Below are positions 1-64,000 of a DNA stretch of 64,000 nucleotides, in pieces; the first letter of the stretch is position 1; each line of letters begins with the position of its first letter. This DNA comes from an uncultured bacterium (GTDB lineage Bacteria > Omnitrophota > Omnitrophia > Omnitrophales > Abzuiibacteriaceae): contig CAYLXA010000001.1 in NCBI GenBank assembly GCA_964387845.1, forward strand, positions 345,038 to 409,037, in the 5' to 3' direction. The notes under the pieces were generated by a model, which worked only from the letters and a program-made list of their open reading frames with translations, searched no databases and was not told where the DNA came from. Position numbers and translations under genes: made by a program.

Positions 1-120
1 GTAGGCCAGACAGGTCATCGTTACCGCGTATAACAGCCCCTGAACTTTGGCCAAATCAAGGAATTGAGATATGCCCATCCCTAATACAAGTAATAGGCTG
101 AAAATAAAAACTTTCTTCAT
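1..120 (-). CDS. partial secreted hypothetical protein (N-terminus only; gene runs off the left edge)
   Basis: Minus-strand ATG at 118-120 reads MKKVFIFSLLLVLGMGISQF..., a typical signal peptide. The frame is open to the window edge. Too short for the ORF track. Weak RBS. Confidence 0.3.
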   Translation of the reverse strand, partial: MKKVFIFSLLLVLGMGISQFLDLAKVQGLLYAVTMTCLAY

Positions 121-216
121 TGTTACCCTGTCATGATTTTTAGATTACCACGGCACAAGCCGCACAATTTATCAAATGCGCGGCGCGTCGTTACTAAAGC
201 AAGCTTCTCAAAAAAT

Positions 217-1890
217 CTACGAACGAACTTTATGATAGCGGCTTCTTAATAGCAAGAGAAAAGCAACATCTGCCGCTACCACGGCGGAAACATACCCCAC
301 ACCACCGCCGCCAAAACCATAACTATGAAGCCCGGCCGCTAAGACAAAATTCACGCCGTACCAGGCCATGATCACCGTCAAAAAGCAGACCGCGCACCAA
401 AACGCGGTCGCGAATGAATCCAGCCAGCCGGCAGTTCGCCCATGCATAACCGCCAAATACGCAAGTAACGCAATCAAAGCCCAGGTTTCCTTCGGATCCC
501 AGCCCCAAAACCGGCCCCATGAATAATTCGCCCAAACGCCGCCCAGGATTGTTCCGGCAGCGAGCAAAATAAGCCCAATTTGAAGCGAACGATAAAGAAA
601 AGTAATAAGCTCATCTAACGTTTTATTATTTTTTTTCTTAAAAGCATAGTGAAACACAACCACATGCGCGACACCCCAATTGAGCAAAAACGCACCATAG
701 CCGAGCGTAATCGTCAGCACATGAACTGTGAGCCAAAAATTGCTGCGCAAAACGGGAACCAAAGGCGAAATCGACTGGTCCAAAACCGCCGGTAAATTTT
801 CGCTGATCAAGAGCGCCAGAATGGATACGGACGCTGCGATCATCGGAATCAAATAGGACCTGTAAAAAGCAAAAAGAATGAGCGAGAAAAGCACAACACT
901 CCACGACACCCAAATGACTGACTCATACATGTTCGTCACGGGCGGACGCCCGGCGATTAAACAACGCAGCACAAAACCCAACGTATGAACCGCAAAAGCC
1001 GCGGTAAAAAATGAGAAAGCGATTTTATTGGCGCGTTTTTTATTTCTCAGTGTCAGCCAGATCAGAAGGCTGCCTAAATAAATTGCCCATGCCGTATGAA
1101 ACGGGCGAAATTTGAGATAGAAAAGCTCGTAATGAATCAACGTCCGGTCGATGATGATGTCGCGCGATTCCAGTAATTTTGTAAGCGCATTGGCGAAAAA
1201 TGAAGCAGATACGCCGGCCATTTCGATTTTTTCATCCCGCAAGCGGCCGAGGAGAAATGAAAGTGAGTTACTCGCTTCCTTCACATTCGCCGCGGGATAC
1301 ATGGTTTCCAAAATGGAAATACCGTGATCGCTCGCAAGCCCCTCAAGCGGAACCCACCCCGCCTGTGGATCATCGGGATGCGGAATAAAGCCCGGCATTT
1401 CTCCGCGCCCGATAGCCTGAAACAGACGCGCTCTGCTTCCGAGTTCAATCATTGCCTTTTCGTATTCGTTTAGTTTTTCTTTTCTGTCCTGCTTAGCCCT
1501 TACTTCACCTGTTCTTGCCGTAAAATTCAAATCGGCGAGAACAAGAGAAGGTGCGATTCTATTGTTTTCCAGATCCGCGGAGAAATCCTTTCGTAACTCG
1601 GGATTTGAAACAGGTAAAATAGCCTTCGCGCTCCAAATATCGGGGGCCGCAATCCATCGCCACACCAGTTCGGTTGGCTCCATTTTTTGAAAATGTGTTT
1701 TGCCGGTCATATAGAGGACGATTTCTTTCGCGAAACTCTCAAACGGCTTGACGCGGCCGCCCTGCTGAACCGGAATTCCACCCAAAACTTCGTGCGCATT
1801 ACCTTCGGATTGATTGGCAAAGGATTGGGGCGAGAAAAACATCGCCAAGAGAATGACTAAAGAAAGACTGACAATAAATTTACAATACAC
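217..1890 (-). CDS. ccsA: cytochrome c-type biogenesis protein CcsA/ResC (System II)
   Basis: Tryptophan-rich WWD motif WGWDPKETWALIALLAYLAVMHGR plus a polytopic C-terminal half. Signal-like KFIVSLSLVILLAMFFSPQSFA lies just after a GTG preceded by GGAAAGG. The ORF-track N-terminus (to 2001) is translation of an intergenic palindromic repeat, so I place the start near 1890. Confidence 0.8.
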   Translation of the reverse strand: MYCKFIVSLSLVILLAMFFSPQSFANQSEGNAHEVLGGIPVQQGGRVKPFESFAKEIVLYMTGKTHFQKMEPTELVWRWIAAPDIWSAKAILPVSNPELRKDFSADLENNRIAPSLVLADLNFTARTGEVRAKQDRKEKLNEYEKAMIELGSRARLFQAIGRGEMPGFIPHPDDPQAGWVPLEGLASDHGISILETMYPAANVKEASNSLSFLLGRLRDEKIEMAGVSASFFANALTKLLESRDIIIDRTLIHYELFYLKFRPFHTAWAIYLGSLLIWLTLRNKKRANKIAFSFFTAAFAVHTLGFVLRCLIAGRPPVTNMYESVIWVSWSVVLFSLILFAFYRSYLIPMIAASVSILALLISENLPAVLDQSISPLVPVLRSNFWLTVHVLTITLGYGAFLLNWGVAHVVVFHYAFKKKNNKTLDELITFLYRSLQIGLILLAAGTILGGVWANYSWGRFWGWDPKETWALIALLAYLAVMHGRTAGWLDSFATAFWCAVCFLTVIMAWYGVNFVLAAGLHSYGFGGGGVGYVSAVVAADVAFLLLLRSRYHKVRS

Positions 1891-1980
1891 CCCCTCACCC
1901 TTTCCCTCTCCCTGAGGGAGAGGGGAATTGTTTAACTCACTCCCTCTCCCGCTTGCGGGAGAGGGCTGGGGTGAGGGTTG
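1886..1980. repeat. compound palindromic repeat (ccctctccc...gggagaggg units inside an outer ccctcaccc/gggtgaggg stem)
   Basis: Two perfect inner palindromes, ccctctccctgagggagaggg and ccctctcccgcttgcgggagaggg, are enclosed by an outer inverted repeat. A related copy sits at 25715-25775. Confidence 0.7.
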
Positions 1981-2000
1981 ATTATTTAGAAATTGTCTCA

Positions 2001-3761
2001 TTAGATTTTCCTCATTTTGGGGTCACTGGTCTTAAGCGTCGAATATTGTTTTAAATAGAATAACAAAATAATTCCGACTATCATCACAATCGAACCCGCA
2101 TATTTAACCGGGATACCGGGGTCGCGCGCAACTGTAAAGACGGAAATATCCGGCTCGCCGGGCGTCACTTGATACGCAGATTGATACACTTTGAAACTAC
2201 GATGAACGAGCGGTTCATTCATCTGAATCAATTGATCGCGGCTGATTCCCTTCGCTACGTCTTTCAAAGTGACCTGGCTTTTGAAACTGGCGGGCCGGTT
2301 GGTGCCGGGATCCGTATCCATTAAAAAATCATTCAATTGAATCGTGAAGCCCAGCGGTTGCGTCTCAAGCCCATAAACAAAGTGCCAATCATGGCCGCCT
2401 AACTGAGTCCGTTCAACCTGGCCCTGCCGAAGCCATAAATTTTGAGATTCATTTCCGTCCGATAGTTCGATTTGAATGACGCGAGTTGCGCCTGTGCGCT
2501 CTGAAGCGAGAGGAATCGGAGAAAATGAACGTTCTACTTCGGCATGATGATAAAAAGCATCAACACTGAATTTAAAATCCATCCATCCGGTTTCAATTTG
2601 TTTGCCGATTTCGACAATGCCGTCCGTAAGCAAATCGCCCTTTTTAACTTGATAGCGCGGTAAACCGTCCGGATTATAAATGAACCGAAGTTCGTTCTTT
2701 GAAGCCGCTTGATCCGCTTGGCCGGCCATTTTCATCGCAATCCGCATTCCGGAAGCGCTTGGCGCCATGCCATGCACAGTCGGAAAATCGGGAAAATTCG
2801 CGAAAATGGTATGCTGTTCGTTCAATCCATCGCCTTCCAAGATCAATTCCACCGCGGGGTTCCGCCACTCCTTGGAACGGTCAATCAATTTGTTTTGATC
2901 TACAATCGCATCACGCAAAATACGGTTGAGCTTAGCGCGGATTTTAGTGCCTTGAAGCGTAAATGATTTTGGTTTGTCGGATTCCTTGATCGGAACCTGA
3001 ATGATTTTACCCGATTTGAGCATAAATTCTAAATGCGCAAATTCATCTCCCGATTTTTTCTTCGGTTTCTCGATGTCAATCGGTTGGCGCGCAAAATGAA
3101 TGACGGCGGCACCCATGGCTAGCTGATTTTTTTCGGGATTATCCAAGAAAAGCCAATCGTTGGTTTGCGCCATCGATCCGGATAGTGAAAATTGAATGGC
3201 GGGAGACCCTTTGGCGGATTCTTTGACAGATTCTCCCAAAACCGCTTTCGGGAAATCCTGCAAAACATGGATCTGAACGGAGCTTTTCGGCTTCAATTCC
3301 AATTTCCGGCGCCCGGACCACGGAAACACGCTTGGTTTATAATGCATGACAAAATGTTCTTTCAAATCGGGAGAGAAAATTTCAAGTATCGGATTCGCCA
3401 AAGTCATACGGCTTTCGGAATCGCCTTCCTGAATCGACACCTGCCCTTCAATCCCGAAACGCTGCGTGATCAAAGAACCAATGAGAATCAAGATGATTCC
3501 GAGATGGGTCAAAAGAAAACCGATGTGCTGCTTGCGCCACGGCCAACGGCTGATTGCGGATGCGGCTAAATTAATCGCCAGTAAAACCAAAACAATCGAA
3601 AACCAAGGAGTATAATAAATCAAGCGCTGGGCGGCTTCCGCACCGTGATACGACTCGATGAAGGTGCCGGCAGCCACAATAATCGCGACAGTTACAATAA
3701 GCAGAACCGCGCACCAAAGCGAAGCAAAAAATTTGAATAGGTCGGACAATAGATGATTCAT
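2001..3761 (-). CDS. ccsB: cytochrome c biogenesis protein ResB/CcsB (Ccs1, System II)
   Basis: N-terminal transmembrane helices (LWCAVLLIVTVAIIVAAG..., WFSIVLVLLAINLAASAISRWPW), a large periplasmic domain and a C-terminal transmembrane segment. It sits immediately upstream of ccsA, the classic resB-resC arrangement. Confidence 0.8.
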   Translation of the reverse strand: MNHLLSDLFKFFASLWCAVLLIVTVAIIVAAGTFIESYHGAEAAQRLIYYTPWFSIVLVLLAINLAASAISRWPWRKQHIGFLLTHLGIILILIGSLITQRFGIEGQVSIQEGDSESRMTLANPILEIFSPDLKEHFVMHYKPSVFPWSGRRKLELKPKSSVQIHVLQDFPKAVLGESVKESAKGSPAIQFSLSGSMAQTNDWLFLDNPEKNQLAMGAAVIHFARQPIDIEKPKKKSGDEFAHLEFMLKSGKIIQVPIKESDKPKSFTLQGTKIRAKLNRILRDAIVDQNKLIDRSKEWRNPAVELILEGDGLNEQHTIFANFPDFPTVHGMAPSASGMRIAMKMAGQADQAASKNELRFIYNPDGLPRYQVKKGDLLTDGIVEIGKQIETGWMDFKFSVDAFYHHAEVERSFSPIPLASERTGATRVIQIELSDGNESQNLWLRQGQVERTQLGGHDWHFVYGLETQPLGFTIQLNDFLMDTDPGTNRPASFKSQVTLKDVAKGISRDQLIQMNEPLVHRSFKVYQSAYQVTPGEPDISVFTVARDPGIPVKYAGSIVMIVGIILLFYLKQYSTLKTSDPKMRKI

Positions 3762-3861
3762 AACAGTTTAAGATAAGGGGTAATTATACATGATTGGCAT
3801 AGCACACGTCATTAGAAACCGAAATTAGTTTAAGCGGGAATTAATTAGACTGATTGAAGAA

Positions 3862-5949
3862 TCAGCCCCAAGCCAAGCTGATTTCGCAGGAAATTAAATG
3901 CGCAATGTAATCGCCAAATTCGGCGTTGGAATTGGCAAGATAGTAATAAAGTCCGTATTTTGGCTCAACAGTTACTTTTTCATTCACATTCCATTTCAAG
4001 CCCGCTTCCAAATCCAGTTTCCGATAATCAGATCCGATCGGCAAGCCTCTGGCAGTAAAATCATTAAAATTATCAGCACGGGCATATTGCACCGATTGAA
4101 TAAACGAAACATTTTCTTTCGGCATGTAGCTCGTACTCAATGTCCACGTATCCACATTCGCGTTAAAACCCGGCAGGTTACCGCTTAATGCGCCGGCGGC
4201 CGGAGTATTGGTGTTTGACATAAGCTTTGAATAGGAGCCCAGAATCATTACATTTTCAACGGGTTGCGATGTAAAATCAAAAATAAAATTATTTGAGGTT
4301 GTTTCCGTATCAACGCCTGCTAAATTTTCAATGTTCGTCCTGTAATTTGTATCGCGCCCGATAAACCGAAAAGACGGCTGAAGATATTTGGTTAATGTCA
4401 ATGCCAACCTCATCATGAATTCATTAATATAGGTGTGCTGGCTGTCAAAAAATGCAGATTTTGAAACTCCTGATGAAACAGTTTCGTAAATATCATCGTA
4501 ATCCGTCATTTTAAGAGTCCTTCGAAAATGCGAAGTAATCCGCACAAATGAAAACGGCGCTGCGTGCCCGCCTAAAGTCATCACGCCACGCTGGATGTTT
4601 GTAATCGTTTCGCGAATAAAAACTTCACTTGCACTCGCCCCCGACTGTCCGCCAACGCTATCCCGATTTTCAGACATCGGTAACCGGTCTTGTTCTAATT
4701 CCAATTCTGTATAAATAGCCGTCCGCGGAATCGCCGTAAATCTGGCCGTAATCCCTTGTCCCCACCTGAAACCGCTCATACGCGTATCGCTGACGTCAAA
4801 TCGGTTAATGCGATTATCGGGCGGATCTGTGGTCTCAACGTTATAAGTAGACTCTCCGCGGCGATTTAAAAATTCTGACTTAACCTTTGCGCCGATATTG
4901 AACCATTTTGTGACCAGGGCCATCATATTAGCAACCCAGGTGTTGGAATGAAAATGGTTGGTTGCGATATTGCCAAAACGGTTTTCAGCATTTGCAAATG
5001 AACGCGGATTACCATTTTCGTCAAACTCTCGGATATCTTCCCATTCTTTGTTATGGATTTGTGCATATCGATACCCAGCCGAAGTGTACACTTTGTCCTT
5101 TAAAAACCACTTCGCGATTCCAAATATTGAGCTGAAAGTGTGTGCTTCCGGCTTTTGCTGCTGCTTTCTAATTAATTTATTACCAGCCGTAGCATCAGAG
5201 TCAGCGCCAAAATATTTCTCGACGCGTGTGTTATCGGATTTCACAATTTCAAATTTTTGCTCGCTTTTAAGTTCATAACCTTTAACGGTATGGTCGACTT
5301 TCAAGCCAAACGTATCCGCCACTTCGCTCACATCCTGATAGGAAGGCGCTATTTTCCGCGTCACACCGCTCTGAACCACGTCTCCCCATGTTAATCTGGA
5401 TTTTGCACCATTTTTAAATTCGCGCTCATACCCAATCATTACTTTTGGAAAATCCGGTATATCCAGCTCCGCTTCAACGCCGAAATGGCCGATGTCCAGT
5501 TCTAAATCTTTAACCGCGTCGCCAACCCGGAGTGTGTAGTCGCCCCGCGTTAGATTAAACGGATGATAAACACCGCCCGTCCGGTCATAATATTTCCGGA
5601 ACTCTTGGTAATCAAATTTGATTTGTCCCACTTCTTTTTTCTTGATGATGACAACGCCTTCGTAATCATTGTCCGCGGGGATTGCCTTGCCTTCCATTTT
5701 TACCGTAATATCATTCGGAAGCCTGTAAAAAGAATAAAATTCCTCAACGCCTGCGGCGTAATTGTTGCTCTTCCAATGATGCGCTCTGAATTTATCGGCT
5801 TCCCCGTCCACAAAAATATAACGGACCGGAAGAGGTGTGATATCAAGATGATTTTCTGAATTATTTTCCGAAGCTGCGTATAGAGATTGAGTGACGGCCA
5901 AAGAGACATACGCTAAAACGAATATTAACTTCCAATATGAGCGTCTCAT
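3862..5949 (-). CDS. secreted putative outer-membrane beta-barrel (porin-like) protein
   Basis: Start refined to MRRSYWKLIFVLAYVSLAVTQSLYA (signal peptide) with RBS AGGAGG just upstream. About 696 aa. G/Y/N/T-rich with alternating hydrophobic pattern and no transmembrane helices. Co-operonic with multiheme cytochromes. Confidence 0.45.
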   Translation of the reverse strand: MRRSYWKLIFVLAYVSLAVTQSLYAASENNSENHLDITPLPVRYIFVDGEADKFRAHHWKSNNYAAGVEEFYSFYRLPNDITVKMEGKAIPADNDYEGVVIIKKKEVGQIKFDYQEFRKYYDRTGGVYHPFNLTRGDYTLRVGDAVKDLELDIGHFGVEAELDIPDFPKVMIGYEREFKNGAKSRLTWGDVVQSGVTRKIAPSYQDVSEVADTFGLKVDHTVKGYELKSEQKFEIVKSDNTRVEKYFGADSDATAGNKLIRKQQQKPEAHTFSSIFGIAKWFLKDKVYTSAGYRYAQIHNKEWEDIREFDENGNPRSFANAENRFGNIATNHFHSNTWVANMMALVTKWFNIGAKVKSEFLNRRGESTYNVETTDPPDNRINRFDVSDTRMSGFRWGQGITARFTAIPRTAIYTELELEQDRLPMSENRDSVGGQSGASASEVFIRETITNIQRGVMTLGGHAAPFSFVRITSHFRRTLKMTDYDDIYETVSSGVSKSAFFDSQHTYINEFMMRLALTLTKYLQPSFRFIGRDTNYRTNIENLAGVDTETTSNNFIFDFTSQPVENVMILGSYSKLMSNTNTPAAGALSGNLPGFNANVDTWTLSTSYMPKENVSFIQSVQYARADNFNDFTARGLPIGSDYRKLDLEAGLKWNVNEKVTVEPKYGLYYYLANSNAEFGDYIAHLISCEISLAWG

Positions 5950-5959
5950 GACGGCCTCC

Positions 5960-6742
5960 TTAATATCGAAGATGATCGTCAAAATTGGAACCATGAACCG
6001 CCGTGTGGCACTTCGCGCTGAAGCAAGTGCCTTGCGCAAGGCGCGTAGCATGATTAGAACTTCCGATGAACGGAAAATTATCTTGTGTATGACAACGTAA
6101 ACATAAATTACTGTCGCGGGCAATCAGCATTTTGTCAGTAATCGAGCCATGAACTTGATGACATGTCGTGCAGCCTTCGCGCAGCGCTTCATGCTCCCAC
6201 ACAAACGGGCCGCGTTGTTCTTTATGACATTTAAAGCATGCTTCGTTGACATCTTCCATGGTTGTGGATGACCATGGCCTGACTTCCGGTCCGTGCGGAC
6301 TATGGCAGTCCGAACAACTCATCTTTCCTTCGAGCACGGGATGGTGGTGCGGAAGATTAAATTCTACTTTTTTATCGGTATGACACGCAAAACAGACGGA
6401 CGGATCTTTTCTGGGATTAATGATTTTCTTATCTTGGCTGGATTCTTTTAACTTATCATCCATATCGACATGTAGACTTCCGGGGCCATGACAAAGCTCG
6501 CAGCCTTGTACCGCCATATCTTTTCCGGGAATGCTGATACGGGAATGGGTCGAAAGTTCAAACTCTTTGACTTCTTTTTCATGGCAAGCGGCGCAAGTAT
6601 CCATACCGACATACTCCGCGCCTTCTATGTTATGAACTTCGAGAACTTTTTGGAGGGCTTCTTCGTCGTATTTGCAAGAAGTGACACTGAGAACGAGGGA
6701 TAATACCGCAAAACTAACAAAAATGCTGGCTTTTTGATTCAT
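5960..6742 (-). CDS. multiheme c-type cytochrome lipoprotein (7 CXXCH + 1 CX4CH)
   Basis: Lipobox LSVTSC. Heme motifs CAACH, CELCH, CFACH, CSDCH, CFKCH, CTTCH, CLRCH and the atypical CFSAKCH. 260 aa. Confidence 0.85.
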   Translation of the reverse strand: MNQKASIFVSFAVLSLVLSVTSCKYDEEALQKVLEVHNIEGAEYVGMDTCAACHEKEVKEFELSTHSRISIPGKDMAVQGCELCHGPGSLHVDMDDKLKESSQDKKIINPRKDPSVCFACHTDKKVEFNLPHHHPVLEGKMSCSDCHSPHGPEVRPWSSTTMEDVNEACFKCHKEQRGPFVWEHEALREGCTTCHQVHGSITDKMLIARDSNLCLRCHTQDNFPFIGSSNHATRLAQGTCFSAKCHTAVHGSNFDDHLRY

Positions 6743-6875
6743 GCTAGCGGTTTATGATTTGTGTTTGCGTACGAATTATATTGTTTTATTAAGAAATGAC
6801 AATCGCTTTTATGGCAGTGAAATTATCGACATTTCCTGAAAAACTTTATGTGACATCTGTCACTTAAATTGACGT

Positions 6876-8366
6876 TTATGCAGGGCCGCCGGTATGGCAA
6901 TCCATGCACGATATTTCTTTCCATGATTCTTGATCGCCGTCGGGATGCTTAAATTCCAGCCCATCTACCGAACTTTCCATAGCGCCAAATGGACCTTGAG
7001 CAATAATCCCGTGGCAAATTTTGCAATCATTTGAAATGATTTTACCCTGCGGGCTTTCATGCTTGCCGTCATGGCAACGGAAACAACCTGGCGCCATCAT
7101 GTGCCCGATATTGTCCGGATACGCTTTCCAAGACACATTCATACCCGGGAAAAAGTTGGATTGATAAATTTCAACAATGGCTTGAATAGAACGGTCTAAC
7201 TTGTTTTTCTGATTCTGGAAAACTTCCGGATAATTATCCTCGTAAAATTTTTCCAACCGCGACCGAATCTGAGCAGCCGCATCATCATGAGACTCGTATT
7301 TGCCGACCAAAACCTTGACGGCTTCGCGTTTCATATAAGGGAGCTCGGCGGCAATATCGCCTTTTCCCATTGCTTTATTGACAGACCTGGAAGGCGCTTC
7401 ATATTGATGGCTGGGCCGATTGTGGCAATCGATGCAGTCCATTTTTCGGATTTCGCCTTGCGGCGGTTTGCTAGCAGAAAATTTTGACTCACTGTCTACA
7501 AAATATTCTTCGCGGCCATCCTCATAAACCACTTTGACCCATGGAATTATTTGACGTTTTTCGTCAGTTGAAACATAGTAAACTTTGTTCGCAGGGTTCA
7601 CATGCCAATGGCTTCCATGCGCCTTTTCCCCGCCGCCCACATACATCAGCATGCGGGTGTTCCAAAGTGTGTTACTTTCGTCTGACATGAAATATTGATG
7701 ATCCTTCTCAATGGCTCCAAAAAACTTCTCGGGCCAATGACAATGTTCGCATGTTTCTTGAGCGGGCCGTAAATTCTTGACCGGCGCCGGAATGGGTTTG
7801 GAATATTTCTTGAAAATAGATGAATAAATTTGATGGGCGCCGTTAATTTTAGACTTCAAATAATAATCAGGCCCTGGGCCGACATGGCATTCAACGCAGG
7901 AAACGCGGGCATGCGGCGATTTGTGATACGCGGTAAATTCCGGATGCATGACTTGATGGCAGGTTTTTCCGCAAAATGTCACGGATTCCGAAAATTGATA
8001 AGCCTTGTAAGTTCCAAACATAGAAAAAATCAAGAAAACCGTGAAAAACCCAATGCCGATTAACGCCCAGCGTTGATGGGCCGGATTATTAAAATCAATC
8101 TGCGGAAACTTGCGGACATAACCTCTTTTCCGGCGCGCCGAACGTTCCCGCCAAGCGCCAAAAAAAATTAAAAAAAGAGTGAGTATAAGGAAGGCCGGAA
8201 GCCCGACATAAGTGATGGATTGCGTGTAGGGATTAATTTCTTTTGAAAGGAATTCGAGGACAATTAAAACTAAGATAGCAGAGAAAATGACAATGGAAAG
8301 AATTGCGCCGATAATGCTGAGCCAATTTTGAAAAAGGCTTTTGTTTGAATTTGGCAATTCAGACAT
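6876..8366 (-). CDS. membrane-anchored multiheme c-type cytochrome (3 N-terminal transmembrane helices; 6 CXXCH + 1 CX3CH), ImcH-like architecture
   Basis: Three hydrophobic helices in the first ~120 aa. Then CGKTCH (CX3CH), CVECH, CEHCH, CIDCH, CFRCH, CKICH, CMDCH. 3 TM plus ~7 hemes matches my memory of inner-membrane quinol-oxidising cytochromes such as Geobacter ImcH. Confidence 0.75.
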   Translation of the reverse strand: MSELPNSNKSLFQNWLSIIGAILSIVIFSAILVLIVLEFLSKEINPYTQSITYVGLPAFLILTLFLIFFGAWRERSARRKRGYVRKFPQIDFNNPAHQRWALIGIGFFTVFLIFSMFGTYKAYQFSESVTFCGKTCHQVMHPEFTAYHKSPHARVSCVECHVGPGPDYYLKSKINGAHQIYSSIFKKYSKPIPAPVKNLRPAQETCEHCHWPEKFFGAIEKDHQYFMSDESNTLWNTRMLMYVGGGEKAHGSHWHVNPANKVYYVSTDEKRQIIPWVKVVYEDGREEYFVDSESKFSASKPPQGEIRKMDCIDCHNRPSHQYEAPSRSVNKAMGKGDIAAELPYMKREAVKVLVGKYESHDDAAAQIRSRLEKFYEDNYPEVFQNQKNKLDRSIQAIVEIYQSNFFPGMNVSWKAYPDNIGHMMAPGCFRCHDGKHESPQGKIISNDCKICHGIIAQGPFGAMESSVDGLEFKHPDGDQESWKEISCMDCHTGGPA

Positions 8367-8403
8367 TTTTTACTTTTTTCCCGTATCGATACAGTGCCGA
8401 CTG

Positions 8404-8967
8404 TTACGATTTCGGTTTTGGATGTGCAATCTTTGCTTGGCGCTCTTTGTAATCAAACGGCTTGTAGGTCGGGCTTTCCTGATTATGGCACTTCACGCAC
8501 GTACTTTCATCCGGTAACAACAAACCATTTTCAATCGATGCCTGGCGGTCTTCCATAACACTTTTCTTCATATAATCCTTACCGGGCCCGTGACAGCTTT
8601 CGCAGGAAACACCTTCCTCTACCGGAATCGCATCAGAAACTTTTGTTTCGCCAAACCAATAAGCCGTTGAGTGGCATTTTAAACACTTGCCGCTGGTTTG
8701 AGGATCGCTAATACCTAATTTGGCAGCCGCTTCTTTCGCGGCGGGTGTGCCGAGTGTTTCAAATGCTTTAGCATGCATGGATTCCTGCCAAATCCGGAAT
8801 TGCTCACCTTCTTCCGGTTTTTTGTGGCACAGGGAACATTTTTTGGCTCCGATAAATTCATGTGCAGGCGCTGCTGCAAAAACAGGTTGATGGCTGAGAA
8901 AAAATACGGAAATAACAGCTAGGAAATATTTGAGAAAAATACCGGAATGAAACGAGTGCTTTGACAT
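8404..8967 (-). CDS. tetraheme c-type cytochrome (secreted)
   Basis: Start refined to MSKHSFHSGIFLKYFLAVISVFFLSHQPVFAAAPA (signal peptide), with AGGAG 11 nt upstream. Motifs CSLCH, CLKCH, CESCH, CVKCH. Confidence 0.8.
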   Translation of the reverse strand: MSKHSFHSGIFLKYFLAVISVFFLSHQPVFAAAPAHEFIGAKKCSLCHKKPEEGEQFRIWQESMHAKAFETLGTPAAKEAAAKLGISDPQTSGKCLKCHSTAYWFGETKVSDAIPVEEGVSCESCHGPGKDYMKKSVMEDRQASIENGLLLPDESTCVKCHNQESPTYKPFDYKERQAKIAHPKPKS

Positions 8968-9294
8968 ATTTTGGTGGCTCCTGTTTAGCTTCCTACTTTG
9001 CACTCTTATATACGAAATGCCCGCTCGTGCATGTGACATTCATCACTGCCCCAGCGTAACTTTAAAACAAAAATCACACTCTAATTAGAACGCTGGGACT
9101 GGACTCATTTCCTCTAGACTCACGCTTTTCTCAATGAAAATGAGTCCTGCACGAATTTTATCAATAAATGAAGATAGAAAGCAATTGCCAATAATTCTCA
9201 CAAATTATCGTAATTTGCCGTCAATTTATGAAGAAAATAATTGACCCATATCAGCGAAGTGCTAGAGTAAACAAAAAGTTGAGGAGGTGCTCAC

Positions 9295-9621
9295 ATGCAA
9301 AGCGTGTTACTATTAATTGCTCTCGGTTTTGGCTTTAAAATATTCGCGGAAGCCAGTGAAAAGCAGAAAAAACCCATTAAACAGCTCGGCCGGTTGGTCG
9401 GTATTATCATCATGATTGTCAGCCTTTGCGGCGTTTTGTGCAGCATTTTCGCCTGCATGAAAGGCAGCCCCTGTGGTCCGGCGACGGCCGGCTATTGCCC
9501 TACTCATGGATCCGAAAAAGGAATGATGGGTTTCGGCCATTACGGGATGAAAAAGGATAAGGCGATGTGCCCCTTGTTTGGTTCAGCCGATAAGAATGCT
9601 GTTTCCGACGAGGCAAAATAA
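9295..9621 (+). CDS. small Cys-rich membrane protein, hypothetical (possible metal-binding)
   Basis: Strong RBS GAGGAGG 7 nt before ATG. One transmembrane helix followed by a Cys/His/Met-rich tail (CGVLC...CMKGSPCGP...GYCPTHG...MMGFGHYGM...MCPLFG). Confidence 0.5.
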   Translation: MQSVLLLIALGFGFKIFAEASEKQKKPIKQLGRLVGIIIMIVSLCGVLCSIFACMKGSPCGPATAGYCPTHGSEKGMMGFGHYGMKKDKAMCPLFGSADKNAVSDEAK

Positions 9622-9756
9622 CCCCTTATTTGCACTCATAACCTGGCTCAATACTGTTTATTCATTTATGTTGACATCTGCAAATGAATCAGTAGTATAT
9701 GAGCCAAGTTAGTTAATTGAACGAAGCTCTAAGGCCGGATAAAGTAATGTTTTAGC

Positions 9757-9797
9757 CCGCAAGCGCAATTAATGGCTCTGCGGGTTTTTTTTTCGCC
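9757..9797 (+). terminator. candidate intrinsic terminator after the small Cys-rich gene
   Basis: cccgcaagcgcaattaatggctctgcggg followed by a run of 9 T. The stem is short (6 bp) and the loop long. Confidence 0.35.
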
Positions 9798-9882
9798 AAA
9801 AATCGTGGCGAATCCGCCATGCAGTTTGGCGGAATTTTTGAAAGCCCCTGCTTCTTATCGAAATTGAAAGGAAAAAAAGAAA

Positions 9883-10089
9883 ATGGCACAAGGTACAGTC
9901 AAGTGGTTCAATAACGAAAAAGGTTATGGATTTATTGCTCCTTCATCTGGCGGAAAAGATGTGTTTGTTCATCATACCGCAATTCAAGGCGATGGTTACA
10001 AGACTTTGAATGAAGGCGAGCAAGTAAACTTTGAAGTCGTTAGCGGACCCAAAGGCGACCAAGCGTCTAACGTTGTCAGACAGCGTTAA
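9883..10089 (+). CDS. cold-shock protein (CspA family)
   Basis: [20 protein letters not shown]...VFVHHTAIQ...GDQASNV, a canonical cold-shock domain with RNP1/RNP2 motifs. Confidence 0.95.
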
Positions 10090-10111
10090 TTCGTCGTCAC
10101 AATCTAGTAAC

Positions 10112-10152
10112 ATAAAACCCCGTTCTCTTAATTGAGGACGGGGTTTTATTTT
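10112..10152. terminator. bidirectional Rho-independent terminator between the csp gene and the convergent Memo-AMMECR1 gene
   Basis: aaaaccccgttctcttaattgaggacggggttttatttttc. About a 10-bp GC-rich stem with T-tract on the + strand and A-tract on the other side. Confidence 0.7.
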
Positions 10153-11693
10153 TCTTCAAACGAAAAAACTGTAAAGGCAGAGAGCTTAACGGAAGGGCTT
10201 TTCCAGGTATCGGCCGGCAACCCCGCTTTTTCGGAACAAAGCAGGTTCATAAATTCTTCTTTATTTCCGTTCACATGTTCCCACACCTGCGGTAAAAAAA
10301 GACCTTTATTTCCATCTTTCTCGACAATCACGCCGCTTTGATTTGGAATGATGTCTTCGTGGCTCTTGATTTCTCGGATCGGCGAAAGTACGGAAATTTC
10401 GAACTTCACTTTCGAAAGCTCGCTCAAAGAAAGCTTCGCAAACCGGGGGTCCTGCGTTGCGGCAGCAATCGCGTAATCACGGACAGCTTGCAAAAGCGGT
10501 TTATCGGCATCCACGGTTCCGATGCAGCCGCGGAGTTCCCCGTTTTCCATCAATGTCACAAACACGGCGGACGGGACGGCAAGTTCGCCTTTTAAGGTTT
10601 TTGCGTCGATTTTTGTTTTCTCGCCGGATTTTAAATATTGCTCAACCGCCGAACGTGCTTCGGCTAAAAGTTTCTTTTGGCTCTCCGGAGAAACCGCAAA
10701 TGCTTCCTCCGTTTTCAAACTGTGAAACGTTTGCGGCGAATCTTTTGTAAACATAACAGCGCCATATCCGACTGTTTTGAGCGGCGTTCCGTATGGGCTG
10801 TCGGCGGAAGTGGCGTGATTCAAAACCGTTCCGCGCTTTGCGCCTAACTTGCGTGCCGCAGCCATCACAGCAATCGTGGCGCCTTCGCCGCACAGTGTGA
10901 CGTGAAGCTCCGGAATTTTCTTCGCCAAAATTTCTTCCGTTTTCTGCAAAAGCGCCTGCGCGTTCATGTCTTCGATGGTTTTTAGGATCAAAAGATCGGA
11001 TTCATTGGCGTTTTTTGCGTGCGGATAATGCGCCATGTCGGTCGAGCCGATTAAAATCGTACGGATGCCTTCCGATTCATTTTCTTTGATAACATCAGCA
11101 ATCACTTCTCCGATCCGTTCGGCCGTCGCCAAATCCGGATTGCCCATCACGATCGGGACAATTTTGAAATTTTGAAGGGTTTGCTGCAGAAACGGGATTT
11201 GTGTTTCGAGTGAATGTTCACCGCCATGCGCTTCCGGGTTGGCCTCCAAATCTTTTGAGCAGCTCAGAAGCTTCTGTGCCGTTTTTTCATCGACCGGAAC
11301 ATCGCCAAGCGGGCTTCTGAACGCGCCCTTCGGATACACCGCGCCGCCTTCAAGCGGATAAGAATGCGCAAGCCCGAGCAAAATAACGGTATCAATTTTT
11401 CGGCCTTCGATTTGTTTATACACATGCGCCGCAACGGGGCCGGAAAACACGAAACCGGCATGCGGTGCGAGAAACGCGACAGATTTACCTTGCGTGTCAA
11501 CTTTTCGGGCAGCATCCAGAAGAACCTTGATCATTCTCTGAAGCTCTTCCGGCTCAGCGGGATAAAACTGATCGGCAACGGCGGGTTCTCGGATCATGTT
11601 GGCATTTTCCATGGCGTAAGCACTCGGGGAAATAAAACTCAAACAAACTGCTAAAATAAAAAAGCAAACACTTTCATTTCGAAAGTGCTTCAT
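10146..11693 (-). CDS. fused Memo1-like (N-terminal) / AMMECR1 (C-terminal) protein with N-terminal signal-like segment
   Basis: N-terminal half: ADQFYPAEPEELQ...FLAPHAGFVFSGPVAAHVY (MEMO1 family). C-terminal half: LAVPSAVFVTLMENGELRGCIGT...QDPRF (AMMECR1). Likely start MKHFRNESVCFFILAVCLSFISPSAYA; the longer ORF-track start overlaps the upstream gene. Confidence 0.8.
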   Translation of the reverse strand: MKHFRNESVCFFILAVCLSFISPSAYAMENANMIREPAVADQFYPAEPEELQRMIKVLLDAARKVDTQGKSVAFLAPHAGFVFSGPVAAHVYKQIEGRKIDTVILLGLAHSYPLEGGAVYPKGAFRSPLGDVPVDEKTAQKLLSCSKDLEANPEAHGGEHSLETQIPFLQQTLQNFKIVPIVMGNPDLATAERIGEVIADVIKENESEGIRTILIGSTDMAHYPHAKNANESDLLILKTIEDMNAQALLQKTEEILAKKIPELHVTLCGEGATIAVMAAARKLGAKRGTVLNHATSADSPYGTPLKTVGYGAVMFTKDSPQTFHSLKTEEAFAVSPESQKKLLAEARSAVEQYLKSGEKTKIDAKTLKGELAVPSAVFVTLMENGELRGCIGTVDADKPLLQAVRDYAIAAATQDPRFAKLSLSELSKVKFEISVLSPIREIKSHEDIIPNQSGVIVEKDGNKGLFLPQVWEHVNGNKEEFMNLLCSEKAGLPADTWKSPSVKLSAFTVFSFEEK

Positions 11694-12222
11694 TCTTCTT
11701 ATCAGACGCTTTGCCCGGCTCTTCCGATTGCATCCAATGCTTAATCGTATCCGGCATCGGCGGCGATTCCTGCCAACTGCCGAGAAGCGCCAGGACTTGA
11801 GGTGTCGGCACATTCCCTTTCGGGCTTCTGAAAAGGCCCTTTACATACCCAACGGCCATGCATTTTCCGTCGTGAATGAATGACTGCTTGATGAAAATCC
11901 ATTTGTGGTCCCAGCAGATTACGCGGCTCACAAGCTGATAGCGCTGAAATAATTTTAAGGAACGCTTGTAACGAACGTTGACGGATGCCACAAGCGGCGC
12001 CAGATGATTTTTCCGGCAGATTTCGCCGAAACCCATGCGAAGAATAATATCGTAACGGCCCAAATCCATCACCGTCAAATAGCGGCCGTTGTTCATGTGG
12101 AAATAAATATCGAGATCGTTTGGGAAAACCCAAAGCGTTAAAACAGACGGATCGGATACTTTGAGAGGCTTTCTGAAAAATGAGGCGATTTTAACAAGCA
12201 GAATCCGGAAGAGTAGATTCAT
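11674..12222 (-). CDS. hotdog-fold acyl-CoA thioesterase-like protein
   Basis: 182 aa, with VFPNDLDIYFHMNNGRYLTVMDLGR...ASVNVRYKRSL, pattern-matching the 4HBT/thioesterase superfamily. Moderate only. Confidence 0.5.
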   Translation of the reverse strand: MNLLFRILLVKIASFFRKPLKVSDPSVLTLWVFPNDLDIYFHMNNGRYLTVMDLGRYDIILRMGFGEICRKNHLAPLVASVNVRYKRSLKLFQRYQLVSRVICWDHKWIFIKQSFIHDGKCMAVGYVKGLFRSPKGNVPTPQVLALLGSWQESPPMPDTIKHWMQSEEPGKASDKKNEALSK

Positions 12223-12232
12223 TGCACGGGCA

Positions 12233-14494
12233 TTACTTCCCCTTCATTAAATTCAGCGCGCTGCCGGCCTTAAACCAGGCGACCTGCTCCTGTGTAAAAG
12301 AATGCACGAGCGGCGCGTTTTCGGTTTCGCCGTTTGCGTGCATAATCACAAGCTCCAGCAAACTTTTGGGCGCCAAAATATCAACGCCTTCGATGCTGAT
12401 GCGGTCATCCGCTTTGATTTTGTCATAATCAGACGGGTTTTTGAACTTAAGCGGCAGGAGGCCCTGCTTTTTTAAATTCGTTTCATGAATCCGCGCAAAA
12501 CTTTTTGCAATCACGGCTGCGCAGCCCAAATACCGCGGGCTCATCGCGGCATGTTCGCGGCTTGAGCCTTCACCATAATTTTCATCGCCGACCACAACCC
12601 AACGGAGGTTATTCTTTTTATAATCGCGCGCCACTTCCGCCGGTGTCATTTTAGTACCCTTTTGAAGCTGATTCAGGGCTGTGCCTTGCGCACCGGAAAA
12701 ATCATTGTTGGCTCCGAGAAACATGTTGTCTGAAATTTTATCCAGATGGCCTCGATATTTGAGCCATGGCCCGGCTGGCGAAATATGGTCCGTCGTACAT
12801 TTCCCCTTCGCTTTGAGCAGCACCGGAAGATTTTCGAAATCGCTTTCCTTCCAGGGCTTAAACGGCTCCAATTTCTGGAGGCGCTCGCTTTGCGCATCGA
12901 TTGAAACTTGCACAAAAATTCTCTCTTTTTCGGAGAGCGGCGCCAGAAATCCCGCTTCGCCTGCGGCAAATCCGCTGGAAGGAAGTTCCGGTGCTTCGGG
13001 CGGCGTCAAAAGTATTTCCTTTCCGCCGGTTTTGATTTTGTCTTTAAGCGGATTGAAATCGAGGCGGCCTGCCAGTGCATAGGCCGTCACGATTTCGGGC
13101 GAGGCGATAAAAGCCAGAGTTTCGGGATTACTATCGTTTCTCGCAGGAAAATTACGGTTAAAGGATGTAATGATCGAATTTTTCTCGCCTTTTTTGATAT
13201 CGTCACGTTTCCACTGGCCAATGCAGGGGCCGCAGGCATTTGCAAGAACCGTTCCGCCGATTTCTTCTAAGGCCTGAAGCTGGCCGTCTCGCTTAATGGT
13301 GTTTTGAATTTGGTCGGATCCCGGCGTGATTAAAAAGTAGCACTGGGCTTTAATGCCGGCTTCACGGGCCTGTTCGGCCACCTGCGCAGCGCGGCCGATA
13401 TCTTCATAAGAAGAATTGGTACAACTGCCGATGAGCGCAGCTTTGATCATCGCCGGATAACCTTTTTCTTTCACGTCCTTCGCCATCTCGGAAACCGGGC
13501 GTGCCAAATCCGGCGTATGTGGGCCCACAACATGCGGCTCTAGCGCGGACAAATCAATTTCAATCACTTCGTCATAATAAAGTTCCGGGTTTTTATCGAT
13601 TTCAGGATCTGCAGTCAGAAATTTTTTGTGCTGCTCGGCGATATCCGCAATTTCTTTGCGTTTTGTGCTGCGCAAATAAGTTACCATTCGCGAATCAAAC
13701 GGAAAAACAGAAGTCGTTGCGCCCAGCTCTGCGCCCATATTGGCGATTGTGCCTTTTCCGGTACAGCTGATAGACTGCGCGCCGGATCCAAAGTATTCGA
13801 CGATCTTATCCGTTCCGCCTTTCGTTGTTAAAATCCCACAAAGTTTCAAAATCACGTCCTTGGCAGAAGCCCAGCCGTTCAATTTTCCCTTTAAATGAAC
13901 GCCTATCAACTTCGGGCATTTGACTTCCCAGCTGAGGCCCGACATCACATCGGCTGCATCCGCGCCGCCGACACCGATCGCCAGCATGCCAAGGCCGCCT
14001 GCATTCGGCGTGTGGGAATCCGTCCCGATCATCAACCCGCCGGGAAACGCATAGTTTTCGAGCACAACTTGATGAATAATCCCCGCGCCGGGTTTCCAAA
14101 ATCCGATCCCGTAACGCTGCGCTGCGGTTTTCAGGAATTCGTAGACTTCCTTATTGGTTTGGACTGCATTGAGCGTGTCTTCTGCGGCACCGATCCGGGC
14201 TTGGATCAAATGATCACAATGAATGGTTGTAGGAACCGCGACGGAATTGCGCTGAGCCAGCATGAATTGCAGGATTGCCATTTGCGCTGTCGCATCCTGC
14301 ATTGCCACGCGGTCCGGCCTGAGTGAAAGATAGCTTTCGCCGCGCACGAAATCCTGGGATTTGAGATCTGTCACGTGCGTTGCCAGGATTTTTTCGGTAA
14401 GCGTGAGCGGCCGGGCTAATTTTTTTCTGAGAAAATCAACTTTACCTTCGGCAGTTGCCAAAAGGCTCTTAATCATAAAAAGCGCATCGCTCAT
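12233..14494 (-). CDS. acnA: aconitate hydratase (aconitase A)
   Basis: 753 aa. Fe-S ligand region IGSCTNSSYEDI, ANACGPCIGQW, SFNRNFPARNDSNPET and the swivel domain. Full-length aconitase-family match. Confidence 0.95.
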   Translation of the reverse strand: MSDALFMIKSLLATAEGKVDFLRKKLARPLTLTEKILATHVTDLKSQDFVRGESYLSLRPDRVAMQDATAQMAILQFMLAQRNSVAVPTTIHCDHLIQARIGAAEDTLNAVQTNKEVYEFLKTAAQRYGIGFWKPGAGIIHQVVLENYAFPGGLMIGTDSHTPNAGGLGMLAIGVGGADAADVMSGLSWEVKCPKLIGVHLKGKLNGWASAKDVILKLCGILTTKGGTDKIVEYFGSGAQSISCTGKGTIANMGAELGATTSVFPFDSRMVTYLRSTKRKEIADIAEQHKKFLTADPEIDKNPELYYDEVIEIDLSALEPHVVGPHTPDLARPVSEMAKDVKEKGYPAMIKAALIGSCTNSSYEDIGRAAQVAEQAREAGIKAQCYFLITPGSDQIQNTIKRDGQLQALEEIGGTVLANACGPCIGQWKRDDIKKGEKNSIITSFNRNFPARNDSNPETLAFIASPEIVTAYALAGRLDFNPLKDKIKTGGKEILLTPPEAPELPSSGFAAGEAGFLAPLSEKERIFVQVSIDAQSERLQKLEPFKPWKESDFENLPVLLKAKGKCTTDHISPAGPWLKYRGHLDKISDNMFLGANNDFSGAQGTALNQLQKGTKMTPAEVARDYKKNNLRWVVVGDENYGEGSSREHAAMSPRYLGCAAVIAKSFARIHETNLKKQGLLPLKFKNPSDYDKIKADDRISIEGVDILAPKSLLELVIMHANGETENAPLVHSFTQEQVAWFKAGSALNLMKGK

Positions 14495-14512
14495 AAATGG
14501 TCCTTTAGAAAT

Positions 14513-14548
14513 AGAAAACCGCAGAGAGGAATATCTCTGCGGTTTCTA
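14513..14548 (-). terminator. Rho-independent terminator for gene 14567..14914
   Basis: Perfect 11-12 bp stem aaaccgcagaga/tctctgcggttt. On the minus strand it is followed by a U-rich tract (uuuucuauuucu). Confidence 0.6.
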
Positions 14549-14566
14549 TTTTACAACAAAATCTGC

Positions 14567-14914
14567 TTATTTACAGCAGTCTAATACGATGCCGCCTTCC
14601 GGAAGCGGAATATCGACTGTTGTCAGCGGGAAAGTCACCAAATGAAGTGCGCCGCCAACCGTGTCTGCGATACCGTTCCAAAGCCCGCGTCCAACCCCTT
14701 CAATGAAGTTGCCGCCGCTTTTTGCAGCTTCGTAGGGCTCGGTGAAGATTTCGCTCCATCCAAGCACCACATTGGATAACCCATAAGTGAACTTATGGAA
14801 CGCTTTCTTGCCGTATGAAGAATCGGCTTTGTTCCATGCGCTCATATCAGCAGCAAATGCTGATGAGCTTAGGATTAATAAGCAAAGAACAAAAACTGCT
14901 ATTTTTTTCATCAT
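14567..14914 (-). CDS. small secreted protein resembling the exosortase-system-associated TIGR04073 family
   Basis: Start refined to MMKKIAVFVLCLLILSSSAFA with RBS AAGGAGGAAG. Motifs YGLSNVVLGWSEIFTEP and GVGRGLWNGIADTVGGALHLVTFP resemble the G-x-x-N...GW-x-EI-P / R-G-x-x-x-G...TFP pattern recalled for that family. Confidence 0.5.
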   Translation of the reverse strand: MMKKIAVFVLCLLILSSSAFAADMSAWNKADSSYGKKAFHKFTYGLSNVVLGWSEIFTEPYEAAKSGGNFIEGVGRGLWNGIADTVGGALHLVTFPLTTVDIPLPEGGIVLDCCK

Positions 14915-14993
14915 GTTAACTTCCTCCTTGTGGTGGGGTTGCCACCAATTTTGTGTCTTTATATATCGGAAGGGGGTCAAACGAACTCAAGCA

Positions 14994-15215
14994 CTAAAAA
15001 CTGAGGGCAAGTTTCTTAAAGAATTCAATACCTGCAGGATAGACGTAAAGTATTATAATAAAACAAGTTGGGATTAATATAAGCCAATTGATTAGGAGGC
15101 GGGTTTGAGGATTTTTGACCCGGATAGGCAAAATAGTGGATAAGGTAAGAGCCAGAGCAGCGATCAGAGCCAAAACCCACGGATTAGATAAAATTTCATT
15201 CATTTGACACCTCAA
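14994..15215 (-). CDS. small hypothetical membrane protein
   Basis: 73-aa ORF with two hydrophobic helices. It overlaps the dinB stop by ~20 nt. No homology recognised. Confidence 0.25.
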   Translation of the reverse strand: MRCQMNEILSNPWVLALIAALALTLSTILPIRVKNPQTRLLINWLILIPTCFIIILYVYPAGIEFFKKLALSF

Positions 15216-16299
15216 AAAGTTCGGCCTGAACCGCCTCAGCCGGCATCTCCCCCAATTCCCGAAGCCCGCTTAAACCCAACCCCAACAGTCTAACCGGTTT
15301 TTTGCCTGCCAGGGTCTTTTTTTGAAGAAGTTCGGCCGCTATTTGATAAATCTCGCGCCAGTTTTTGGGCTCATGCTGAAGGGTAAACGACCTGGTAATC
15401 AGCTCAAAATCATGATATTTCACCTTCAAAACCACCGTCCGGCCCATCCTGCCCTCTTGTTTGAGCTCGCTGAAAATATATTCCGCGTATTCTTCAAGCT
15501 TTGAACGAAGCGGCGCAAGTGCGGTGATATTTTTCTCGAACGTCTCTTCCGTGCTGAATTGCTTTGATTCCGTATAAGGCTCGACTTCCCGCTCATCGAT
15601 TCCCTGCGCCGTTTGATAAAGCCAGCGGCCGGTTTTCCCGAATTTATTGATTAAGAACGAGATATCGGCACCGGCAAGCTCTCCGCAGGTTTTGATTCCC
15701 AGGCCCAAAAGCCGTGCTTCTGTTTTGGGGCCAACACCCGGAATCTTTCGGACCGGTAAATCTTCAAGAAAGCTCGTAATCTGATCGGGCCGAATCACAG
15801 TCAGTCCGTCCGGTTTTTTAAAATCAGAGGCGACTTTCGCCAAAAATAAATTAGGCGCTACACCGGCAGACGCTGTCAGCTTGGTTACGGCAAAAATATT
15901 CTGCTTGATTAGTGACGCGATCACTTTCGGATCCTGGATATTTAATTTATGCTTCGTAACATCCAAATACGCTTCGTCAAGAGACATGGCTTCCATGAGA
16001 TCAGTGTGCTGATGCAGAATTGACATGACTTGATCGGATGCTTTCCGATATTTTTCGAAATGAGGCCTGACAAATATCGCTTGCGGGCAAAGCCGGCGCG
16101 CTTGAGCTGCCGGCATCGCGGAGTGAATCCCGAATTTGCGCGCTTCATAAGAAGCCGTACTGACCACGCCGCGGCCGAAAGGATCGCCGCCCACCACAAC
16201 CGGTTTTCCGCGTAATTTTGGATTATCGCGTTGCTCGACAGACGCGAAAAACGCGTCCATATCAATGTGAATAATTTTTCTAGGCCAGATGGTCTTCAA
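15196..16299 (-). CDS. dinB: DNA polymerase IV (Y-family translesion polymerase)
   Basis: IIHIDMDAFFASVEQRDNP...PVVVGG...SYEARKFGI...SLDEAYLDVT; conserved through the thumb and little-finger domains. Confidence 0.95.
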   Translation of the reverse strand: MKTIWPRKIIHIDMDAFFASVEQRDNPKLRGKPVVVGGDPFGRGVVSTASYEARKFGIHSAMPAAQARRLCPQAIFVRPHFEKYRKASDQVMSILHQHTDLMEAMSLDEAYLDVTKHKLNIQDPKVIASLIKQNIFAVTKLTASAGVAPNLFLAKVASDFKKPDGLTVIRPDQITSFLEDLPVRKIPGVGPKTEARLLGLGIKTCGELAGADISFLINKFGKTGRWLYQTAQGIDEREVEPYTESKQFSTEETFEKNITALAPLRSKLEEYAEYIFSELKQEGRMGRTVVLKVKYHDFELITRSFTLQHEPKNWREIYQIAAELLQKKTLAGKKPVRLLGLGLSGLRELGEMPAEAVQAELFEVSNE

Positions 16300-16315
16300 A
16301 GGAAGGTAATGCTAA

Positions 16316-16516
16316 TTAATCGTTTCTTAATTCGCCGCTTGCTACTTTTTGATTATGACGGTCAACCGCTTCATTGTAACCGTCAACCGACTGTTTGGCT
16401 TGATTGGCAATTTCGGGATGGTCTTCAAGATACTTTTCGGAAGCTTTCGCTATCCAAACAACCAAAATAATGACAATTAAAATCGAGATACCGACGCATA
16501 TCCAAAATTGTTTCAT
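16316..16516 (-). CDS. small single-pass membrane protein, hypothetical
   Basis: 66 aa. Transmembrane segment ICVGISILIVIILVVWIA followed by a charged tail. RBS GGAGAG 6 nt upstream. Confidence 0.4.
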   Translation of the reverse strand: MKQFWICVGISILIVIILVVWIAKASEKYLEDHPEIANQAKQSVDGYNEAVDRHNQKVASGELRND

Positions 16517-16589
16517 AACGATCTCTCCGAAAGTAAAAGAATAATAGCATACTCATGGTTTTCCTGCAAAATCTAAGTTATAATTCGCC

Positions 16590-17597
16590 ATGCTTGTTCT
16601 AAAAACTCTTAAGCTAGACTCTCCCGCGATCCAATCTCCCATGGCGGGCTGCACAGACCTTGCGTTTCGCCTGATCGGACGCCAGCATGGGATGGAGCTT
16701 GCCTTCTGTGAAATGCTTTCATCGGAAGCGCTGATCCGAGACACCAAAGAGACTTACGAATTAATGAAGCGCCTGCCGGAAGATAAGCCGCTCGGAGCGC
16801 AGATCGTAGGTGATAAACCGGCCTCGATGGCAGAGGCGGCGGCAAAACTCGAATCACTCGGGTTTGACATCATCGACATGAACCTCGGCTGCCCCGTTCC
16901 CAAAATCACATCCAAAGGCGGCGGCTCGGCGCTTCTCGTTAAGCCGGACCTTGCGAAAAAAATTTTTGATGCTGTCGTGAGAGCCGTTAAAAATGTACCG
17001 GTCAGTGTCAAAGTCAGAGCTGGATATGAAGACGCCTCCGGAAAAGAAGCTGTCCTGATTGCCAAACTCGCGGAAGATGCCGGAATTTCGGCGGTAAGCG
17101 TTCATGGCCGCACGCGCGCACAGCGTTACGTCGGCCCTGCAGACTGGAGCACGATCACCAAAGTCAAGGAAGCCGTGAAAATCCCCGTGATCGGAAACGG
17201 TGATATATTTTCGTGGCACAATGCGGTCAAAATGAGGCAAGAAACAAACTGCGACGCCGTCATGGTCAGCCGCGGCGGGCTTGGAAATCCCTGGATTTAC
17301 AAACAAATCAAAGCGGCATTGTCGGGCGAGCCGGTCCCGAATGACCCGACCTTCGAAGAATTAAAAGAAACGCTCCTCAAACATATGGAGCTTGAAGTGG
17401 AGCACTACGGAGAACATTTCGGGCTTCTGCAAATGCGCAAAGTCGCGTGCTGGTTTTTCGATGAAATGCACGGGGTGTCGGAATTCCGGAAGCAGATTAA
17501 TGTGTGTTCTGATTTGAATTTGATGCGGGAATTAATCGCAAAATTCGATCCACGAATTTCCGCACATGCCGCTCAACCCAGGTCAGCTCTTCATTAA
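16590..17597 (+). CDS. tRNA-dihydrouridine synthase (DusB-like)
   Basis: SPMAGCTDLAFR, DIIDMNLGCPVPKITSKGGGSALL, VSVKVRAG, AVSVHGRTRAQRY and GNGDI are all Dus TIM-barrel motifs. Confidence 0.9.
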   Translation: MLVLKTLKLDSPAIQSPMAGCTDLAFRLIGRQHGMELAFCEMLSSEALIRDTKETYELMKRLPEDKPLGAQIVGDKPASMAEAAAKLESLGFDIIDMNLGCPVPKITSKGGGSALLVKPDLAKKIFDAVVRAVKNVPVSVKVRAGYEDASGKEAVLIAKLAEDAGISAVSVHGRTRAQRYVGPADWSTITKVKEAVKIPVIGNGDIFSWHNAVKMRQETNCDAVMVSRGGLGNPWIYKQIKAALSGEPVPNDPTFEELKETLLKHMELEVEHYGEHFGLLQMRKVACWFFDEMHGVSEFRKQINVCSDLNLMRELIAKFDPRISAHAAQPRSALH

Positions 17598-18810
17598 TCG
17601 ATAAATAAGGCAAAATCAGAAGAATCGAAAGCGAAAACAGCGCTGAAATCAAAATCAGCGGTTTCAGTCCGATGATAGTAAACAGAAACCCGCCCAAAAC
17701 GTCGGAACCCATCAAACCTAAGTTTAGAAATGACGACAAAAACGCAAACACCGTTCCGCCGGCGTATAAGGGTGATACTTTTGCGGCCAAATTGAGAACT
17801 GCCAAGTACATAACCGCCTGAATTGCCGCAAGTAAAAATGTAGAAATAATGGTAATCTGCCGGGCAGCGCTCGGATTGCCGACGACAAACGGCGTGAAAT
17901 AAATATAATAAAATAAAGTCACCGCAACGCCGAGAAAAATCGCAAGTACCAGCAGTTTCCGAATGGGATATTCGGAAAATTTCCGGCCGAAAATAATAGC
18001 ACCGATCAGGCTTGAAAAACCTGCCACCGCCTGAACCAGCCCCAAAAATTCGCCGTCGAATTTCAAAACATCCACTGAATAATAAAAGAAAGGTGACCCG
18101 AATGACGGTGAAAAGTTCCACAAAAAGAAAAAGGCCGCCAGCAGCCACAAATCTCTTTTCCGGAAAAGTTCTTTCAGGTGTGAATAATCCATTTTCTCAA
18201 GCCGGTCTGCTTTTTCTTCTTTGATTAAGAAAAAGGCCAGGACTGCGGTGATCAGCGGAAAAATGGCGGTGATTTGAAAGATCGATTGATATGAAATGGT
18301 ACCGCGCCGGGCTTGCTCCGAAATATAGCCGCCGAAAAGTGCGGTGAAAATGATTGCCGTGTAAACCGCCGACCACTGGATAGATTGAAACTTCCCCGTC
18401 AAATTAAACGGCTTGCCGCTTTCTACCATCAATCCGTCCGTCACGACATCCTGAAATGCGTAAGCCATGTACGAAAACGTGATGAAAGCCAATAAAATCA
18501 GCGCGCTGTATTGTTTGAGGGAAGCGAGAAAAATCCAAATGCAGCAAGCGACCAAAGAGGCTGCAATCAAGTAAGACTTCCGGCGGTAGCCGAAAATCGG
18601 ATACGAATCCGAAAAATAGCCCCAAAGCGGTTTGATCACCCAAGCCAGGACGATGACAGCTTGAAAATACGACATGCCGGCCGGCGTAATATTCAGGACC
18701 TCTTTTAATAAAAATTTAATGGCTAAATTCGGGAGCGCCGCCAATCCGTTCGTTGAAAAAAAGTAGACGGCGGAAAAGAGAATGCAAAACTTCAGGTAGG
18801 TTTTCTTATC
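17497..18810 (-). CDS. MFS-type transporter, folate-biopterin transporter (BT1) family-like
   Basis: Start refined to MDKKTYLKF. 12 predicted transmembrane segments. GYFSDSYPIFGYRRK loop motif typical of BT1/MFS. The 3' end overlaps the convergent dus gene by ~100 nt. Confidence 0.65.
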   Translation of the reverse strand, partial: DKKTYLKFCILFSAVYFFSTNGLAALPNLAIKFLLKEVLNITPAGMSYFQAVIVLAWVIKPLWGYFSDSYPIFGYRRKSYLIAASLVACCIWIFLASLKQYSALILLAFITFSYMAYAFQDVVTDGLMVESGKPFNLTGKFQSIQWSAVYTAIIFTALFGGYISEQARRGTISYQSIFQITAIFPLITAVLAFFLIKEEKADRLEKMDYSHLKELFRKRDLWLLAAFFFLWNFSPSFGSPFFYYSVDVLKFDGEFLGLVQAVAGFSSLIGAIIFGRKFSEYPIRKLLVLAIFLGVAVTLFYYIYFTPFVVGNPSAARQITIISTFLLAAIQAVMYLAVLNLAAKVSPLYAGGTVFAFLSSFLNLGLMGSDVLGGFLFTIIGLKPLILISALFSLSILLILPYLSINEELTWVERHVRKFVDRILRLIPASNSNQNTH

Positions 18811-18817
18811 CATCAAT

Positions 18818-20989
18818 CTAGCGGCGGGCGCCCTCAAGTGCCCGCACTGCGGGAAGGTACATTTTTTCGATGTATTCGATCAGCATCCGCTCCATCGAAA
18901 AATCCTGCATCATCGTCTTCATAGAATCTTTCATCATCTTGACCCAGCCGGGCGAATAAGAAAGCTTCTTCGGCCGTTCAAAGTAAAGCGGCAGGACCGT
19001 ATTCTCAAGCAACTGGAACAGTTCTTTGCGATCCTTCTCGCCGCTTGCTTCATCGCCTGAGCCGAAAATCCAGCCGTTTTCACCATGCCGGACCCCTTCG
19101 GCAACCCAGCCGTCCGAAATTGAAATATTCAGAATTCCATTGGCGCCTGCTTTCATACCGCTTGTGCCGCTGGCTTCCAACGGGCGAATCGGGTTGTTGA
19201 GCCAAACATCAACACCTGATACCAGCCGCCTGGCAAGTGCAATATCATAACCCTCCACAAACATAATTTGAGCCTTAAACTTGCGCTGCTGAGCCCGCTT
19301 CCGAAGACGGCTTGATATTTCATAGATATGCTTGATCTGATCGCGGCCTTGATAATTGTTGGGGTGCGGTTTCCCGGCAAAAATAATATGCACCGGCTGT
19401 CCATATTTTTTGTATGCGTTTTCCAAAAATGAAAAAAGGCGTTCTTCATCGTCGAGAAAAAATGTGATGCGTTTATACCCCGCGAAGCGGCGCGCAAAAC
19501 CGATCACAAATGCATTTGGATCAAGAAGCGCATGAATTACGTCCGCGACTTCCTCGGGACTTTTGTTGGCACGCAGCAAATGATAGGCTAGTCTTTCGCG
19601 AAGCTCCACGATCATGCGCTCTTTCCGGTATAAATGGACTTTCCACAACACTTCATCGTCGATGGAATTGATTTTTGCCGGCCCGCCTGCCTTATCGACA
19701 ATTCCTTGAATCTCGGGAGATGTCCAATATGGAATATGAACGCCGTTTGTGATCGAATCAATCGGCGGCGTAAAAGATTTTCCGTCTTGATTGCCCCAGG
19801 CGTAATGCCACATCTTTCGGCATACCTCTCCGTGCAGCTTGCTGACACCATTTCTAAAAACACCGGAAAATAAAAGAGATAGTTTGGTCATGTCGAATTC
19901 GTCTTTTTCGTTCCGCGCACAATTAAAAATAACTTCCTGTTCATCGGGTGATAAAAATTTAGCCAAGTAAGGCCCAAGCTGGCGGCGGACGAGCGCTTCA
20001 TTGAAACGTTCATTACCTTCCGGAACCGGCGTATGGGTTGTGAAACCGATGATTTTTGCGGCGCGCTCGCGCGCTTCTTGAAATGGCAAATGATCGTTTG
20101 CCATGATCTGCCGGATTACTTCGAAAGCGGCAAACGCAACGTGGCCTTCGTTTAAATGATAAACCGCAGGCTGATATCCGGCTGCTTCGAGTGCCCGGAC
20201 ACCGCCGATCCCGAGCACGAGCTCCTGCTCAATGCGGCGTTTGCGCTCATCATCGTATTGCTTTTCAGATGCATAAAGGCGCCTCGATAAATGCCTGTCG
20301 TGAACCGGATTTTGGCTGACGTTTGTATCGAGCAGCAAAAGCTCGACGCGGCCGACGCGCACTTTCCACACTTTGGCGTAAACAATCCGGTCATCGACTG
20401 TGATATCGATAAGCAAATCCTCTGTCGTGCCTTTTCGTTTAACTGCTTCAAGCGGCAAATATTCCCTCACGTGTGCACGCGGCGGAACAATGGAATCATA
20501 AGCCACCTGCATTTCGCCTTCATCCGTCACCTTTTGCTCGTAATATCCCTGAAGATAAAAAAGCCCGACAGCAACGAGCTTAATGCCCAAGTCACTTGCG
20601 CCGCGGACATGGTCACCCGAAAGGATTCCGAGGCCGCCGGAATAAATTTTGAGCGTATCAAAACCGTACTCCATTGAAAAATAGGCCACGGTTTTATCTT
20701 TTAATTCGGGATAACGTTCGGAAACAATTGTTTTGGATGGATTGATATATTTTTGATACTCGTCTTTGACTTTCTCGAAAGTTCTTTGGTAGGACTTGTC
20801 GATCACAAGTTCGGCAAAACGTTTTTCATAATGAATCGGATTTTCGGCGCGAAGTGCTAAAAAACGGTAGGGATTTTTATTGGCAAGCGACCAAATGTGC
20901 GGGCTGAAGCCGTGGAAAAGCTGTTTGGCGTCCGGACTCCACTCATTCCAAAGATTAGAAGCAATTTCTTTTAGAAAGCGGTCCATCAA
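18818..20989 (-). CDS. glgP: alpha-glucan (glycogen/maltodextrin) phosphorylase, GT35
   Basis: 723 aa. GFTTHTPVPEGNERF, NGVSKLHGEV, ...GTSGMKAGANG (PLP lysine region); full-length match to the alpha-glucan phosphorylase family. Confidence 0.9.
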   Translation of the reverse strand: MMDRFLKEIASNLWNEWSPDAKQLFHGFSPHIWSLANKNPYRFLALRAENPIHYEKRFAELVIDKSYQRTFEKVKDEYQKYINPSKTIVSERYPELKDKTVAYFSMEYGFDTLKIYSGGLGILSGDHVRGASDLGIKLVAVGLFYLQGYYEQKVTDEGEMQVAYDSIVPPRAHVREYLPLEAVKRKGTTEDLLIDITVDDRIVYAKVWKVRVGRVELLLLDTNVSQNPVHDRHLSRRLYASEKQYDDERKRRIEQELVLGIGGVRALEAAGYQPAVYHLNEGHVAFAAFEVIRQIMANDHLPFQEARERAAKIIGFTTHTPVPEGNERFNEALVRRQLGPYLAKFLSPDEQEVIFNCARNEKDEFDMTKLSLLFSGVFRNGVSKLHGEVCRKMWHYAWGNQDGKSFTPPIDSITNGVHIPYWTSPEIQGIVDKAGGPAKINSIDDEVLWKVHLYRKERMIVELRERLAYHLLRANKSPEEVADVIHALLDPNAFVIGFARRFAGYKRITFFLDDEERLFSFLENAYKKYGQPVHIIFAGKPHPNNYQGRDQIKHIYEISSRLRKRAQQRKFKAQIMFVEGYDIALARRLVSGVDVWLNNPIRPLEASGTSGMKAGANGILNISISDGWVAEGVRHGENGWIFGSGDEASGEKDRKELFQLLENTVLPLYFERPKKLSYSPGWVKMMKDSMKTMMQDFSMERMLIEYIEKMYLPAVRALEGARR

Positions 20990-21010
20990 AACTCGAAGGT
21001 TAGAATGAAA

Positions 21011-22108
21011 TCAGATTCTGACTTTTGTTTGAATCTTTTCGATAATGGCCTGCGCCATTTCTTTGGTGCCGACTGCCGTCGGGTCATCACGATTTTGTTT
21101 CAAATCATAGGTAACGCTCTTTCCTTCACGAATGACAGCTGCTACCGCATTTTCAAGTTTTTTTGCGGCTTCTTCTTCACCGAGATGCTGCAGCATCAAA
21201 ACGCCTGACAGAATAACAGCGGTTGGGTTTACTTTGTTCAAGCCCGCATATTTCGGCGCAGAACCATGCGTCGCTTCAAAAATCGCCGCGCCGCCGATTC
21301 CAATGTTAGCGCCCGGCGCAATCCCGAGCCCGCCGATAAGCCCCGCGCAAACGTCCGAAATAATATCACCATAGAGATTCGGGAGCACGATTACATCATA
21401 CAGCTCGGGTTTTTGAACGAGCTGCATGCACATATTGTCCACAATCCGGTCTTCAAATTCGATATTGGGATATTTTTTTGCCACTTCGCGCGAAACTTCA
21501 AGCCACAAACCGTCCGAATACTTCATGATGTTAGCTTTATGGACAGACGTCACTTTTTTGCGCTTATACTTCACGGCATAATCAAAAGCAAATTTGACGA
21601 TACGCTCCGTTCCGGAAACAGAGATGGGCTTAATGCTCACGCCTGAATCCGGGCGAATCGGCTGCTTGGAAAGAGACGAGCAAAGATCGAGAACCTGCTT
21701 TGCTTCCGGCGTTCCCTTCTGGAACTCGATGCCGGCGTATAAATCTTCAGTATTTTCACGGACAATTACCAAATCGATGTTTTTATATTTGGAACGGACG
21801 CCTTCATAAGATTTACAGGGACGAAGGCAAGCAAACAGGTCAAACTTTTTGCGGAGTGCTACATTGACGGAACGAAAACCTTTTCCGACCGGGGTTGTAA
21901 TGGGCGCTTTGATGGCAACTTTGTTCTTTTCGATGGATTTGAGAAGTTCATCGGGAAGCGGCGTTCCCACCTTCTCCATAATATCGACGCCGGCTTCTTG
22001 GATATCCCAATTGATTTTGACGCCCGTCGCATCAATGCAGCGCTTAGCAGCTTCGGCAAGCTCAGGGCCCGTTCCATCACCGCGGATGAGTGTAATATCG
22101 TAAGCCAT
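21011..22108 (-). CDS. icd: isocitrate dehydrogenase (isocitrate/isopropylmalate dehydrogenase family)
   Basis: Start refined to [67 protein letters not shown]. Assigned icd rather than leuB from the acnA/aceBA context. Confidence 0.85.
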
Positions 22109-22199
22109 TTTTAATTTCCCTTCTCTTGCATGAATTGCTATGATGAGCGCTTCGGAAAGTGAAATCGTAACAAATCTATGCGGGTATTTCAACAGATTA

Positions 22200-22345
22200 T
22201 CCGCCTACGCAGAAAATACTTTTGTCAGCCTGCGTAGGACGGATCCTACGAAGCTCCGCTGCTATAGACGGAGCGTAGTAGGATTACCATTGCTTCGGCG
22301 GATTCCGCCGACAAGTAAGGTATCACGGGCCTTAAGCCCGCGAGG
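22200..22345 (+). promoter_or_regulatory. highly structured leader with several hairpins sharing CCTACG arms, upstream of the IMPase gene
   Basis: Hairpins cctacgcag(N17)ctgcgtagg (22204-22238); cctacgaagctccg/cggagcgtagtagg (22245-22282, 12 of 14 pairs); cggcggattccgccg (22296-22310); cgggccttaagcccg (22327-22341). These sit in the divergent icd/IMPase intergenic region. Confidence 0.3.
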
Positions 22346-22351
22346 CTTCAT

Positions 22352-23167
22352 ATGAATAAAATAAAGACGACGTTAGAAAAAGCATTGCTCGCAGGCGGCG
22401 TTTTGGTTGAGAAAGCTTTTTATCAGCCAAAGAAAATCGAGTACAAAAGCCGCGCGAATTTAGTCACCGAAACGGATAAAGCAGCCGAACGAAAAATTTT
22501 GGACGTGATTTTGAATATATTTCCAAATCATACGATCCTCGCCGAAGAAACCGAGAGTAGAAATCCGAAGTTTACATCGAATACTTTTATCAATCCGAAT
22601 CCAAAATCCGCAAAATGGATCATTGATCCGATTGACGGAACGACCAACTTTGCGCACGGTCTTGCCCTGGTTAGTGTCAGTATTGGTTTTGAAGAAAACG
22701 GCGTTTTAAAATTAGGCGGCGTTTGGAATCCAATTTTGAAAGAAATGTTCTTCGCCGAAAAAGGAAAAGGCGCTTACTTAAATGGTAAACGGATCAGCGT
22801 ATCAAAAACGCCCAAATTAGAATCGTCGCTGCTCGTCACCGGTTTTCCGTACGACAAATCCCGCTATACGCACAACACAATCATGAATGTGATGAAAGAA
22901 TTTTTACTAGCATCGCACGGCATCCGCCGGCTCGGCTCAGCCGCAATTGACCTATGTTATGTTGCCTGCGGGCGCTTCGACGGTTATTGGGAATCCAAGC
23001 TTCAGCCCTGGGATCAGGCGGCAGGTGCATTAATCGCAGAAGAAGCCGGGGCGAAACTTTCTAACTTTAAAGGAAAGCGTTACAGCATTTACGAGCAAGA
23101 AACGCTCGCGACAAACGGCAAAATTCATTCGGAGATGTTGAAGGTATTGAAGAAGTTGTGGAAATAA
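22352..23167 (+). CDS. inositol monophosphatase family protein (SuhB-like)
   Basis: ILAEETE, WIIDPIDGTTNFAHGL, LVTGFPYDK and WDQAAGALIAEEAGA are IMPase signature motifs. Confidence 0.9.
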   Translation: MNKIKTTLEKALLAGGVLVEKAFYQPKKIEYKSRANLVTETDKAAERKILDVILNIFPNHTILAEETESRNPKFTSNTFINPNPKSAKWIIDPIDGTTNFAHGLALVSVSIGFEENGVLKLGGVWNPILKEMFFAEKGKGAYLNGKRISVSKTPKLESSLLVTGFPYDKSRYTHNTIMNVMKEFLLASHGIRRLGSAAIDLCYVACGRFDGYWESKLQPWDQAAGALIAEEAGAKLSNFKGKRYSIYEQETLATNGKIHSEMLKVLKKLWK

Positions 23168-23168
23168 C

Positions 23169-23253
23169 TTAGTGCTAAGGGGTAAGTGATAAGTGGTAAG
23201 TAGAAAAACGATTTTACTTATCGCTTAGCACTTACCACTTATCACTCGTTAGT
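23169..23253. repeat. hairpin repeat family 1 (GTGATAAGTGGTAAGT arms), copy 1
   Basis: agtgctaaggggtaagtgataagtggtaagt...acttatcgcttagcacttaccacttatcactcg forms a long imperfect inverted repeat between convergent genes. Related copies at 30852-30925 and 35006-35082. Confidence 0.75.
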
Positions 23254-23257
23254 CGAA

Positions 23258-23923
23258 TTAAACGTTCGCTGCTAAATCAGACCACGGATATTCGCCGGTC
23301 CAATGATAACCGGGATTATCCACGTGATTTGGTACCAAGCATCCGTAGATGTTGCCCAAACCATACACCATGCGGCTCCACCAGAACCACACGCCTTTTC
23401 CGATACCTTTGACCACATTGCCTTCTTTGCTTCCCTTGACAATCTGGCCCGGAACTTCCACGATGCCCGTAAGGCCGTTGGCGAAACCATGTATCAATTT
23501 TCTGCCGTAAGGCTTCACGCCTTCTTTTAGATTCGGCTTGAAAATACTGTACGCGGTTCCCCATTCCCACGAACGTTCGGCGTCAAACGGAATACCAACG
23601 CCCTGGTTGGATGCGGGGCTGGCAGCCCAGAATCCAAATAGCTCGGTGAATCCTGAAACTTCGCGGCCGGCAAAATGGCCAAAACCTTTGAAAAATCCAA
23701 GAATAGTGCCGACTGCTTTTGAAGCTGGTTTATTCTTGATCACACTCAAGCCTGTGTCATATCCTTTGTAAATCTGCACCGGTACTTCAACAATACCTGT
23801 GACGATATCAATGACACCGCGGACAGCTCGCTGACCCATTCCTTCGACAATTGGGCCTGCGCTAGCAATTCCGCACGGCAATACTAGTGAAAGTGCAAAA
23901 ACAAGCGCAATAACTCTACGCAT
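23258..23923 (-). CDS. secreted protein with two tandem TIGR04073-like modules
   Basis: Signal peptide MRRVIALVFALSLVLPCGIASAG. Repeated RAVRGVIDIVTGIVEVPVQI / HGFANGLTGIVEVPGQI and GTILGFFKGFGHFAGREVSGFTELF / GIGKGVWFWWSRMVYGLGNIY motifs. Paralogous to 14567..14914. Confidence 0.5.
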   Translation of the reverse strand: MRRVIALVFALSLVLPCGIASAGPIVEGMGQRAVRGVIDIVTGIVEVPVQIYKGYDTGLSVIKNKPASKAVGTILGFFKGFGHFAGREVSGFTELFGFWAASPASNQGVGIPFDAERSWEWGTAYSIFKPNLKEGVKPYGRKLIHGFANGLTGIVEVPGQIVKGSKEGNVVKGIGKGVWFWWSRMVYGLGNIYGCLVPNHVDNPGYHWTGEYPWSDLAANV

Positions 23924-24112
23924 GTTTCCTCCTCTTGGTTGGTTAATGAGTTAAATATAATCAGACCGTTTAATATTTTAAGATAAAGCCGGCCTACCTT
24001 AAATGACGGCTTTACGGCGCAAAACTTGAAAGAAAGGATTTTATGCTTTGATGACAACACTTAATTCTTTACTTAATAAAAAGGCGGATTTTATCGTTAT
24101 AGTAAGCTGACT

Positions 24113-25714
24113 ATGACATCTCTAAATAACCTAAAATCAGACGGAATCGAAATTAAAGGCGCTCTTACGCCTGCCTTCTCCGAAATCCTAACGCCTGAAG
24201 CCGTCAAATTTGTTGCGAGCCTTGAAAAAAAATTTGGGGCCCGTCGGCTTGAATTATTAGAAAAGCGCAAGGTCAGGCAAGCAGAAATCAACGCCGGCAA
24301 AATGCCGGACTTTCTAAGCGAAACCAAATCCGTCCGCGACAGCGACTGGAAAGTTGCACCGATCCCGAAAGACCTCCTCGAACGCAAAGTCGAAATCACA
24401 GGGCCCGTGGAACGCAAAATGATGATTAATGCGCTTAATTCCGGCGCCAATGTGTTCATGGCCGATTTCGAAGATTCCAACTCACCGACTTGGCAGAACA
24501 ACATCGAGGGGCATATAAATTTGCGCGACGCCGTCAATCGTACGATATCATTCAAAAACCCTGACGGAAAAGAATACCAACTGAACGATAAAATCGCGAC
24601 TTTGCTGGTTCGGCCGCGCGGCTGGCATTTAAACGAGAAACACATGACTGTGAGCGGCAAAGAAATCTCCGCTTCCTTGTTTGATTTTGGGTTTTTCTTT
24701 TTCCATAACGCGAAAACTTTGATCCAAAAAGGAACAGGCCCCTATTTTTATTTACCCAAAATGGAAAGCCACTTGGAAGCGCGTTTGTGGAATGATGTGT
24801 TTAATTTCGCACAGGATGAAATCAAAATCCCGCGCAGCTCAATTCGCGCGACGGTTTTGATTGAAACCATCTTAGCTTCGTTCGAAATGGATGAAATTTT
24901 GTACGAACTGAAAGATCACTCCGCAGGCCTCAATTGCGGACGCTGGGATTATATTTTCAGCTTCATCAAGAAATTCCGAGAGAAACCGGATTTCCTGCTT
25001 CCCGACCGTGCGCAAGTGACAATGGATAAGGCTTTCCTGAAGGCCTATGTCGAACTTTTGATCAAAACATGCCACCGCCGCGGCATTCACGCGATGGGCG
25101 GCATGGCGGCACAGATTCCTATTAAATCTGACCCCATTGCCAATGAAGCGGCGCTCGAAAAGGTCCGTCAGGACAAGCTTCGCGAAGTAAAAGCTGGCCA
25201 CGACGGCACTTGGGTTGCGCATCCGGGACTTATTCCGATCGCCATGGATGCCTTCAATCAAAATATGAAAGGTGCTAATCAATTAAATGTCGCACGTTCC
25301 GAAGTTCAAATTACGGCAAAAGATTTGCTCACCGTTCCAAAAGGCGATATCACCGAAGCCGGCCTCCGCAAAAATGTGAATGTCGGAATTCTCTACATCG
25401 AATCGTGGCTGCGCGGCTTGGGATGTGTACCACTTTATTACTTGATGGAAGACGCTGCAACTGCGGAAATCTCGCGCACGCAAGTGTGGCAATGGATCCG
25501 GCATCACGCGAAAATGACAAACGGTGTTCAAGTGACAGCTGAGTTGGTACAGAAAATCGTGAAGGAAGAACTTGCCGATATGGAAAAATCGGTTGGTGTT
25601 GAGAAATTTAAATCCGGAAAATTTAAACTTGCTTCAGAAATTTTCTACGAAATGAGTACTCGAAAAGAATGTCCTGACTTTTTAACGATCGAAGCTTATA
25701 AACATTTAGATTAA
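24113..25714 (+). CDS. aceB: malate synthase A
   Basis: The N-terminus and GPVERKMMINALNSGANVFMADFEDSNSPTW region are collinear with E. coli AceB; 533 aa. Confidence 0.95.
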   Translation: MTSLNNLKSDGIEIKGALTPAFSEILTPEAVKFVASLEKKFGARRLELLEKRKVRQAEINAGKMPDFLSETKSVRDSDWKVAPIPKDLLERKVEITGPVERKMMINALNSGANVFMADFEDSNSPTWQNNIEGHINLRDAVNRTISFKNPDGKEYQLNDKIATLLVRPRGWHLNEKHMTVSGKEISASLFDFGFFFFHNAKTLIQKGTGPYFYLPKMESHLEARLWNDVFNFAQDEIKIPRSSIRATVLIETILASFEMDEILYELKDHSAGLNCGRWDYIFSFIKKFREKPDFLLPDRAQVTMDKAFLKAYVELLIKTCHRRGIHAMGGMAAQIPIKSDPIANEAALEKVRQDKLREVKAGHDGTWVAHPGLIPIAMDAFNQNMKGANQLNVARSEVQITAKDLLTVPKGDITEAGLRKNVNVGILYIESWLRGLGCVPLYYLMEDAATAEISRTQVWQWIRHHAKMTNGVQVTAELVQKIVKEELADMEKSVGVEKFKSGKFKLASEIFYEMSTRKECPDFLTIEAYKHLD

Positions 25715-25775
25715 CTTCCCTCACCCCTCCCTCTCCCTCAGGGAGAGGGATAAAGGGAGAGGGGAATTAAGGGAG
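25715..25775. repeat. ccctctccc/gggagaggg palindromic repeat, copy 2 (aceB-aceA intergenic)
   Basis: ccctcacccctccctctccctcagggagagggataaagggagaggggaatt shares the perfect ccctctccctcagggagaggg palindrome and gggagaggggaatt with the copy at 1886-1980. Confidence 0.7.
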
Positions 25776-25780
25776 ACGCC

Positions 25781-27088
25781 ATGCAAAATATACCGCACAT
25801 AATGGAAAAAGATAAATTCATTCAATGGCTCCATGCCGAATGGAAGAACGAGTCCCGCTGGAAAGGCATTGTCAGACCTTACAGCGCTGAAGACGTTTGG
25901 AAATTAAAAGGGAGTGTTTACCGGATTCATTCACTCGCGAAGGCAGGCGCCAAACGGCTTTGGTCGCTTTTCAGCGAAGAAAAATATGTGAACACGCTGA
26001 GCGCCATCACCGGCAACCAGGCCATTCAGCAAGTGAAGGCCGGCCTCAAGGCGATTTACGTCAGCGGATGGCAAGTCGCGGCAGACGGCAATAATTCCCT
26101 GCGCATGTACCCCGATCAAAGCCTTTATCCTTCGGACAGCGTTCCTTATTTATTAAAACGCATCAACCATTCATTGATACGAGCTGACCAAATCCACCAC
26201 TTAAAGGGCGACAATTCTATTTATTGGATGGCGCCTCTTGTGGCCGATGCCGAAGCCGGATTCGGCGGTCCCTTAAATGCCTTTGAAGTGATGAAGATGA
26301 TGATTGAAGAAGGCGCTGCGGGCGTTCACTTTGAAGATCAGCTTGCGTCCGTTAAGAAGTGCGGCCATTTGGGCGGAAAAGTGCTGGTGCCGACGCGTGA
26401 ATTTATTACCAAATTGATTGCCGCCCGGCTCGCAGCAGATACTTCCGGTGTCGCCACGATTTTAGTCGCAAGGACCGACGCACACAGCGCTTCCCTTTTG
26501 ACGAGCGACATTGATCCTAACGACACACCCTTCATCGATAAAAAGAAGGAGCGCACGCATGAAGGCTTTTATCATGTGAAAGCCGGGCTTGAACAAGCCA
26601 TCGCGCGCGCGCTGGCCTATGCGCCTTATGCAGATTTGCTGTGGTTTGAAACTTCAACACCGGATTTAAAAGAGGCGAAGGAATTTGCGGAAGCGATTCA
26701 TAAAAAATTCCCTGGAAAATATTTGGCTTACAACTGTTCGCCCTCATTTAATTGGCGCGCCAAACTCGATGAAAAAACAATCGCCAAATTCCAGAGCGCA
26801 CTCGGCGATATGGGTTACAAATTCCAGTTTGTAACTCTGTCAGCATTCCACGCGCTCAACTACAGCATGTTCAGCCTCGCAAAAGGCTATAAAGAATCGG
26901 GGATGGCGGCTTATTCGAAATTGCAAGAAGCGGAATTCGATGCGGAAAAACTGGGCTACGAAGCTATCAAGCACCAAGAATTTGTGGGAACAGGCTATTT
27001 TGACGCAGTTACTGATGTTGCTTCACAAGGCACCGGCTCGACGCAAGCGATGAAAGGCTCCACCGAAGCCGAGCAGTTTCATAAGTAG
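25781..27088 (+). CDS. aceA: isocitrate lyase
   Basis: ICL signature [14 protein letters not shown]. 435 aa, directly downstream of aceB. Confidence 0.95.
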
Positions 27089-27092
27089 AGCG

Positions 27093-28597
27093 CTACTTCC
27101 TCAAAAACTCACACAACAGACGCACGCCGTAGCCGGTGGCGCCGCGGAAGTTGTAAGGACGCGCGGAATCAACCCATGCGGTTCCCGCGATATCGAGATG
27201 CGCCCATGATTTACAATCCACAAATGCTTCGAGGAATTTCGCGGCTGTGATGGTTCCGCCGTAGCCGGAGCCGGCATTTAGAATGTCTGAATGGTGTCCC
27301 TTGATAATGTCGAAATACTCTTCCCACATCGGAAGCTGCCACAAGCGCTCGCCGACCGACTCGCCTGTTTTAATGAGCTGATCAATCAACTTTTGATCAT
27401 TGCCCATCACGCCGGCACATTTGTCGGCAAGCGCCACAACGCAGGCGCCCGTCAAGGTCGCAAGGTCAATCATGGCTTTCGGTTTGTAATTTTCGCAGGC
27501 GTAAATCAATGCATCCGCCAGAATCAAACGGCCTTCAGCGTCGGTGTTGATGATTTCAACCGATTTTCCGTTGTTGTAAGTGATGATATCGCCCGGACGC
27601 GACGCGGTTCCGCTCGGCATATTTTCAACCAAGGGCGTGATGCCGACTACATGCACATGCGGCTTCAATTTGGCAAGCGCAAGCATGGTTCCCGCAACAG
27701 TTGCAGCACCCGACATATCGTATTTCATTTTTTCCATGTCTTTCGACGGCTTAATTGAAATGCCGCCCGAATCAAAACACACGCCTTTGCCGACTAAGCA
27801 AACAGTTCCTTTATTTTTATAGGATGCACCGTATTCGATAATCATAAATCGAGGCGCCTCTGAGGAACCTTGGCAAACCGCGATCACACCGGCCATTTTG
27901 CGGCGCTTGATTTCGGCCTCTTCCATCACTTTAACTTTAAGTCCTGCTTTTCGCGCAGCCTCACTGGCCTTGGCGGCAAATGCTTTTGGCGAGATCACAT
28001 TCGCGGGTTCGTTAATCAAATTACGCGTAAAATTGACGGATTCGGCAATCACCTGCGCACGCTTCAAACCTTCTTCAACAGTTTTCGCGCTTTTCTTTTG
28101 TTCATAAATGATTGTGACTTCTTCAACGGAAAGCTTGGGATCGTCTTTCTTCTTCTGCAGATATTTATCAAACTTATAATCGGCGAGTAAAAATGTCTCC
28201 GGAATTAATTCGGAAACTTGGTTAAGGCTCAATTTTCCGGAAACAAACTGATCAGCAATAATCACAACCGATTTTGCCTTTTGGCTTTTTGCTAAACCCA
28301 ACAAACTACCGATCGCGCGGCGCAATGTTTCAATTTTAAGCGACTCTTTCTTCCCTAACCCGACAAACAAAACGTCGCTCGCGGCTTTGTAGGCATTAGT
28401 TCCGTAGGAAGGCAAGGTTTCGCAGCATTTACCCTCAAAACGCTTCTTCTGGATCGCGCGGCTCAGCGCTTCATAAGCTACCGGGTCAATGTCTTTTAAA
28501 GATTTAGGGGGTTGTTTGGCGCCTTCAAAAAGGGCTACGATTAATAGATCGGAGGGTTTTCTTTTGTCGGTTAAATGGCTGGCTGCGATTTTCATGA
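27093..28597 (-). CDS. pepA: leucyl aminopeptidase (M17)
   Basis: NTDAEGRLILADAL signature. Start refined to MKIAASHL, with AGGAGAAAGG RBS. Confidence 0.9.
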
Positions 28598-28655
28598 CGT
28601 TCCTTTCTCCTAAAACAAGATGAAATAATAGGTAAAATAACGACTGCGCATTATA

Positions 28656-28745
28656 CAAGCTACAGGCCACAAGCTACAAGCTTAAAAGCCTGAAGCTTGC
28701 AGCCTGTGGCTTGAGACTTGAGGCTTGAAGCCTGCAGCCTGAAGC
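28656..28745. repeat. long imperfect hairpin built from AAGCTT/AAGCCT-like hexamer units
   Basis: caagctacaggccacaagctacaagctt | aagcttgcagcctgtggcttgagacttgaggcttgaagcctgcagcctgaagc; the left arm is close to the reverse complement of the right arm. Confidence 0.6.
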
Positions 28746-28750
28746 AATGC

Positions 28751-28779
28751 TTGCACTTAAAGAGGCTTTCACGTATAAT
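28751..28779 (+). promoter_or_regulatory. sigma70-type promoter for rpmB
   Basis: TTGCAC (28751-28756), exact 17-nt spacer, perfect TATAAT (28774-28779), about 34 nt upstream of the rpmB ATG. Confidence 0.6.
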
Positions 28780-28812
28780 GCACGCTCTTTGACGAAAGGA
28801 ATAGGATTTATC

Positions 28813-29070
28813 ATGCAAAAGTGCGCAGTTTGTGAAAAAGGCCCCATCAGCGGCAACTCCATTGCCCGCCGTGGTATGGCCAAGAAAAAAGGCGGGGTCG
28901 GTAAGAAAATTACAGGGATTAAACGCCGCCGGTTTTTACCGAATCTTCAGCGTGTTAAGGCCATTATTGGCAACGGGACAGTTCGCCGAATTTGGGTTTG
29001 TTCGGCTTGCCTTCAGGCCGGAAGAGTTAAAAAAGCGGTTTCCCGGAAATCACTCCAAACCGTAGCTTAA
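28813..29070 (+). CDS. rpmB: 50S ribosomal protein L28
   Basis: MQKCAVCEKGPISGNSIARRG...RRFLPNLQRVK...RIWVCSACL is the L28 pattern. Start set at MQKC, not the upstream in-frame ATG. Confidence 0.8.
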   Translation: MQKCAVCEKGPISGNSIARRGMAKKKGGVGKKITGIKRRRFLPNLQRVKAIIGNGTVRRIWVCSACLQAGRVKKAVSRKSLQTVA

Positions 29071-29172
29071 ATTCAAATCTCAAATTTCAAAATTCAAAAT
29101 AATTCAAATTACTAAATTCCAAATTGAAACATTTGAATTTAGAATTTGTTTTGATATTTGAAATTTGAATTT
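29071..29172. repeat. hairpin repeat family 2 (CAAATT/TCAAAT units), copy 1
   Basis: attcaaatctcaaatttcaaaattcaaaat...attttgatatttgaaatttgaatttaaaattg. Its first 22 nt are identical to the copy at 46306. Confidence 0.75.
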
Positions 29173-30844
29173 AAAATTGTCTCAAATCTTTCACTTCCAG
29201 AACGACTGACTCGATTCCATCCCATTCTTTTAATTTCGGGGAATATACAATTTCATAAGCCCCGCTCTCAGGGATCTGCTTAGGTTGAGGGTCTTTCTGT
29301 GTCCAATTGGCTTCAAACGTCGCACCATCAGCGCTCACCCACCAACGCAACGTTTGCGGGCTTGCCTGCGTAATTTTGGTTTTGGTCTGAACATTCCGAG
29401 TTAAAAATGACGGCCGCGGATTTCCGGCGCCGAAAGGCTCAAATAATTCGATTTCGCGCAAAACCGTCGGCGTTAAATCCGAAAATAAAATTTCGAGATC
29501 ATACCGAATTGATTTAGTGAAAATCACCGGCGGAATTTGCGCTGCATACTCATTGATCTTTTGCCTGAAATTCCGCAACTCACCCTCTAATATCGAAAAA
29601 CCGGCTGCCAGCTCATGGCCTCCGAACTCTTCCACGTGATCTTTGCTGAACTCAAGCGCTTCGAATAAATGAAATCCGCGCACGGAGCGGCCCGATGCCT
29701 TCCCTTTTCCATTTTCAAGCGCGATCACCAGGCTCGGGCGGTTGAAACGTTCGACCAAACGCTGCGCCACAATTCCAATCACGCCCTGATGCCAGCCTTC
29801 GGACCAAATGACAATGACTTTATCGCGGTTAAAATTAATTTCCTTCTCAACTTTTGCTATCGCCTGCCTTAAAACTTCGCGTTCTTCCTGCTGGCGTGCT
29901 TTATTTTCAGTATCCAATAATTTTGCAAGCTCATCGGCTCTTTGTTCGTCCTGAGAAATCAAAAGCTCGAGCGCTTTATCGCCCGAACTCATGCGCCCGC
30001 TGGCATTAATTCTGGGCCCAAGCATAAATCCGAGATGCGCGGAATTGATCTTGCGGGATTTGATCTTTGCCACATTGCAAAGCTTTGATAATCCGACAGA
30101 ATTTCTTTTGGATATCAATTCCATGCCGAATTTAACGATCAAACGGTTTTCATCCACAAGCGGCGCCACATCGCAAATCGATGAAAGCGCGGCCAAATCC
30201 AGAAGCGAAAGCGCAAAGCGGCCCACAAGCGCCTGCGACAATTTAAACGCAAGCCCCGCTGCGGAAAGCTCCTTAAATGGATACTGGCAGCCTTCCTGAA
30301 GTGGATTAATGATTGCGAAAGCTTCGGGCAAATTCCCGCCGTGAATCTGGTGGTGATCAATCACAATCGAATCGATGCCGGCGTTTTTTGCGGTTTTGAC
30401 TTCGTCAATCGCGGTGATGCCGCAATCTACCGTGATGATGAGCTTGGTGCCGTTTTGTGTCGCGGCTTGAACAGCATCTTCGCTGACCCCGTAGCCGTCT
30501 TTCTTGCGGTGCGGAATGAACGTATAAAATTTAGCACCGAGCTTCTTCAGGGTCAGCGCCATAATCGCAGCGCCCGTCACGCCGTCTACGTCATAATCGC
30601 CGTGAACCATGATGAGCTCTTTGCGCTCGGCAGCCTGCAGAATGCGTTTCGAAGCTTCTTTAACACCCTTCATTAAAAAAGGGTCATAAAATTGATCGAG
30701 TGCGGGAAATAAAAATTTGGAGGAGGCGGCTTCCGTATGAATCGATCGGAGCGCGAGTAATTTCGTAACAAGCGGTGAATACGACAGGGTTTCGGACGGT
30801 AAAGCAGAGCCGGAAACTTCTTTTTGCTGCCAAATGGTATGCAT
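29171..30844 (-). CDS. recJ: single-stranded-DNA-specific exonuclease RecJ
   Basis: DHH motifs (HGDYDVDGVTG, DHHQ) and the DHHA1 C-terminal domain; 557 aa. Confidence 0.9.
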   Translation of the reverse strand: MHTIWQQKEVSGSALPSETLSYSPLVTKLLALRSIHTEAASSKFLFPALDQFYDPFLMKGVKEASKRILQAAERKELIMVHGDYDVDGVTGAAIMALTLKKLGAKFYTFIPHRKKDGYGVSEDAVQAATQNGTKLIITVDCGITAIDEVKTAKNAGIDSIVIDHHQIHGGNLPEAFAIINPLQEGCQYPFKELSAAGLAFKLSQALVGRFALSLLDLAALSSICDVAPLVDENRLIVKFGMELISKRNSVGLSKLCNVAKIKSRKINSAHLGFMLGPRINASGRMSSGDKALELLISQDEQRADELAKLLDTENKARQQEEREVLRQAIAKVEKEINFNRDKVIVIWSEGWHQGVIGIVAQRLVERFNRPSLVIALENGKGKASGRSVRGFHLFEALEFSKDHVEEFGGHELAAGFSILEGELRNFRQKINEYAAQIPPVIFTKSIRYDLEILFSDLTPTVLREIELFEPFGAGNPRPSFLTRNVQTKTKITQASPQTLRWWVSADGATFEANWTQKDPQPKQIPESGAYEIVYSPKLKEWDGIESVVLEVKDLRQF

Positions 30845-30851
30845 TTTTTCA

Positions 30852-30925
30852 GCGCTAAGTGATAAGTGGTAAGTGTTAAGTAAATCGAATGACTTAACAC
30901 TTATGACTTACCACTTATCACTAAC
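30852..30925. repeat. hairpin repeat family 1, copy 2
   Basis: gcgctaagtgataagtggtaagtgttaagt...acttaacacttatgacttaccacttatcact. It shares the cattttttcag prefix with copy 3. Confidence 0.75.
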
Positions 30926-33191
30926 TTTTAGAGGATGAATCCACCACGAGCGGCCCGGCAACAAACACGGTCGAGTAAACACCGATTGCAAAACCGACTA
31001 ATAAAATAAACGAAAAATCATTCAGCGCGGGCCCGCCGAACAAGAAAATAGAGCTCACGACCAATAAAGTCGTCACGGTTGTGAGCAAACTTCGCGCAAA
31101 CGTTTGATTGATGCTGAGATTAAACACTTCGGCAATCGACAGTTTGCGCATCGATTTTAAATTTTCGCGCGCACGGTCATAAATAACGATCGTATCATTG
31201 ACCGAAAAACCGATGATGGTCAAAATCGCGGCGATCGTCTGCAGAGAAATTTCGCGGCCGCTCAACAAATAAATTCCGAGTGCAATTGTGGCGTCGTGAA
31301 AAACCATTAAAGTCGCGAAAATACCGAACCTAAAATTAAACCGGTACCAAATATAAACCAGAATCAAAAGCAGTGAAAGCGCGATGGCTTTGACGCCTTT
31401 TGTAAACAATTCCTTGCCGGCTGCAGGTCCCAAAACGTCAGACCTTCTGACCTCAAAATTTCCGGCACCGACCGATTGAGTCAGGGCATCAAAAATCGGT
31501 TTTGAATCTTCGTTTTTAGACCGAATGATGATCATATTGTCCGCAGGATCGCCGTAACGCTGAAGCTGGGCCGTCGTGACGCCTGATTGCTCAAGTGCGC
31601 TGCGGATTTTTGAAAGATCAGGAGCCGAATTCAACTTAATTTCCTGTAAAGATCCGCCCGTAAAATCAATGCCCAGGTTCTGCTCTTCGCGAGTAATAAT
31701 CACAAACAAGCTGACACCGATTAAAACCGCAGATAAAATGTAGCCGATGAACCGTTTTCCGATCCAATCAAAAGTCGGCTGCTTAATAAGCTCTATCATA
31801 TGAAGATTGAGATTGCTTTTGCCGCGCGTTAAAACGTCAAAAATGACGCGCGTCAAAAAGAGCGCCGTAAAAAGACTCGCCACAAGGCCGAGTATGAGCG
31901 TCACCGAGAAACCCCGGATTGGGCCCGAGCCGAACCATAAAAGAATCGCGGCAGCCAAAATTGTGGTCGCGTTGGAATCAAAAATTGCGGAAAACGCTTT
32001 GTGATAGCCCGCGGAAATCACGGAACGAACGGCTTTTCCGAGCTTCATTTCTTCGCGCATGCGTTCATTGATGAGCACATTCGCGTCGACAGCCATGCCG
32101 ATCGTTAAAATGATACCGGCAATACCTGGCAGCGTGAGCGACACATTGAACGCCGCAAGCAGCCCGATCAAAATAAATAAATTGGTCAGCACTGCGAAAC
32201 TGGCGATAAAACCGGAGACGCGGTAATAAATGAGCATAAATAAAATGACGAGAATTGCACCGCCGATCGATGCTTTAATGCCTTTTTCAATTGAATCTCG
32301 GCCGAGCGTGGGGCCGATTGTGCGCTGTTCAATCACCTTCACCGGAGCAGGCAAGGCGCCGGCCCTGAGAACCAGCGCAAGGTCGCTGGCCTGAGCGTTG
32401 GTGAAATTGCCGGAAATCTGGCCTTTACCGCCCGGAATCCGGTCGCGGATAACAGGCGCCGAGCGTACTTTACCGTCCAAAACAATCGCAAGCCGGCGGC
32501 CGATATTGCGGAATGTAACATCATCAAAAATTTTAGCACCTTCCCCGTCGAGCTGAAACTCCACGACCGGCTGGCCGTATTGATCAAAACCGACGGACGC
32601 GCTTTCCAAATGTTCGCCGGTCAAAACCGGTGCTTCTTCCAATAGAACCGATTCACTCGGACGCTGGTCTTCTTCCAGCTCCGCCAACTCGTAACCTGAA
32701 GGCATTGCAGCAGGAATTGATTCGGCGACTTTTTCAACTTCGGCTTTTGCGGAATCGGCAGGATTTTCTTGAGGTTTCTCATCCGCTTTTTCGGGATTTG
32801 CAGCCGCAATGGCTTGCCTTAAGAGTGCATCATCATCGCTGACAAGTTTGAATTCCAAATGCGCCGTTTGCGAAACAATGTCGCGTGCACGCAATTCATC
32901 GGTAAGGCCAGGCAGCTGGACCACAATTTCTTCGCGGCCCTGCCTCGTGATACTGGGTTCGCGGACGCCGAATTGATCAACGCGGTTCCGGATAATTTCA
33001 ACGGCACGGTCAATGGCGCCTTCGTGCTGTTTTTCCGGCAGCTTCTCCGTATCAACGCGCAGTAATAAGTGGATACCGCCTTTTAAATCAAGGCCGAGAT
33101 GGATTTTTTCTTGAGGTGGGTAAGCTGCCCACAAACATCCGCCGATCACGGCGAGTATCAGAATGACTTTCCATTTAAAATTTTTATCCAT
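30921..33191 (-). CDS. secDF: protein translocase subunit SecDF (fused)
   Basis: SecD N-terminal TM plus a large periplasmic domain, then the SecF module from FDWIGKRFIGYILSAVLIG; 756 aa. Confidence 0.9.
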   Translation of the reverse strand: MDKNFKWKVILILAVIGGCLWAAYPPQEKIHLGLDLKGGIHLLLRVDTEKLPEKQHEGAIDRAVEIIRNRVDQFGVREPSITRQGREEIVVQLPGLTDELRARDIVSQTAHLEFKLVSDDDALLRQAIAAANPEKADEKPQENPADSAKAEVEKVAESIPAAMPSGYELAELEEDQRPSESVLLEEAPVLTGEHLESASVGFDQYGQPVVEFQLDGEGAKIFDDVTFRNIGRRLAIVLDGKVRSAPVIRDRIPGGKGQISGNFTNAQASDLALVLRAGALPAPVKVIEQRTIGPTLGRDSIEKGIKASIGGAILVILFMLIYYRVSGFIASFAVLTNLFILIGLLAAFNVSLTLPGIAGIILTIGMAVDANVLINERMREEMKLGKAVRSVISAGYHKAFSAIFDSNATTILAAAILLWFGSGPIRGFSVTLILGLVASLFTALFLTRVIFDVLTRGKSNLNLHMIELIKQPTFDWIGKRFIGYILSAVLIGVSLFVIITREEQNLGIDFTGGSLQEIKLNSAPDLSKIRSALEQSGVTTAQLQRYGDPADNMIIIRSKNEDSKPIFDALTQSVGAGNFEVRRSDVLGPAAGKELFTKGVKAIALSLLLILVYIWYRFNFRFGIFATLMVFHDATIALGIYLLSGREISLQTIAAILTIIGFSVNDTIVIYDRARENLKSMRKLSIAEVFNLSINQTFARSLLTTVTTLLVVSSIFLFGGPALNDFSFILLVGFAIGVYSTVFVAGPLVVDSSSKS

Positions 33192-33194
33192 GAT

Positions 33195-33467
33195 TTACTT
33201 CCTCATATCGCTGACATGGGTGCGCAAAATTTCAAGCTTTGATTCACCTTCTCCGACTTTTATGACAACATAGTCATCTTGAAGCGTATGGATAGTTCCG
33301 ATGATACCGCCGGCCGTGACGACTTTGTCGCCCTTTTTCAGGCCCTTGATCATGTTCTGGTGCTCTTTTTGCTTCTTTTGCTGCGGGCGTATTAATAGGA
33401 AGTAAAAAATAACAAAAATAAAAATCATCGGCGCGAAGGCCATGATCGGATTTGCCTGCTGCTCCAT
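33195..33467 (-). CDS. yajC: preprotein translocase subunit YajC
   Basis: FIFVIFYFLLIRPQQKKQKEHQNMIKGLKKGDKVVTAGGIIGTI is a canonical YajC sequence. Confidence 0.9.
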   Translation of the reverse strand: MEQQANPIMAFAPMIFIFVIFYFLLIRPQQKKQKEHQNMIKGLKKGDKVVTAGGIIGTIHTLQDDYVVIKVGEGESKLEILRTHVSDMRK

Positions 33468-33479
33468 TTTAAAGTCCTT

Positions 33480-34999
<1,520 letters not shown>

Positions 35000-35005
35000 T
35001 TTTTC

Positions 35006-35082
35006 AGTTGTAAGTCGTAAGTGGCAAGTGTTAAGTTGATTGATTAACTTAGCACTTACAACTTACCACTTATCACTCGTTA
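35006..35082. repeat. hairpin repeat family 1, copy 3
   Basis: agttgtaagtcgtaagtggcaagtgttaagt...cttagcacttacaacttaccacttatcactcgttaatc. The right arm is near-identical to copy 1. Confidence 0.75.
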
Positions 35083-35083
35083 A

Positions 35084-36154
35084 TCAAATAATCAGCATCG
35101 CATCGCCATAGGAATAAAACCGGTAACGATTTTGAATGGCTGTTTGATACGCCTGTTTTAAATTTTCAACACCGCAAAATGCCGACACGAGCATGAGCAG
35201 CGTTGTCTTCGGTAAATGAAAGTTTGTGATCATCGCATCCACGATTTTAAATTCATACGGCGGATAAATAAACAAGTTTGTATCGCCCCGCTTTGGCTCC
35301 ACTTCGCACGGAATTGAATTTTTGGCGGCCGATTCGAGCGTCCGGACAACCGTTGTACCGCAGGCAATGACACGCCGGCCGGCAGTTTTGGCGAAATTAA
35401 TGAGCTCCGCGGTTTCATCCGGAATTTCAAAATATTCCGAATGCATTTGATGCTGCTCGATTTGGTCGTGAGCAACCGGCTGAAATGTTCCGTAGCCGAC
35501 ATGCAGTGTCACATAAGCAATTTGAATTCCTTTCGCTTCGATTTTTTTCAAAAGCGCTTCATCAAAATGAAGGCCGGCTGTCGGGCTTGCAACCGCACCC
35601 GGCTTACGCGCAAAAACCGTTTGATAAAGATCGCGGTCAATTTCGGAATCGGGCCTATCGATATAAGGCGGCAGCGGCACGCAGCCGATTTTATCGAGCT
35701 TTGTCTTTAAATCTCCTGTACCCTGAAATTCGAGATGGCGAATTCCGGTTGTGCCGTCAGCCGAATCTAAGACTTTTGCTTTTAGTTCAATTCCATCTGC
35801 AGAAAAATTCAAAACATGAGTTTCTTTCACGCGGCCCGAAGGTTTGAGCAGCGCTTCCCATCGATTGTTGCCTTGGTCTTTCAGCAAAAGCACTTCGACC
35901 GATCCGCCGGATTCTTTTTTGGCAAAAAGCCGTGCCGGCAGAACTTTGGTGTCGTTTAGAATCAAAAGATCGCCAGGAATCAAATAATCGAGAAGATTTG
36001 AAAAATGGCGATGCTCGATTTTGCCGCCTTCGCGGCCCAAAACCAAAAGCCGGGCTGCGGAACGTTCCGGATTGGCTTCTTGCGCAATCAACTCCTGCGG
36101 TAAAGCGTAATCGAAATCGCTTAATTTCAGCGGATAGCGTTTAGCGGATAGCAT
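35084..36154 (-). CDS. queA: S-adenosylmethionine:tRNA ribosyltransferase-isomerase
   Basis: VASPTAGLHF, LPPYI and QueA-length collinearity. Classic queA-tgt-yajC-secDF operon order. Confidence 0.95.
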   Translation of the reverse strand: MLSAKRYPLKLSDFDYALPQELIAQEANPERSAARLLVLGREGGKIEHRHFSNLLDYLIPGDLLILNDTKVLPARLFAKKESGGSVEVLLLKDQGNNRWEALLKPSGRVKETHVLNFSADGIELKAKVLDSADGTTGIRHLEFQGTGDLKTKLDKIGCVPLPPYIDRPDSEIDRDLYQTVFARKPGAVASPTAGLHFDEALLKKIEAKGIQIAYVTLHVGYGTFQPVAHDQIEQHQMHSEYFEIPDETAELINFAKTAGRRVIACGTTVVRTLESAAKNSIPCEVEPKRGDTNLFIYPPYEFKIVDAMITNFHLPKTTLLMLVSAFCGVENLKQAYQTAIQNRYRFYSYGDAMLII

Positions 36155-36314
36155 ATAGGAAAGAAAGGTGTTTCATAAATAAAACATTTTTTGGTCGATT
36201 TTTTTGATTTTTTTCTATACGCTGTACGCTATCCGCTACTCATAACGCGCCCGCCCCACAGGGGCTGGCGCTTAACTTTGATAAATAACCGTCTTGAAAT
36301 CCTAGAGTAGTTAA

Positions 36315-36388
<74 letters not shown>

Positions 36389-36544
36389 TAGCTACATTAT
36401 ATTGCTATTTGATTATTAATAAAAGCTATGCGCCAGTCCTGACTACATCAGAAAAGATTTTCAAAGTCAGGGCGGGCGACAACTTACATGGCACTTGCAC
36501 CGATGCGCAAGTGCCTGTAGTGCGAGGGTCAATGATACCCTCGC

Positions 36545-37798
36545 CTACAGGTCTAACAACTCAGACAACTTATCAATTCCCTTCTCAGCCATCGAGACAA
36601 GGCCTTCCGATTTATACATTTTCTTATAAGAACTGCCGGGATAATAAAATTCGGTGATTTCTTTGTAGGTTTTGCCGAAATCCGACATGTTTTTGGCCCC
36701 CCACTGGCAAAACCCGACACCGTGCCCCCATCCGAAACCTTCGATACGAATCTCGCCGCCTTGAAGCGACAGCTTGGCTTTTGTGCTGCGAATCACTTCC
36801 GGCCCGACGAACACACGAAAATCATTCGCCATTAACTTCAAAACGCCTTTTTCATGGTCAATCACGGCAAATTTGGCGCGCCCGGAGTCATCATAATCTC
36901 TAAATTCGATATTCGAAATCGGGCTCATGGTGTAACCGCGCGCCGCAATCTTGGATTCGATTTCCTTTAATGAAACTGAATTTTGCCAATGATAATGCTT
37001 GGTTCCGACACAATAAGGGCACGGCGTTCCTTCAAGCACTTGATTACGTTCAATCCGCCACACATTTTCCGCGCGCGTTGTGTGTCCGCCGCAGCAAGAA
37101 TGAAAAAAAGCCGGGAATATGTTTCCCTTAAAAGTGAGCACTTCCCCGCGCGTCGCATCCACCGCCATACTTGTGTTTACTTTTTCCGTGCTTTTTCCTT
37201 TATAAACCTGGCTCATGACATCCGACTCCAAAAAATAAAGATCTTTTTGTTTATCAAGCGACCGGAAAAGCGCGTAGGTCCTTGAAATAACGGCATGCGC
37301 TTTCAAAACTTCCTGTGACCACTCAGGATTCGCTTCCCAGGGCAAAACGCCCTTGATGTAATTTTCGATATCAATTTCATTGATAACCATTAGTTTTCCG
37401 CTTTGATCCCGCACGATGTGCAAATGGTCGCGGTATTCGCGGTTTTTATTGATTTTGAAATAGCCATGATCGGTGGAGATGCGGATATGCGATCCGGCGT
37501 AAAACCTGGAACCGACTTCAATGCCGCCTGCAGCTGGTTTCACCAAAACATCGGGCATCGAGTTGCCGCGCCCAATCATTAAAAAAGACGGCATTTTGGA
37601 AATTGTGTACGGAAAAGGCGTCGACAAGCTGAAACTATTTTGATCGCGCAAAATCGCGACTTTGACATAAAAAGGCTCCGGAATTGTTACGGGAAACAGG
37701 ATAGAGGAACGCAAAAGCGGGGTTTCCTGCGGAATCGTAGCGCCAAACTGTAAAACAATTAAGAAAACGGCCAGAGCTCCCTTTGCCAGTTTTTTCAT
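36545..37798 (-). CDS. SpoIID/LytB-domain protein (amidase enhancer-like)
   Basis: Signal peptide, then HAVISRTYALF...QVYKG...AVDATRGEVLTFKGNIFPAFFHSCCGGHT, characteristic of the SpoIID/LytB domain. Confidence 0.75.
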   Translation of the reverse strand: MKKLAKGALAVFLIVLQFGATIPQETPLLRSSILFPVTIPEPFYVKVAILRDQNSFSLSTPFPYTISKMPSFLMIGRGNSMPDVLVKPAAGGIEVGSRFYAGSHIRISTDHGYFKINKNREYRDHLHIVRDQSGKLMVINEIDIENYIKGVLPWEANPEWSQEVLKAHAVISRTYALFRSLDKQKDLYFLESDVMSQVYKGKSTEKVNTSMAVDATRGEVLTFKGNIFPAFFHSCCGGHTTRAENVWRIERNQVLEGTPCPYCVGTKHYHWQNSVSLKEIESKIAARGYTMSPISNIEFRDYDDSGRAKFAVIDHEKGVLKLMANDFRVFVGPEVIRSTKAKLSLQGGEIRIEGFGWGHGVGFCQWGAKNMSDFGKTYKEITEFYYPGSSYKKMYKSEGLVSMAEKGIDKLSELLDL

Positions 37799-37845
37799 AC
37801 TGACAACTTATCCGCTAAAAAGATAAATTTCAAGGCAAAAGATGT

Positions 37846-38400
37846 TTAAACTTTGGCTATGAGGACAGCGTGATGATTTTCGAGGACGTCTTTCGTTTCT
37901 TGAAGGCCAAGCTGGTGGATGGGGTAAGAACAAAGCCCGATGCACGGAAATTGATGAATGATAGACTGGCCCTTTCGTTCATATTCGCGGAGCTCGGGCC
38001 ATAAATGCGGCTTGAAACCGCTGCCGTCCCCTGCGGCTCGGACAATTTTAAATCCTTTTTGAAGCGCTTCGGCAACTTTCTTTTGATACTTTTCCAAAAC
38101 TAAATCACCATCAAAGGTTTCGCCGTCGCCATACCAGGCAATGTGGGGCACAATTTCGAAACCGCCTGCGAGTGAATGTTCATGAAAATTCCGGAGCTGG
38201 CCTGAAATAATTTCGCGCGCATGCTTGACTGTCATGTAATCGGGAACAACCCAAAAGCAAAAATTTCCCTTATCGATGCCGGCCTGCCAATACGGCAGCA
38301 ATACTTTGATAAGGTCTTCTTGGGTTTTGTAAAATTGGTAGAAATGTTTGCCAGGCGCTACATCATGCAGCAAATCAAAGTCGTCAGTGAACGGGACCAT
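37846..38400 (-). CDS. hypothetical cytoplasmic protein
   Basis: 184-aa ORF with no signal peptide. Faint resemblance to MEDS-type sensory domains (HFYQFY...GNFCFWVV), but not assertable. Confidence 0.45.
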   Translation of the reverse strand: MVPFTDDFDLLHDVAPGKHFYQFYKTQEDLIKVLLPYWQAGIDKGNFCFWVVPDYMTVKHAREIISGQLRNFHEHSLAGGFEIVPHIAWYGDGETFDGDLVLEKYQKKVAEALQKGFKIVRAAGDGSGFKPHLWPELREYERKGQSIIHQFPCIGLCSYPIHQLGLQETKDVLENHHAVLIAKV

Positions 38401-38552
38401 TTTATTTTGGCGGTTGAGAGTTTTTATCTATATTTAAATAGTAGCACTCCTAGCATCAAATACTAGGACGCGCAATAAATTATCGTAAGTTATTTATTTA
38501 CAATAGCTTACGCATACTTAAAGAACCACCACAGATACAATACAAAAACAAA

Positions 38553-38590
38553 ATGCCCGAGCTTATGAGATATAAACTCGGGCATTTGTC
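38553..38590 (-). terminator. Rho-independent terminator for the peptidoglycan-binding lipoprotein gene
   Basis: atgcccgag(N)ctcgggcat 9-bp stem. On the minus strand it is followed by uuuuguuuuugu. Confidence 0.6.
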
Positions 38591-38614
38591 AAAGACTGGC
38601 GTAGAGTTCGAAGC

Positions 38615-39070
38615 TTACTTAATCACTGATGAGCCGCTGGGAAGATAAGCCTTCAACTTATCCCAGGTTTTCTTGCCGACAACACCATCCGCATGGAGTC
38701 CGTTGTCCTGCTGAAAGCGGCGGACAGCTTCGCGGCTTGTAGAACCGATTTCACCGTCAATCGCCCCGTCATAATAACCGGCCGCTTTTAAAGCTTGCTG
38801 AATGTCGGCTGCCGGAAGTTCAAATCCGGAAGGTGTCCGGTACATAATCGATCCGCCGCGAGAAGCAGAAACAGGCTTTGAACCAAAAAAGGACGGCCGC
38901 TGCTGATTTTGAGCGTCCAACCGTGCGACTTCACCGGACAAAGTCGTCACTTGAGCTTGTAAAGCGTTGACATCCCGATTGTATTTTTTCTTGGAAACGC
39001 AGCCGGTCGTGGCAATCATGGCAACAAAGCCGACAACGAGGACGATTCGAGCGGAACGATCGAACTTCAT
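38615..39070 (-). CDS. lipoprotein with C-terminal peptidoglycan-binding (PG_binding_1-like) domain
   Basis: Lipobox MIATTGC. Coiled-coil segment, then LKAAGYYDGAIDGEIGSTSREAVRRFQQDNGLHADGVVGKKTW. Confidence 0.7.
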   Translation of the reverse strand: MKFDRSARIVLVVGFVAMIATTGCVSKKKYNRDVNALQAQVTTLSGEVARLDAQNQQRPSFFGSKPVSASRGGSIMYRTPSGFELPAADIQQALKAAGYYDGAIDGEIGSTSREAVRRFQQDNGLHADGVVGKKTWDKLKAYLPSGSSVIK

Positions 39071-39174
39071 GATGAATTCTCCTTGCAGAAAGTTGAGGGT
39101 TGAGTTTTAAAAAATTTAAGAATAATGAAACCAAACGTATGATACATCAGCACTTATCAAAGTCAACGACAATC

Positions 39175-39978
39175 TCACTCAGGCCGTATGGCAAACAGCA
39201 TGAATTCCGTGTGCGATACCATGCGTTGCTCCGGCCTCGTCTTCCCCGGCCGTGCCAAAATTCCGCGCACCAAAACTTCCTGCGCTTCGATCATGATAAA
39301 GCCCGCGCGCTCCAAAGCACCGGCCATCGTTTCGATCTGATTGTAAGTGGGATTGAGACTCGCAAGCCGTCCGCCCGGACGAAGTGCTTGCTTCGCATTC
39401 TCTGCTTCATGCCACGGCTCCGGAACATCCAAAACGATTGCATCCACGCCTTCATCTTCGAAAGGTTCGTGCCCGGTGCGCGTTTTGAAAGTTACGTAAT
39501 CCGCAAGTTTTGCTTTTTTCAAATTAGCACCTGCCAATTTCATAAAATCTTCACGTACATCATAACTATAAATATGTCCGTTCGGCGCCACTTGTGATGA
39601 GAGTGCGAGCGTCAGCGCGCCGGAGCCGACGCCGACTTCGATCACTCGGCTTCCGGTTCGGATTCCGCAATGCATCATCAGCACCGCGGCGTCTTTCGGA
39701 TAAATAATTCCGCTTTCGCGCCGTGCTTTCATGATAAAATCCTCGATCGTCGGATCGAGCAGCAAAGCTTTAACGTTGGACGGTTCAAATTCGATCCAGC
39801 TACCGTAGGATTTTCCGATCAAATCCTTCAGCTTGATCGGACGGCCGCAGTGAATGCTATGGGTTTTTTCGGGATCAACCGTCACATAGTAAGTTTTATC
39901 ATCATCGAACCAAATGAGGAGCGGGTCGCCGGCTTCGATTAATCTTTTAGGAGATATGGCAGTTTCCTGAGTTGTCAT
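39175..39978 (-). CDS. tRNA (adenine-N1)-methyltransferase TrmI/Gcd14-like
   Basis: IYPKDAAVLMMHCGI...VIEVGVGSGALTLAL...LDVPEPW; SAM-methyltransferase fold with TrmI-like N-terminal beta domain. Confidence 0.8.
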   Translation of the reverse strand: MTTQETAISPKRLIEAGDPLLIWFDDDKTYYVTVDPEKTHSIHCGRPIKLKDLIGKSYGSWIEFEPSNVKALLLDPTIEDFIMKARRESGIIYPKDAAVLMMHCGIRTGSRVIEVGVGSGALTLALSSQVAPNGHIYSYDVREDFMKLAGANLKKAKLADYVTFKTRTGHEPFEDEGVDAIVLDVPEPWHEAENAKQALRPGGRLASLNPTYNQIETMAGALERAGFIMIEAQEVLVRGILARPGKTRPEQRMVSHTEFMLFAIRPE

Positions 39979-40020
39979 AGGGCACCTATCTTACTCAGGA
40001 AACCGATTGAATCAACCAGA

Positions 40021-42039
40021 ATGATCTACGACGATTTTCAGAAAAAAGCGATTGAAACGATTGATCAAAGACGCTCTTTGATCGTTTCCGCACCCACCGG
40101 CGCCGGCAAAACCGTGATAGCCGAATACGCGATCGAACAAGCGCTCGCTCATAATGAAGGCGCCATCTACACAGCACCGATTAAGGCCCTCAGCAATCAA
40201 AAATACCGCGACTTCAAAGCCAAATATGGTGACAAAATCGGCATTTTAACGGGCGACGTGTCGATCAATCCCGACGCGCCGATCTTGATCATGACCACTG
40301 AGATTTACCGCAACACTTTATTTGAAACTTCACTTTCACCGACTTCAGATCGCGCGCACGGAATAGGCGAAGGCAAGGTGAAGCCCGACCGGCTTCAAAA
40401 TACGAAATGGGTGATTTTTGATGAGGTTCATTATTTAGATGACTGGGAGCGCGGAACGGTTTGGGAAGAAGCCATCATGTTCTCGCCGCCGCATTTGGAG
40501 CTTTTGTGTTTGAGCGCCACCGTTCCCAATATTGATGAAATCACGAGTTGGATCAAAACGGTTTTAAACCGCCCGATTGAAATCATTATCGAAACTCACC
40601 GCCCCGTTCCCTTGATTCATTTGTTCCAATGCCAGGGACAAATTTTAAACAGCCAGAAGAAATTACGCGAGCAAGGCTACATGAACCGCGACGATTGGTC
40701 GCAATTCGGCGGGCGTCACGCATTCAGGCGGCGCCAGCGCGGCCACCACAACCGCAATTTCAATCACCTTCGCGCAATGCCCAACCGGATTGATAAATTG
40801 ATCGCGCATTTGAAATCAGAAAACCGGCTTCCCTGCATTTTCTTCGCGTTTGGCCGAAGGCGCACTGAAGAACTGGCGCACGAAGTGCATGTGGATTTTC
40901 TAAATGAAGAAGAACGCGGAAGAGCAGCAAAACTTTACGACGATCTCTGCATCAAATTTGGAATCGGCGATGAACAATCCGCGATGGACATGCGCGGCCT
41001 CATTGAACGCGGTATCGGATTTCACCACGCCGGCATGCTGCCCACATTAAAGGAAGTGATCGAGCAGCTTTTTACGAGCAAGCTCCTTAAAATGATTTTC
41101 ACAACCGAGACTTTCGCGCTCGGTATCAACATGCCCGCCCGCGCGGTGGTGTTTGATGAGCTCCGCAAATTCTACGGCACACATTTCGCCAATTTACGTA
41201 CGCGCGACTTCTATCAAATGGCGGGCCGCGCAGGCCGTCGAGGCATGGACAAGGAAGGTTTTGTTTATTCACGCGTCAACCCGCATCAAGTCCAGTTTCA
41301 GGAAATCGTCCGGATCATCAACGGAAAACCGGAACCCATCAACAGCCAATTCAACGCCACTTACGCGACGGTTCTCAATTTATACGCCGAACACGGCCGC
41401 GCGCTTCTTGAAATTTATCCGCGAACACTCCATCACTACCAGGCGTCCAAGAAAGGCCGCCAAAAAGCGGCGGAACTTTTGGAGCGGAAAATATTATTGC
41501 TCGGCGAAATGGATTATTTAAATGAAAAGGGATTGACCTTGAAAGGCGACTTCGCCTCCTGCCTTTACGGTTACGAACTTTTGCTCTCTGAAATGCACGA
41601 TCAAGGTTTGTTGGACGCGCAGGACCCGGCAGGGCTCGCAATTGTGCTTTCAGCGCTCGTATTTGAGCCTCGGAAAAATATTCAGCTCGATGATATGCCC
41701 AAAAAATACCGGAATTTAAATCACCATGTTGAAAGTTTCTTGCGCCGAATTCACCGGATTGAAATGAAACACCGTGTCATGCCTCTCACGAAGCAGCCTT
41801 ACTTTCATTTCGCACCGATTGTGGAAAAATGGATCCAGAAGGAAAGTTTTGACGACATTATGCGCGCAAGTCCATTGGATGAAGGTGAAGTGATTCGCTA
41901 CTTCCGGATGGTGATTCAGCTTTTGCGTGAAGTCTGGAACGCGCCGCACGCCTCAGACCGGCTCATCGCCACCGCCAAATCCGCCTTTAATCTCATCAAC
42001 CGCGACATTGTAGACGCTGAGCGGCAGTTAAGGTTATAA
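40021..42039 (+). CDS. Ski2-type DEAD/DEAH-box helicase (HelY-like)
   Basis: Walker A SAPTGAGKT, DEVH box (FDEVHYL), SAT motif, and helicase C motifs FHHAGM, QMAGRAGRRG. Confidence 0.8.
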   Translation: MIYDDFQKKAIETIDQRRSLIVSAPTGAGKTVIAEYAIEQALAHNEGAIYTAPIKALSNQKYRDFKAKYGDKIGILTGDVSINPDAPILIMTTEIYRNTLFETSLSPTSDRAHGIGEGKVKPDRLQNTKWVIFDEVHYLDDWERGTVWEEAIMFSPPHLELLCLSATVPNIDEITSWIKTVLNRPIEIIIETHRPVPLIHLFQCQGQILNSQKKLREQGYMNRDDWSQFGGRHAFRRRQRGHHNRNFNHLRAMPNRIDKLIAHLKSENRLPCIFFAFGRRRTEELAHEVHVDFLNEEERGRAAKLYDDLCIKFGIGDEQSAMDMRGLIERGIGFHHAGMLPTLKEVIEQLFTSKLLKMIFTTETFALGINMPARAVVFDELRKFYGTHFANLRTRDFYQMAGRAGRRGMDKEGFVYSRVNPHQVQFQEIVRIINGKPEPINSQFNATYATVLNLYAEHGRALLEIYPRTLHHYQASKKGRQKAAELLERKILLLGEMDYLNEKGLTLKGDFASCLYGYELLLSEMHDQGLLDAQDPAGLAIVLSALVFEPRKNIQLDDMPKKYRNLNHHVESFLRRIHRIEMKHRVMPLTKQPYFHFAPIVEKWIQKESFDDIMRASPLDEGEVIRYFRMVIQLLREVWNAPHASDRLIATAKSAFNLINRDIVDAERQLRL

Positions 42040-42041
42040 TC

Positions 42042-42078
42042 TTGAAGTCACAAACTGTGACCTCAAGATTATAAATTC
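42042..42078 (+). terminator. near-perfect hairpin immediately after the helicase stop
   Basis: tcttgaagtcacaaactgtgacctcaagatt, a 12-bp stem with one mismatch; weak T-tract. A second palindrome cggttaacacagttaaccg lies at 42097-42117. Confidence 0.45.
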
Positions 42079-42154
42079 TTAGCCCCTCCACGTACTGGAT
42101 ATTGTCCGGTTAACACAGTTAACCGAATGACCTGCTATCTAGTTTATAAATGTA

Positions 42155-43690
42155 TTAGCGACGTCCTTTATTTCGATTTCTTTTTTTGTCTTTCGTAACT
42201 TTTTCGGGTTTTGAGAGCAATTCAAAATATGGCGAAACAAAAAATAACAAAAAACTTGCAATAATTGTAAATATAAGCTCAGAAAATTTGTCCTTCAGAA
42301 GTCTTCCAAATTCATCAAATGTGAACCATCCCAAATGATTGAGTATCATAAAAATTGTAACCGTAGACAATGCACATCTTAAAAGAAAAGTGAGATATGT
42401 ATTTATAGATCTAAGACTTATTAAAGAAATCGTGAATATGCAAAATCCAATTGTAAGGAACAATATGATTAGGCTCTTTTCTGGAGTGCTTCCCCAGGCA
42501 GTGAGGCAAAACGCTATCATCACGATAGATAAAATAAGAGATTGAAGGCCAATTTCAAAATCAAAATAATATTTTTTAGCTAAAAAATAAATGCAATAAA
42601 TAAAAGAAATGGTTGATAAGATTAAGAAATATAAATTATTTGCATCGAGAATGCTAATATGCGGCTGAGCTGACCAAATTTTCAAAGAAAATTTAATAGT
42701 TAACAATAATGATAAGCTAAAAATTGAGCCAAGAAATGCATAATAGTGCAACTGCTCTAATTTTCTACTTTTGGTTCGTAAAAAGAAATTTTTATACCCC
42801 GTTAAATTACCCCATAAACATGCCAAAAGAAACGGAAGAAAAAAATCGGAATAGAATTTCTTTGATGGAACCAAGAAATCTTTGAATATTGGAATTGAAT
42901 AAACATGAATAAGCAAGAGTGTTAAAAGTGGAAAATTGCTCAACTCATAAATTTTATTTTTCAACTCTGTGTCTTTCACCAAAATATAGAGAATTCCTAA
43001 AATAAACCAATTGATGGTTAATATGCTTGAAAGCATTAGTATAATCATGTCTCCGTACAGTCCAAATCCTCCACAAGCAGAAAAAGCATAAAGAATGGGT
43101 AACAAATAATTGAATATCTTTGTTCCGCTTTCATAGATACTTAATGTGGTTATTTTAAGTCTGATCGTTTTACCTGCATAAAAATTGTCAATCAATTGAT
43201 AAAATCTGCGGAGCAAATATGACGGCAGAAGTAATGGCAATATATAGATAATGCCTTTCACAAATTCCTTATAAATATGCGTTGCAGGCATTTTATCGAT
43301 TTCGGGAAAGTATATTTCATTTGTTAAAACTGTCCAAATCAGAATCCCTACATATACAAACATTTGCGCGAAAGTTTCTATGGATTCGTAGAAATTATTT
43401 CGAAGAAACTGTTCTGAAACCAATTTATATTTTTTTAAGAACACATTCAGTAAACTGCCAACGAGAAAACACAAAGATCGATCAAGAGGAGGGATTACAA
43501 AAAGGAAAACAAAAGAAAGTGTTGCCCACCATTTAATATCTAAACCTATAAAATATACATCTCTAAAGTTATATCTAAAAAAGATAAAAATCTTATTGAA
43601 ATCCAGATATTTTGACGCAAATACATAAAAAACTATAATGGTCAGAACTATTAAATATTTTCTAATCTTGAAGATAACGTTTAGTATCAT
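42155..43690 (-). CDS. large polytopic membrane protein in a low-GC islet (Wzy/O-antigen-polymerase-like topology)
   Basis: 511 aa with at least 12 hydrophobic helices and essentially no soluble domain. Gene GC roughly 28% versus ~50% for the window. Confidence 0.55.
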   Translation of the reverse strand: MILNVIFKIRKYLIVLTIIVFYVFASKYLDFNKIFIFFRYNFRDVYFIGLDIKWWATLSFVFLFVIPPLDRSLCFLVGSLLNVFLKKYKLVSEQFLRNNFYESIETFAQMFVYVGILIWTVLTNEIYFPEIDKMPATHIYKEFVKGIIYILPLLLPSYLLRRFYQLIDNFYAGKTIRLKITTLSIYESGTKIFNYLLPILYAFSACGGFGLYGDMIILMLSSILTINWFILGILYILVKDTELKNKIYELSNFPLLTLLLIHVYSIPIFKDFLVPSKKFYSDFFLPFLLACLWGNLTGYKNFFLRTKSRKLEQLHYYAFLGSIFSLSLLLTIKFSLKIWSAQPHISILDANNLYFLILSTISFIYCIYFLAKKYYFDFEIGLQSLILSIVMIAFCLTAWGSTPEKSLIILFLTIGFCIFTISLISLRSINTYLTFLLRCALSTVTIFMILNHLGWFTFDEFGRLLKDKFSELIFTIIASFLLFFVSPYFELLSKPEKVTKDKKRNRNKGRR

Positions 43691-43706
43691 AAAAGTTTAT
43701 AATCAT

Positions 43707-44750
43707 CTAGCTCTTGTCAGTTTCATTAGATTTAGCGCGCGCGATCATTCGCTTGACCTCGGAATTCTGGTTAATTGACATTAATTTTATATCCGGATGA
43801 TCTTGAGCGAATACTCTGAAAATTTCATCCGCAAAAGCTTGGCCGATGGTTGGGACATCGGCAAAATCAAAAATCACGGTCTGAAATAACTCTACCCGCG
43901 CAAGCACTCTTTTGGCCTGAGACCTTGAAATCAGTTTGTCATTCCCATATTGAGCAAGTCTTACAGGAACCACTGTCTTCGTAAAACCATAGTCATCTCC
44001 GGAAGAAAATTTATCGAATACTTTTTTGAGAGTCCGCGAACTATGATTGCTTATTTTCATCCACACAGATGTTCCGCTTCTAAATTCTTTCTCCAAAATC
44101 CAATCTTCGGGACTGCCGAATGTGTGATTAAAATAAACTCCGCCGGATAGAATATCGAAAGAATCAAACATCCTGGATGTAAAGAAAATCCCTTCTCCCG
44201 TATGCCGTTTCGGATCTGTGGTCAGTTTGCCTTTGGAAAGTTCAAGAATTGCATGCCGTTCATCCAGCAATCCTAATTCTGTTTGGATTTTCTTAAAAAT
44301 TCCGATTCCATTATCCAACAAAGCCATTTCTGTAAATGAAGCTGTCTTTTTAATATGAGCAATGACTTCCGAGCCGCCGGAATGGTCAATCACGTTGTTG
44401 AACATTTCGGTAAACCCGTAATGCCAAATATCACGTATATTTTCCGGAATTTCGCTGAATACAGTCGAAAAATCCTTTGTCCATACAATGTCTTCCGTCA
44501 ATTCTTTTGAGACCAAATATTTTTTACGCCATTCCACAATGGGAGCCAATTTGTAAGAACTGTTCCTGGTCTGCCCAATCTGTATCAAGACATGCTCTTG
44601 TAGAAGTTTGTGGAAATGCTTATGAACCGCCTGACGCGTAATCTTAAAATGCTCTGCTGTTCGTTTGGCTATGTCAGACGGATATTTCTCAACGTTTTCT
44701 AGAATAAACCGCCTAACATCTTCTCCTCGAGCCCGAATTCTCATTTGCAA
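43707..44750 (-). CDS. HTH + GHKL-ATPase (anti-sigma/serine-kinase-like) + STAS-like (DUF4325-type) regulatory protein
   Basis: N-terminal winged-HTH-like region (ITRQAVHKHFHKLL). HATPase_c N-box EMFNNVIDHS, G1 box LDNGIGI, G2 box GEGIF. C-terminal VIFDFADVPTIGQAFADEIFRVF resembles the STAS-like DUF4325 domain. Confidence 0.65.
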   Translation of the reverse strand: MQMRIRARGEDVRRFILENVEKYPSDIAKRTAEHFKITRQAVHKHFHKLLQEHVLIQIGQTRNSSYKLAPIVEWRKKYLVSKELTEDIVWTKDFSTVFSEIPENIRDIWHYGFTEMFNNVIDHSGGSEVIAHIKKTASFTEMALLDNGIGIFKKIQTELGLLDERHAILELSKGKLTTDPKRHTGEGIFFTSRMFDSFDILSGGVYFNHTFGSPEDWILEKEFRSGTSVWMKISNHSSRTLKKVFDKFSSGDDYGFTKTVVPVRLAQYGNDKLISRSQAKRVLARVELFQTVIFDFADVPTIGQAFADEIFRVFAQDHPDIKLMSINQNSEVKRMIARAKSNETDKS

Positions 44751-44765
44751 CCTTTCCTATAATCT

Positions 44766-44817
44766 TTGTCAACCTTTGGCAGTCATATTGTCAACCATAA
44801 TACATAGATTGTCAACC
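44766..44817 (-). promoter_or_regulatory. three direct repeats of GGTTGACAA (minus-strand reading) at 21-22 bp spacing upstream of the HTH-GHKL-STAS gene
   Basis: ttgtcaacc at 44766-44774, 44788-44796, 44809-44817. Helical-turn phasing. Each contains a TTGACA -35 hexamer on the gene's strand. Confidence 0.45.
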
Positions 44818-44853
44818 AGGTATTAAAATTATATGGTAAAAATAGATAAGATT

Positions 44854-45498
44854 TTAGGCTATTAAAGAAGCGAGGAGACTGATTTTATCTATCAGAAAAT
44901 CAGGTTTTGAGGATCTAATTTCTTCTAATTTTCCGAAGCCGTAGGTGACGGCGCAAATCGGGATTTTGGCGTTTCGGGCGGTTTCGATGTCGATAGAGCT
45001 GTCGCCGATCAAGACCGCACGCTCGGCCGGAATTTTTAAATCAGCCAGAACTTTAAAGACGCCTTCCGGAGAAGGTTTTTTGGTCCGGACCGTATCGCCG
45101 CCGATTAAGATTGAGAAATATTTCTCAATACCCAAGCCTTTTAAGATCGTCCGCGAAAATCCTTCGGGCTTGTTCGTAATCACGGCCTGTTTTTTATTTT
45201 TGAAATGTTCGAGTGTATCCAAAATGCCCGGATAAAGCTTGGTGTGATCGAGCAGGTGTTCTGAGTAACGTTTCTTGAGGATTTTGAGCGCTTGATCGAA
45301 CTTATCTTCGTGTTCCTTCCCCAACAAGCCCAGTACCAAATTCTGGACGCCCTTGCCCACGCATTCGGCAATTTCAGCGCGCGATTTTTCCTTCAGGCCG
45401 AGCGTCTTGAGCATGAAGTTGCCGCCATTCGCGATGTCTTCTGAAGAATCGATGAGCGTTCCGTCCAAATCCCAAATAATTAAATCAACGGATTTCAT
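44854..45498 (-). CDS. HAD-superfamily phosphatase (phosphoglycolate phosphatase-like)
   Basis: Motif I DLDGTL, GKGV, and a KPSPEG...GDSxID motif III/IV arrangement. Confidence 0.8.
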   Translation of the reverse strand: MKSVDLIIWDLDGTLIDSSEDIANGGNFMLKTLGLKEKSRAEIAECVGKGVQNLVLGLLGKEHEDKFDQALKILKKRYSEHLLDHTKLYPGILDTLEHFKNKKQAVITNKPEGFSRTILKGLGIEKYFSILIGGDTVRTKKPSPEGVFKVLADLKIPAERAVLIGDSSIDIETARNAKIPICAVTYGFGKLEEIRSSKPDFLIDKISLLASLIA

Positions 45499-45758
45499 TT
45501 GCCGGGCTTCACGCGGTAATAAAAAACGAGGAATGTATTCACGGAGAAAAAAAGAATGTTGGAAATTCCAAACAGTTTGAACCCAAAATCAGGTGATGTG
45601 AGTGCTTTGGGCGTCATCAAAACGGTACAGAGCCATACGCCGCCGATCCAAATGAGATTCACATCATCGGAACGTTTGCGCTGGATTAAATGCCAAATCA
45701 TCGGAATATTGAAAAACGGCATTAAAAACGCCGCCCACGTGCCGATTGTGTCAAACAT
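45495..45758 (-). CDS. small 3-TM membrane protein, hypothetical
   Basis: 87 aa, three hydrophobic segments. Translationally coupled to the HAD gene (4-nt overlap). Confidence 0.4.
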   Translation of the reverse strand: MFDTIGTWAAFLMPFFNIPMIWHLIQRKRSDDVNLIWIGGVWLCTVLMTPKALTSPDFGFKLFGISNILFFSVNTFLVFYYRVKPGK

Positions 45759-46305
45759 GCTTGAGTAACTCCTTTAATTTTTCCATCGGAAGCCCGACGA
45801 CATTGGTGTAAGAACCTTTGATGTCCTTGATTAATTTGTCACCGTGCTCCTGAATTGCGTAAGCGCCGGCTTTATCCAACGGATTTACTTTCGATAAATA
45901 GTGTTTTACTGCATCATCCGGAATCTTTTTCATAACAACCGTGCTTTTGACGCACGCTTTTTTCCATTTCCGGGTCTTCAAATTAAAAAGTGCCAGTCCC
46001 GTATACACAAAATGGCGCGTACCGACGAGACTTCTGAGCATCCTGAATGCCGCTTCCTTATTTTTCGGCTTTCCGAGCAATTTTCCTTTGTGATAAACCA
46101 GCGTGTCTGCACCCAAAACAATGCCTGATTTTGAATGAATTTTCGCATGCCTTGCCTTTCCAATCGCGTTCATCACAACTGTTTTCCGCACGCCGCCCGG
46201 AAAAGTCCGTTCTTTGAATTTTGAGGGAACGATTTTGAAAGGAATTTTTGCCTGTTTTAACAATTCCCGGCGTCGTTCGGATTTGGATGCGAGATGTATT
46301 TTCAT
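45751..46305 (-). CDS. maf: Maf-like nucleoside triphosphate pyrophosphatase
   Basis: Start refined to MKIHLASKSERRRELL. VLGADTLV...GKP, FVYTGLALF and DKAGAYAIQE are Maf family motifs. Confidence 0.85.
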   Translation of the reverse strand: MKIHLASKSERRRELLKQAKIPFKIVPSKFKERTFPGGVRKTVVMNAIGKARHAKIHSKSGIVLGADTLVYHKGKLLGKPKNKEAAFRMLRSLVGTRHFVYTGLALFNLKTRKWKKACVKSTVVMKKIPDDAVKHYLSKVNPLDKAGAYAIQEHGDKLIKDIKGSYTNVVGLPMEKLKELLKHV

Positions 46306-46435
46306 AAATTCAAATCTCAAATTTCAAATATCAAAACAAATTCCAAGTTCAAATGTTCAAATTAAACCGTTTGGGATTTAGAATTTTAATATTCGAATTT
46401 GTTTTGAATTTTGATATTTGAATTTTGAATTTTAG
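46306..46435. repeat. hairpin repeat family 2, copy 2
   Basis: aaattcaaatctcaaatttcaaatatcaaaac...gaatttgttttgaattttgatatttgaattttgaattttagg. Its first 22 nt are identical to 29072-29093. Confidence 0.75.
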
Positions 46436-47148
46436 GTTGTTAATTTTCTTAACCGGTTTTCCATTTTCCGGAGCGGAATGATGTCGCCTTTTTTATCCGC
46501 CACCGGAACACCGGCTTTGTAGATTTGAATCGCTTCTTGGGTTTTCCCCAGCGCCTCGAGCGCTTCGCCGTATCCGGAGTAAGACGGCGAATGTTCGGGG
46601 CCGACCTCCACCGCTTTTTTAAATGTATCAGCCGCTTCTTGGTAGCGTTTGGCCTGCATGAAAGCTGTCCCAAGCGTGAAATAACCCAAGACGTCTTTCG
46701 GATCAAACTCGATGACTTTTTTATATTGTTCGATTTTTCTCAAAATGGCTTCAGCTTGCGTCTTTTCATCCTCAAGACTGAGCTTTTGGATATCCGAATC
46801 CGACATTTTCTTGGCCTTGAGCTCGGCTTTCCACGATAAGCGGCGGGCTTCGGCTTGCTCGACTTCCGCTTCCTGAATCATTTTTTTGAGCATGTAAAAC
46901 ATGGAAAGATTCGAATGTGCCATGATGTGATCGGGATTGATTTTCACGAGGCGCTTCATGAGGCCGATGGCATCATCCAGCCGGTCTAACTTTCCGTAAA
47001 TCACGCCCAACGCTTCTAAAGCGTCTTGATCGTTTGGATTTTTGGCAAGAACTTCTTCGAGGACTTTTGCGGATTCATCGAACTTATTTTCTTTAAATAA
47101 GTGAAGGGCTTTGTGAAATTTAGAAAGCCCTTCAGGCAGATCGGTCAT
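46432..47148 (-). CDS. TPR-repeat protein
   Basis: Several 34-aa TPR-like units (ALEALGVIYGKLDRLDDAIGLMKRLVKINPDH, YFTLGTAFMQAKRYQEAADTFKKAVEVGPEH...). Confidence 0.7.
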   Translation of the reverse strand: MTDLPEGLSKFHKALHLFKENKFDESAKVLEEVLAKNPNDQDALEALGVIYGKLDRLDDAIGLMKRLVKINPDHIMAHSNLSMFYMLKKMIQEAEVEQAEARRLSWKAELKAKKMSDSDIQKLSLEDEKTQAEAILRKIEQYKKVIEFDPKDVLGYFTLGTAFMQAKRYQEAADTFKKAVEVGPEHSPSYSGYGEALEALGKTQEAIQIYKAGVPVADKKGDIIPLRKMENRLRKLTT

Positions 47149-47241
47149 GGCTTACCTTGAACGTTCCATGTGTTTATTCATGAGAGACATGACCGCCCTG
47201 ATTTTCATCACAGACATACAAAAATCAGGGCTACATAAACC

Positions 47242-47553
47242 TTACATCGATTCTTCGTCTAAATGAAGAATCTTTTTGCCTTCGGCGCTGATCATGGACG
47301 GGTTCCACTGCGGTTCCCAAACCACATCAACCATCACATCCGTCACGCCCTGGATCGTCATCAAGCGGCCCTTGATCATGGCCGGAATTTGCTGGGCGGA
47401 AGGACATCCTTGCGTGGTCAGCGTCATTTTCACTTTGATCACAGTGTCTTGAATATCAATGTTGTAAATCAGGCCCAGGTCATAAACGTTTACGGGAATT
47501 TCCGGATCGTAAACTTGCTGAATGGCGTTTACAACGGTATCGCGTTCAATCAT
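47242..47553 (-). CDS. DUF59 / SufT-like Fe-S cluster assembly protein
   Basis: VYDPEIPVNVYDLGLIY...TLTTQGCP, the MIP18/DUF59 pattern. Confidence 0.75.
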   Translation of the reverse strand: MIERDTVVNAIQQVYDPEIPVNVYDLGLIYNIDIQDTVIKVKMTLTTQGCPSAQQIPAMIKGRLMTIQGVTDVMVDVVWEPQWNPSMISAEGKKILHLDEESM

Positions 47554-47555
47554 AT

Positions 47556-48194
47556 TTACTCCTCCGCCACCGTCACTTTGGTCATGGCAATTTTGGTGAG
47601 CGGCTTATCCTGCGCGTCGCGTTTGGCGTTCACAATCTGATTCACAACGTCCATGCCGTTCGTCACCTGCCCAAAAACCGAATGATGATCATCGAGCCAC
47701 GGTGTCGGCACCACCGTGATGAAAAACTGGCTGCCGTTGGTGTCGGGGCCGGAATTCGCCATCGACAAAACGCCCGGCTTGTCGTGGCGGAGCTTCTTTG
47801 AGAATTCATCTTCAAATTGATAACCCGGCCCGCCGCGCCCTGTGCCGGTGGGATCGCCTGTCTGAACCATGAAATTGGGAATCACGCGATGAAAAATAAT
47901 GCCGTCATAAAATCCTTTTTTGGTAAGTTCCACAAAATTATCGACTGTGGTGGGCACTTCTTTGTGAAAAAGATCCGCTTCAATAACACCCAGGGTAGTT
48001 TCGATTTTAACTTTCACAACATCTCCTTTTTGTTCTTTCGCCGCTTCTTCAGCAGCCTGTTTTTGTAATTGGCTTACTTCGTTTAATTTGATAATGGTGT
48101 CCGCAAGCGATGTCTGCGGCGGTTCGGATTGCGGAGCTGTGTGCGTACACCCGGCAATTAAAACGCTCAATAGTAAGAGGGTCAACTGTTTCAT
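47556..48194 (-). CDS. cyclophilin-type peptidyl-prolyl cis-trans isomerase, lipoprotein
   Basis: Lipobox [20 protein letters not shown]...[11 protein letters not shown]...[17 protein letters not shown]. Confidence 0.9.
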
Positions 48195-48275
48195 AGTCCG
48201 GCTATTATATAGAAATGCCGGTTGAAAATCAAAACCAGCTTTGTATAATACGGACTTTACAAATTAAGGAGATTT

Positions 48276-48884
48276 ATGGCAACCCTCGTATTGGTTAGGC
48301 ACGGCGAAAGCCAATGGAACTTGGAAAACAAATTTACCGGCTGGGTCGATGTGGAACTCACCGACAAAGGCCGCGAAGAAGCAAAGAAAGCCGGCGAAAA
48401 ACTAAAAGGTTTCAAATTTGATAAGGCTTACACATCAACTTTGAAACGCGCGCAAAATACACTTGCCGCAATTTTAAAAGTCACAGGCCAGGAAAATATT
48501 CCCATCGAAAAAGACAAAGCGCTTAACGAAAGAATGTACGGCGATTTGCAGGGTTTGAACAAAGCCGAAACCGCAAAGAAATACGGCGACGAGCAAGTTC
48601 ATATTTGGCGCCGAAGTTACGACATCGCGCCGCCAAACGGCGAAAGCTTGAAAGATACGGCTGCGCGCACGCTTCCTTATTTTCAGCAAAAAATCATGGC
48701 TGATGTGAAAGCCGGCAAAAACATCATCGTCGCCGCGCACGGCAACAGTTTGCGCTCAATCGTCATGGATTTGGACAAACTCACGAAGGAACAGGTTCTG
48801 GAACTTAATCTCGGAACCGGCATTCCGATCGTTTATGAGTTTGACAAAAGTTTGAAAATTCTCTCCAAAAAAGAACTTTCTTAA
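48276..48884 (+). CDS. gpmA: 2,3-bisphosphoglycerate-dependent phosphoglycerate mutase (short form)
   Basis: LVRHGESQWNLENKFTGW, a histidine phosphatase core with RHG and a catalytic His later. Confidence 0.9.
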   Translation: MATLVLVRHGESQWNLENKFTGWVDVELTDKGREEAKKAGEKLKGFKFDKAYTSTLKRAQNTLAAILKVTGQENIPIEKDKALNERMYGDLQGLNKAETAKKYGDEQVHIWRRSYDIAPPNGESLKDTAARTLPYFQQKIMADVKAGKNIIVAAHGNSLRSIVMDLDKLTKEQVLELNLGTGIPIVYEFDKSLKILSKKELS

Positions 48885-50986
48885 TTTTTCAACGACGGTA
48901 GTTCGAGCCTTAAAACCGGCCTTAACGTGAATGCTCTGTGGTTTCCCGGTTTAATTTCGGCCACATTTGCTTTCAGCGGCAAAATGGTTTCCGATTTTCC
49001 CTTTTTCCGGAAATAATAACCAAGCCTTCCTCTGATCGGCCCGATTTCTCTCAGGACCATTAAAATATTTTGATCAAGCATAACCATAATTGCATTTTGA
49101 TCGATTTGGTTCACTGTCAGAGAGTACGAATCCTGAGAATGATCAAAGTAGCTCAAAACCGATTTTTTACTGATGTCTCCGTTTTCAATGATGTAAACAT
49201 AAAACCTGTTTTCGTTTATTCCCGTTAGGATGAAATTACCGGAATCTTGGTAAGCCAAAACAAGCCCCGCAGCCTCTGTATTTTCAAATTTGACCGTAAA
49301 ACCGACAGGCTCATAAGATTTTTTCCCTAAAAAAATCGGAATTTCAACGGGAGGCGCAGTTTTATCGTTAAAATCATTAAAAATTTCAGAAAATTCCTCG
49401 AAAATCATATTGTCACCCATTGAAAATTCATCCGGGGAAAGATGTAAGTCATTGATAGTATTAAAATTAGAATTCCATTCAGCCAACCACGGTTTCTCAT
49501 CCTGTGCAATGAAAACATAAAGCGCTTTTTTTTCTTCCCCGACGCACACATGACGCTGCAAAAGATAGTTCGGGATTAAATCAGAAAAGGAACGTTCGAA
49601 CGAACCGGCATAGCAGTATTGCGGGTTTTGTTTCATAAAATCCGCGATTTGAAAAGTCAGAGTCGAAACAATGTTGTTATAATTTTTTCGAGGCTCTAAT
49701 GTGCGCTGAAGATTTGAATAATTAAAAGGAACAGGCCATAAAATGACAAATGCAAACGCCGCCATGGGCAGAAATTGAGGAAAATATTTCCCGGCACTCA
49801 TACGATTCTGAAGCCAGCGGATCGACAAAGCGGAAAGAATTAATAAAAAATAACTGGAAAGATAGAAATAATAAGTCGCTGACTTCACATAATCGGTTCC
49901 GCGAAGCGACATGCGCCCCGCCGCAATTCCGAAAAGCATGAAGCCCAGATAAACAATTGAAATGATGCTTACAAAATGGCCGGCGGATTCTTTTTTATCT
50001 CGATAGCACAAAAACAAATAGAAAAATGAACCTAAAAGGAAAAAAAGAAAAATAAATCCGAATGTGGCGATTAACTCATTCGGTAACGCGGTAAAATCCC
50101 AAACCGCCTTTTTGAAATTATTAATGAACCGAATATCAAAGAAAACCGGAATTAAAAATGCAGCTGCCGTCAGGCCGCTGAAAGTAATGATGTTTGAAAA
50201 AACAGACCGCAAACTCAAAAAATCCGGATTGTCGACAGGGCCTAGCAACGACGGCGGCATCGCAATAACAAACTCGGCGAGACCGAGAATAAAATATAAC
50301 GCTGCCGGAAAAATAAAAATTAGCCGTTTTTCTTTTTGGCTTAAAAATTCCGCATGCGATTTCGGGAAAATAATCATTAGAAAAATTCCGCAAATGGCCC
50401 ATGCATAGAAAAATGACTCGTGAAACAAATTCGCCAAAGAAAAAAACAAAACAGCCCGTAACAGGCGGGATTTCCGGTGCACTGCTTCGCTCATCCGGAT
50501 CATCCAATAAAGCCCTAAAACAAAAAAAATCAGGCCCAGAAGATACGGGTTGATGTGACGCCAATAAACCATTTCGAAACCCGGATACTGAAATAAAAAT
50601 GCCAGAGCACATAAACCGCCGATGAGTGCACCGCACAAGTGCGCGGTCAAAAGATACAATACGAACACGCTCGCTGCATGCAGCAGGACACTCAAAATTC
50701 CCGCAACCAGCATGCTGTGCCCATAGAAAATATCTAAAACCGCATGATATAAATAAAAACCCGGACGAAAAAGAAAATAATCGCCCGGGCGGTTAAAACT
50801 GGAGTGTGTGTAAGTCAGCGTATGCCAGAAAAAATCCCAATCGGATTTAACAAGCGCGCGTTCCGCAATCAAGTTGATATGGTCGTCGCGGGGAATATCG
50901 ATAAGGCCGTTCCGGTAAATCAAAAACGAGCAGGTGGTAATGAAAATAAAAATCAGGATGTTCTTGGCAAGCAGCCGGGTCATCAT
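48881..50986 (-). CDS. large polytopic membrane protein with C-terminal soluble domain (GT-C/ArnT-like fold?), hypothetical
   Basis: 701 aa. About 12 transmembrane helices in the first ~430 aa, then a beta-rich ~270-aa domain. 4-nt overlap with the addA stop. Confidence 0.5.
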   Translation of the reverse strand: MMTRLLAKNILIFIFITTCSFLIYRNGLIDIPRDDHINLIAERALVKSDWDFFWHTLTYTHSSFNRPGDYFLFRPGFYLYHAVLDIFYGHSMLVAGILSVLLHAASVFVLYLLTAHLCGALIGGLCALAFLFQYPGFEMVYWRHINPYLLGLIFFVLGLYWMIRMSEAVHRKSRLLRAVLFFSLANLFHESFFYAWAICGIFLMIIFPKSHAEFLSQKEKRLIFIFPAALYFILGLAEFVIAMPPSLLGPVDNPDFLSLRSVFSNIITFSGLTAAAFLIPVFFDIRFINNFKKAVWDFTALPNELIATFGFIFLFFLLGSFFYLFLCYRDKKESAGHFVSIISIVYLGFMLFGIAAGRMSLRGTDYVKSATYYFYLSSYFLLILSALSIRWLQNRMSAGKYFPQFLPMAAFAFVILWPVPFNYSNLQRTLEPRKNYNNIVSTLTFQIADFMKQNPQYCYAGSFERSFSDLIPNYLLQRHVCVGEEKKALYVFIAQDEKPWLAEWNSNFNTINDLHLSPDEFSMGDNMIFEEFSEIFNDFNDKTAPPVEIPIFLGKKSYEPVGFTVKFENTEAAGLVLAYQDSGNFILTGINENRFYVYIIENGDISKKSVLSYFDHSQDSYSLTVNQIDQNAIMVMLDQNILMVLREIGPIRGRLGYYFRKKGKSETILPLKANVAEIKPGNHRAFTLRPVLRLELPSLKN

Positions 50987-53900
50987 GAAGCCCGAATCAA
51001 TTTCCTGAATTCAATGATTTGCTTTTGCAAGGTTTCGAATTTGTTTTGCAGTGTTTCGTAATCGGAATCGGTAGCCACGATATCATAAGTTTCGTCCATT
51101 TTGACAAAATATAAAACAGCTTTGGATGGCATGACGCCCAAAATTTCGCGGCATGCGAGCATGTAAAGCTCCATTTGATCCCGGTAACTTTCTCCCTTTT
51201 CTTGAAGGTTCGCTTCATTAATTTCGGATGTTTTGTAATCCACAATAACGTATTCCCCATTCGCCGTTTCATAGATCAAATCCAGCGTTCCCTGGACAAT
51301 CCCGTGGCGAAGCCGGAGAACAAACGGAAGCTCTGCAAACGTGCGTTTGGCTTTTTGAATATCGGAAAACAATTTCGACTTGAGAAATATCTGAACCAGT
51401 TTTCGAGCATCATTTTTGACGGAATCGTCAAAGTCGGCGCCGTAAAATGCCAGCCATTCATCCAGCGGAACCGCGGTTTCGGATTTCCAATTGATTAAAT
51501 GCTCAAAAATTTGGTGAACCAGCGTTCCAAAATCAGCCGCAGAGATTGTTTCTCCGGCTTCATCTAACAATTCTTCCTCCGATTTTAATTCCGCCGGCAC
51601 AGATTTAGCGCCCAACTCATATACATCCCGGAATTCGCTATGCTCTGCATCCCGGCCGAAAGTAACGTAAGCCGATACCGGCAAGTCAATGCGTTCAAAA
51701 AATTCTGCCGGATAAGCTTTCAGCTGATTTAAGATTAAGCCGGCTTCCGGCGGCACTTTTCTCATAGGAACCGGTTCTGAATTTTTGACATTGCTGCGTA
51801 TTTTTTCGGAATGAATCAGCGAAGATCTCCGGCGCTGATATTTTGAAGAGCGGACTTCGGAACTGATCATTCGGATATTTAACTTTTGATTATGAATAAT
51901 CACGCGAAGCCAATCAAACCAATTAATAGAATCGGGCTTGATAGCATTCGATAATTTTGCGGTTCCGGCAAAAATCAGGCGTTCTTTTGCACGCGTCATC
52001 GCCACATAAAGAAGCCGTTTGGATTCGCGGGCTTGGCGCTCCGCAACCTTGTCTTCGATTTCAAGATAGGTTCTTGAATCTTCAAAATCACCCGAGAACG
52101 GATTGAGGGCGCGCAAACCCAAACCAAGCTCCGGATCATACAAAAACTGGCTTTCGCCGTGGCTTTGCTTTCGCGCAAGATCCGGCACAATGACACAGCG
52201 GAATTCAAGCCCTTTTGCTTTGTGAACGGTCATCAGCCGGACCACGTTTCCTTCTTCGGCCTCAACTTGCGCTTCCGACTCGCGGACTTCATGACGCACA
52301 AGGCCTTTGACATACCGAATGAAATCACCGAGATGAACGGTTTCCCGTTCCTCGAGTTCGCGCGCAAGATCAACCAGTTTCCTCAAATTTGCGAAGTGCC
52401 GCTTCCCTTGCGGAAGGCCGAGTGCGTAAAGATCGTAACGGGTCTGGTTAAAAATCATTTCCAGAAGTTCCGAAATCCGGAGCTTACCTTTCAAAACCGA
52501 AAGCTCGCCGAAAACAGATTCAAACCGTTCAAGCTTGGCGCGCTCATCGACTGGGATTTTCTGAATTTCTTTCCATGTTTTAAATCCTTCAAAAAGCGGC
52601 GTGTGCTTATCCGGGGTTTTGGCTTTCTGCGACAGCCGGAAAAGCATATCGTCCGAAACGCGAAACATGGGCGAGCGCAAAACCGCAGCAAATTCGATTT
52701 CGCGCAGCGGGTTTTCTAAAATGGTTAAAAAATTCATCGTATCGCGTACTTCGGCTTGATGATAAAATCCGCGCCCTCCGATGATGTAATGCGGAATGCC
52801 GAAGCGAAGCAGCTCCTGCTCATAAAGCCGCATGCTTTCGCCGGCCCGGAATAAAACCGCAAAATCGCCGTACCGATAACCTTCTTGGTCAACCAATTCC
52901 CGGATTCGATGGGCAATAGCACGCGCCTCCTCAGAACGCGTCTCCGAGACGGTTTCATTGTCTTCTTTATCAATCGCAATCAAATCGACTGCGGATTCAA
53001 GCGCGCTTTCAAAATTCCGGCCGGCAGCAAGCGGTTCATAAGGCAATTCACTTTGTCTCCACAACTCCTCGAAAAACGGATTGATAAACTGTAAAAGCTC
53101 CGGCCGCGAACGGAAATTATCCAGGAGAGTAATCGAAATTCCGGTTTTTTCGGCTTCGAATTCTTTTTGCTTCTTGCGGAAAAGATCCGGAAGCGCACCG
53201 CGGAATCCGTAAATAGATTGTTTGATATCACCGACCAAGAATAAATTTTTCGGATTTTTCAGGAGTTCGATAATTTGAACTTGGACGGAGTTGGTATCCT
53301 GAAATTCATCGACCATGATAAATTTAAATTGTTTTTGATACCGTTTCCGGACCGCTGCGGAGGACTCAGAGCCGCTTGTGAGCAGCCGCAAAACATAGGT
53401 TTCAAGGTCTGAAAAATCAAACAAAGCGCGCTCGTGCTTTGCTGCAGCATAACGCCGGCTGAAATCAAGCAAGAGCGACTCGAATGTTTGCCGGTCAGGA
53501 ATAACGAGCTCCTCGATCCGGCTTGCAACGAGCCGCGCAATTGCTTCTTTCACTGCTTTAGTCTCGTCCTTGCCTTCGCGGGCCCTCAAATCAAACCAAC
53601 CGTCAATTCCCTGCAACAAATCAATTTGTTCCCAACCAGATACGGCCGAAGACTTGAGGCATGCCAGCGCTTTTTCCGCATTTTCTTTTTTCTTTTCAAA
53701 ACCGAGCAAGGACGATAGTTTGTCGATAAGATCCTGCTCAAGCATTTTTGAATCATCCGGCTGCGCAGATTTGAAGGCATTTTCACAAAAAATACCGAAA
53801 GTTCGGATTTCGTCATAAACATCTTTGATTCGTTTTCCGATCATCTCTTCGCCGTAGACGGACAAAAGAGAAAACACGCTGCTGTCGCGGAAACGTTCTT

Positions 53901-54306
53901 CGATCAATTGTTCGAAGACCTCTTCTTTCAGAAGATCGGCCTCCTCCTCTTCGCAAACCCGGAAATCAGGATCAATACCGGCTTCCATCGGATGCTCTTT
54001 CAGAAGACGCGAGCAGAAAGCATGAATCGTTCCGATATAGGCATTTTCGATTTCATGGCGGGCTTCGTGCAGACCGCGCGACCTTAATTCATCCACAATT
54101 CGTCTTTTCATTTCGTTGGCGGCTTTTTCGGTAAACGTGATGGCCAAAATTTCGGAAGGGGCTGCCAATTTTCTCTCAATGATCGATAAAAACCGCTCAA
54201 CCAAAACTCTGGTTTTGCCCGTTCCGGCGCCGGCCAGGACAGCTACATTTTGATCAAGGTTTGAAATCGCGTCGATTTGGTTTTTGGTTAGCTTTTCTGC
54301 ACTCAT
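50983..54306 (-). CDS. addA: ATP-dependent helicase/nuclease subunit A (AddA; UvrD-like helicase + PD-(D/E)xK nuclease)
   Basis: Walker A AGAGTGKT, UvrD motifs, and a C-terminal nuclease motif VIVDYKT; 1107 aa. Confidence 0.85.
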   Translation of the reverse strand: MSAEKLTKNQIDAISNLDQNVAVLAGAGTGKTRVLVERFLSIIERKLAAPSEILAITFTEKAANEMKRRIVDELRSRGLHEARHEIENAYIGTIHAFCSRLLKEHPMEAGIDPDFRVCEEEEADLLKEEVFEQLIEERFRDSSVFSLLSVYGEEMIGKRIKDVYDEIRTFGIFCENAFKSAQPDDSKMLEQDLIDKLSSLLGFEKKKENAEKALACLKSSAVSGWEQIDLLQGIDGWFDLRAREGKDETKAVKEAIARLVASRIEELVIPDRQTFESLLLDFSRRYAAAKHERALFDFSDLETYVLRLLTSGSESSAAVRKRYQKQFKFIMVDEFQDTNSVQVQIIELLKNPKNLFLVGDIKQSIYGFRGALPDLFRKKQKEFEAEKTGISITLLDNFRSRPELLQFINPFFEELWRQSELPYEPLAAGRNFESALESAVDLIAIDKEDNETVSETRSEEARAIAHRIRELVDQEGYRYGDFAVLFRAGESMRLYEQELLRFGIPHYIIGGRGFYHQAEVRDTMNFLTILENPLREIEFAAVLRSPMFRVSDDMLFRLSQKAKTPDKHTPLFEGFKTWKEIQKIPVDERAKLERFESVFGELSVLKGKLRISELLEMIFNQTRYDLYALGLPQGKRHFANLRKLVDLARELEERETVHLGDFIRYVKGLVRHEVRESEAQVEAEEGNVVRLMTVHKAKGLEFRCVIVPDLARKQSHGESQFLYDPELGLGLRALNPFSGDFEDSRTYLEIEDKVAERQARESKRLLYVAMTRAKERLIFAGTAKLSNAIKPDSINWFDWLRVIIHNQKLNIRMISSEVRSSKYQRRRSSLIHSEKIRSNVKNSEPVPMRKVPPEAGLILNQLKAYPAEFFERIDLPVSAYVTFGRDAEHSEFRDVYELGAKSVPAELKSEEELLDEAGETISAADFGTLVHQIFEHLINWKSETAVPLDEWLAFYGADFDDSVKNDARKLVQIFLKSKLFSDIQKAKRTFAELPFVLRLRHGIVQGTLDLIYETANGEYVIVDYKTSEINEANLQEKGESYRDQMELYMLACREILGVMPSKAVLYFVKMDETYDIVATDSDYETLQNKFETLQKQIIEFRKLIRAS

Positions 54307-57300
54307 GCCGTCACTTGTTCTTTGGAAAGCTTCCTATCTTCTTCTTTGATTTCACGGTAAATGTAATCGAGCCGCCATTTTTCGATCCGGCAAAGGCTGG
54401 AATAAGCACAAAAATGAACACAGTCGCGCGGTTTTACGGGAATTTCGGCCTGCTGAATTCCTTTTACATAACGTGCGATAAAACGCGATAATTCTTCAAA
54501 AAGCGCGTTCCAATCTTTCGTGTTCAATTTATTTTTCTTGCCGGTTTCGATGCCCGCTTTCTCAAGGTTATCTTTATGATGAAAGCCGGTTGATTTTCCC
54601 GTGTTGAGCGTATAGAGATGAGCGCCGAGCGGCTCCAGTTTCAGGTTCTGCTCCATCGCCAGAAGATAAAGCACAAGCTGCAGCTGTGTTTTTTGGTCGA
54701 GGCTTTTCTTGCTGAAAGGCTTTCCGGTCTTGTAATCAATTACGAGGCCGAATTTTCCGGATTGGTCGGCATCAATCCGGTCAATTTTGCCTCGGAATTT
54801 AATTTCACCGTCCTCGGTCTTCAGAGAAAGTGCGGGTTCTTTTTCATCTTTGCCGAATTCATACTCAAAATATTGAGGAACCAGGCCCGGAAGCGGCGTG
54901 ATTTTTTCAACGAGCTCTTGTTCTAAAATTCTCGACAAAGTCTGCCGAAGCTCGAGTTTCTTTAACTCAATCCGGTACCAGCGGTCACCCAGCAGCGGAT
55001 TTTTTTGGCAAATGTCATTAAATACTTTCTCGCAAAAGGATTTCGCCCGGCCGATCTCGATATTTTGAATTCCTTGCTCTTTCGCCCAAATGTGAAATTG
55101 CTCCAGCGTTTCGTGCAATATCGTTCCGACAACCCGGGGATCGATTTTTTCATCGATACTTTCGAGACGGAGTATTTGGTCGGCAAAAAAACGGTAGGCG
55201 CATTCGGCGTAAATTTCAAGCCGGCTCGGCGTGTAGAGCCCGTTTGCGGGTTGAAAAGCTTCTTTGATTTTGGAATCATGAATTTTGCCTTCGATTGGAG
55301 TTGAGAGATTTTGCATTAGAAACCGAAACCAATCGAATTCGAGGAAAGTGTTGTAAAGAGCACTGACGACTCTTGCGCTTTTCCGGCCGTGCGGCTGCCA
55401 GAATTGATCCACTATTTGCGCGGCCGCTTCTTCCGTGCGCATAGATCCGTCAAGTGAAACTAAAACATCCCTTGCCGCTTGCTTTTGGCTCGGAATTTCA
55501 TCTTCGAAAAGCAATTTGATCTCATCCACATAAAATGACGGCAAAGCTTCTTTCCCCTCCAAATTAAACCGCGGATAACTCAAGATAAGGCGCTCGCTTG
55601 CCCGCGTCACTGCCAAATAAAAAAAGAGCCGTTCAACAGATTGGCGCGGCAGGCGTTCCTGGAGAGTTTCTTTATCCCGATTGGCAGCACGGCGCTCGGC
55701 ATCCGAGAGAATCGGATCTTCTTTAACCTGAAGCGGAAATTGTTTTTCCAAAAGGCCCGGCACGAAAACGACTTTGTATTCTTTTTGCCTGGCAAGCGAA
55801 ACGTTATAAACCTGAACTTTGTTTTTGTCCCGGTGGTGAAATGAAAATAAATCGACTTCAATCAGGTAAATTAGGATTTGTGCAAAATCCTGAAAACCAA
55901 ATTCGGCATCCCGATATTTCCGCCGCATTTCGGCGAGCAAAAGCCCGACCCGCTTGAACGCTGCATGATCGCGCTGATTTTGCTCGCTCAAATCAAACGG
56001 CAAATGATCCATGCCGAAGCGATGCATCGCATTTCGAACCGCCTGCGCAAATTGACCGGCTGTTTTGACCGTTGAAAGCGAATCATGAATTTGAGATAGC
56101 GCTTTTAACTCTTCTGATGGAAATTTCTCAAGCCATTTCTCTCTTCCTTGGACCCAGCCTTCGCGGAGCGATTCGATTTCCATTTTATAAACCAAATCAC
56201 GGTTTGCGCGCACATAGGCAGACTTCAGGAAATTAAGAAGGTCTTCGCGTTTCCAGTCATCCATGATTAAACGAAGCAGGCTCACAAGCGTTCCGGCAAG
56301 CAAATGATGCTTCAGCTTCTCGCGCTCATGAATTTCAACCGGTATTTCATATTTTGAAAAGACGCTCCGGATAGCGCTCAAATACGGCCCGACTTGCCTG
56401 AAAATAAGCGCGATGTCGCTGTAATTCATGCCGGTTTCAAAAACAATCCGCTTGATTTCCCGCGCAATCATTTCCAGTTCACCCATGAGGCCGGTCGCTT
56501 CCAAAATTTGGATTCTCCGGCCCGGCTTTATTTTTTTGATAGCGGAGCCGGAAAAAAGATTCCGTTCAAGATGAGATAATATTGGATTGCTTGCACGATG
56601 ATTATTCGGCCCGGCTGAAACCGTTTCAAAACCTATCTGGGAAAGCGAGGCTTTTGTTTTCAGCACCGTATCAAAAAGAATGCTCCGCGGGCTCGATTCA
56701 TCCAGCGTTAAAGTGACCGTCACCCGCTCTGCATGCGACGCGAGAAACCGGATGAAAGCCAGCTGAAGATTCGAGAAATCAAAGAATCCGTCAATCCAGA
56801 CATGGCGGAGGCGCGGCATTCTCCACCGTCCGTGCCTGAGGCCTTCCTCCAAAAGAAAAAGCGCATCGTGCCGGTCCTTCAGGTTTTCTGCCGCAAGGCG
56901 GGATTCGTAAGCCTGATAAAGTTTTGCAAGCTCTTCATATTTTGATTCTGCGTAGCCAAATTCGCGGGCCAGCAATACAGCCAATTCGTCGAAGCGCTTG
57001 GTGCCGATCAATGATTCTTTGAGTTCCGCGAAAAACTTCGAGACCAAATCAACGAAACCATTCGTATGGGCCGCTTCTTTGAAATATTGAAATTGAGTAT
57101 TTTTGATTAAATCCTTTAAAATCATCCGGCGCGTAACATCGGAAGCGAAATTAATTCCGCCCAGCTTGAGATACCGGTTTAGAATTTCATCAAACGTTGT
57201 GACATGCTTTCCGAAAAAGCCCTTCACTTCACCGCGAAAAAGCAGGTCAATTGTTCGCGCGCGGTGTTCAACGGTCGGAAGAATCAAGACAAGATCTTCG

Positions 57301-57404
57301 CTGAAAGCATCCTTAGAATGTTGTATGGCTTGGCTTAATTCGGATAGGCAGCGGTATGTTTTTCCCGCTCCGGCTGGCCCGGTCAAAAGAGTAAGAGATT
57401 TCAT
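54303..57404 (-). CDS. addB: ATP-dependent helicase/deoxyribonuclease subunit B (AddB)
   Basis: Walker A LTGPAGAGKT and a C-terminal RecB-type nuclease with Fe-S cysteines CVHFCAYSSLC. 1033 aa, overlapping addA by 4 nt. Confidence 0.85.
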   Translation of the reverse strand: MKSLTLLTGPAGAGKTYRCLSELSQAIQHSKDAFSEDLVLILPTVEHRARTIDLLFRGEVKGFFGKHVTTFDEILNRYLKLGGINFASDVTRRMILKDLIKNTQFQYFKEAAHTNGFVDLVSKFFAELKESLIGTKRFDELAVLLAREFGYAESKYEELAKLYQAYESRLAAENLKDRHDALFLLEEGLRHGRWRMPRLRHVWIDGFFDFSNLQLAFIRFLASHAERVTVTLTLDESSPRSILFDTVLKTKASLSQIGFETVSAGPNNHRASNPILSHLERNLFSGSAIKKIKPGRRIQILEATGLMGELEMIAREIKRIVFETGMNYSDIALIFRQVGPYLSAIRSVFSKYEIPVEIHEREKLKHHLLAGTLVSLLRLIMDDWKREDLLNFLKSAYVRANRDLVYKMEIESLREGWVQGREKWLEKFPSEELKALSQIHDSLSTVKTAGQFAQAVRNAMHRFGMDHLPFDLSEQNQRDHAAFKRVGLLLAEMRRKYRDAEFGFQDFAQILIYLIEVDLFSFHHRDKNKVQVYNVSLARQKEYKVVFVPGLLEKQFPLQVKEDPILSDAERRAANRDKETLQERLPRQSVERLFFYLAVTRASERLILSYPRFNLEGKEALPSFYVDEIKLLFEDEIPSQKQAARDVLVSLDGSMRTEEAAAQIVDQFWQPHGRKSARVVSALYNTFLEFDWFRFLMQNLSTPIEGKIHDSKIKEAFQPANGLYTPSRLEIYAECAYRFFADQILRLESIDEKIDPRVVGTILHETLEQFHIWAKEQGIQNIEIGRAKSFCEKVFNDICQKNPLLGDRWYRIELKKLELRQTLSRILEQELVEKITPLPGLVPQYFEYEFGKDEKEPALSLKTEDGEIKFRGKIDRIDADQSGKFGLVIDYKTGKPFSKKSLDQKTQLQLVLYLLAMEQNLKLEPLGAHLYTLNTGKSTGFHHKDNLEKAGIETGKKNKLNTKDWNALFEELSRFIARYVKGIQQAEIPVKPRDCVHFCAYSSLCRIEKWRLDYIYREIKEEDRKLSKEQVTA

Positions 57405-57440
57405 TCAACACCTGGATAGAAACAGGATAAAACTCCGTTC

Positions 57441-57947
57441 CTACTTTTTATACGTTGCAAACGAACTTTCAGTTTCCCAGACCGTCACGGAATGAACCGG
57501 AAATTTCTGGGACACTGCATAATCATAAATCAATTTGGCGAGGGCTTCGGCGGTCGGATTGATCGGCATTGTGTAAAAAACTTCCTTTTTTGCCTTTAAA
57601 TCGGGAATGATGGGGTCATCTTGATGTAAAAGCAGTTTATGATCTAAAACATCATTGATCCACGCTTTCATGACCCGGCCGATATCATGAAAGTCATAAA
57701 CCATGCCGCGCTTATCCAATGATTCGGAATGAAGCTCCACTTGAGCACGCGCGTTGTGACCATGCAGATTCCGGCATTTACCTTCGTAGTGAATTAGCCG
57801 GTGGCCGTAGCAGAAGTGAATTTCTTTTGTGACTGTGTACATAAGACAATAGGTTAAATAAGCGCCTTTGCCGTATTTTACCTTAAATCCATCTGAGTGG
57901 AATAGATGAGTTTTAAGTGTTGAATAGAACCGCATATTTTTTATCAT
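57441..57947 (-). CDS. queD: 6-carboxy-5,6,7,8-tetrahydropterin synthase (QueD/PTPS family)
   Basis: TKEIHFCYGHRL and CRNLHGHNA match the CxxxHGH zinc-site pattern. The true start may be the internal MYTV (57842); the N-terminal extension is unusual. Confidence 0.75.
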   Translation of the reverse strand: MIKNMRFYSTLKTHLFHSDGFKVKYGKGAYLTYCLMYTVTKEIHFCYGHRLIHYEGKCRNLHGHNARAQVELHSESLDKRGMVYDFHDIGRVMKAWINDVLDHKLLLHQDDPIIPDLKAKKEVFYTMPINPTAEALAKLIYDYAVSQKFPVHSVTVWETESSFATYKK

Positions 57948-58001
57948 AAGTCATTTATTTATAATGGGTTATGAATATTTTAACTAAAATTATGTCAAAA
58001 T

Positions 58002-58030
58002 TTGACAAACCCCATTCACCCAGCTAAACT
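58002..58030 (+). promoter_or_regulatory. sigma70-like promoter for the riboswitch leader
   Basis: TTGACA (58002-58007), 17-nt spacer, TAAACT (58025-58030). Confidence 0.45.
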
Positions 58031-58057
58031 TTTGTTGTAATTCAAAACAGTTCTTTT

Positions 58058-58145
58058 TAGGAAACGATAAAGGTAAACCAATCGAAAGATTGGGGCGCAA
58101 AGCATGAGGTCCTTAATGGATGGCTCGGCTACCGAAATTCTGAAA
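58058..58145 (+). promoter_or_regulatory. c-di-GMP-I (GEMM) riboswitch aptamer
   Basis: AGGTAAACCAATCGAAAGATTGGGGCGCAAAGC closely matches the conserved P1 core of the Vibrio Vc2 aptamer as I recall it (GGCAAACCAUUCGAAAGAGUGGGACGCAAAGC), including a GNRA loop. The 3' closing GGCTACCGAAAT matches GGUUACCGAUGG. Confidence 0.75.
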
Positions 58146-58174
58146 GTGCAACTGAAAAAATCAAGTTGTGTTTT

Positions 58175-58206
58175 CGCGACCCAATTTTTTGGGTCGTTTT
58201 TTTTTG
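58175..58206 (+). terminator. intrinsic terminator (riboswitch expression platform), ending 8 nt before the pilX-like ATG
   Basis: cgcgacccaattttttgggtcg stem-loop followed by TTTTTTTTT. Confidence 0.75.
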
Positions 58207-58213
58207 AGCAAAA

Positions 58214-59506
58214 ATGGTGAGACAAATGAAGAAAAAAATCATGAGGAAGAAGGCAAGGTTAAACCAGAAAGGCGTAGCGCTGATCTGGGTTTATCTGCTT
58301 TCTGCCTTTTTAACCACCATGATTTATAGTTTTTATAGTTTGAATATTTGGCAAACCAGAACCGATGTGGTGGACTCATCGGCTGAAATTCAAGCCTTTT
58401 ACTTGGCGGAAGCAGCGGTCGATGACATGTACAAATATATTAATGATCAAACAGAGGACGGCGCCGCAATTAGCACCACGATAAATCGCGGGCCTTATAA
58501 CCTGGGAACTAGCGGAACCTATTCGTCAACTTATGATCCAACGAACAGCATTGTTAATGCAATCGGAACTGTTTCTATCGGAAGCGGGACAATTACCAAG
58601 AAACTCTTCACAAAAATTGTTATCGGTACCCCTTATGATATTCCACCGGGAGTTCAAGCCGGCATTACTGCAGGTTCTGCAGTAGAGTTGGCCGGACTCT
58701 TGGTGGTTGACGGTCGCAATCACGATGCTGCCGGTGAAGCCATTGAAGACGGAATCCCGGGCGTTGTTTATTATGAAAATTCGGATGGCCTTACTTACGA
58801 TGATTATGTCGGCGTCGGCGGGCCCTCCACGTTGCCCAACGAACCCGGTAACCCTATTGATCCGACATCAATATCGCCAACGCCCTCGAATGCAAATTTG
58901 ACATCGCCGGAAGCCGTCTTCGGACTTTCAAACGGTGATTTGGATGCTTATAAACATTCCACCGCACCCACTTCGCCGGTGGACGGAGTTTTTTATTATG
59001 AAGCACCGCTCGGGAGTGGCGGAACCATCGATATTGACTTGGGCAGTTCGGAAACTCCGGGTTCAGGCGTACTTGTTCTTGACAACCTTCAAAACCCAAC
59101 TGCAACCGTTAATTTGACAGGTACTTTTAATGGATTGGTTATTGTTCGGGACGGCAATTACAATCTGGCTGCTGACACTTTGGTGGCTGGTGCGCTCGTG
59201 AATGTTTCAGCAAGCGCTTCCACAGTTGTTTTGTCCGGCCCTGCTTACGATCCGGATGGGAAAAATGGTGTAGCACGAATTTTGTACTGTGTCCAATGCA
59301 TCGAAGCAACAGAATTGCCCGAAGGGCTTAATAATTCTACCGTTGCGGGGATTGGTTCTTGGGTTAATTTCAGAAATGCAACAACATCCAATCCTCTTGT
59401 TTACATACCAGCATCAACACCAGGCGGAACCACCGGAACCGTCGCTGGTGGCGGCACTCTCGGAGGCGGCGGAGCCATGGGTGCATCCGGGCTTAGCGGA
59501 AAATAA
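58214..59506 (+). CDS. PilX-N-domain protein (type IV pilus minor pilin / tip-associated, adhesin-like)
   Basis: N-terminus QKGVALIWVYLLSAFLTTMIYSF resembles the PilX_N pattern (RG-x-ALI-hydrophobic). The rest is G/T/S/N/P-rich with no transmembrane helices; 430 aa. Confidence 0.55.
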   Translation: MVRQMKKKIMRKKARLNQKGVALIWVYLLSAFLTTMIYSFYSLNIWQTRTDVVDSSAEIQAFYLAEAAVDDMYKYINDQTEDGAAISTTINRGPYNLGTSGTYSSTYDPTNSIVNAIGTVSIGSGTITKKLFTKIVIGTPYDIPPGVQAGITAGSAVELAGLLVVDGRNHDAAGEAIEDGIPGVVYYENSDGLTYDDYVGVGGPSTLPNEPGNPIDPTSISPTPSNANLTSPEAVFGLSNGDLDAYKHSTAPTSPVDGVFYYEAPLGSGGTIDIDLGSSETPGSGVLVLDNLQNPTATVNLTGTFNGLVIVRDGNYNLAADTLVAGALVNVSASASTVVLSGPAYDPDGKNGVARILYCVQCIEATELPEGLNNSTVAGIGSWVNFRNATTSNPLVYIPASTPGGTTGTVAGGGTLGGGGAMGASGLSGK

Positions 59507-59784
59507 TTATCTTAACCGTCACAACCTAAATTTCCTTCTAAGAGCATGATCGTTCTGCCTGTTCTATTGTCAGCGATTTATTTCGATACCATCAATCATA
59601 TCTAACGGCTTTCTTGCCAAAATTAGACCTCGCTATTTCTTAATCTACGCAATTCTAATAATCATAACATTGCTTTAATAAAGGACTTACATTGGCTTCA
59701 CAATTTGCAAAGCGTAAAGCACGTAGTTACACTTTATATATAAGATAAAAAGCCGTATTTTAAGAACAGGTCGTTGGCGAGGAT

Positions 59785-60255
59785 TTGGCAGTGAAACAGC
59801 AAGGTTACCGAATCATGAAAAACTTGAAGAACGGCGAAAGCGGAACAACATTGATGGAAGTCCTTTTTGCACTTTCGATATTCTCTATTATCCTGATCGC
59901 GGTTGCCAGTGCATTCAATTTCGGTGCAGCCATGAACGCATCTGCCAAAAACAAAATTCTGGTTGCCACCGACGCCAAAAAAATCATGGAGCAAGTCCGC
60001 ATGGTTGCTGATTCTGTTAGTTTGGACGCAGTAACCGACGCAGACTATTGGAAAAATGTCAGCCAAACCGGCTGGCTCCAAACCGAAGTTTTTTCTTCAT
60101 CATCGCTGCCGTCCATTAATATGAATGTCACATTTCCGGAAGGAACTTCAGGTGATCCTTTATATGTTCTCGTAACGATTACTTGGGCGGAGAAAAACGG
60201 GACCAAAACCTATACGCTCCACAATAAAATCACCAAAAGGGTTCTTTTGTCATGA
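59785..60255 (+). CDS. type IV pilin-like / pseudopilin (prepilin N-terminal methylation motif)
   Basis: G-TTLMEVLFALSIFSIILIAV: Glu at +5 and a hydrophobic helix, the class III signal peptide. The start is likely the internal ATG at 59815 or the GTG at 59791. Confidence 0.7.
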   Translation: MAVKQQGYRIMKNLKNGESGTTLMEVLFALSIFSIILIAVASAFNFGAAMNASAKNKILVATDAKKIMEQVRMVADSVSLDAVTDADYWKNVSQTGWLQTEVFSSSSLPSINMNVTFPEGTSGDPLYVLVTITWAEKNGTKTYTLHNKITKRVLLS

Positions 60256-60821
60256 CAACGATACGCCGCTCTTTGATGCTCAATGAGCGTGGCTTTACAA
60301 TTTTCGAAACCTTCACCAGCATTGCTTTATTGATGTTTTTGACTGTTGTCATTTTTGGCGCTATCAAGTTATCAAGGCTCATTTTTGATCAGAGCCTCAT
60401 CAATGTTGATGTGCACGGAAATTTAAAAAGAACCGTCGCCGTTATGACACGCGACTTAGAAGAGGCTAAGCAAGGAATCCCCGGCAGCATGGGATCCTGC
60501 AACATAGATAACCCTTCCAATGTGTGCGTGCAATCAGCTGCTCTGTCTTTTAAAGTCCCAGAGTCAACCGATGTAGGTGGCACCACTTATTACAAAACAA
60601 TTAAGTATACATTCAGTTCCGTTAATAAAACAATCTCCCGCCAAGAAATCAATTATTCCGGAACGGCAGGAACAACGATTGTCATAGGCCGAAATATTAC
60701 CGGCGCAACTTTTTATGCTGAGTCTCTTCTCAATATGATTAAAATTAGCTTGGTCGGCTCAAAAAATAGCTCAACACCAACGACTGTCACAACCCAAGTT
60801 TTCCTTAGAAATAAATCGTAA
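60252..60821 (+). CDS. type IV pilin-like / pseudopilin
   Basis: ERG-FTIFETFTSIALLMFLTVVIF is the classic GFTxxE prepilin motif. 4-nt overlap with the upstream pilin gene. Confidence 0.7.
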   Translation: MTTIRRSLMLNERGFTIFETFTSIALLMFLTVVIFGAIKLSRLIFDQSLINVDVHGNLKRTVAVMTRDLEEAKQGIPGSMGSCNIDNPSNVCVQSAALSFKVPESTDVGGTTYYKTIKYTFSSVNKTISRQEINYSGTAGTTIVIGRNITGATFYAESLLNMIKISLVGSKNSSTPTTVTTQVFLRNKS

Positions 60822-60826
60822 AGCCC

Positions 60827-61789
60827 ATGAGTTCTTACCGATGGATAGTTCTTTTAGCTCTCGTGGCAACCCTTTGCCTTGAACTGCCCATCTCGGCTGA
60901 AATCAGCGATACAAAACAAGGAAAATTGATTTACACCCTGAAAAACCAGGAAGCCCCGCTTGCGGAACGTAAAACAGCTGTTCAAGAATTAGCAGCCAAT
61001 CCAACCGATGAAAGCCGGCTTATTTTTATTGAAATTCTGGAAGACCAAAATCAATCCCGAATTATTCACCAGCATATCGCTTCGGCGATCATTGCTCAAA
61101 ACGACGCCGATTTCTTTAACATACTCAAGAAAAAGCTGGTCGAAAAGAAAACGGGTTCTTATTTGCGTGAGGTCAGCCTTTCCATTCTCTGGCGCCACAA
61201 TTCAGAATCGATTTTACCGATGATTCTCGCCTTGGTGCAGGATCCATTCGAAACTTTATCTTTCCGCTCAATCGTCATCCGCTATCTAATACCCGTTGCC
61301 GGAAAACCGGAAGTTAAGGAAGTTTTGTCTAATATGATTAAAGACTCAAATGAATTACTCGCAATTAAAAAATTGGCCTCCAATGTTTTAGCCAAGAGCG
61401 GTGACCGAAATGCTTTTTTGAATATTTATCAAGATATCGCGTTTGACCGTACGCGCACCGTCAAAGAAAGAGAGGAAGCTTTGAGGAAATTCGAAGCGGA
61501 GGGGCCGGCTATTTTGGAAGAACGTTTATTCAAAATTCTTGACGATAAAAATGAAACAACCGAAATGAAAAGAATCGCATTTGAAAAGCTTTCTACCGAT
61601 CAGAACCGGGCGCGGACTATTCTGCCTCAATTAAAACGGCTGGAAAGAATGGGCCCGCTCGTAGGTATTGATGACGCGCTTCGTGAAGATCTGCGCCGTT
61701 GGATAGAAAAAACAGAAGAAGAAATCAGGGTAAGTTCCGGCCAAGAAGGCCAAGAACCTCCGGATCCGATGACAGGCCAGCCGCTATAG
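60827..61789 (+). CDS. secreted HEAT/PBS-lyase-like repeat protein
   Basis: Signal peptide MSSYRWIVLLALVATLCLELPISA. Repeated ~30-aa alpha-helical units (ERKTAVQELAANP..., IASAIIAQND..., KKLASNVLAKSGD...). Confidence 0.5.
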   Translation: MSSYRWIVLLALVATLCLELPISAEISDTKQGKLIYTLKNQEAPLAERKTAVQELAANPTDESRLIFIEILEDQNQSRIIHQHIASAIIAQNDADFFNILKKKLVEKKTGSYLREVSLSILWRHNSESILPMILALVQDPFETLSFRSIVIRYLIPVAGKPEVKEVLSNMIKDSNELLAIKKLASNVLAKSGDRNAFLNIYQDIAFDRTRTVKEREEALRKFEAEGPAILEERLFKILDDKNETTEMKRIAFEKLSTDQNRARTILPQLKRLERMGPLVGIDDALREDLRRWIEKTEEEIRVSSGQEGQEPPDPMTGQPL

Positions 61790-61790
61790 A

Positions 61791-63476
61791 TTAAAGATAA
61801 ATTGACTCGCTGGCTTCCTGCCACCAGGTTTTCGGCTCAATCTCAACGCCAATCGGCCCATAAGGAGGCGGATTGGTCTTCAAAGACACATCGTAAGCCC
61901 AATTGCGGGCCGGGGCCGTATAATTGTTTCCGCCGTATGACCATTGCCCGGTTGCGACTTGGCTGTCCCACAAATTAATGAATGCGCCGCTGATATTGGC
62001 ATTGCGGCCGCTCCAATTCTCGAGAAATCTGGGATAATTCTCAAGCCCTCCGCTATACACTGAACCGCTCGTTTGGACAATGCCGCTGATAAACCCCGCA
62101 TTTACCGTCGTGTCGGTCGCATTGCGGTTGCTGAAGCTGGTATTGGCATCACTCCAATTATTGGATAAAATATTCATAGCATCGGAAATTAACCCAACCG
62201 ATTTTTTATTGACCGTATTAAAATCACCCTGTACATACAACGGATTGTTGGTCACAACCGCCAAACCTCCGGCATATCCAGAAGGGCCGATTTCGGAACC
62301 ATTGACGAGCCGAATCCCGTGAGAGGAAGCGGTGCTTTGCCCGGTTGCCGGAACGGCATCTGTCCTGGTTGCGTAAATCAATCCGTTAGACGGGAAATAG
62401 CCGGAAGCATTTAACTTTTGAATGTCAATCTGTGTGACAATCACATTATGCGAAGCATTTTCTCGGTAATTGCGAAACTGCATCTGCGACACAGTTCCTG
62501 CCGGAAGCGAGCCCGTAATGTTTGTACCGCTTGAATTGTAAACCTGGCCGTCGATCACCCGCAAGCCGGCATGCGTATCATAAAACCCGCCGGGCTGGAT
62601 TGACGGAATTGTAACAGGCTGCACATATTGAACGCCGTGCGGTGCGCTCTGCACCGTTCCGCTCCAAGTGGAGGTTGCCAGATTGGCCCAGTTGGCGTTT
62701 GTGCTATCGAGTCTGGGACTTGTGGTCATCACCGGAAAATTGGTGGTACTTCCCTGTTTAATTCTTACGGTTCCGGCAGGCATGACACTGGGATCATCCT
62801 TACGCGCACGCGAAAAATCATGGGTAGCATGGATAGAATTAACATCCAGCGTTAACGTCCTCCCAGATTCGGCGCCGAGATGGATGTTGCCGTTGGCGTG
62901 CATATCTCCGGTCATCGTCATATTGGCGCCAGGCTGGACTTCTAAATCCGAATTGTAAAAAACGGAATACGAAAAAATACTCGTTTGTTTGAGTGAAGCA
63001 ATTTGATGCACGGTTGAGCTTGCCTGAATCGGGAAAAGCGACGCCAGAGCACTATTGTCCGGATGGCTGGATCTGACAATTACCTCAAAATCCTGGACAA
63101 CCTTTTGAAAGCCGCTTTCTGAAAGCAAATAGGTCGGGCATTGGCTTAAAGTAGTTGAAGGATTTGTCGGCGGTGCACAAACTACCCGGTAAAACCCGGA
63201 CGTAACGCCGTCAGCGTAAGTAAATTGATACTCCTGGTTGGGCGCAATGCTGTTTAAATCAAAATTGGCAATCCGGTCCGCCAAATGAAAAAGCGCACGC
63301 TCCATCACGCCCTGGCTGGTGTGATAAGAAGCGACTTTCATTTGATTATAACGCTGCATCCGGACTTCCTGAATCTGCTGAATGAGGGAAACCGCGGCAA
63401 AACTTTCCAGAACGGCCCCCAACAAAACGACTGATATTAATACGAACCCGCCCTTTTCATTTTGGACCTGTCTCAT
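61791..63476 (-). CDS. large PilX-N-like N-terminus, S/T/N/G-rich putative pilus-associated adhesin
   Basis: Start refined to MRQVQNEKGGFVLISVVLLGAVL. About 560 aa, low-complexity extracellular-type composition. Confidence 0.45.
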   Translation of the reverse strand: MRQVQNEKGGFVLISVVLLGAVLESFAAVSLIQQIQEVRMQRYNQMKVASYHTSQGVMERALFHLADRIANFDLNSIAPNQEYQFTYADGVTSGFYRVVCAPPTNPSTTLSQCPTYLLSESGFQKVVQDFEVIVRSSHPDNSALASLFPIQASSTVHQIASLKQTSIFSYSVFYNSDLEVQPGANMTMTGDMHANGNIHLGAESGRTLTLDVNSIHATHDFSRARKDDPSVMPAGTVRIKQGSTTNFPVMTTSPRLDSTNANWANLATSTWSGTVQSAPHGVQYVQPVTIPSIQPGGFYDTHAGLRVIDGQVYNSSGTNITGSLPAGTVSQMQFRNYRENASHNVIVTQIDIQKLNASGYFPSNGLIYATRTDAVPATGQSTASSHGIRLVNGSEIGPSGYAGGLAVVTNNPLYVQGDFNTVNKKSVGLISDAMNILSNNWSDANTSFSNRNATDTTVNAGFISGIVQTSGSVYSGGLENYPRFLENWSGRNANISGAFINLWDSQVATGQWSYGGNNYTAPARNWAYDVSLKTNPPPYGPIGVEIEPKTWWQEASESIYL

Positions 63477-63495
63477 GACGAAGCCCTCCTTTTGG

Positions 63496-64000
63496 TCAAT
63501 TCCTGACCTGCACAATATTCGATAATGTCAAAGAATGAGTCCTGTTTTCAGTAGTCGTCGTTTTTTGTGCGGTTAAGCCAATCTCAATTTCATCTGCATT
63601 CAAATTAACATTCATCGTGTTGTCCCGAAATAAAACGGTTTGAATATGATTCCCCACAATCCGGCCCGCTTCGCTTGGTGTCGAGACAATCAGTTGAGAA
63701 ATTCCATTCGCCGTAGAAACTGAATACGTATAAGTACGGCGGCAGATGTTATTAACGCACAAATTGGTTCCGGGGGTACTATTGCATTGATTGTCGCAAT
63801 CAATACTGTTTGAGCATGTCTGCGGCGCGGTTCCGCTTGTCACATCGGCAAATGCCGAGCAAGCTGCACCCGATAAAAAGAGCGGTAAATCCAGCGTGAT
63901 TTGATTATTGTTTGGCGATGCCGGGATGGTGATGGTTGACCGGCGTGCTTTTCTGAGCGCAACCGTCACAGACTGGAGCGCGCGCCTTGCATTTCTTTGA
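63496..64000 (-). CDS. partial secreted Cys-rich protein (N-terminus beyond window edge), part of the pilin-like cluster
   Basis: The ORF-track M at 63969 is a GTG, and the frame stays open to position 64000. Cys-rich segment CSNSIDCDNQCNSTPGTNLCVNNIC. Confidence 0.35.
   Translation of the reverse strand, partial: QRNARRALQSVTVALRKARRSTITIPASPNNNQITLDLPLFLSGAACSAFADVTSGTAPQTCSNSIDCDNQCNSTPGTNLCVNNICRRTYTYSVSTANGISQLIVSTPSEAGRIVGNHIQTVLFRDNTMNVNLNADEIEIGLTAQKTTTTENRTHSLTLSNIVQVRN

Follow-up and report, generated by a model that had tools for sequence, protein, structure and literature searches.

Two paralogous minor-pilin sets, one preceded by a c-di-GMP-I-class riboswitch, at a probable type IVa pilus tip locus in Omnitrophota

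What can a group of pilin-like genes contribute when no gene for pilus assembly lies beside it? This question is raised by one end of a 64,000-nucleotide stretch of DNA (the window) from a Candidatus Omnitrophota bacterium, where a sequence-only reading had described an atypical pilin-like cluster with no assembly gene and had proposed a minor-pilin and tip-adhesin module, controlled by c-di-GMP, whose pilus would be encoded at some other place. The T2SSE, T2SSF, secretin and PilM families were indeed absent from the 37 ORFs scanned, a set that includes every non-overlapping window ORF of at least 184 aa, and all three parts of the proposal gained support. We consider it probable that the locus encodes two paralogous core minor-pilin sets that serve a type IVa pilus, the genes for its motor, platform, alignment complex and secretin lying elsewhere, with a c-di-GMP-I switch before gene A.

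The pilin-like proteins of the window are encoded in two convergent operons, as had been described, and the stop codons of genes D and E are 1 nt apart (Table 1). Close relatives reveal the full locus to be seven genes that form two paralogous trios, each made up of two prepilins, one PilV/GspI-like and one PilW/GspJ-like, and of a large PilX/GspK-like protein lacking Glu5. Set 1 (G-F-E) lies on the minus strand, with G past the window end, and set 2 (A-B-C) lies on the plus strand and is followed by D. The start of gene C overlaps the stop of gene B by 4 nt, and a gap of 308 nt separates A from B. Set 1 is conserved throughout the phylum and beyond, whereas set 2 is clade specific, diverges faster and is accompanied by D.

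Table 1. Genes and regulatory features at the end of the window
Feature	Coordinates	Strand	Description
Putative sigma-70-like promoter of the gene A leader	58002..58030	+	TTGACA, 17-nt spacer, TAAACT; 10/12 matches in a consensus scan, with promoter-like matches at least as frequent in shuffled sequence as here
c-di-GMP-I class (GEMM-I clan) riboswitch aptamer	58063..58137	+	Rfam RF03167
Predicted intrinsic terminator (expression platform)	58176..58206	+	Stem GCGACCCAA / TTGGGTCGT, then nine T; terminator scan
Gene A, large minor pilin (PilX/GspK-like), set 2	58214..59506	+	430 aa; without Glu5; beta-solenoid; disordered Gly-rich tail
Conserved block in the A-B gap	59700..59775	+	Comparison of the window with L002
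Gene B, PilV/GspI-like prepilin of set 2	59815..60255	+	N-terminus GESG/TTLMEV
Gene C, mid-size prepilin of set 2	60252..60821	+	NERG/FTIFETF; PilW/GspJ-like by position and size
Gene D, non-pilin partner of set 2	60827..61789	+	320 aa; Sec-type signal peptide; probably alpha-solenoid (HEAT-like)
Gene E, large minor pilin (PilX/GspK-like), set 1	61791..63473	-	560 aa; NEKG/GFVLISVV; inserted beta-solenoid (ComZ / cyanobacterial PilX / HpsA type)
Gene F (3' portion), set 1 prepilin (PilW/GspJ-like)	63496..64000, continues beyond	-	Six-Cys insert; frame leaves window

The two sets are tied together by the paralogy of their smaller members. B and C, recognized earlier as small prepilins, share the G/xxxxE motif with F and G, and the complete homologs in the relative L002 have 218 aa and the N-terminus NENG/FSLLELL (F) or 148 aa and HQKG/FTLVEF (G, a PilV-like prepilin; the G past the window end is of about this length). 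B aligned over its full length with the G family, Glu5 being present in at least 90% of that alignment, and its globular domain still matched that of G at about 2e-8 in both directions when the N-terminal helix was masked. The C and F families aligned over their full length in hhalign (probability, 99.65%; E value, 5e-25), and Glu5 is invariant in each of the two alignments. On these comparisons, B is a paralog of G and C a paralog of F. Alignment to Escherichia coli GspJ is limited to the N-terminal helix, and the designation of C and F as PilW/GspJ-like rests on their size, gene order and mutual homology. The partial Cys-rich gene noted previously is F, which has six Cys in the part of its frame that lies within the window; its Cys-rich insert is restricted to the clade with the seven-gene locus.

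Glu5 is missing from the GspK-like N-termini of the large subunits, A and E (LNQKG/VALIWVYLLSAFL in A), and the sequence likeness of these proteins to each other is limited to this PilX_N-type module in the first 70 residues. Structure prediction gave both proteins a pilin fold carrying a beta-solenoid, with a mean pLDDT of 86 for E and a moderately confident model for A (pTM, 0.56), in which the blocks that cover residues 141 to 360 had a pLDDT of 77 to 95. The Ser/Thr/Asn/Gly-rich regions that had been taken for low complexity are thus confidently folded solenoids, and disorder is limited to the Gly-rich tail of A (approximately residues 396 to 430). The fold of A matched GspK (9.7), ice-binding proteins (approximately 9) and ComZ (8.0). 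Nor does the label "atypical" hold: in cyanobacteria and Thermus (ComZ), a solenoid-lengthened PilX is the rule, and members of the E family are spread over several hundred GTDB species.

ComZ was also the best structural match of E; the Foldseek TM-score is low (0.23), indicating likeness at the domain level with no rigid overall match. This match, and a Thermus igniterrae homolog of E that stands where ComZ does, behind three prepilin genes, could mean that set 1 forms the tip of a competence (DNA-uptake) pilus like Thermus ComZ-PilA2 rather than an adhesin or motility tip. We regard this as unlikely. The crystallized ComZ has no sequence similarity to E or to the T. igniterrae homolog, and its DNA-binding lysines could not be mapped. 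In sequence, E instead matches the HpsA/PilX_EPS lineage, which is tied to motility and polysaccharide (HpsA HMM, 5e-28 and 97 bits, far below the equivalog cutoff of 400 bits), and none of ComEA, ComEC and DprA adjoins the locus in the flanks of relatives.

In other genomes, homologs of the G-F-E trio lie within complete operons for type IVa pili, which run from PilT through two PilB, PilC, major pilins and PilM to a secretin, with three or four small genes between PilM and the secretin, at the PilN/O/P positions. At loci L048 and L013, the trio sits between PilB-PilB-PilC and PilM, three small genes and the secretin; after PilB-PilB-PilC, L048 has two major pilins, and L013 has three small genes that are unrelated. 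A PilT-like ATPase of 354 aa is encoded upstream in L048. Brocadia, Planctomycetota and NC10 loci showed similar linkage to pilus genes. Of 70 E-family genes, 44 are directly preceded by at least two prepilin genes and 58 by at least one. In the clade studied here, the locus stands among housekeeping genes, the seven genes and their flanks are conserved in L002, L085 and L087, and no assembly genes were found within 8 to 10 kb on either side in relatives. The operons of other genomes therefore support type IVa machinery that would be encoded outside the window.

The same operons bear on a second alternative, in which the trios are GspI-J-K-type tips of a type II secretion pseudopilus and D is a cargo, or cargo adaptor, pushed by a dedicated tip. 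D is Sec-exported and probably an alpha-solenoid (HEAT-like) protein, much as the sequence-only reading had it, with a signal-peptide-like N-terminus and a HEAT_2 score of 22.2 bits, under the cutoff of 27.7. Its family is tiny, with only 36 representatives among 1.84 billion. In the window, in L002, in both L024 copies, in L085 and in L087, the B, C and A genes are followed by a D homolog. This constant companionship with the A-type set suits the type II reading, as do the best NCBIfam match of B, which is GspI, and the PilB/GspE-like ATPases with MshEN N-domains of the linked operons. However, PilM_2 and genes at the PilN/O/P positions are present in those operons, as is the PilT-like ATPase in L048; GspC and GspM are absent from them, and T2SSL matches PilM weakly. 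The closest characterized relatives (ComZ, cyanobacterial PilX and HpsA) are type IV pilus proteins, and nothing points to secretion of D past the periplasm. We consider a type II role improbable.

Profile searches recognized the families more readily than the window's own proteins, all of which scored under every curated cutoff. B came close, with 20.3 bits against N_methyl (gathering cutoff, 21.2), 14.4 against TIGR02532 (cutoff, 16.3), and E values of 3.9e-6 for GspI and 4.4e-5 for PilV, both under their cutoffs. C had no match to N_methyl, and neither A nor E matched PilX_N. The earlier assignment of A and E as PilX_N-like stands at the family level only, where 4 of 27 E-family members match PilX_N and distant profile matches of A carry PF14341. 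For the window sequences, prepilin HMM recognition thus nearly failed outright, yet this is outweighed by the evidence from context, paralogy and fold. Proteins of an ordinary kind, either membrane anchored or exported by Sec, whose N-termini resemble those of pilins by chance would likewise miss the N_methyl, TIGR02532 and PilX_N thresholds, but that explanation is effectively refuted by context and fold data, with Gly-1 and Glu5 conserved across families, homologs inside type IV pilus operons, and homologs that pass the thresholds (among them the L048 major pilins, at 36 bits to N_methyl).

[quoted passage not shown] It is a full-length match to its Rfam model (62.9 bits; gathering score, 59; E value, 1.8e-13). 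The L002 ortholog scores 61.1 bits, and that of L087 scores as a canonical RF01051 (62.4 bits) with a longer P3; at the core position that distinguishes the models (CGC-A/G-AAGC), the window has A, like RF01051. The clade member L085 had no riboswitch match at the gathering score. Among 29 stretches scanned, 8 had riboswitches 5' of such trios, and all nine c-di-GMP-I-class matches lay directly 5' of such a trio. The window and L002 share an almost invariant leader, from the putative promoter to the terminator, with both promoter hexamers and the terminator identical, whereas protein A is only 67% identical. The terminator ends 8 nt before the ATG of A. In ViennaRNA, its 5' arm can alternatively pair with the aptamer segment AUUGGGGCGC (-20.1 kcal/mol), and this duplex is present in the minimum-free-energy fold of a transcript ending at 58186, which predicts a terminator with a competing anti-terminator. 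From thermodynamic folding, we infer that bound c-di-GMP favors the terminator and that the switch is OFF. The conserved block, the sole conserved part of the A-B gap, may be a separate promoter for B-C-D, in which case control by the riboswitch may extend to A only.

The analogous GspI-J-K, Thermus ComZ-PilA2 and cyanobacterial PilX-PilV-PilW suggest that each trio is first cleaved by prepilin peptidase, then assembles in the inner membrane, primes polymerization of the major pilin and finishes at the filament tip. The triangular solenoid carried on the pilin fold of E or A would cap the fiber and could bind a surface, polysaccharide, host cell or DNA. A, and possibly B-C-D, would be transcribed behind the switch, so that the second tip set would be made at low c-di-GMP and a single machine could produce pili bearing either of two tips. 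Both trios are ordinary core minor-pilin (tip/priming) sets, and the clade-specific parts are the second set and its riboswitch control. Systems of this kind are known already, and the phylum in which this one occurs has been little studied.

Cyanobacterial core minor-pilin sets (PilX-PilV-PilW-FimT) comprise "Com" and "EPS" types, and HpsA is homologous to the PilX_EPS subfamily of the latter (Schuergers et al., bioRxiv 10.64898/2026.02.12.705559). Like these, the present locus has two paralogous sets per genome, a PilX pilin fold interrupted by an ice-binding-protein-like beta-solenoid and no PilY1 gene, and it is encoded apart from the assembly genes; the two cyanobacterial sets are likewise differentially regulated by second messengers. 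It differs in that neither operon showed a fourth pilin of the FimT/GspH type, A and E are unrelated in sequence past their shared module, set 2 has the extra HEAT-like protein, and a c-di-GMP riboswitch acts in cis, in Omnitrophota. E, at 560 aa, is also far shorter than HpsA (~1500 aa). With Thermus thermophilus ComZ and PilA1-PilA3 (PDB 6QVI; Salleh et al. 2019, PMC6561018), the locus shares a GspK-like pilin domain with a triangular, ice-binding-protein-like solenoid and a gene placed after small prepilin genes. The type II GspI-GspJ-GspK tip (PDB 3CI0, 5VTM) has the same small, mid-size and large trio, the large member lacking Glu5, but the GspK insertion is alpha-helical, and relatives of the present locus have PilM, PilN/O/P-position genes, secretin and PilT rather than GspC/L/M. 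In Clostridioides difficile, the c-di-GMP riboswitch Cdi-2-4 upstream of pilA1 controls type IV pilus genes (PMC6200980), likewise from a 5' leader, by transcription termination or read-through. That switch is class II, ON and placed before a major pilin operon, whereas the one described here is class I, predicted to be OFF and placed before a minor-pilin (tip) set.

The locus at 58214-64000 carries six reading frames, A to F, arranged as two convergent operons, A-D and F-E (see the table), and the stop codons of D and E are one base apart, which confirmed the convergent arrangement proposed in the sequence-only reading. The complete cluster is visible in a relative whose E is 86% identical (loci L001 and L002), in which G, a PilV-like prepilin gene lying beyond the end of our window, is followed by F and E and is convergent with A, B, C, and D. 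The cluster is flanked there by QueD-AddB-AddA on one side and by tRNA methyltransferase, CBS, P-II, and GltBD genes on the other, and two further loci (L085 and L087), whose A proteins are only 31-33% identical, have these seven genes with matching flanks. More than 448 homologs of E were found, and the source-named ones come nearly all from Candidatus Omnitrophota MAGs. A terminator is absent between the convergent genes D and E (61789-61793), and the two transcripts would overlap as antisense unless each ended inside the opposite gene.

Features of the minor pilin locus and its leader (a slash follows the glycine that ends the leader peptide)
Feature	Position	Strand	Size	N-terminus or detail
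Sigma-70-like promoter	58002-58030	+		leader of A
c-di-GMP-I clan (CL00126) riboswitch aptamer	58063-58137	+		RF03167, 62.9 bits vs gathering score 59, E 1.8e-13
Strong terminator hairpin with nine T	58176-58206	+		ends 8 nt before the ATG of A
A	58214-59506	+	430 aa	LNQKG/VALIWVYLL
B	59815-60255	+	146 aa	GESG/TTLMEV
C	60252-60821	+	189 aa	NERG/FTIFETF
D	60827-61789	+	320 aa	resembles a signal peptide
E	61791-63473	-	560 aa	NEKG/GFVLISVV
F	63496 to beyond 64000	-	partial, frame leaves window	six cysteines
G ortholog (L002)			148 aa	HQKG/FTLVEF
F ortholog (L002)			218 aa	NENG/FSLLELL

The rest of the window is housekeeping in nature (cytochrome c biogenesis and multihaem cytochromes, aconitase, glyoxylate shunt, SecDF, RecJ, Tgt, QueA, AddAB, and QueD). 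The seven-gene block seems to have been inserted into a conserved que neighbourhood, given that queD lies on one side of it and, in the relatives L085 (14336-14977) and L087 (14614-15276), queC on the other and that Tgt and QueA are also encoded within the window (que-related coordinates 33480-36154 and 57441-57947). Cytochrome c biogenesis genes (CcsA- and ResB-like) sit beside multihaem cytochromes at 217-9039 (doubled CXXCH, NrfB-like, NapC/NirT, and c554), in a group that includes a 753-aa reading frame without a Pfam match (3862-6123), and this gene group suggests a capacity for respiratory or extracellular electron transfer in this Omnitrophota genome. Malate synthase adjoins isocitrate lyase at 24113-27088, with aconitase and isocitrate dehydrogenase nearby, and two large minus-strand frames of 511 and 701 aa (42155-43690 and 48881-50986) have no Pfam match at E<=0.01.

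The small proteins carry the class III prepilin motif of a short basic leader ending in Gly, about 20 hydrophobic residues, and Glu at +5. It was read directly in B (GESG/TTLME) and C (NERG/FTIFE), as claimed from the sequence alone, and it is also present in the orthologs of F (NENG/FSLLE) and G (HQKG/FTLVE) from L002. Glu5 is invariant in the alignments of F and C, is found in at least 90% of the G/B alignment, and is absent from A and E. Curated models gave less: B stayed under the cut-offs of both N_methyl (PF07963; 20.3 vs 21.2) and TIGR02532 (14.4 vs 16.3), with subthreshold matches to GspI (3.9e-6), PilV, and HpsB, and it scored 27.3 on the GspI equivalog, whose cut-off is 44.35. C matched neither N_methyl nor TIGR02532 and had almost nothing among curated HMMs, and no window protein matched the GspJ or GspK models. 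Scores of this order were also obtained on N_methyl for the homologs in the Omnitrophota locus L048 (G, 20.6; F, 16.1), where the major pilins of the same operon clear the cut-off with 36 and 31 bits. Comparison with E. coli K-12 GspH, GspI, and GspJ by hhalign aligned the N-terminal helices only, and thus an equivalence of F and C to GspJ/PilW was not demonstrable; against PDB sequences, the F and C profiles matched only via the N-terminal helix of major pilins. B, C, and F are predicted to be cleaved and N-methylated by a PilD/GspO-type prepilin peptidase, a gene for which was not found in the window. F further contains an insert of about 40 residues with 6 to 8 cysteines (CSAF...C..S.DC..QC......LC.NNIC; window 63600-63760), which is seen in the F genes of L002 (9328-9984), L085 (13073-13720), L087 (13275-13985), and L024 (9223-9951). 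This insert is limited to the clade with the seven-gene locus, is missing from other Omnitrophota F homologs (L018 and L048, no Cys), and may form a disulfide-rich knob on the tip complex.

The large proteins A and E have a pilin-type N-terminal helix without Glu5. They had been described as PilX_N-like. Neither A nor E matched PilX_N (PF14341) at E<=1; 4 of 27 E-family members did (best E 6e-5), and distant profile matches of A carry PF14341. E scored 97.3 bits (E 5e-28) against the NCBIfam HpsA model (NF038301) over three stretches, the best of which aligns residues 464-525 to profile positions 1332-1396 of 1503, and the model has an equivalog cut-off of 400 bits and a length of about 1500 aa. 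By these profile matches, E is homologous to the conserved C-terminal portion of HpsA, the cyanobacterial homolog of PilX_EPS, and is not an HpsA equivalog. The predicted structure of E was confident (pLDDT 86.3, pTM 0.81), and the only significant PDB match to the model in Foldseek was ComZ of Thermus thermophilus (E 9e-8, though with a TM of 0.23). The model of A was less confident (pLDDT 75.6, pTM 0.56) and has a helix at residues 2-79 and a sheet of four strands, together with a beta-rich domain that was predicted well and a Gly-rich tail that is disordered. Both proteins showed structural similarity to GspK or PilX, which bore out the pilin fold anticipated for them; the appended part, expected to be a beta-sandwich adhesin domain, was instead an ice-binding-protein-like triangular beta-solenoid attached to the pilin domain, as in the ComZ/cyanobacterial PilX class. 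The S/T/N/G-rich regions that had been taken for low complexity are folded solenoids in the predicted structures of E and A. The same pair of likenesses was published for ComZ, with a GspK-like pilin domain and a solenoid resembling ice-binding protein (PMC6561018), and the cyanobacterial PilX homologs, which include a subfamily homologous to HpsA, have all been described in the same way (bioRxiv 10.64898/2026.02.12.705559). Neither the E-family profile nor the Thermus homolog matched any PDB sequence, ComZ included. Verru_Chthon cassette proteins were rejected as relatives, their matches being weak and confined to the N-terminus (E 0.003-0.03).

The two operons proved to be paralogous. Iterated HMM searches with full-length pilins drifted because the hydrophobic N-terminal helix is common to all families, and they were repeated with that helix masked. 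The globular domain of B then matched G at about 2e-8 in both directions, and the two families align over their full length, as do those of C and F (hhalign probability 99.65%, E 5e-25); in A and E, the similarity is confined to the first ~70 residues, made up of the helix and a QAFYLAE motif (hhalign E 6e-11). Judged from this paralogy and the distribution of Glu5, each operon encodes a small and a mid-size prepilin together with a large subunit that lacks Glu5, following the GspI/J/K or PilV/W/X pattern. L024 has the B-C-A-D module twice, flanking G-F-E, and the first trio of L021 and L009 is followed by another whose large subunit is different. In several non-Omnitrophota genomes (L025, L026, L033, L044, and L049), the E-type solenoid pilin occurs as two or three paralogs in tandem, and the large tip subunit appears to have been multiplied repeatedly.

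The machine that these trios would serve is not encoded in the window. T2SSE, T2SSF, secretin, and PilM families were absent from the 37 window reading frames scanned, in agreement with the sequence-only reading, and no assembly genes were seen in the 8-10 kb fetched on each side in close relatives. It is normal for minor pilin operons to sit apart from the assembly genes, as they do here. Linkage of homologs to PilB/PilC/PilM-Q was seen elsewhere (L048, L013, L023, L040, L028, L042, L068, and L082). In L048 the order is a PilT-like ATPase, a small MshEN protein, two PilB-type ATPases, PilC, two 119-aa major pilins, G, F, E, PilM, three small genes, and the secretin; L013 is similar, but three unrelated small genes replace the major pilins, and partial versions occur in L023, Brocadia pituitae (L040), Planctomycetota, NC10, and other loci. 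Among the 70 E-family genes with enough upstream sequence, canonical prepilin genes lie directly upstream of most (at least one in 58, at least two in 44). GspI/GspJ/GspK equivalog cut-offs were not reached, and the context of the relatives is Pil-type, not GspC/L/M. Given the trio homologs within pil operons and the prepilin genes upstream of E-family genes, we conclude that the trios are probably the core minor pilins of a type IVa pilus. When one genome was scanned for each GTDB species, 573 relatives of E were found, in Omnitrophota, Planctomycetota (including Brocadia), Verrucomicrobiota, NC10, Nitrospinota, Ignavibacteria, Zixibacteria, Syntrophus, Acidobacteria, Bdellovibrionales, Deinococcus, and Thermus. 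The homolog in Thermus igniterrae follows three prepilin genes, which is the ComZ position, and has no sequence similarity to the crystallised ComZ. Our literature search gave nothing specific on type IV pili of Omnitrophota.

Control by c-di-GMP, suspected from the sequence, was supported by a riboswitch upstream of A that scores above the Rfam gathering score and is the only one in the window. Riboswitches were called by Rfam scans; our own covariance model was abandoned, MAFFT having misaligned the L024 copy. The L087 ortholog, which has a longer P3, scored 62.4 bits on RF01051 (gathering score 35), and the window aptamer has the canonical A at the core position separating RF01051 from the GGC variant model (RF03167). 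On these two grounds, we interpret the window riboswitch as a c-di-GMP sensor of the ordinary kind whose P3 is short. From promoter to terminator, the leader of L002 is almost unchanged from that of the window, although the two A proteins share only 67% identity. In folding calculations, the aptamer segment AUUGGGGCGC was able to pair with the 5' arm of the terminator (duplex energy, -20 kcal/mol), and, for a transcript that has not yet reached the 3' arm, this anti-terminator was the minimum-free-energy fold. Ligand-stabilised folding of the aptamer should favour the terminator over the anti-terminator, and this model predicts, with moderate confidence, an OFF switch.

Riboswitches of clan CL00126, each followed by a hairpin and a U run, lie directly upstream of G-F-E in L024, L008, L010, L009, and L018 and also upstream of the second trio in L009; all nine riboswitch matches in the 29 stretches scanned were directly upstream of such trios. 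The two L009 leaders (8716-8800 and 11670-11754) are nearly identical, have their own terminators, and precede tandem trios of 158/216/543 aa and 162/177/501 aa, and the whole riboswitch-trio unit appears to have been duplicated there. No riboswitch was detected upstream of G in L002, even at E<=1, and only set 2 (A-B-C) is predicted to be riboswitch-gated in the seven-gene clade. GGDEF, EAL, HD-GYP, and PilZ proteins were not found in the window, where the riboswitch is the only link to c-di-GMP. The 308-nt gap between A and B (59507-59814) is mostly unconserved, with a block of ~75 nt (59700-59775) nearly identical in L002 that may be a separate promoter or other regulatory element for B-C-D. 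In L013, a response-regulator receiver fused to an HD_5 (PF13487) domain, which we take to be of the HD-GYP type and hence a c-di-GMP phosphodiesterase, is encoded at 4706-5761 between the second PilB and PilC of the type IV pilus operon, and a PilZ-domain gene lies near the locus in L085 (17034 onward); both hint that c-di-GMP governs pili in this phylum.

D is the sole non-pilin of the locus and is located after each A-type set. It had been described as a secreted HEAT-repeat protein; the signal peptide was recovered, and the HEAT_2 score of 22.2 fell below the Pfam cut-off of 27.7. D had no match among PDB sequences, and its family is tiny (36 representatives among 1.84 billion). None of the six proteins had a Pfam match to the PilY1/Neisseria_PilC domain, and the position of D, a putative Sec-exported non-pilin encoded with a minor pilin set, recalls that of PilY1 by analogy.

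We considered that set 2 together with D could make up a second type of pilus tip that c-di-GMP controls via the riboswitch, in which D would act either as a tip subunit in the role of PilY1 or as tip-presented cargo, with one machine re-tooled between two functions. On this reading, riboswitch-coupled trios would be a general design in the phylum; in L009, each of two tandem trios has its own near-identical riboswitch. We regard this reading as speculative and, taken as a whole, rather unlikely. If true, a single type IV pilus machine would be switched, for example, between partner or host attachment and surface motility or DNA uptake. Omnitrophota are an uncultured phylum suspected of host-dependent lifestyles and thought to be dependent on other cells. 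The likely contact organ in such a phylum is the pilus tip, and a second-messenger-gated choice of two tips would give a concrete, testable handle on lifestyle switching.

In summary, proteins that were unnamed in the window, and whose source-named E-family relatives are mostly labelled hypothetical protein, now have an evidence-based annotation. A solenoid-bearing tip pilin of the ComZ/PilX_EPS/HpsA type with two small partners is widespread beyond cyanobacteria and Thermus, its family ranging over Omnitrophota, Planctomycetota including anammox bacteria, Verrucomicrobiota, NC10, Nitrospinota, Ignavibacteria, and Thermus/Deinococcus, and in Omnitrophota these tip sets lie repeatedly behind c-di-GMP-I riboswitches. 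The locus represents a known kind of system and leaves the general understanding of type IV pili unchanged. The nearest described systems are the cyanobacterial "Com" and "EPS" core minor pilin sets, with their solenoid-bearing PilX subunits, followed by Thermus ComZ with PilA1-3 and the GspIJK tip complex. Unlike these, the locus described here has no FimT/GspH-type pilin, and it adds a second, clade-specific set with a solenoid that has no sequence relation to that of E, the partner D, the Cys-rich insert in F, and control by a class I riboswitch; the precedent for a riboswitch on pilus genes, at C. difficile pilA1, is a class II ON switch.
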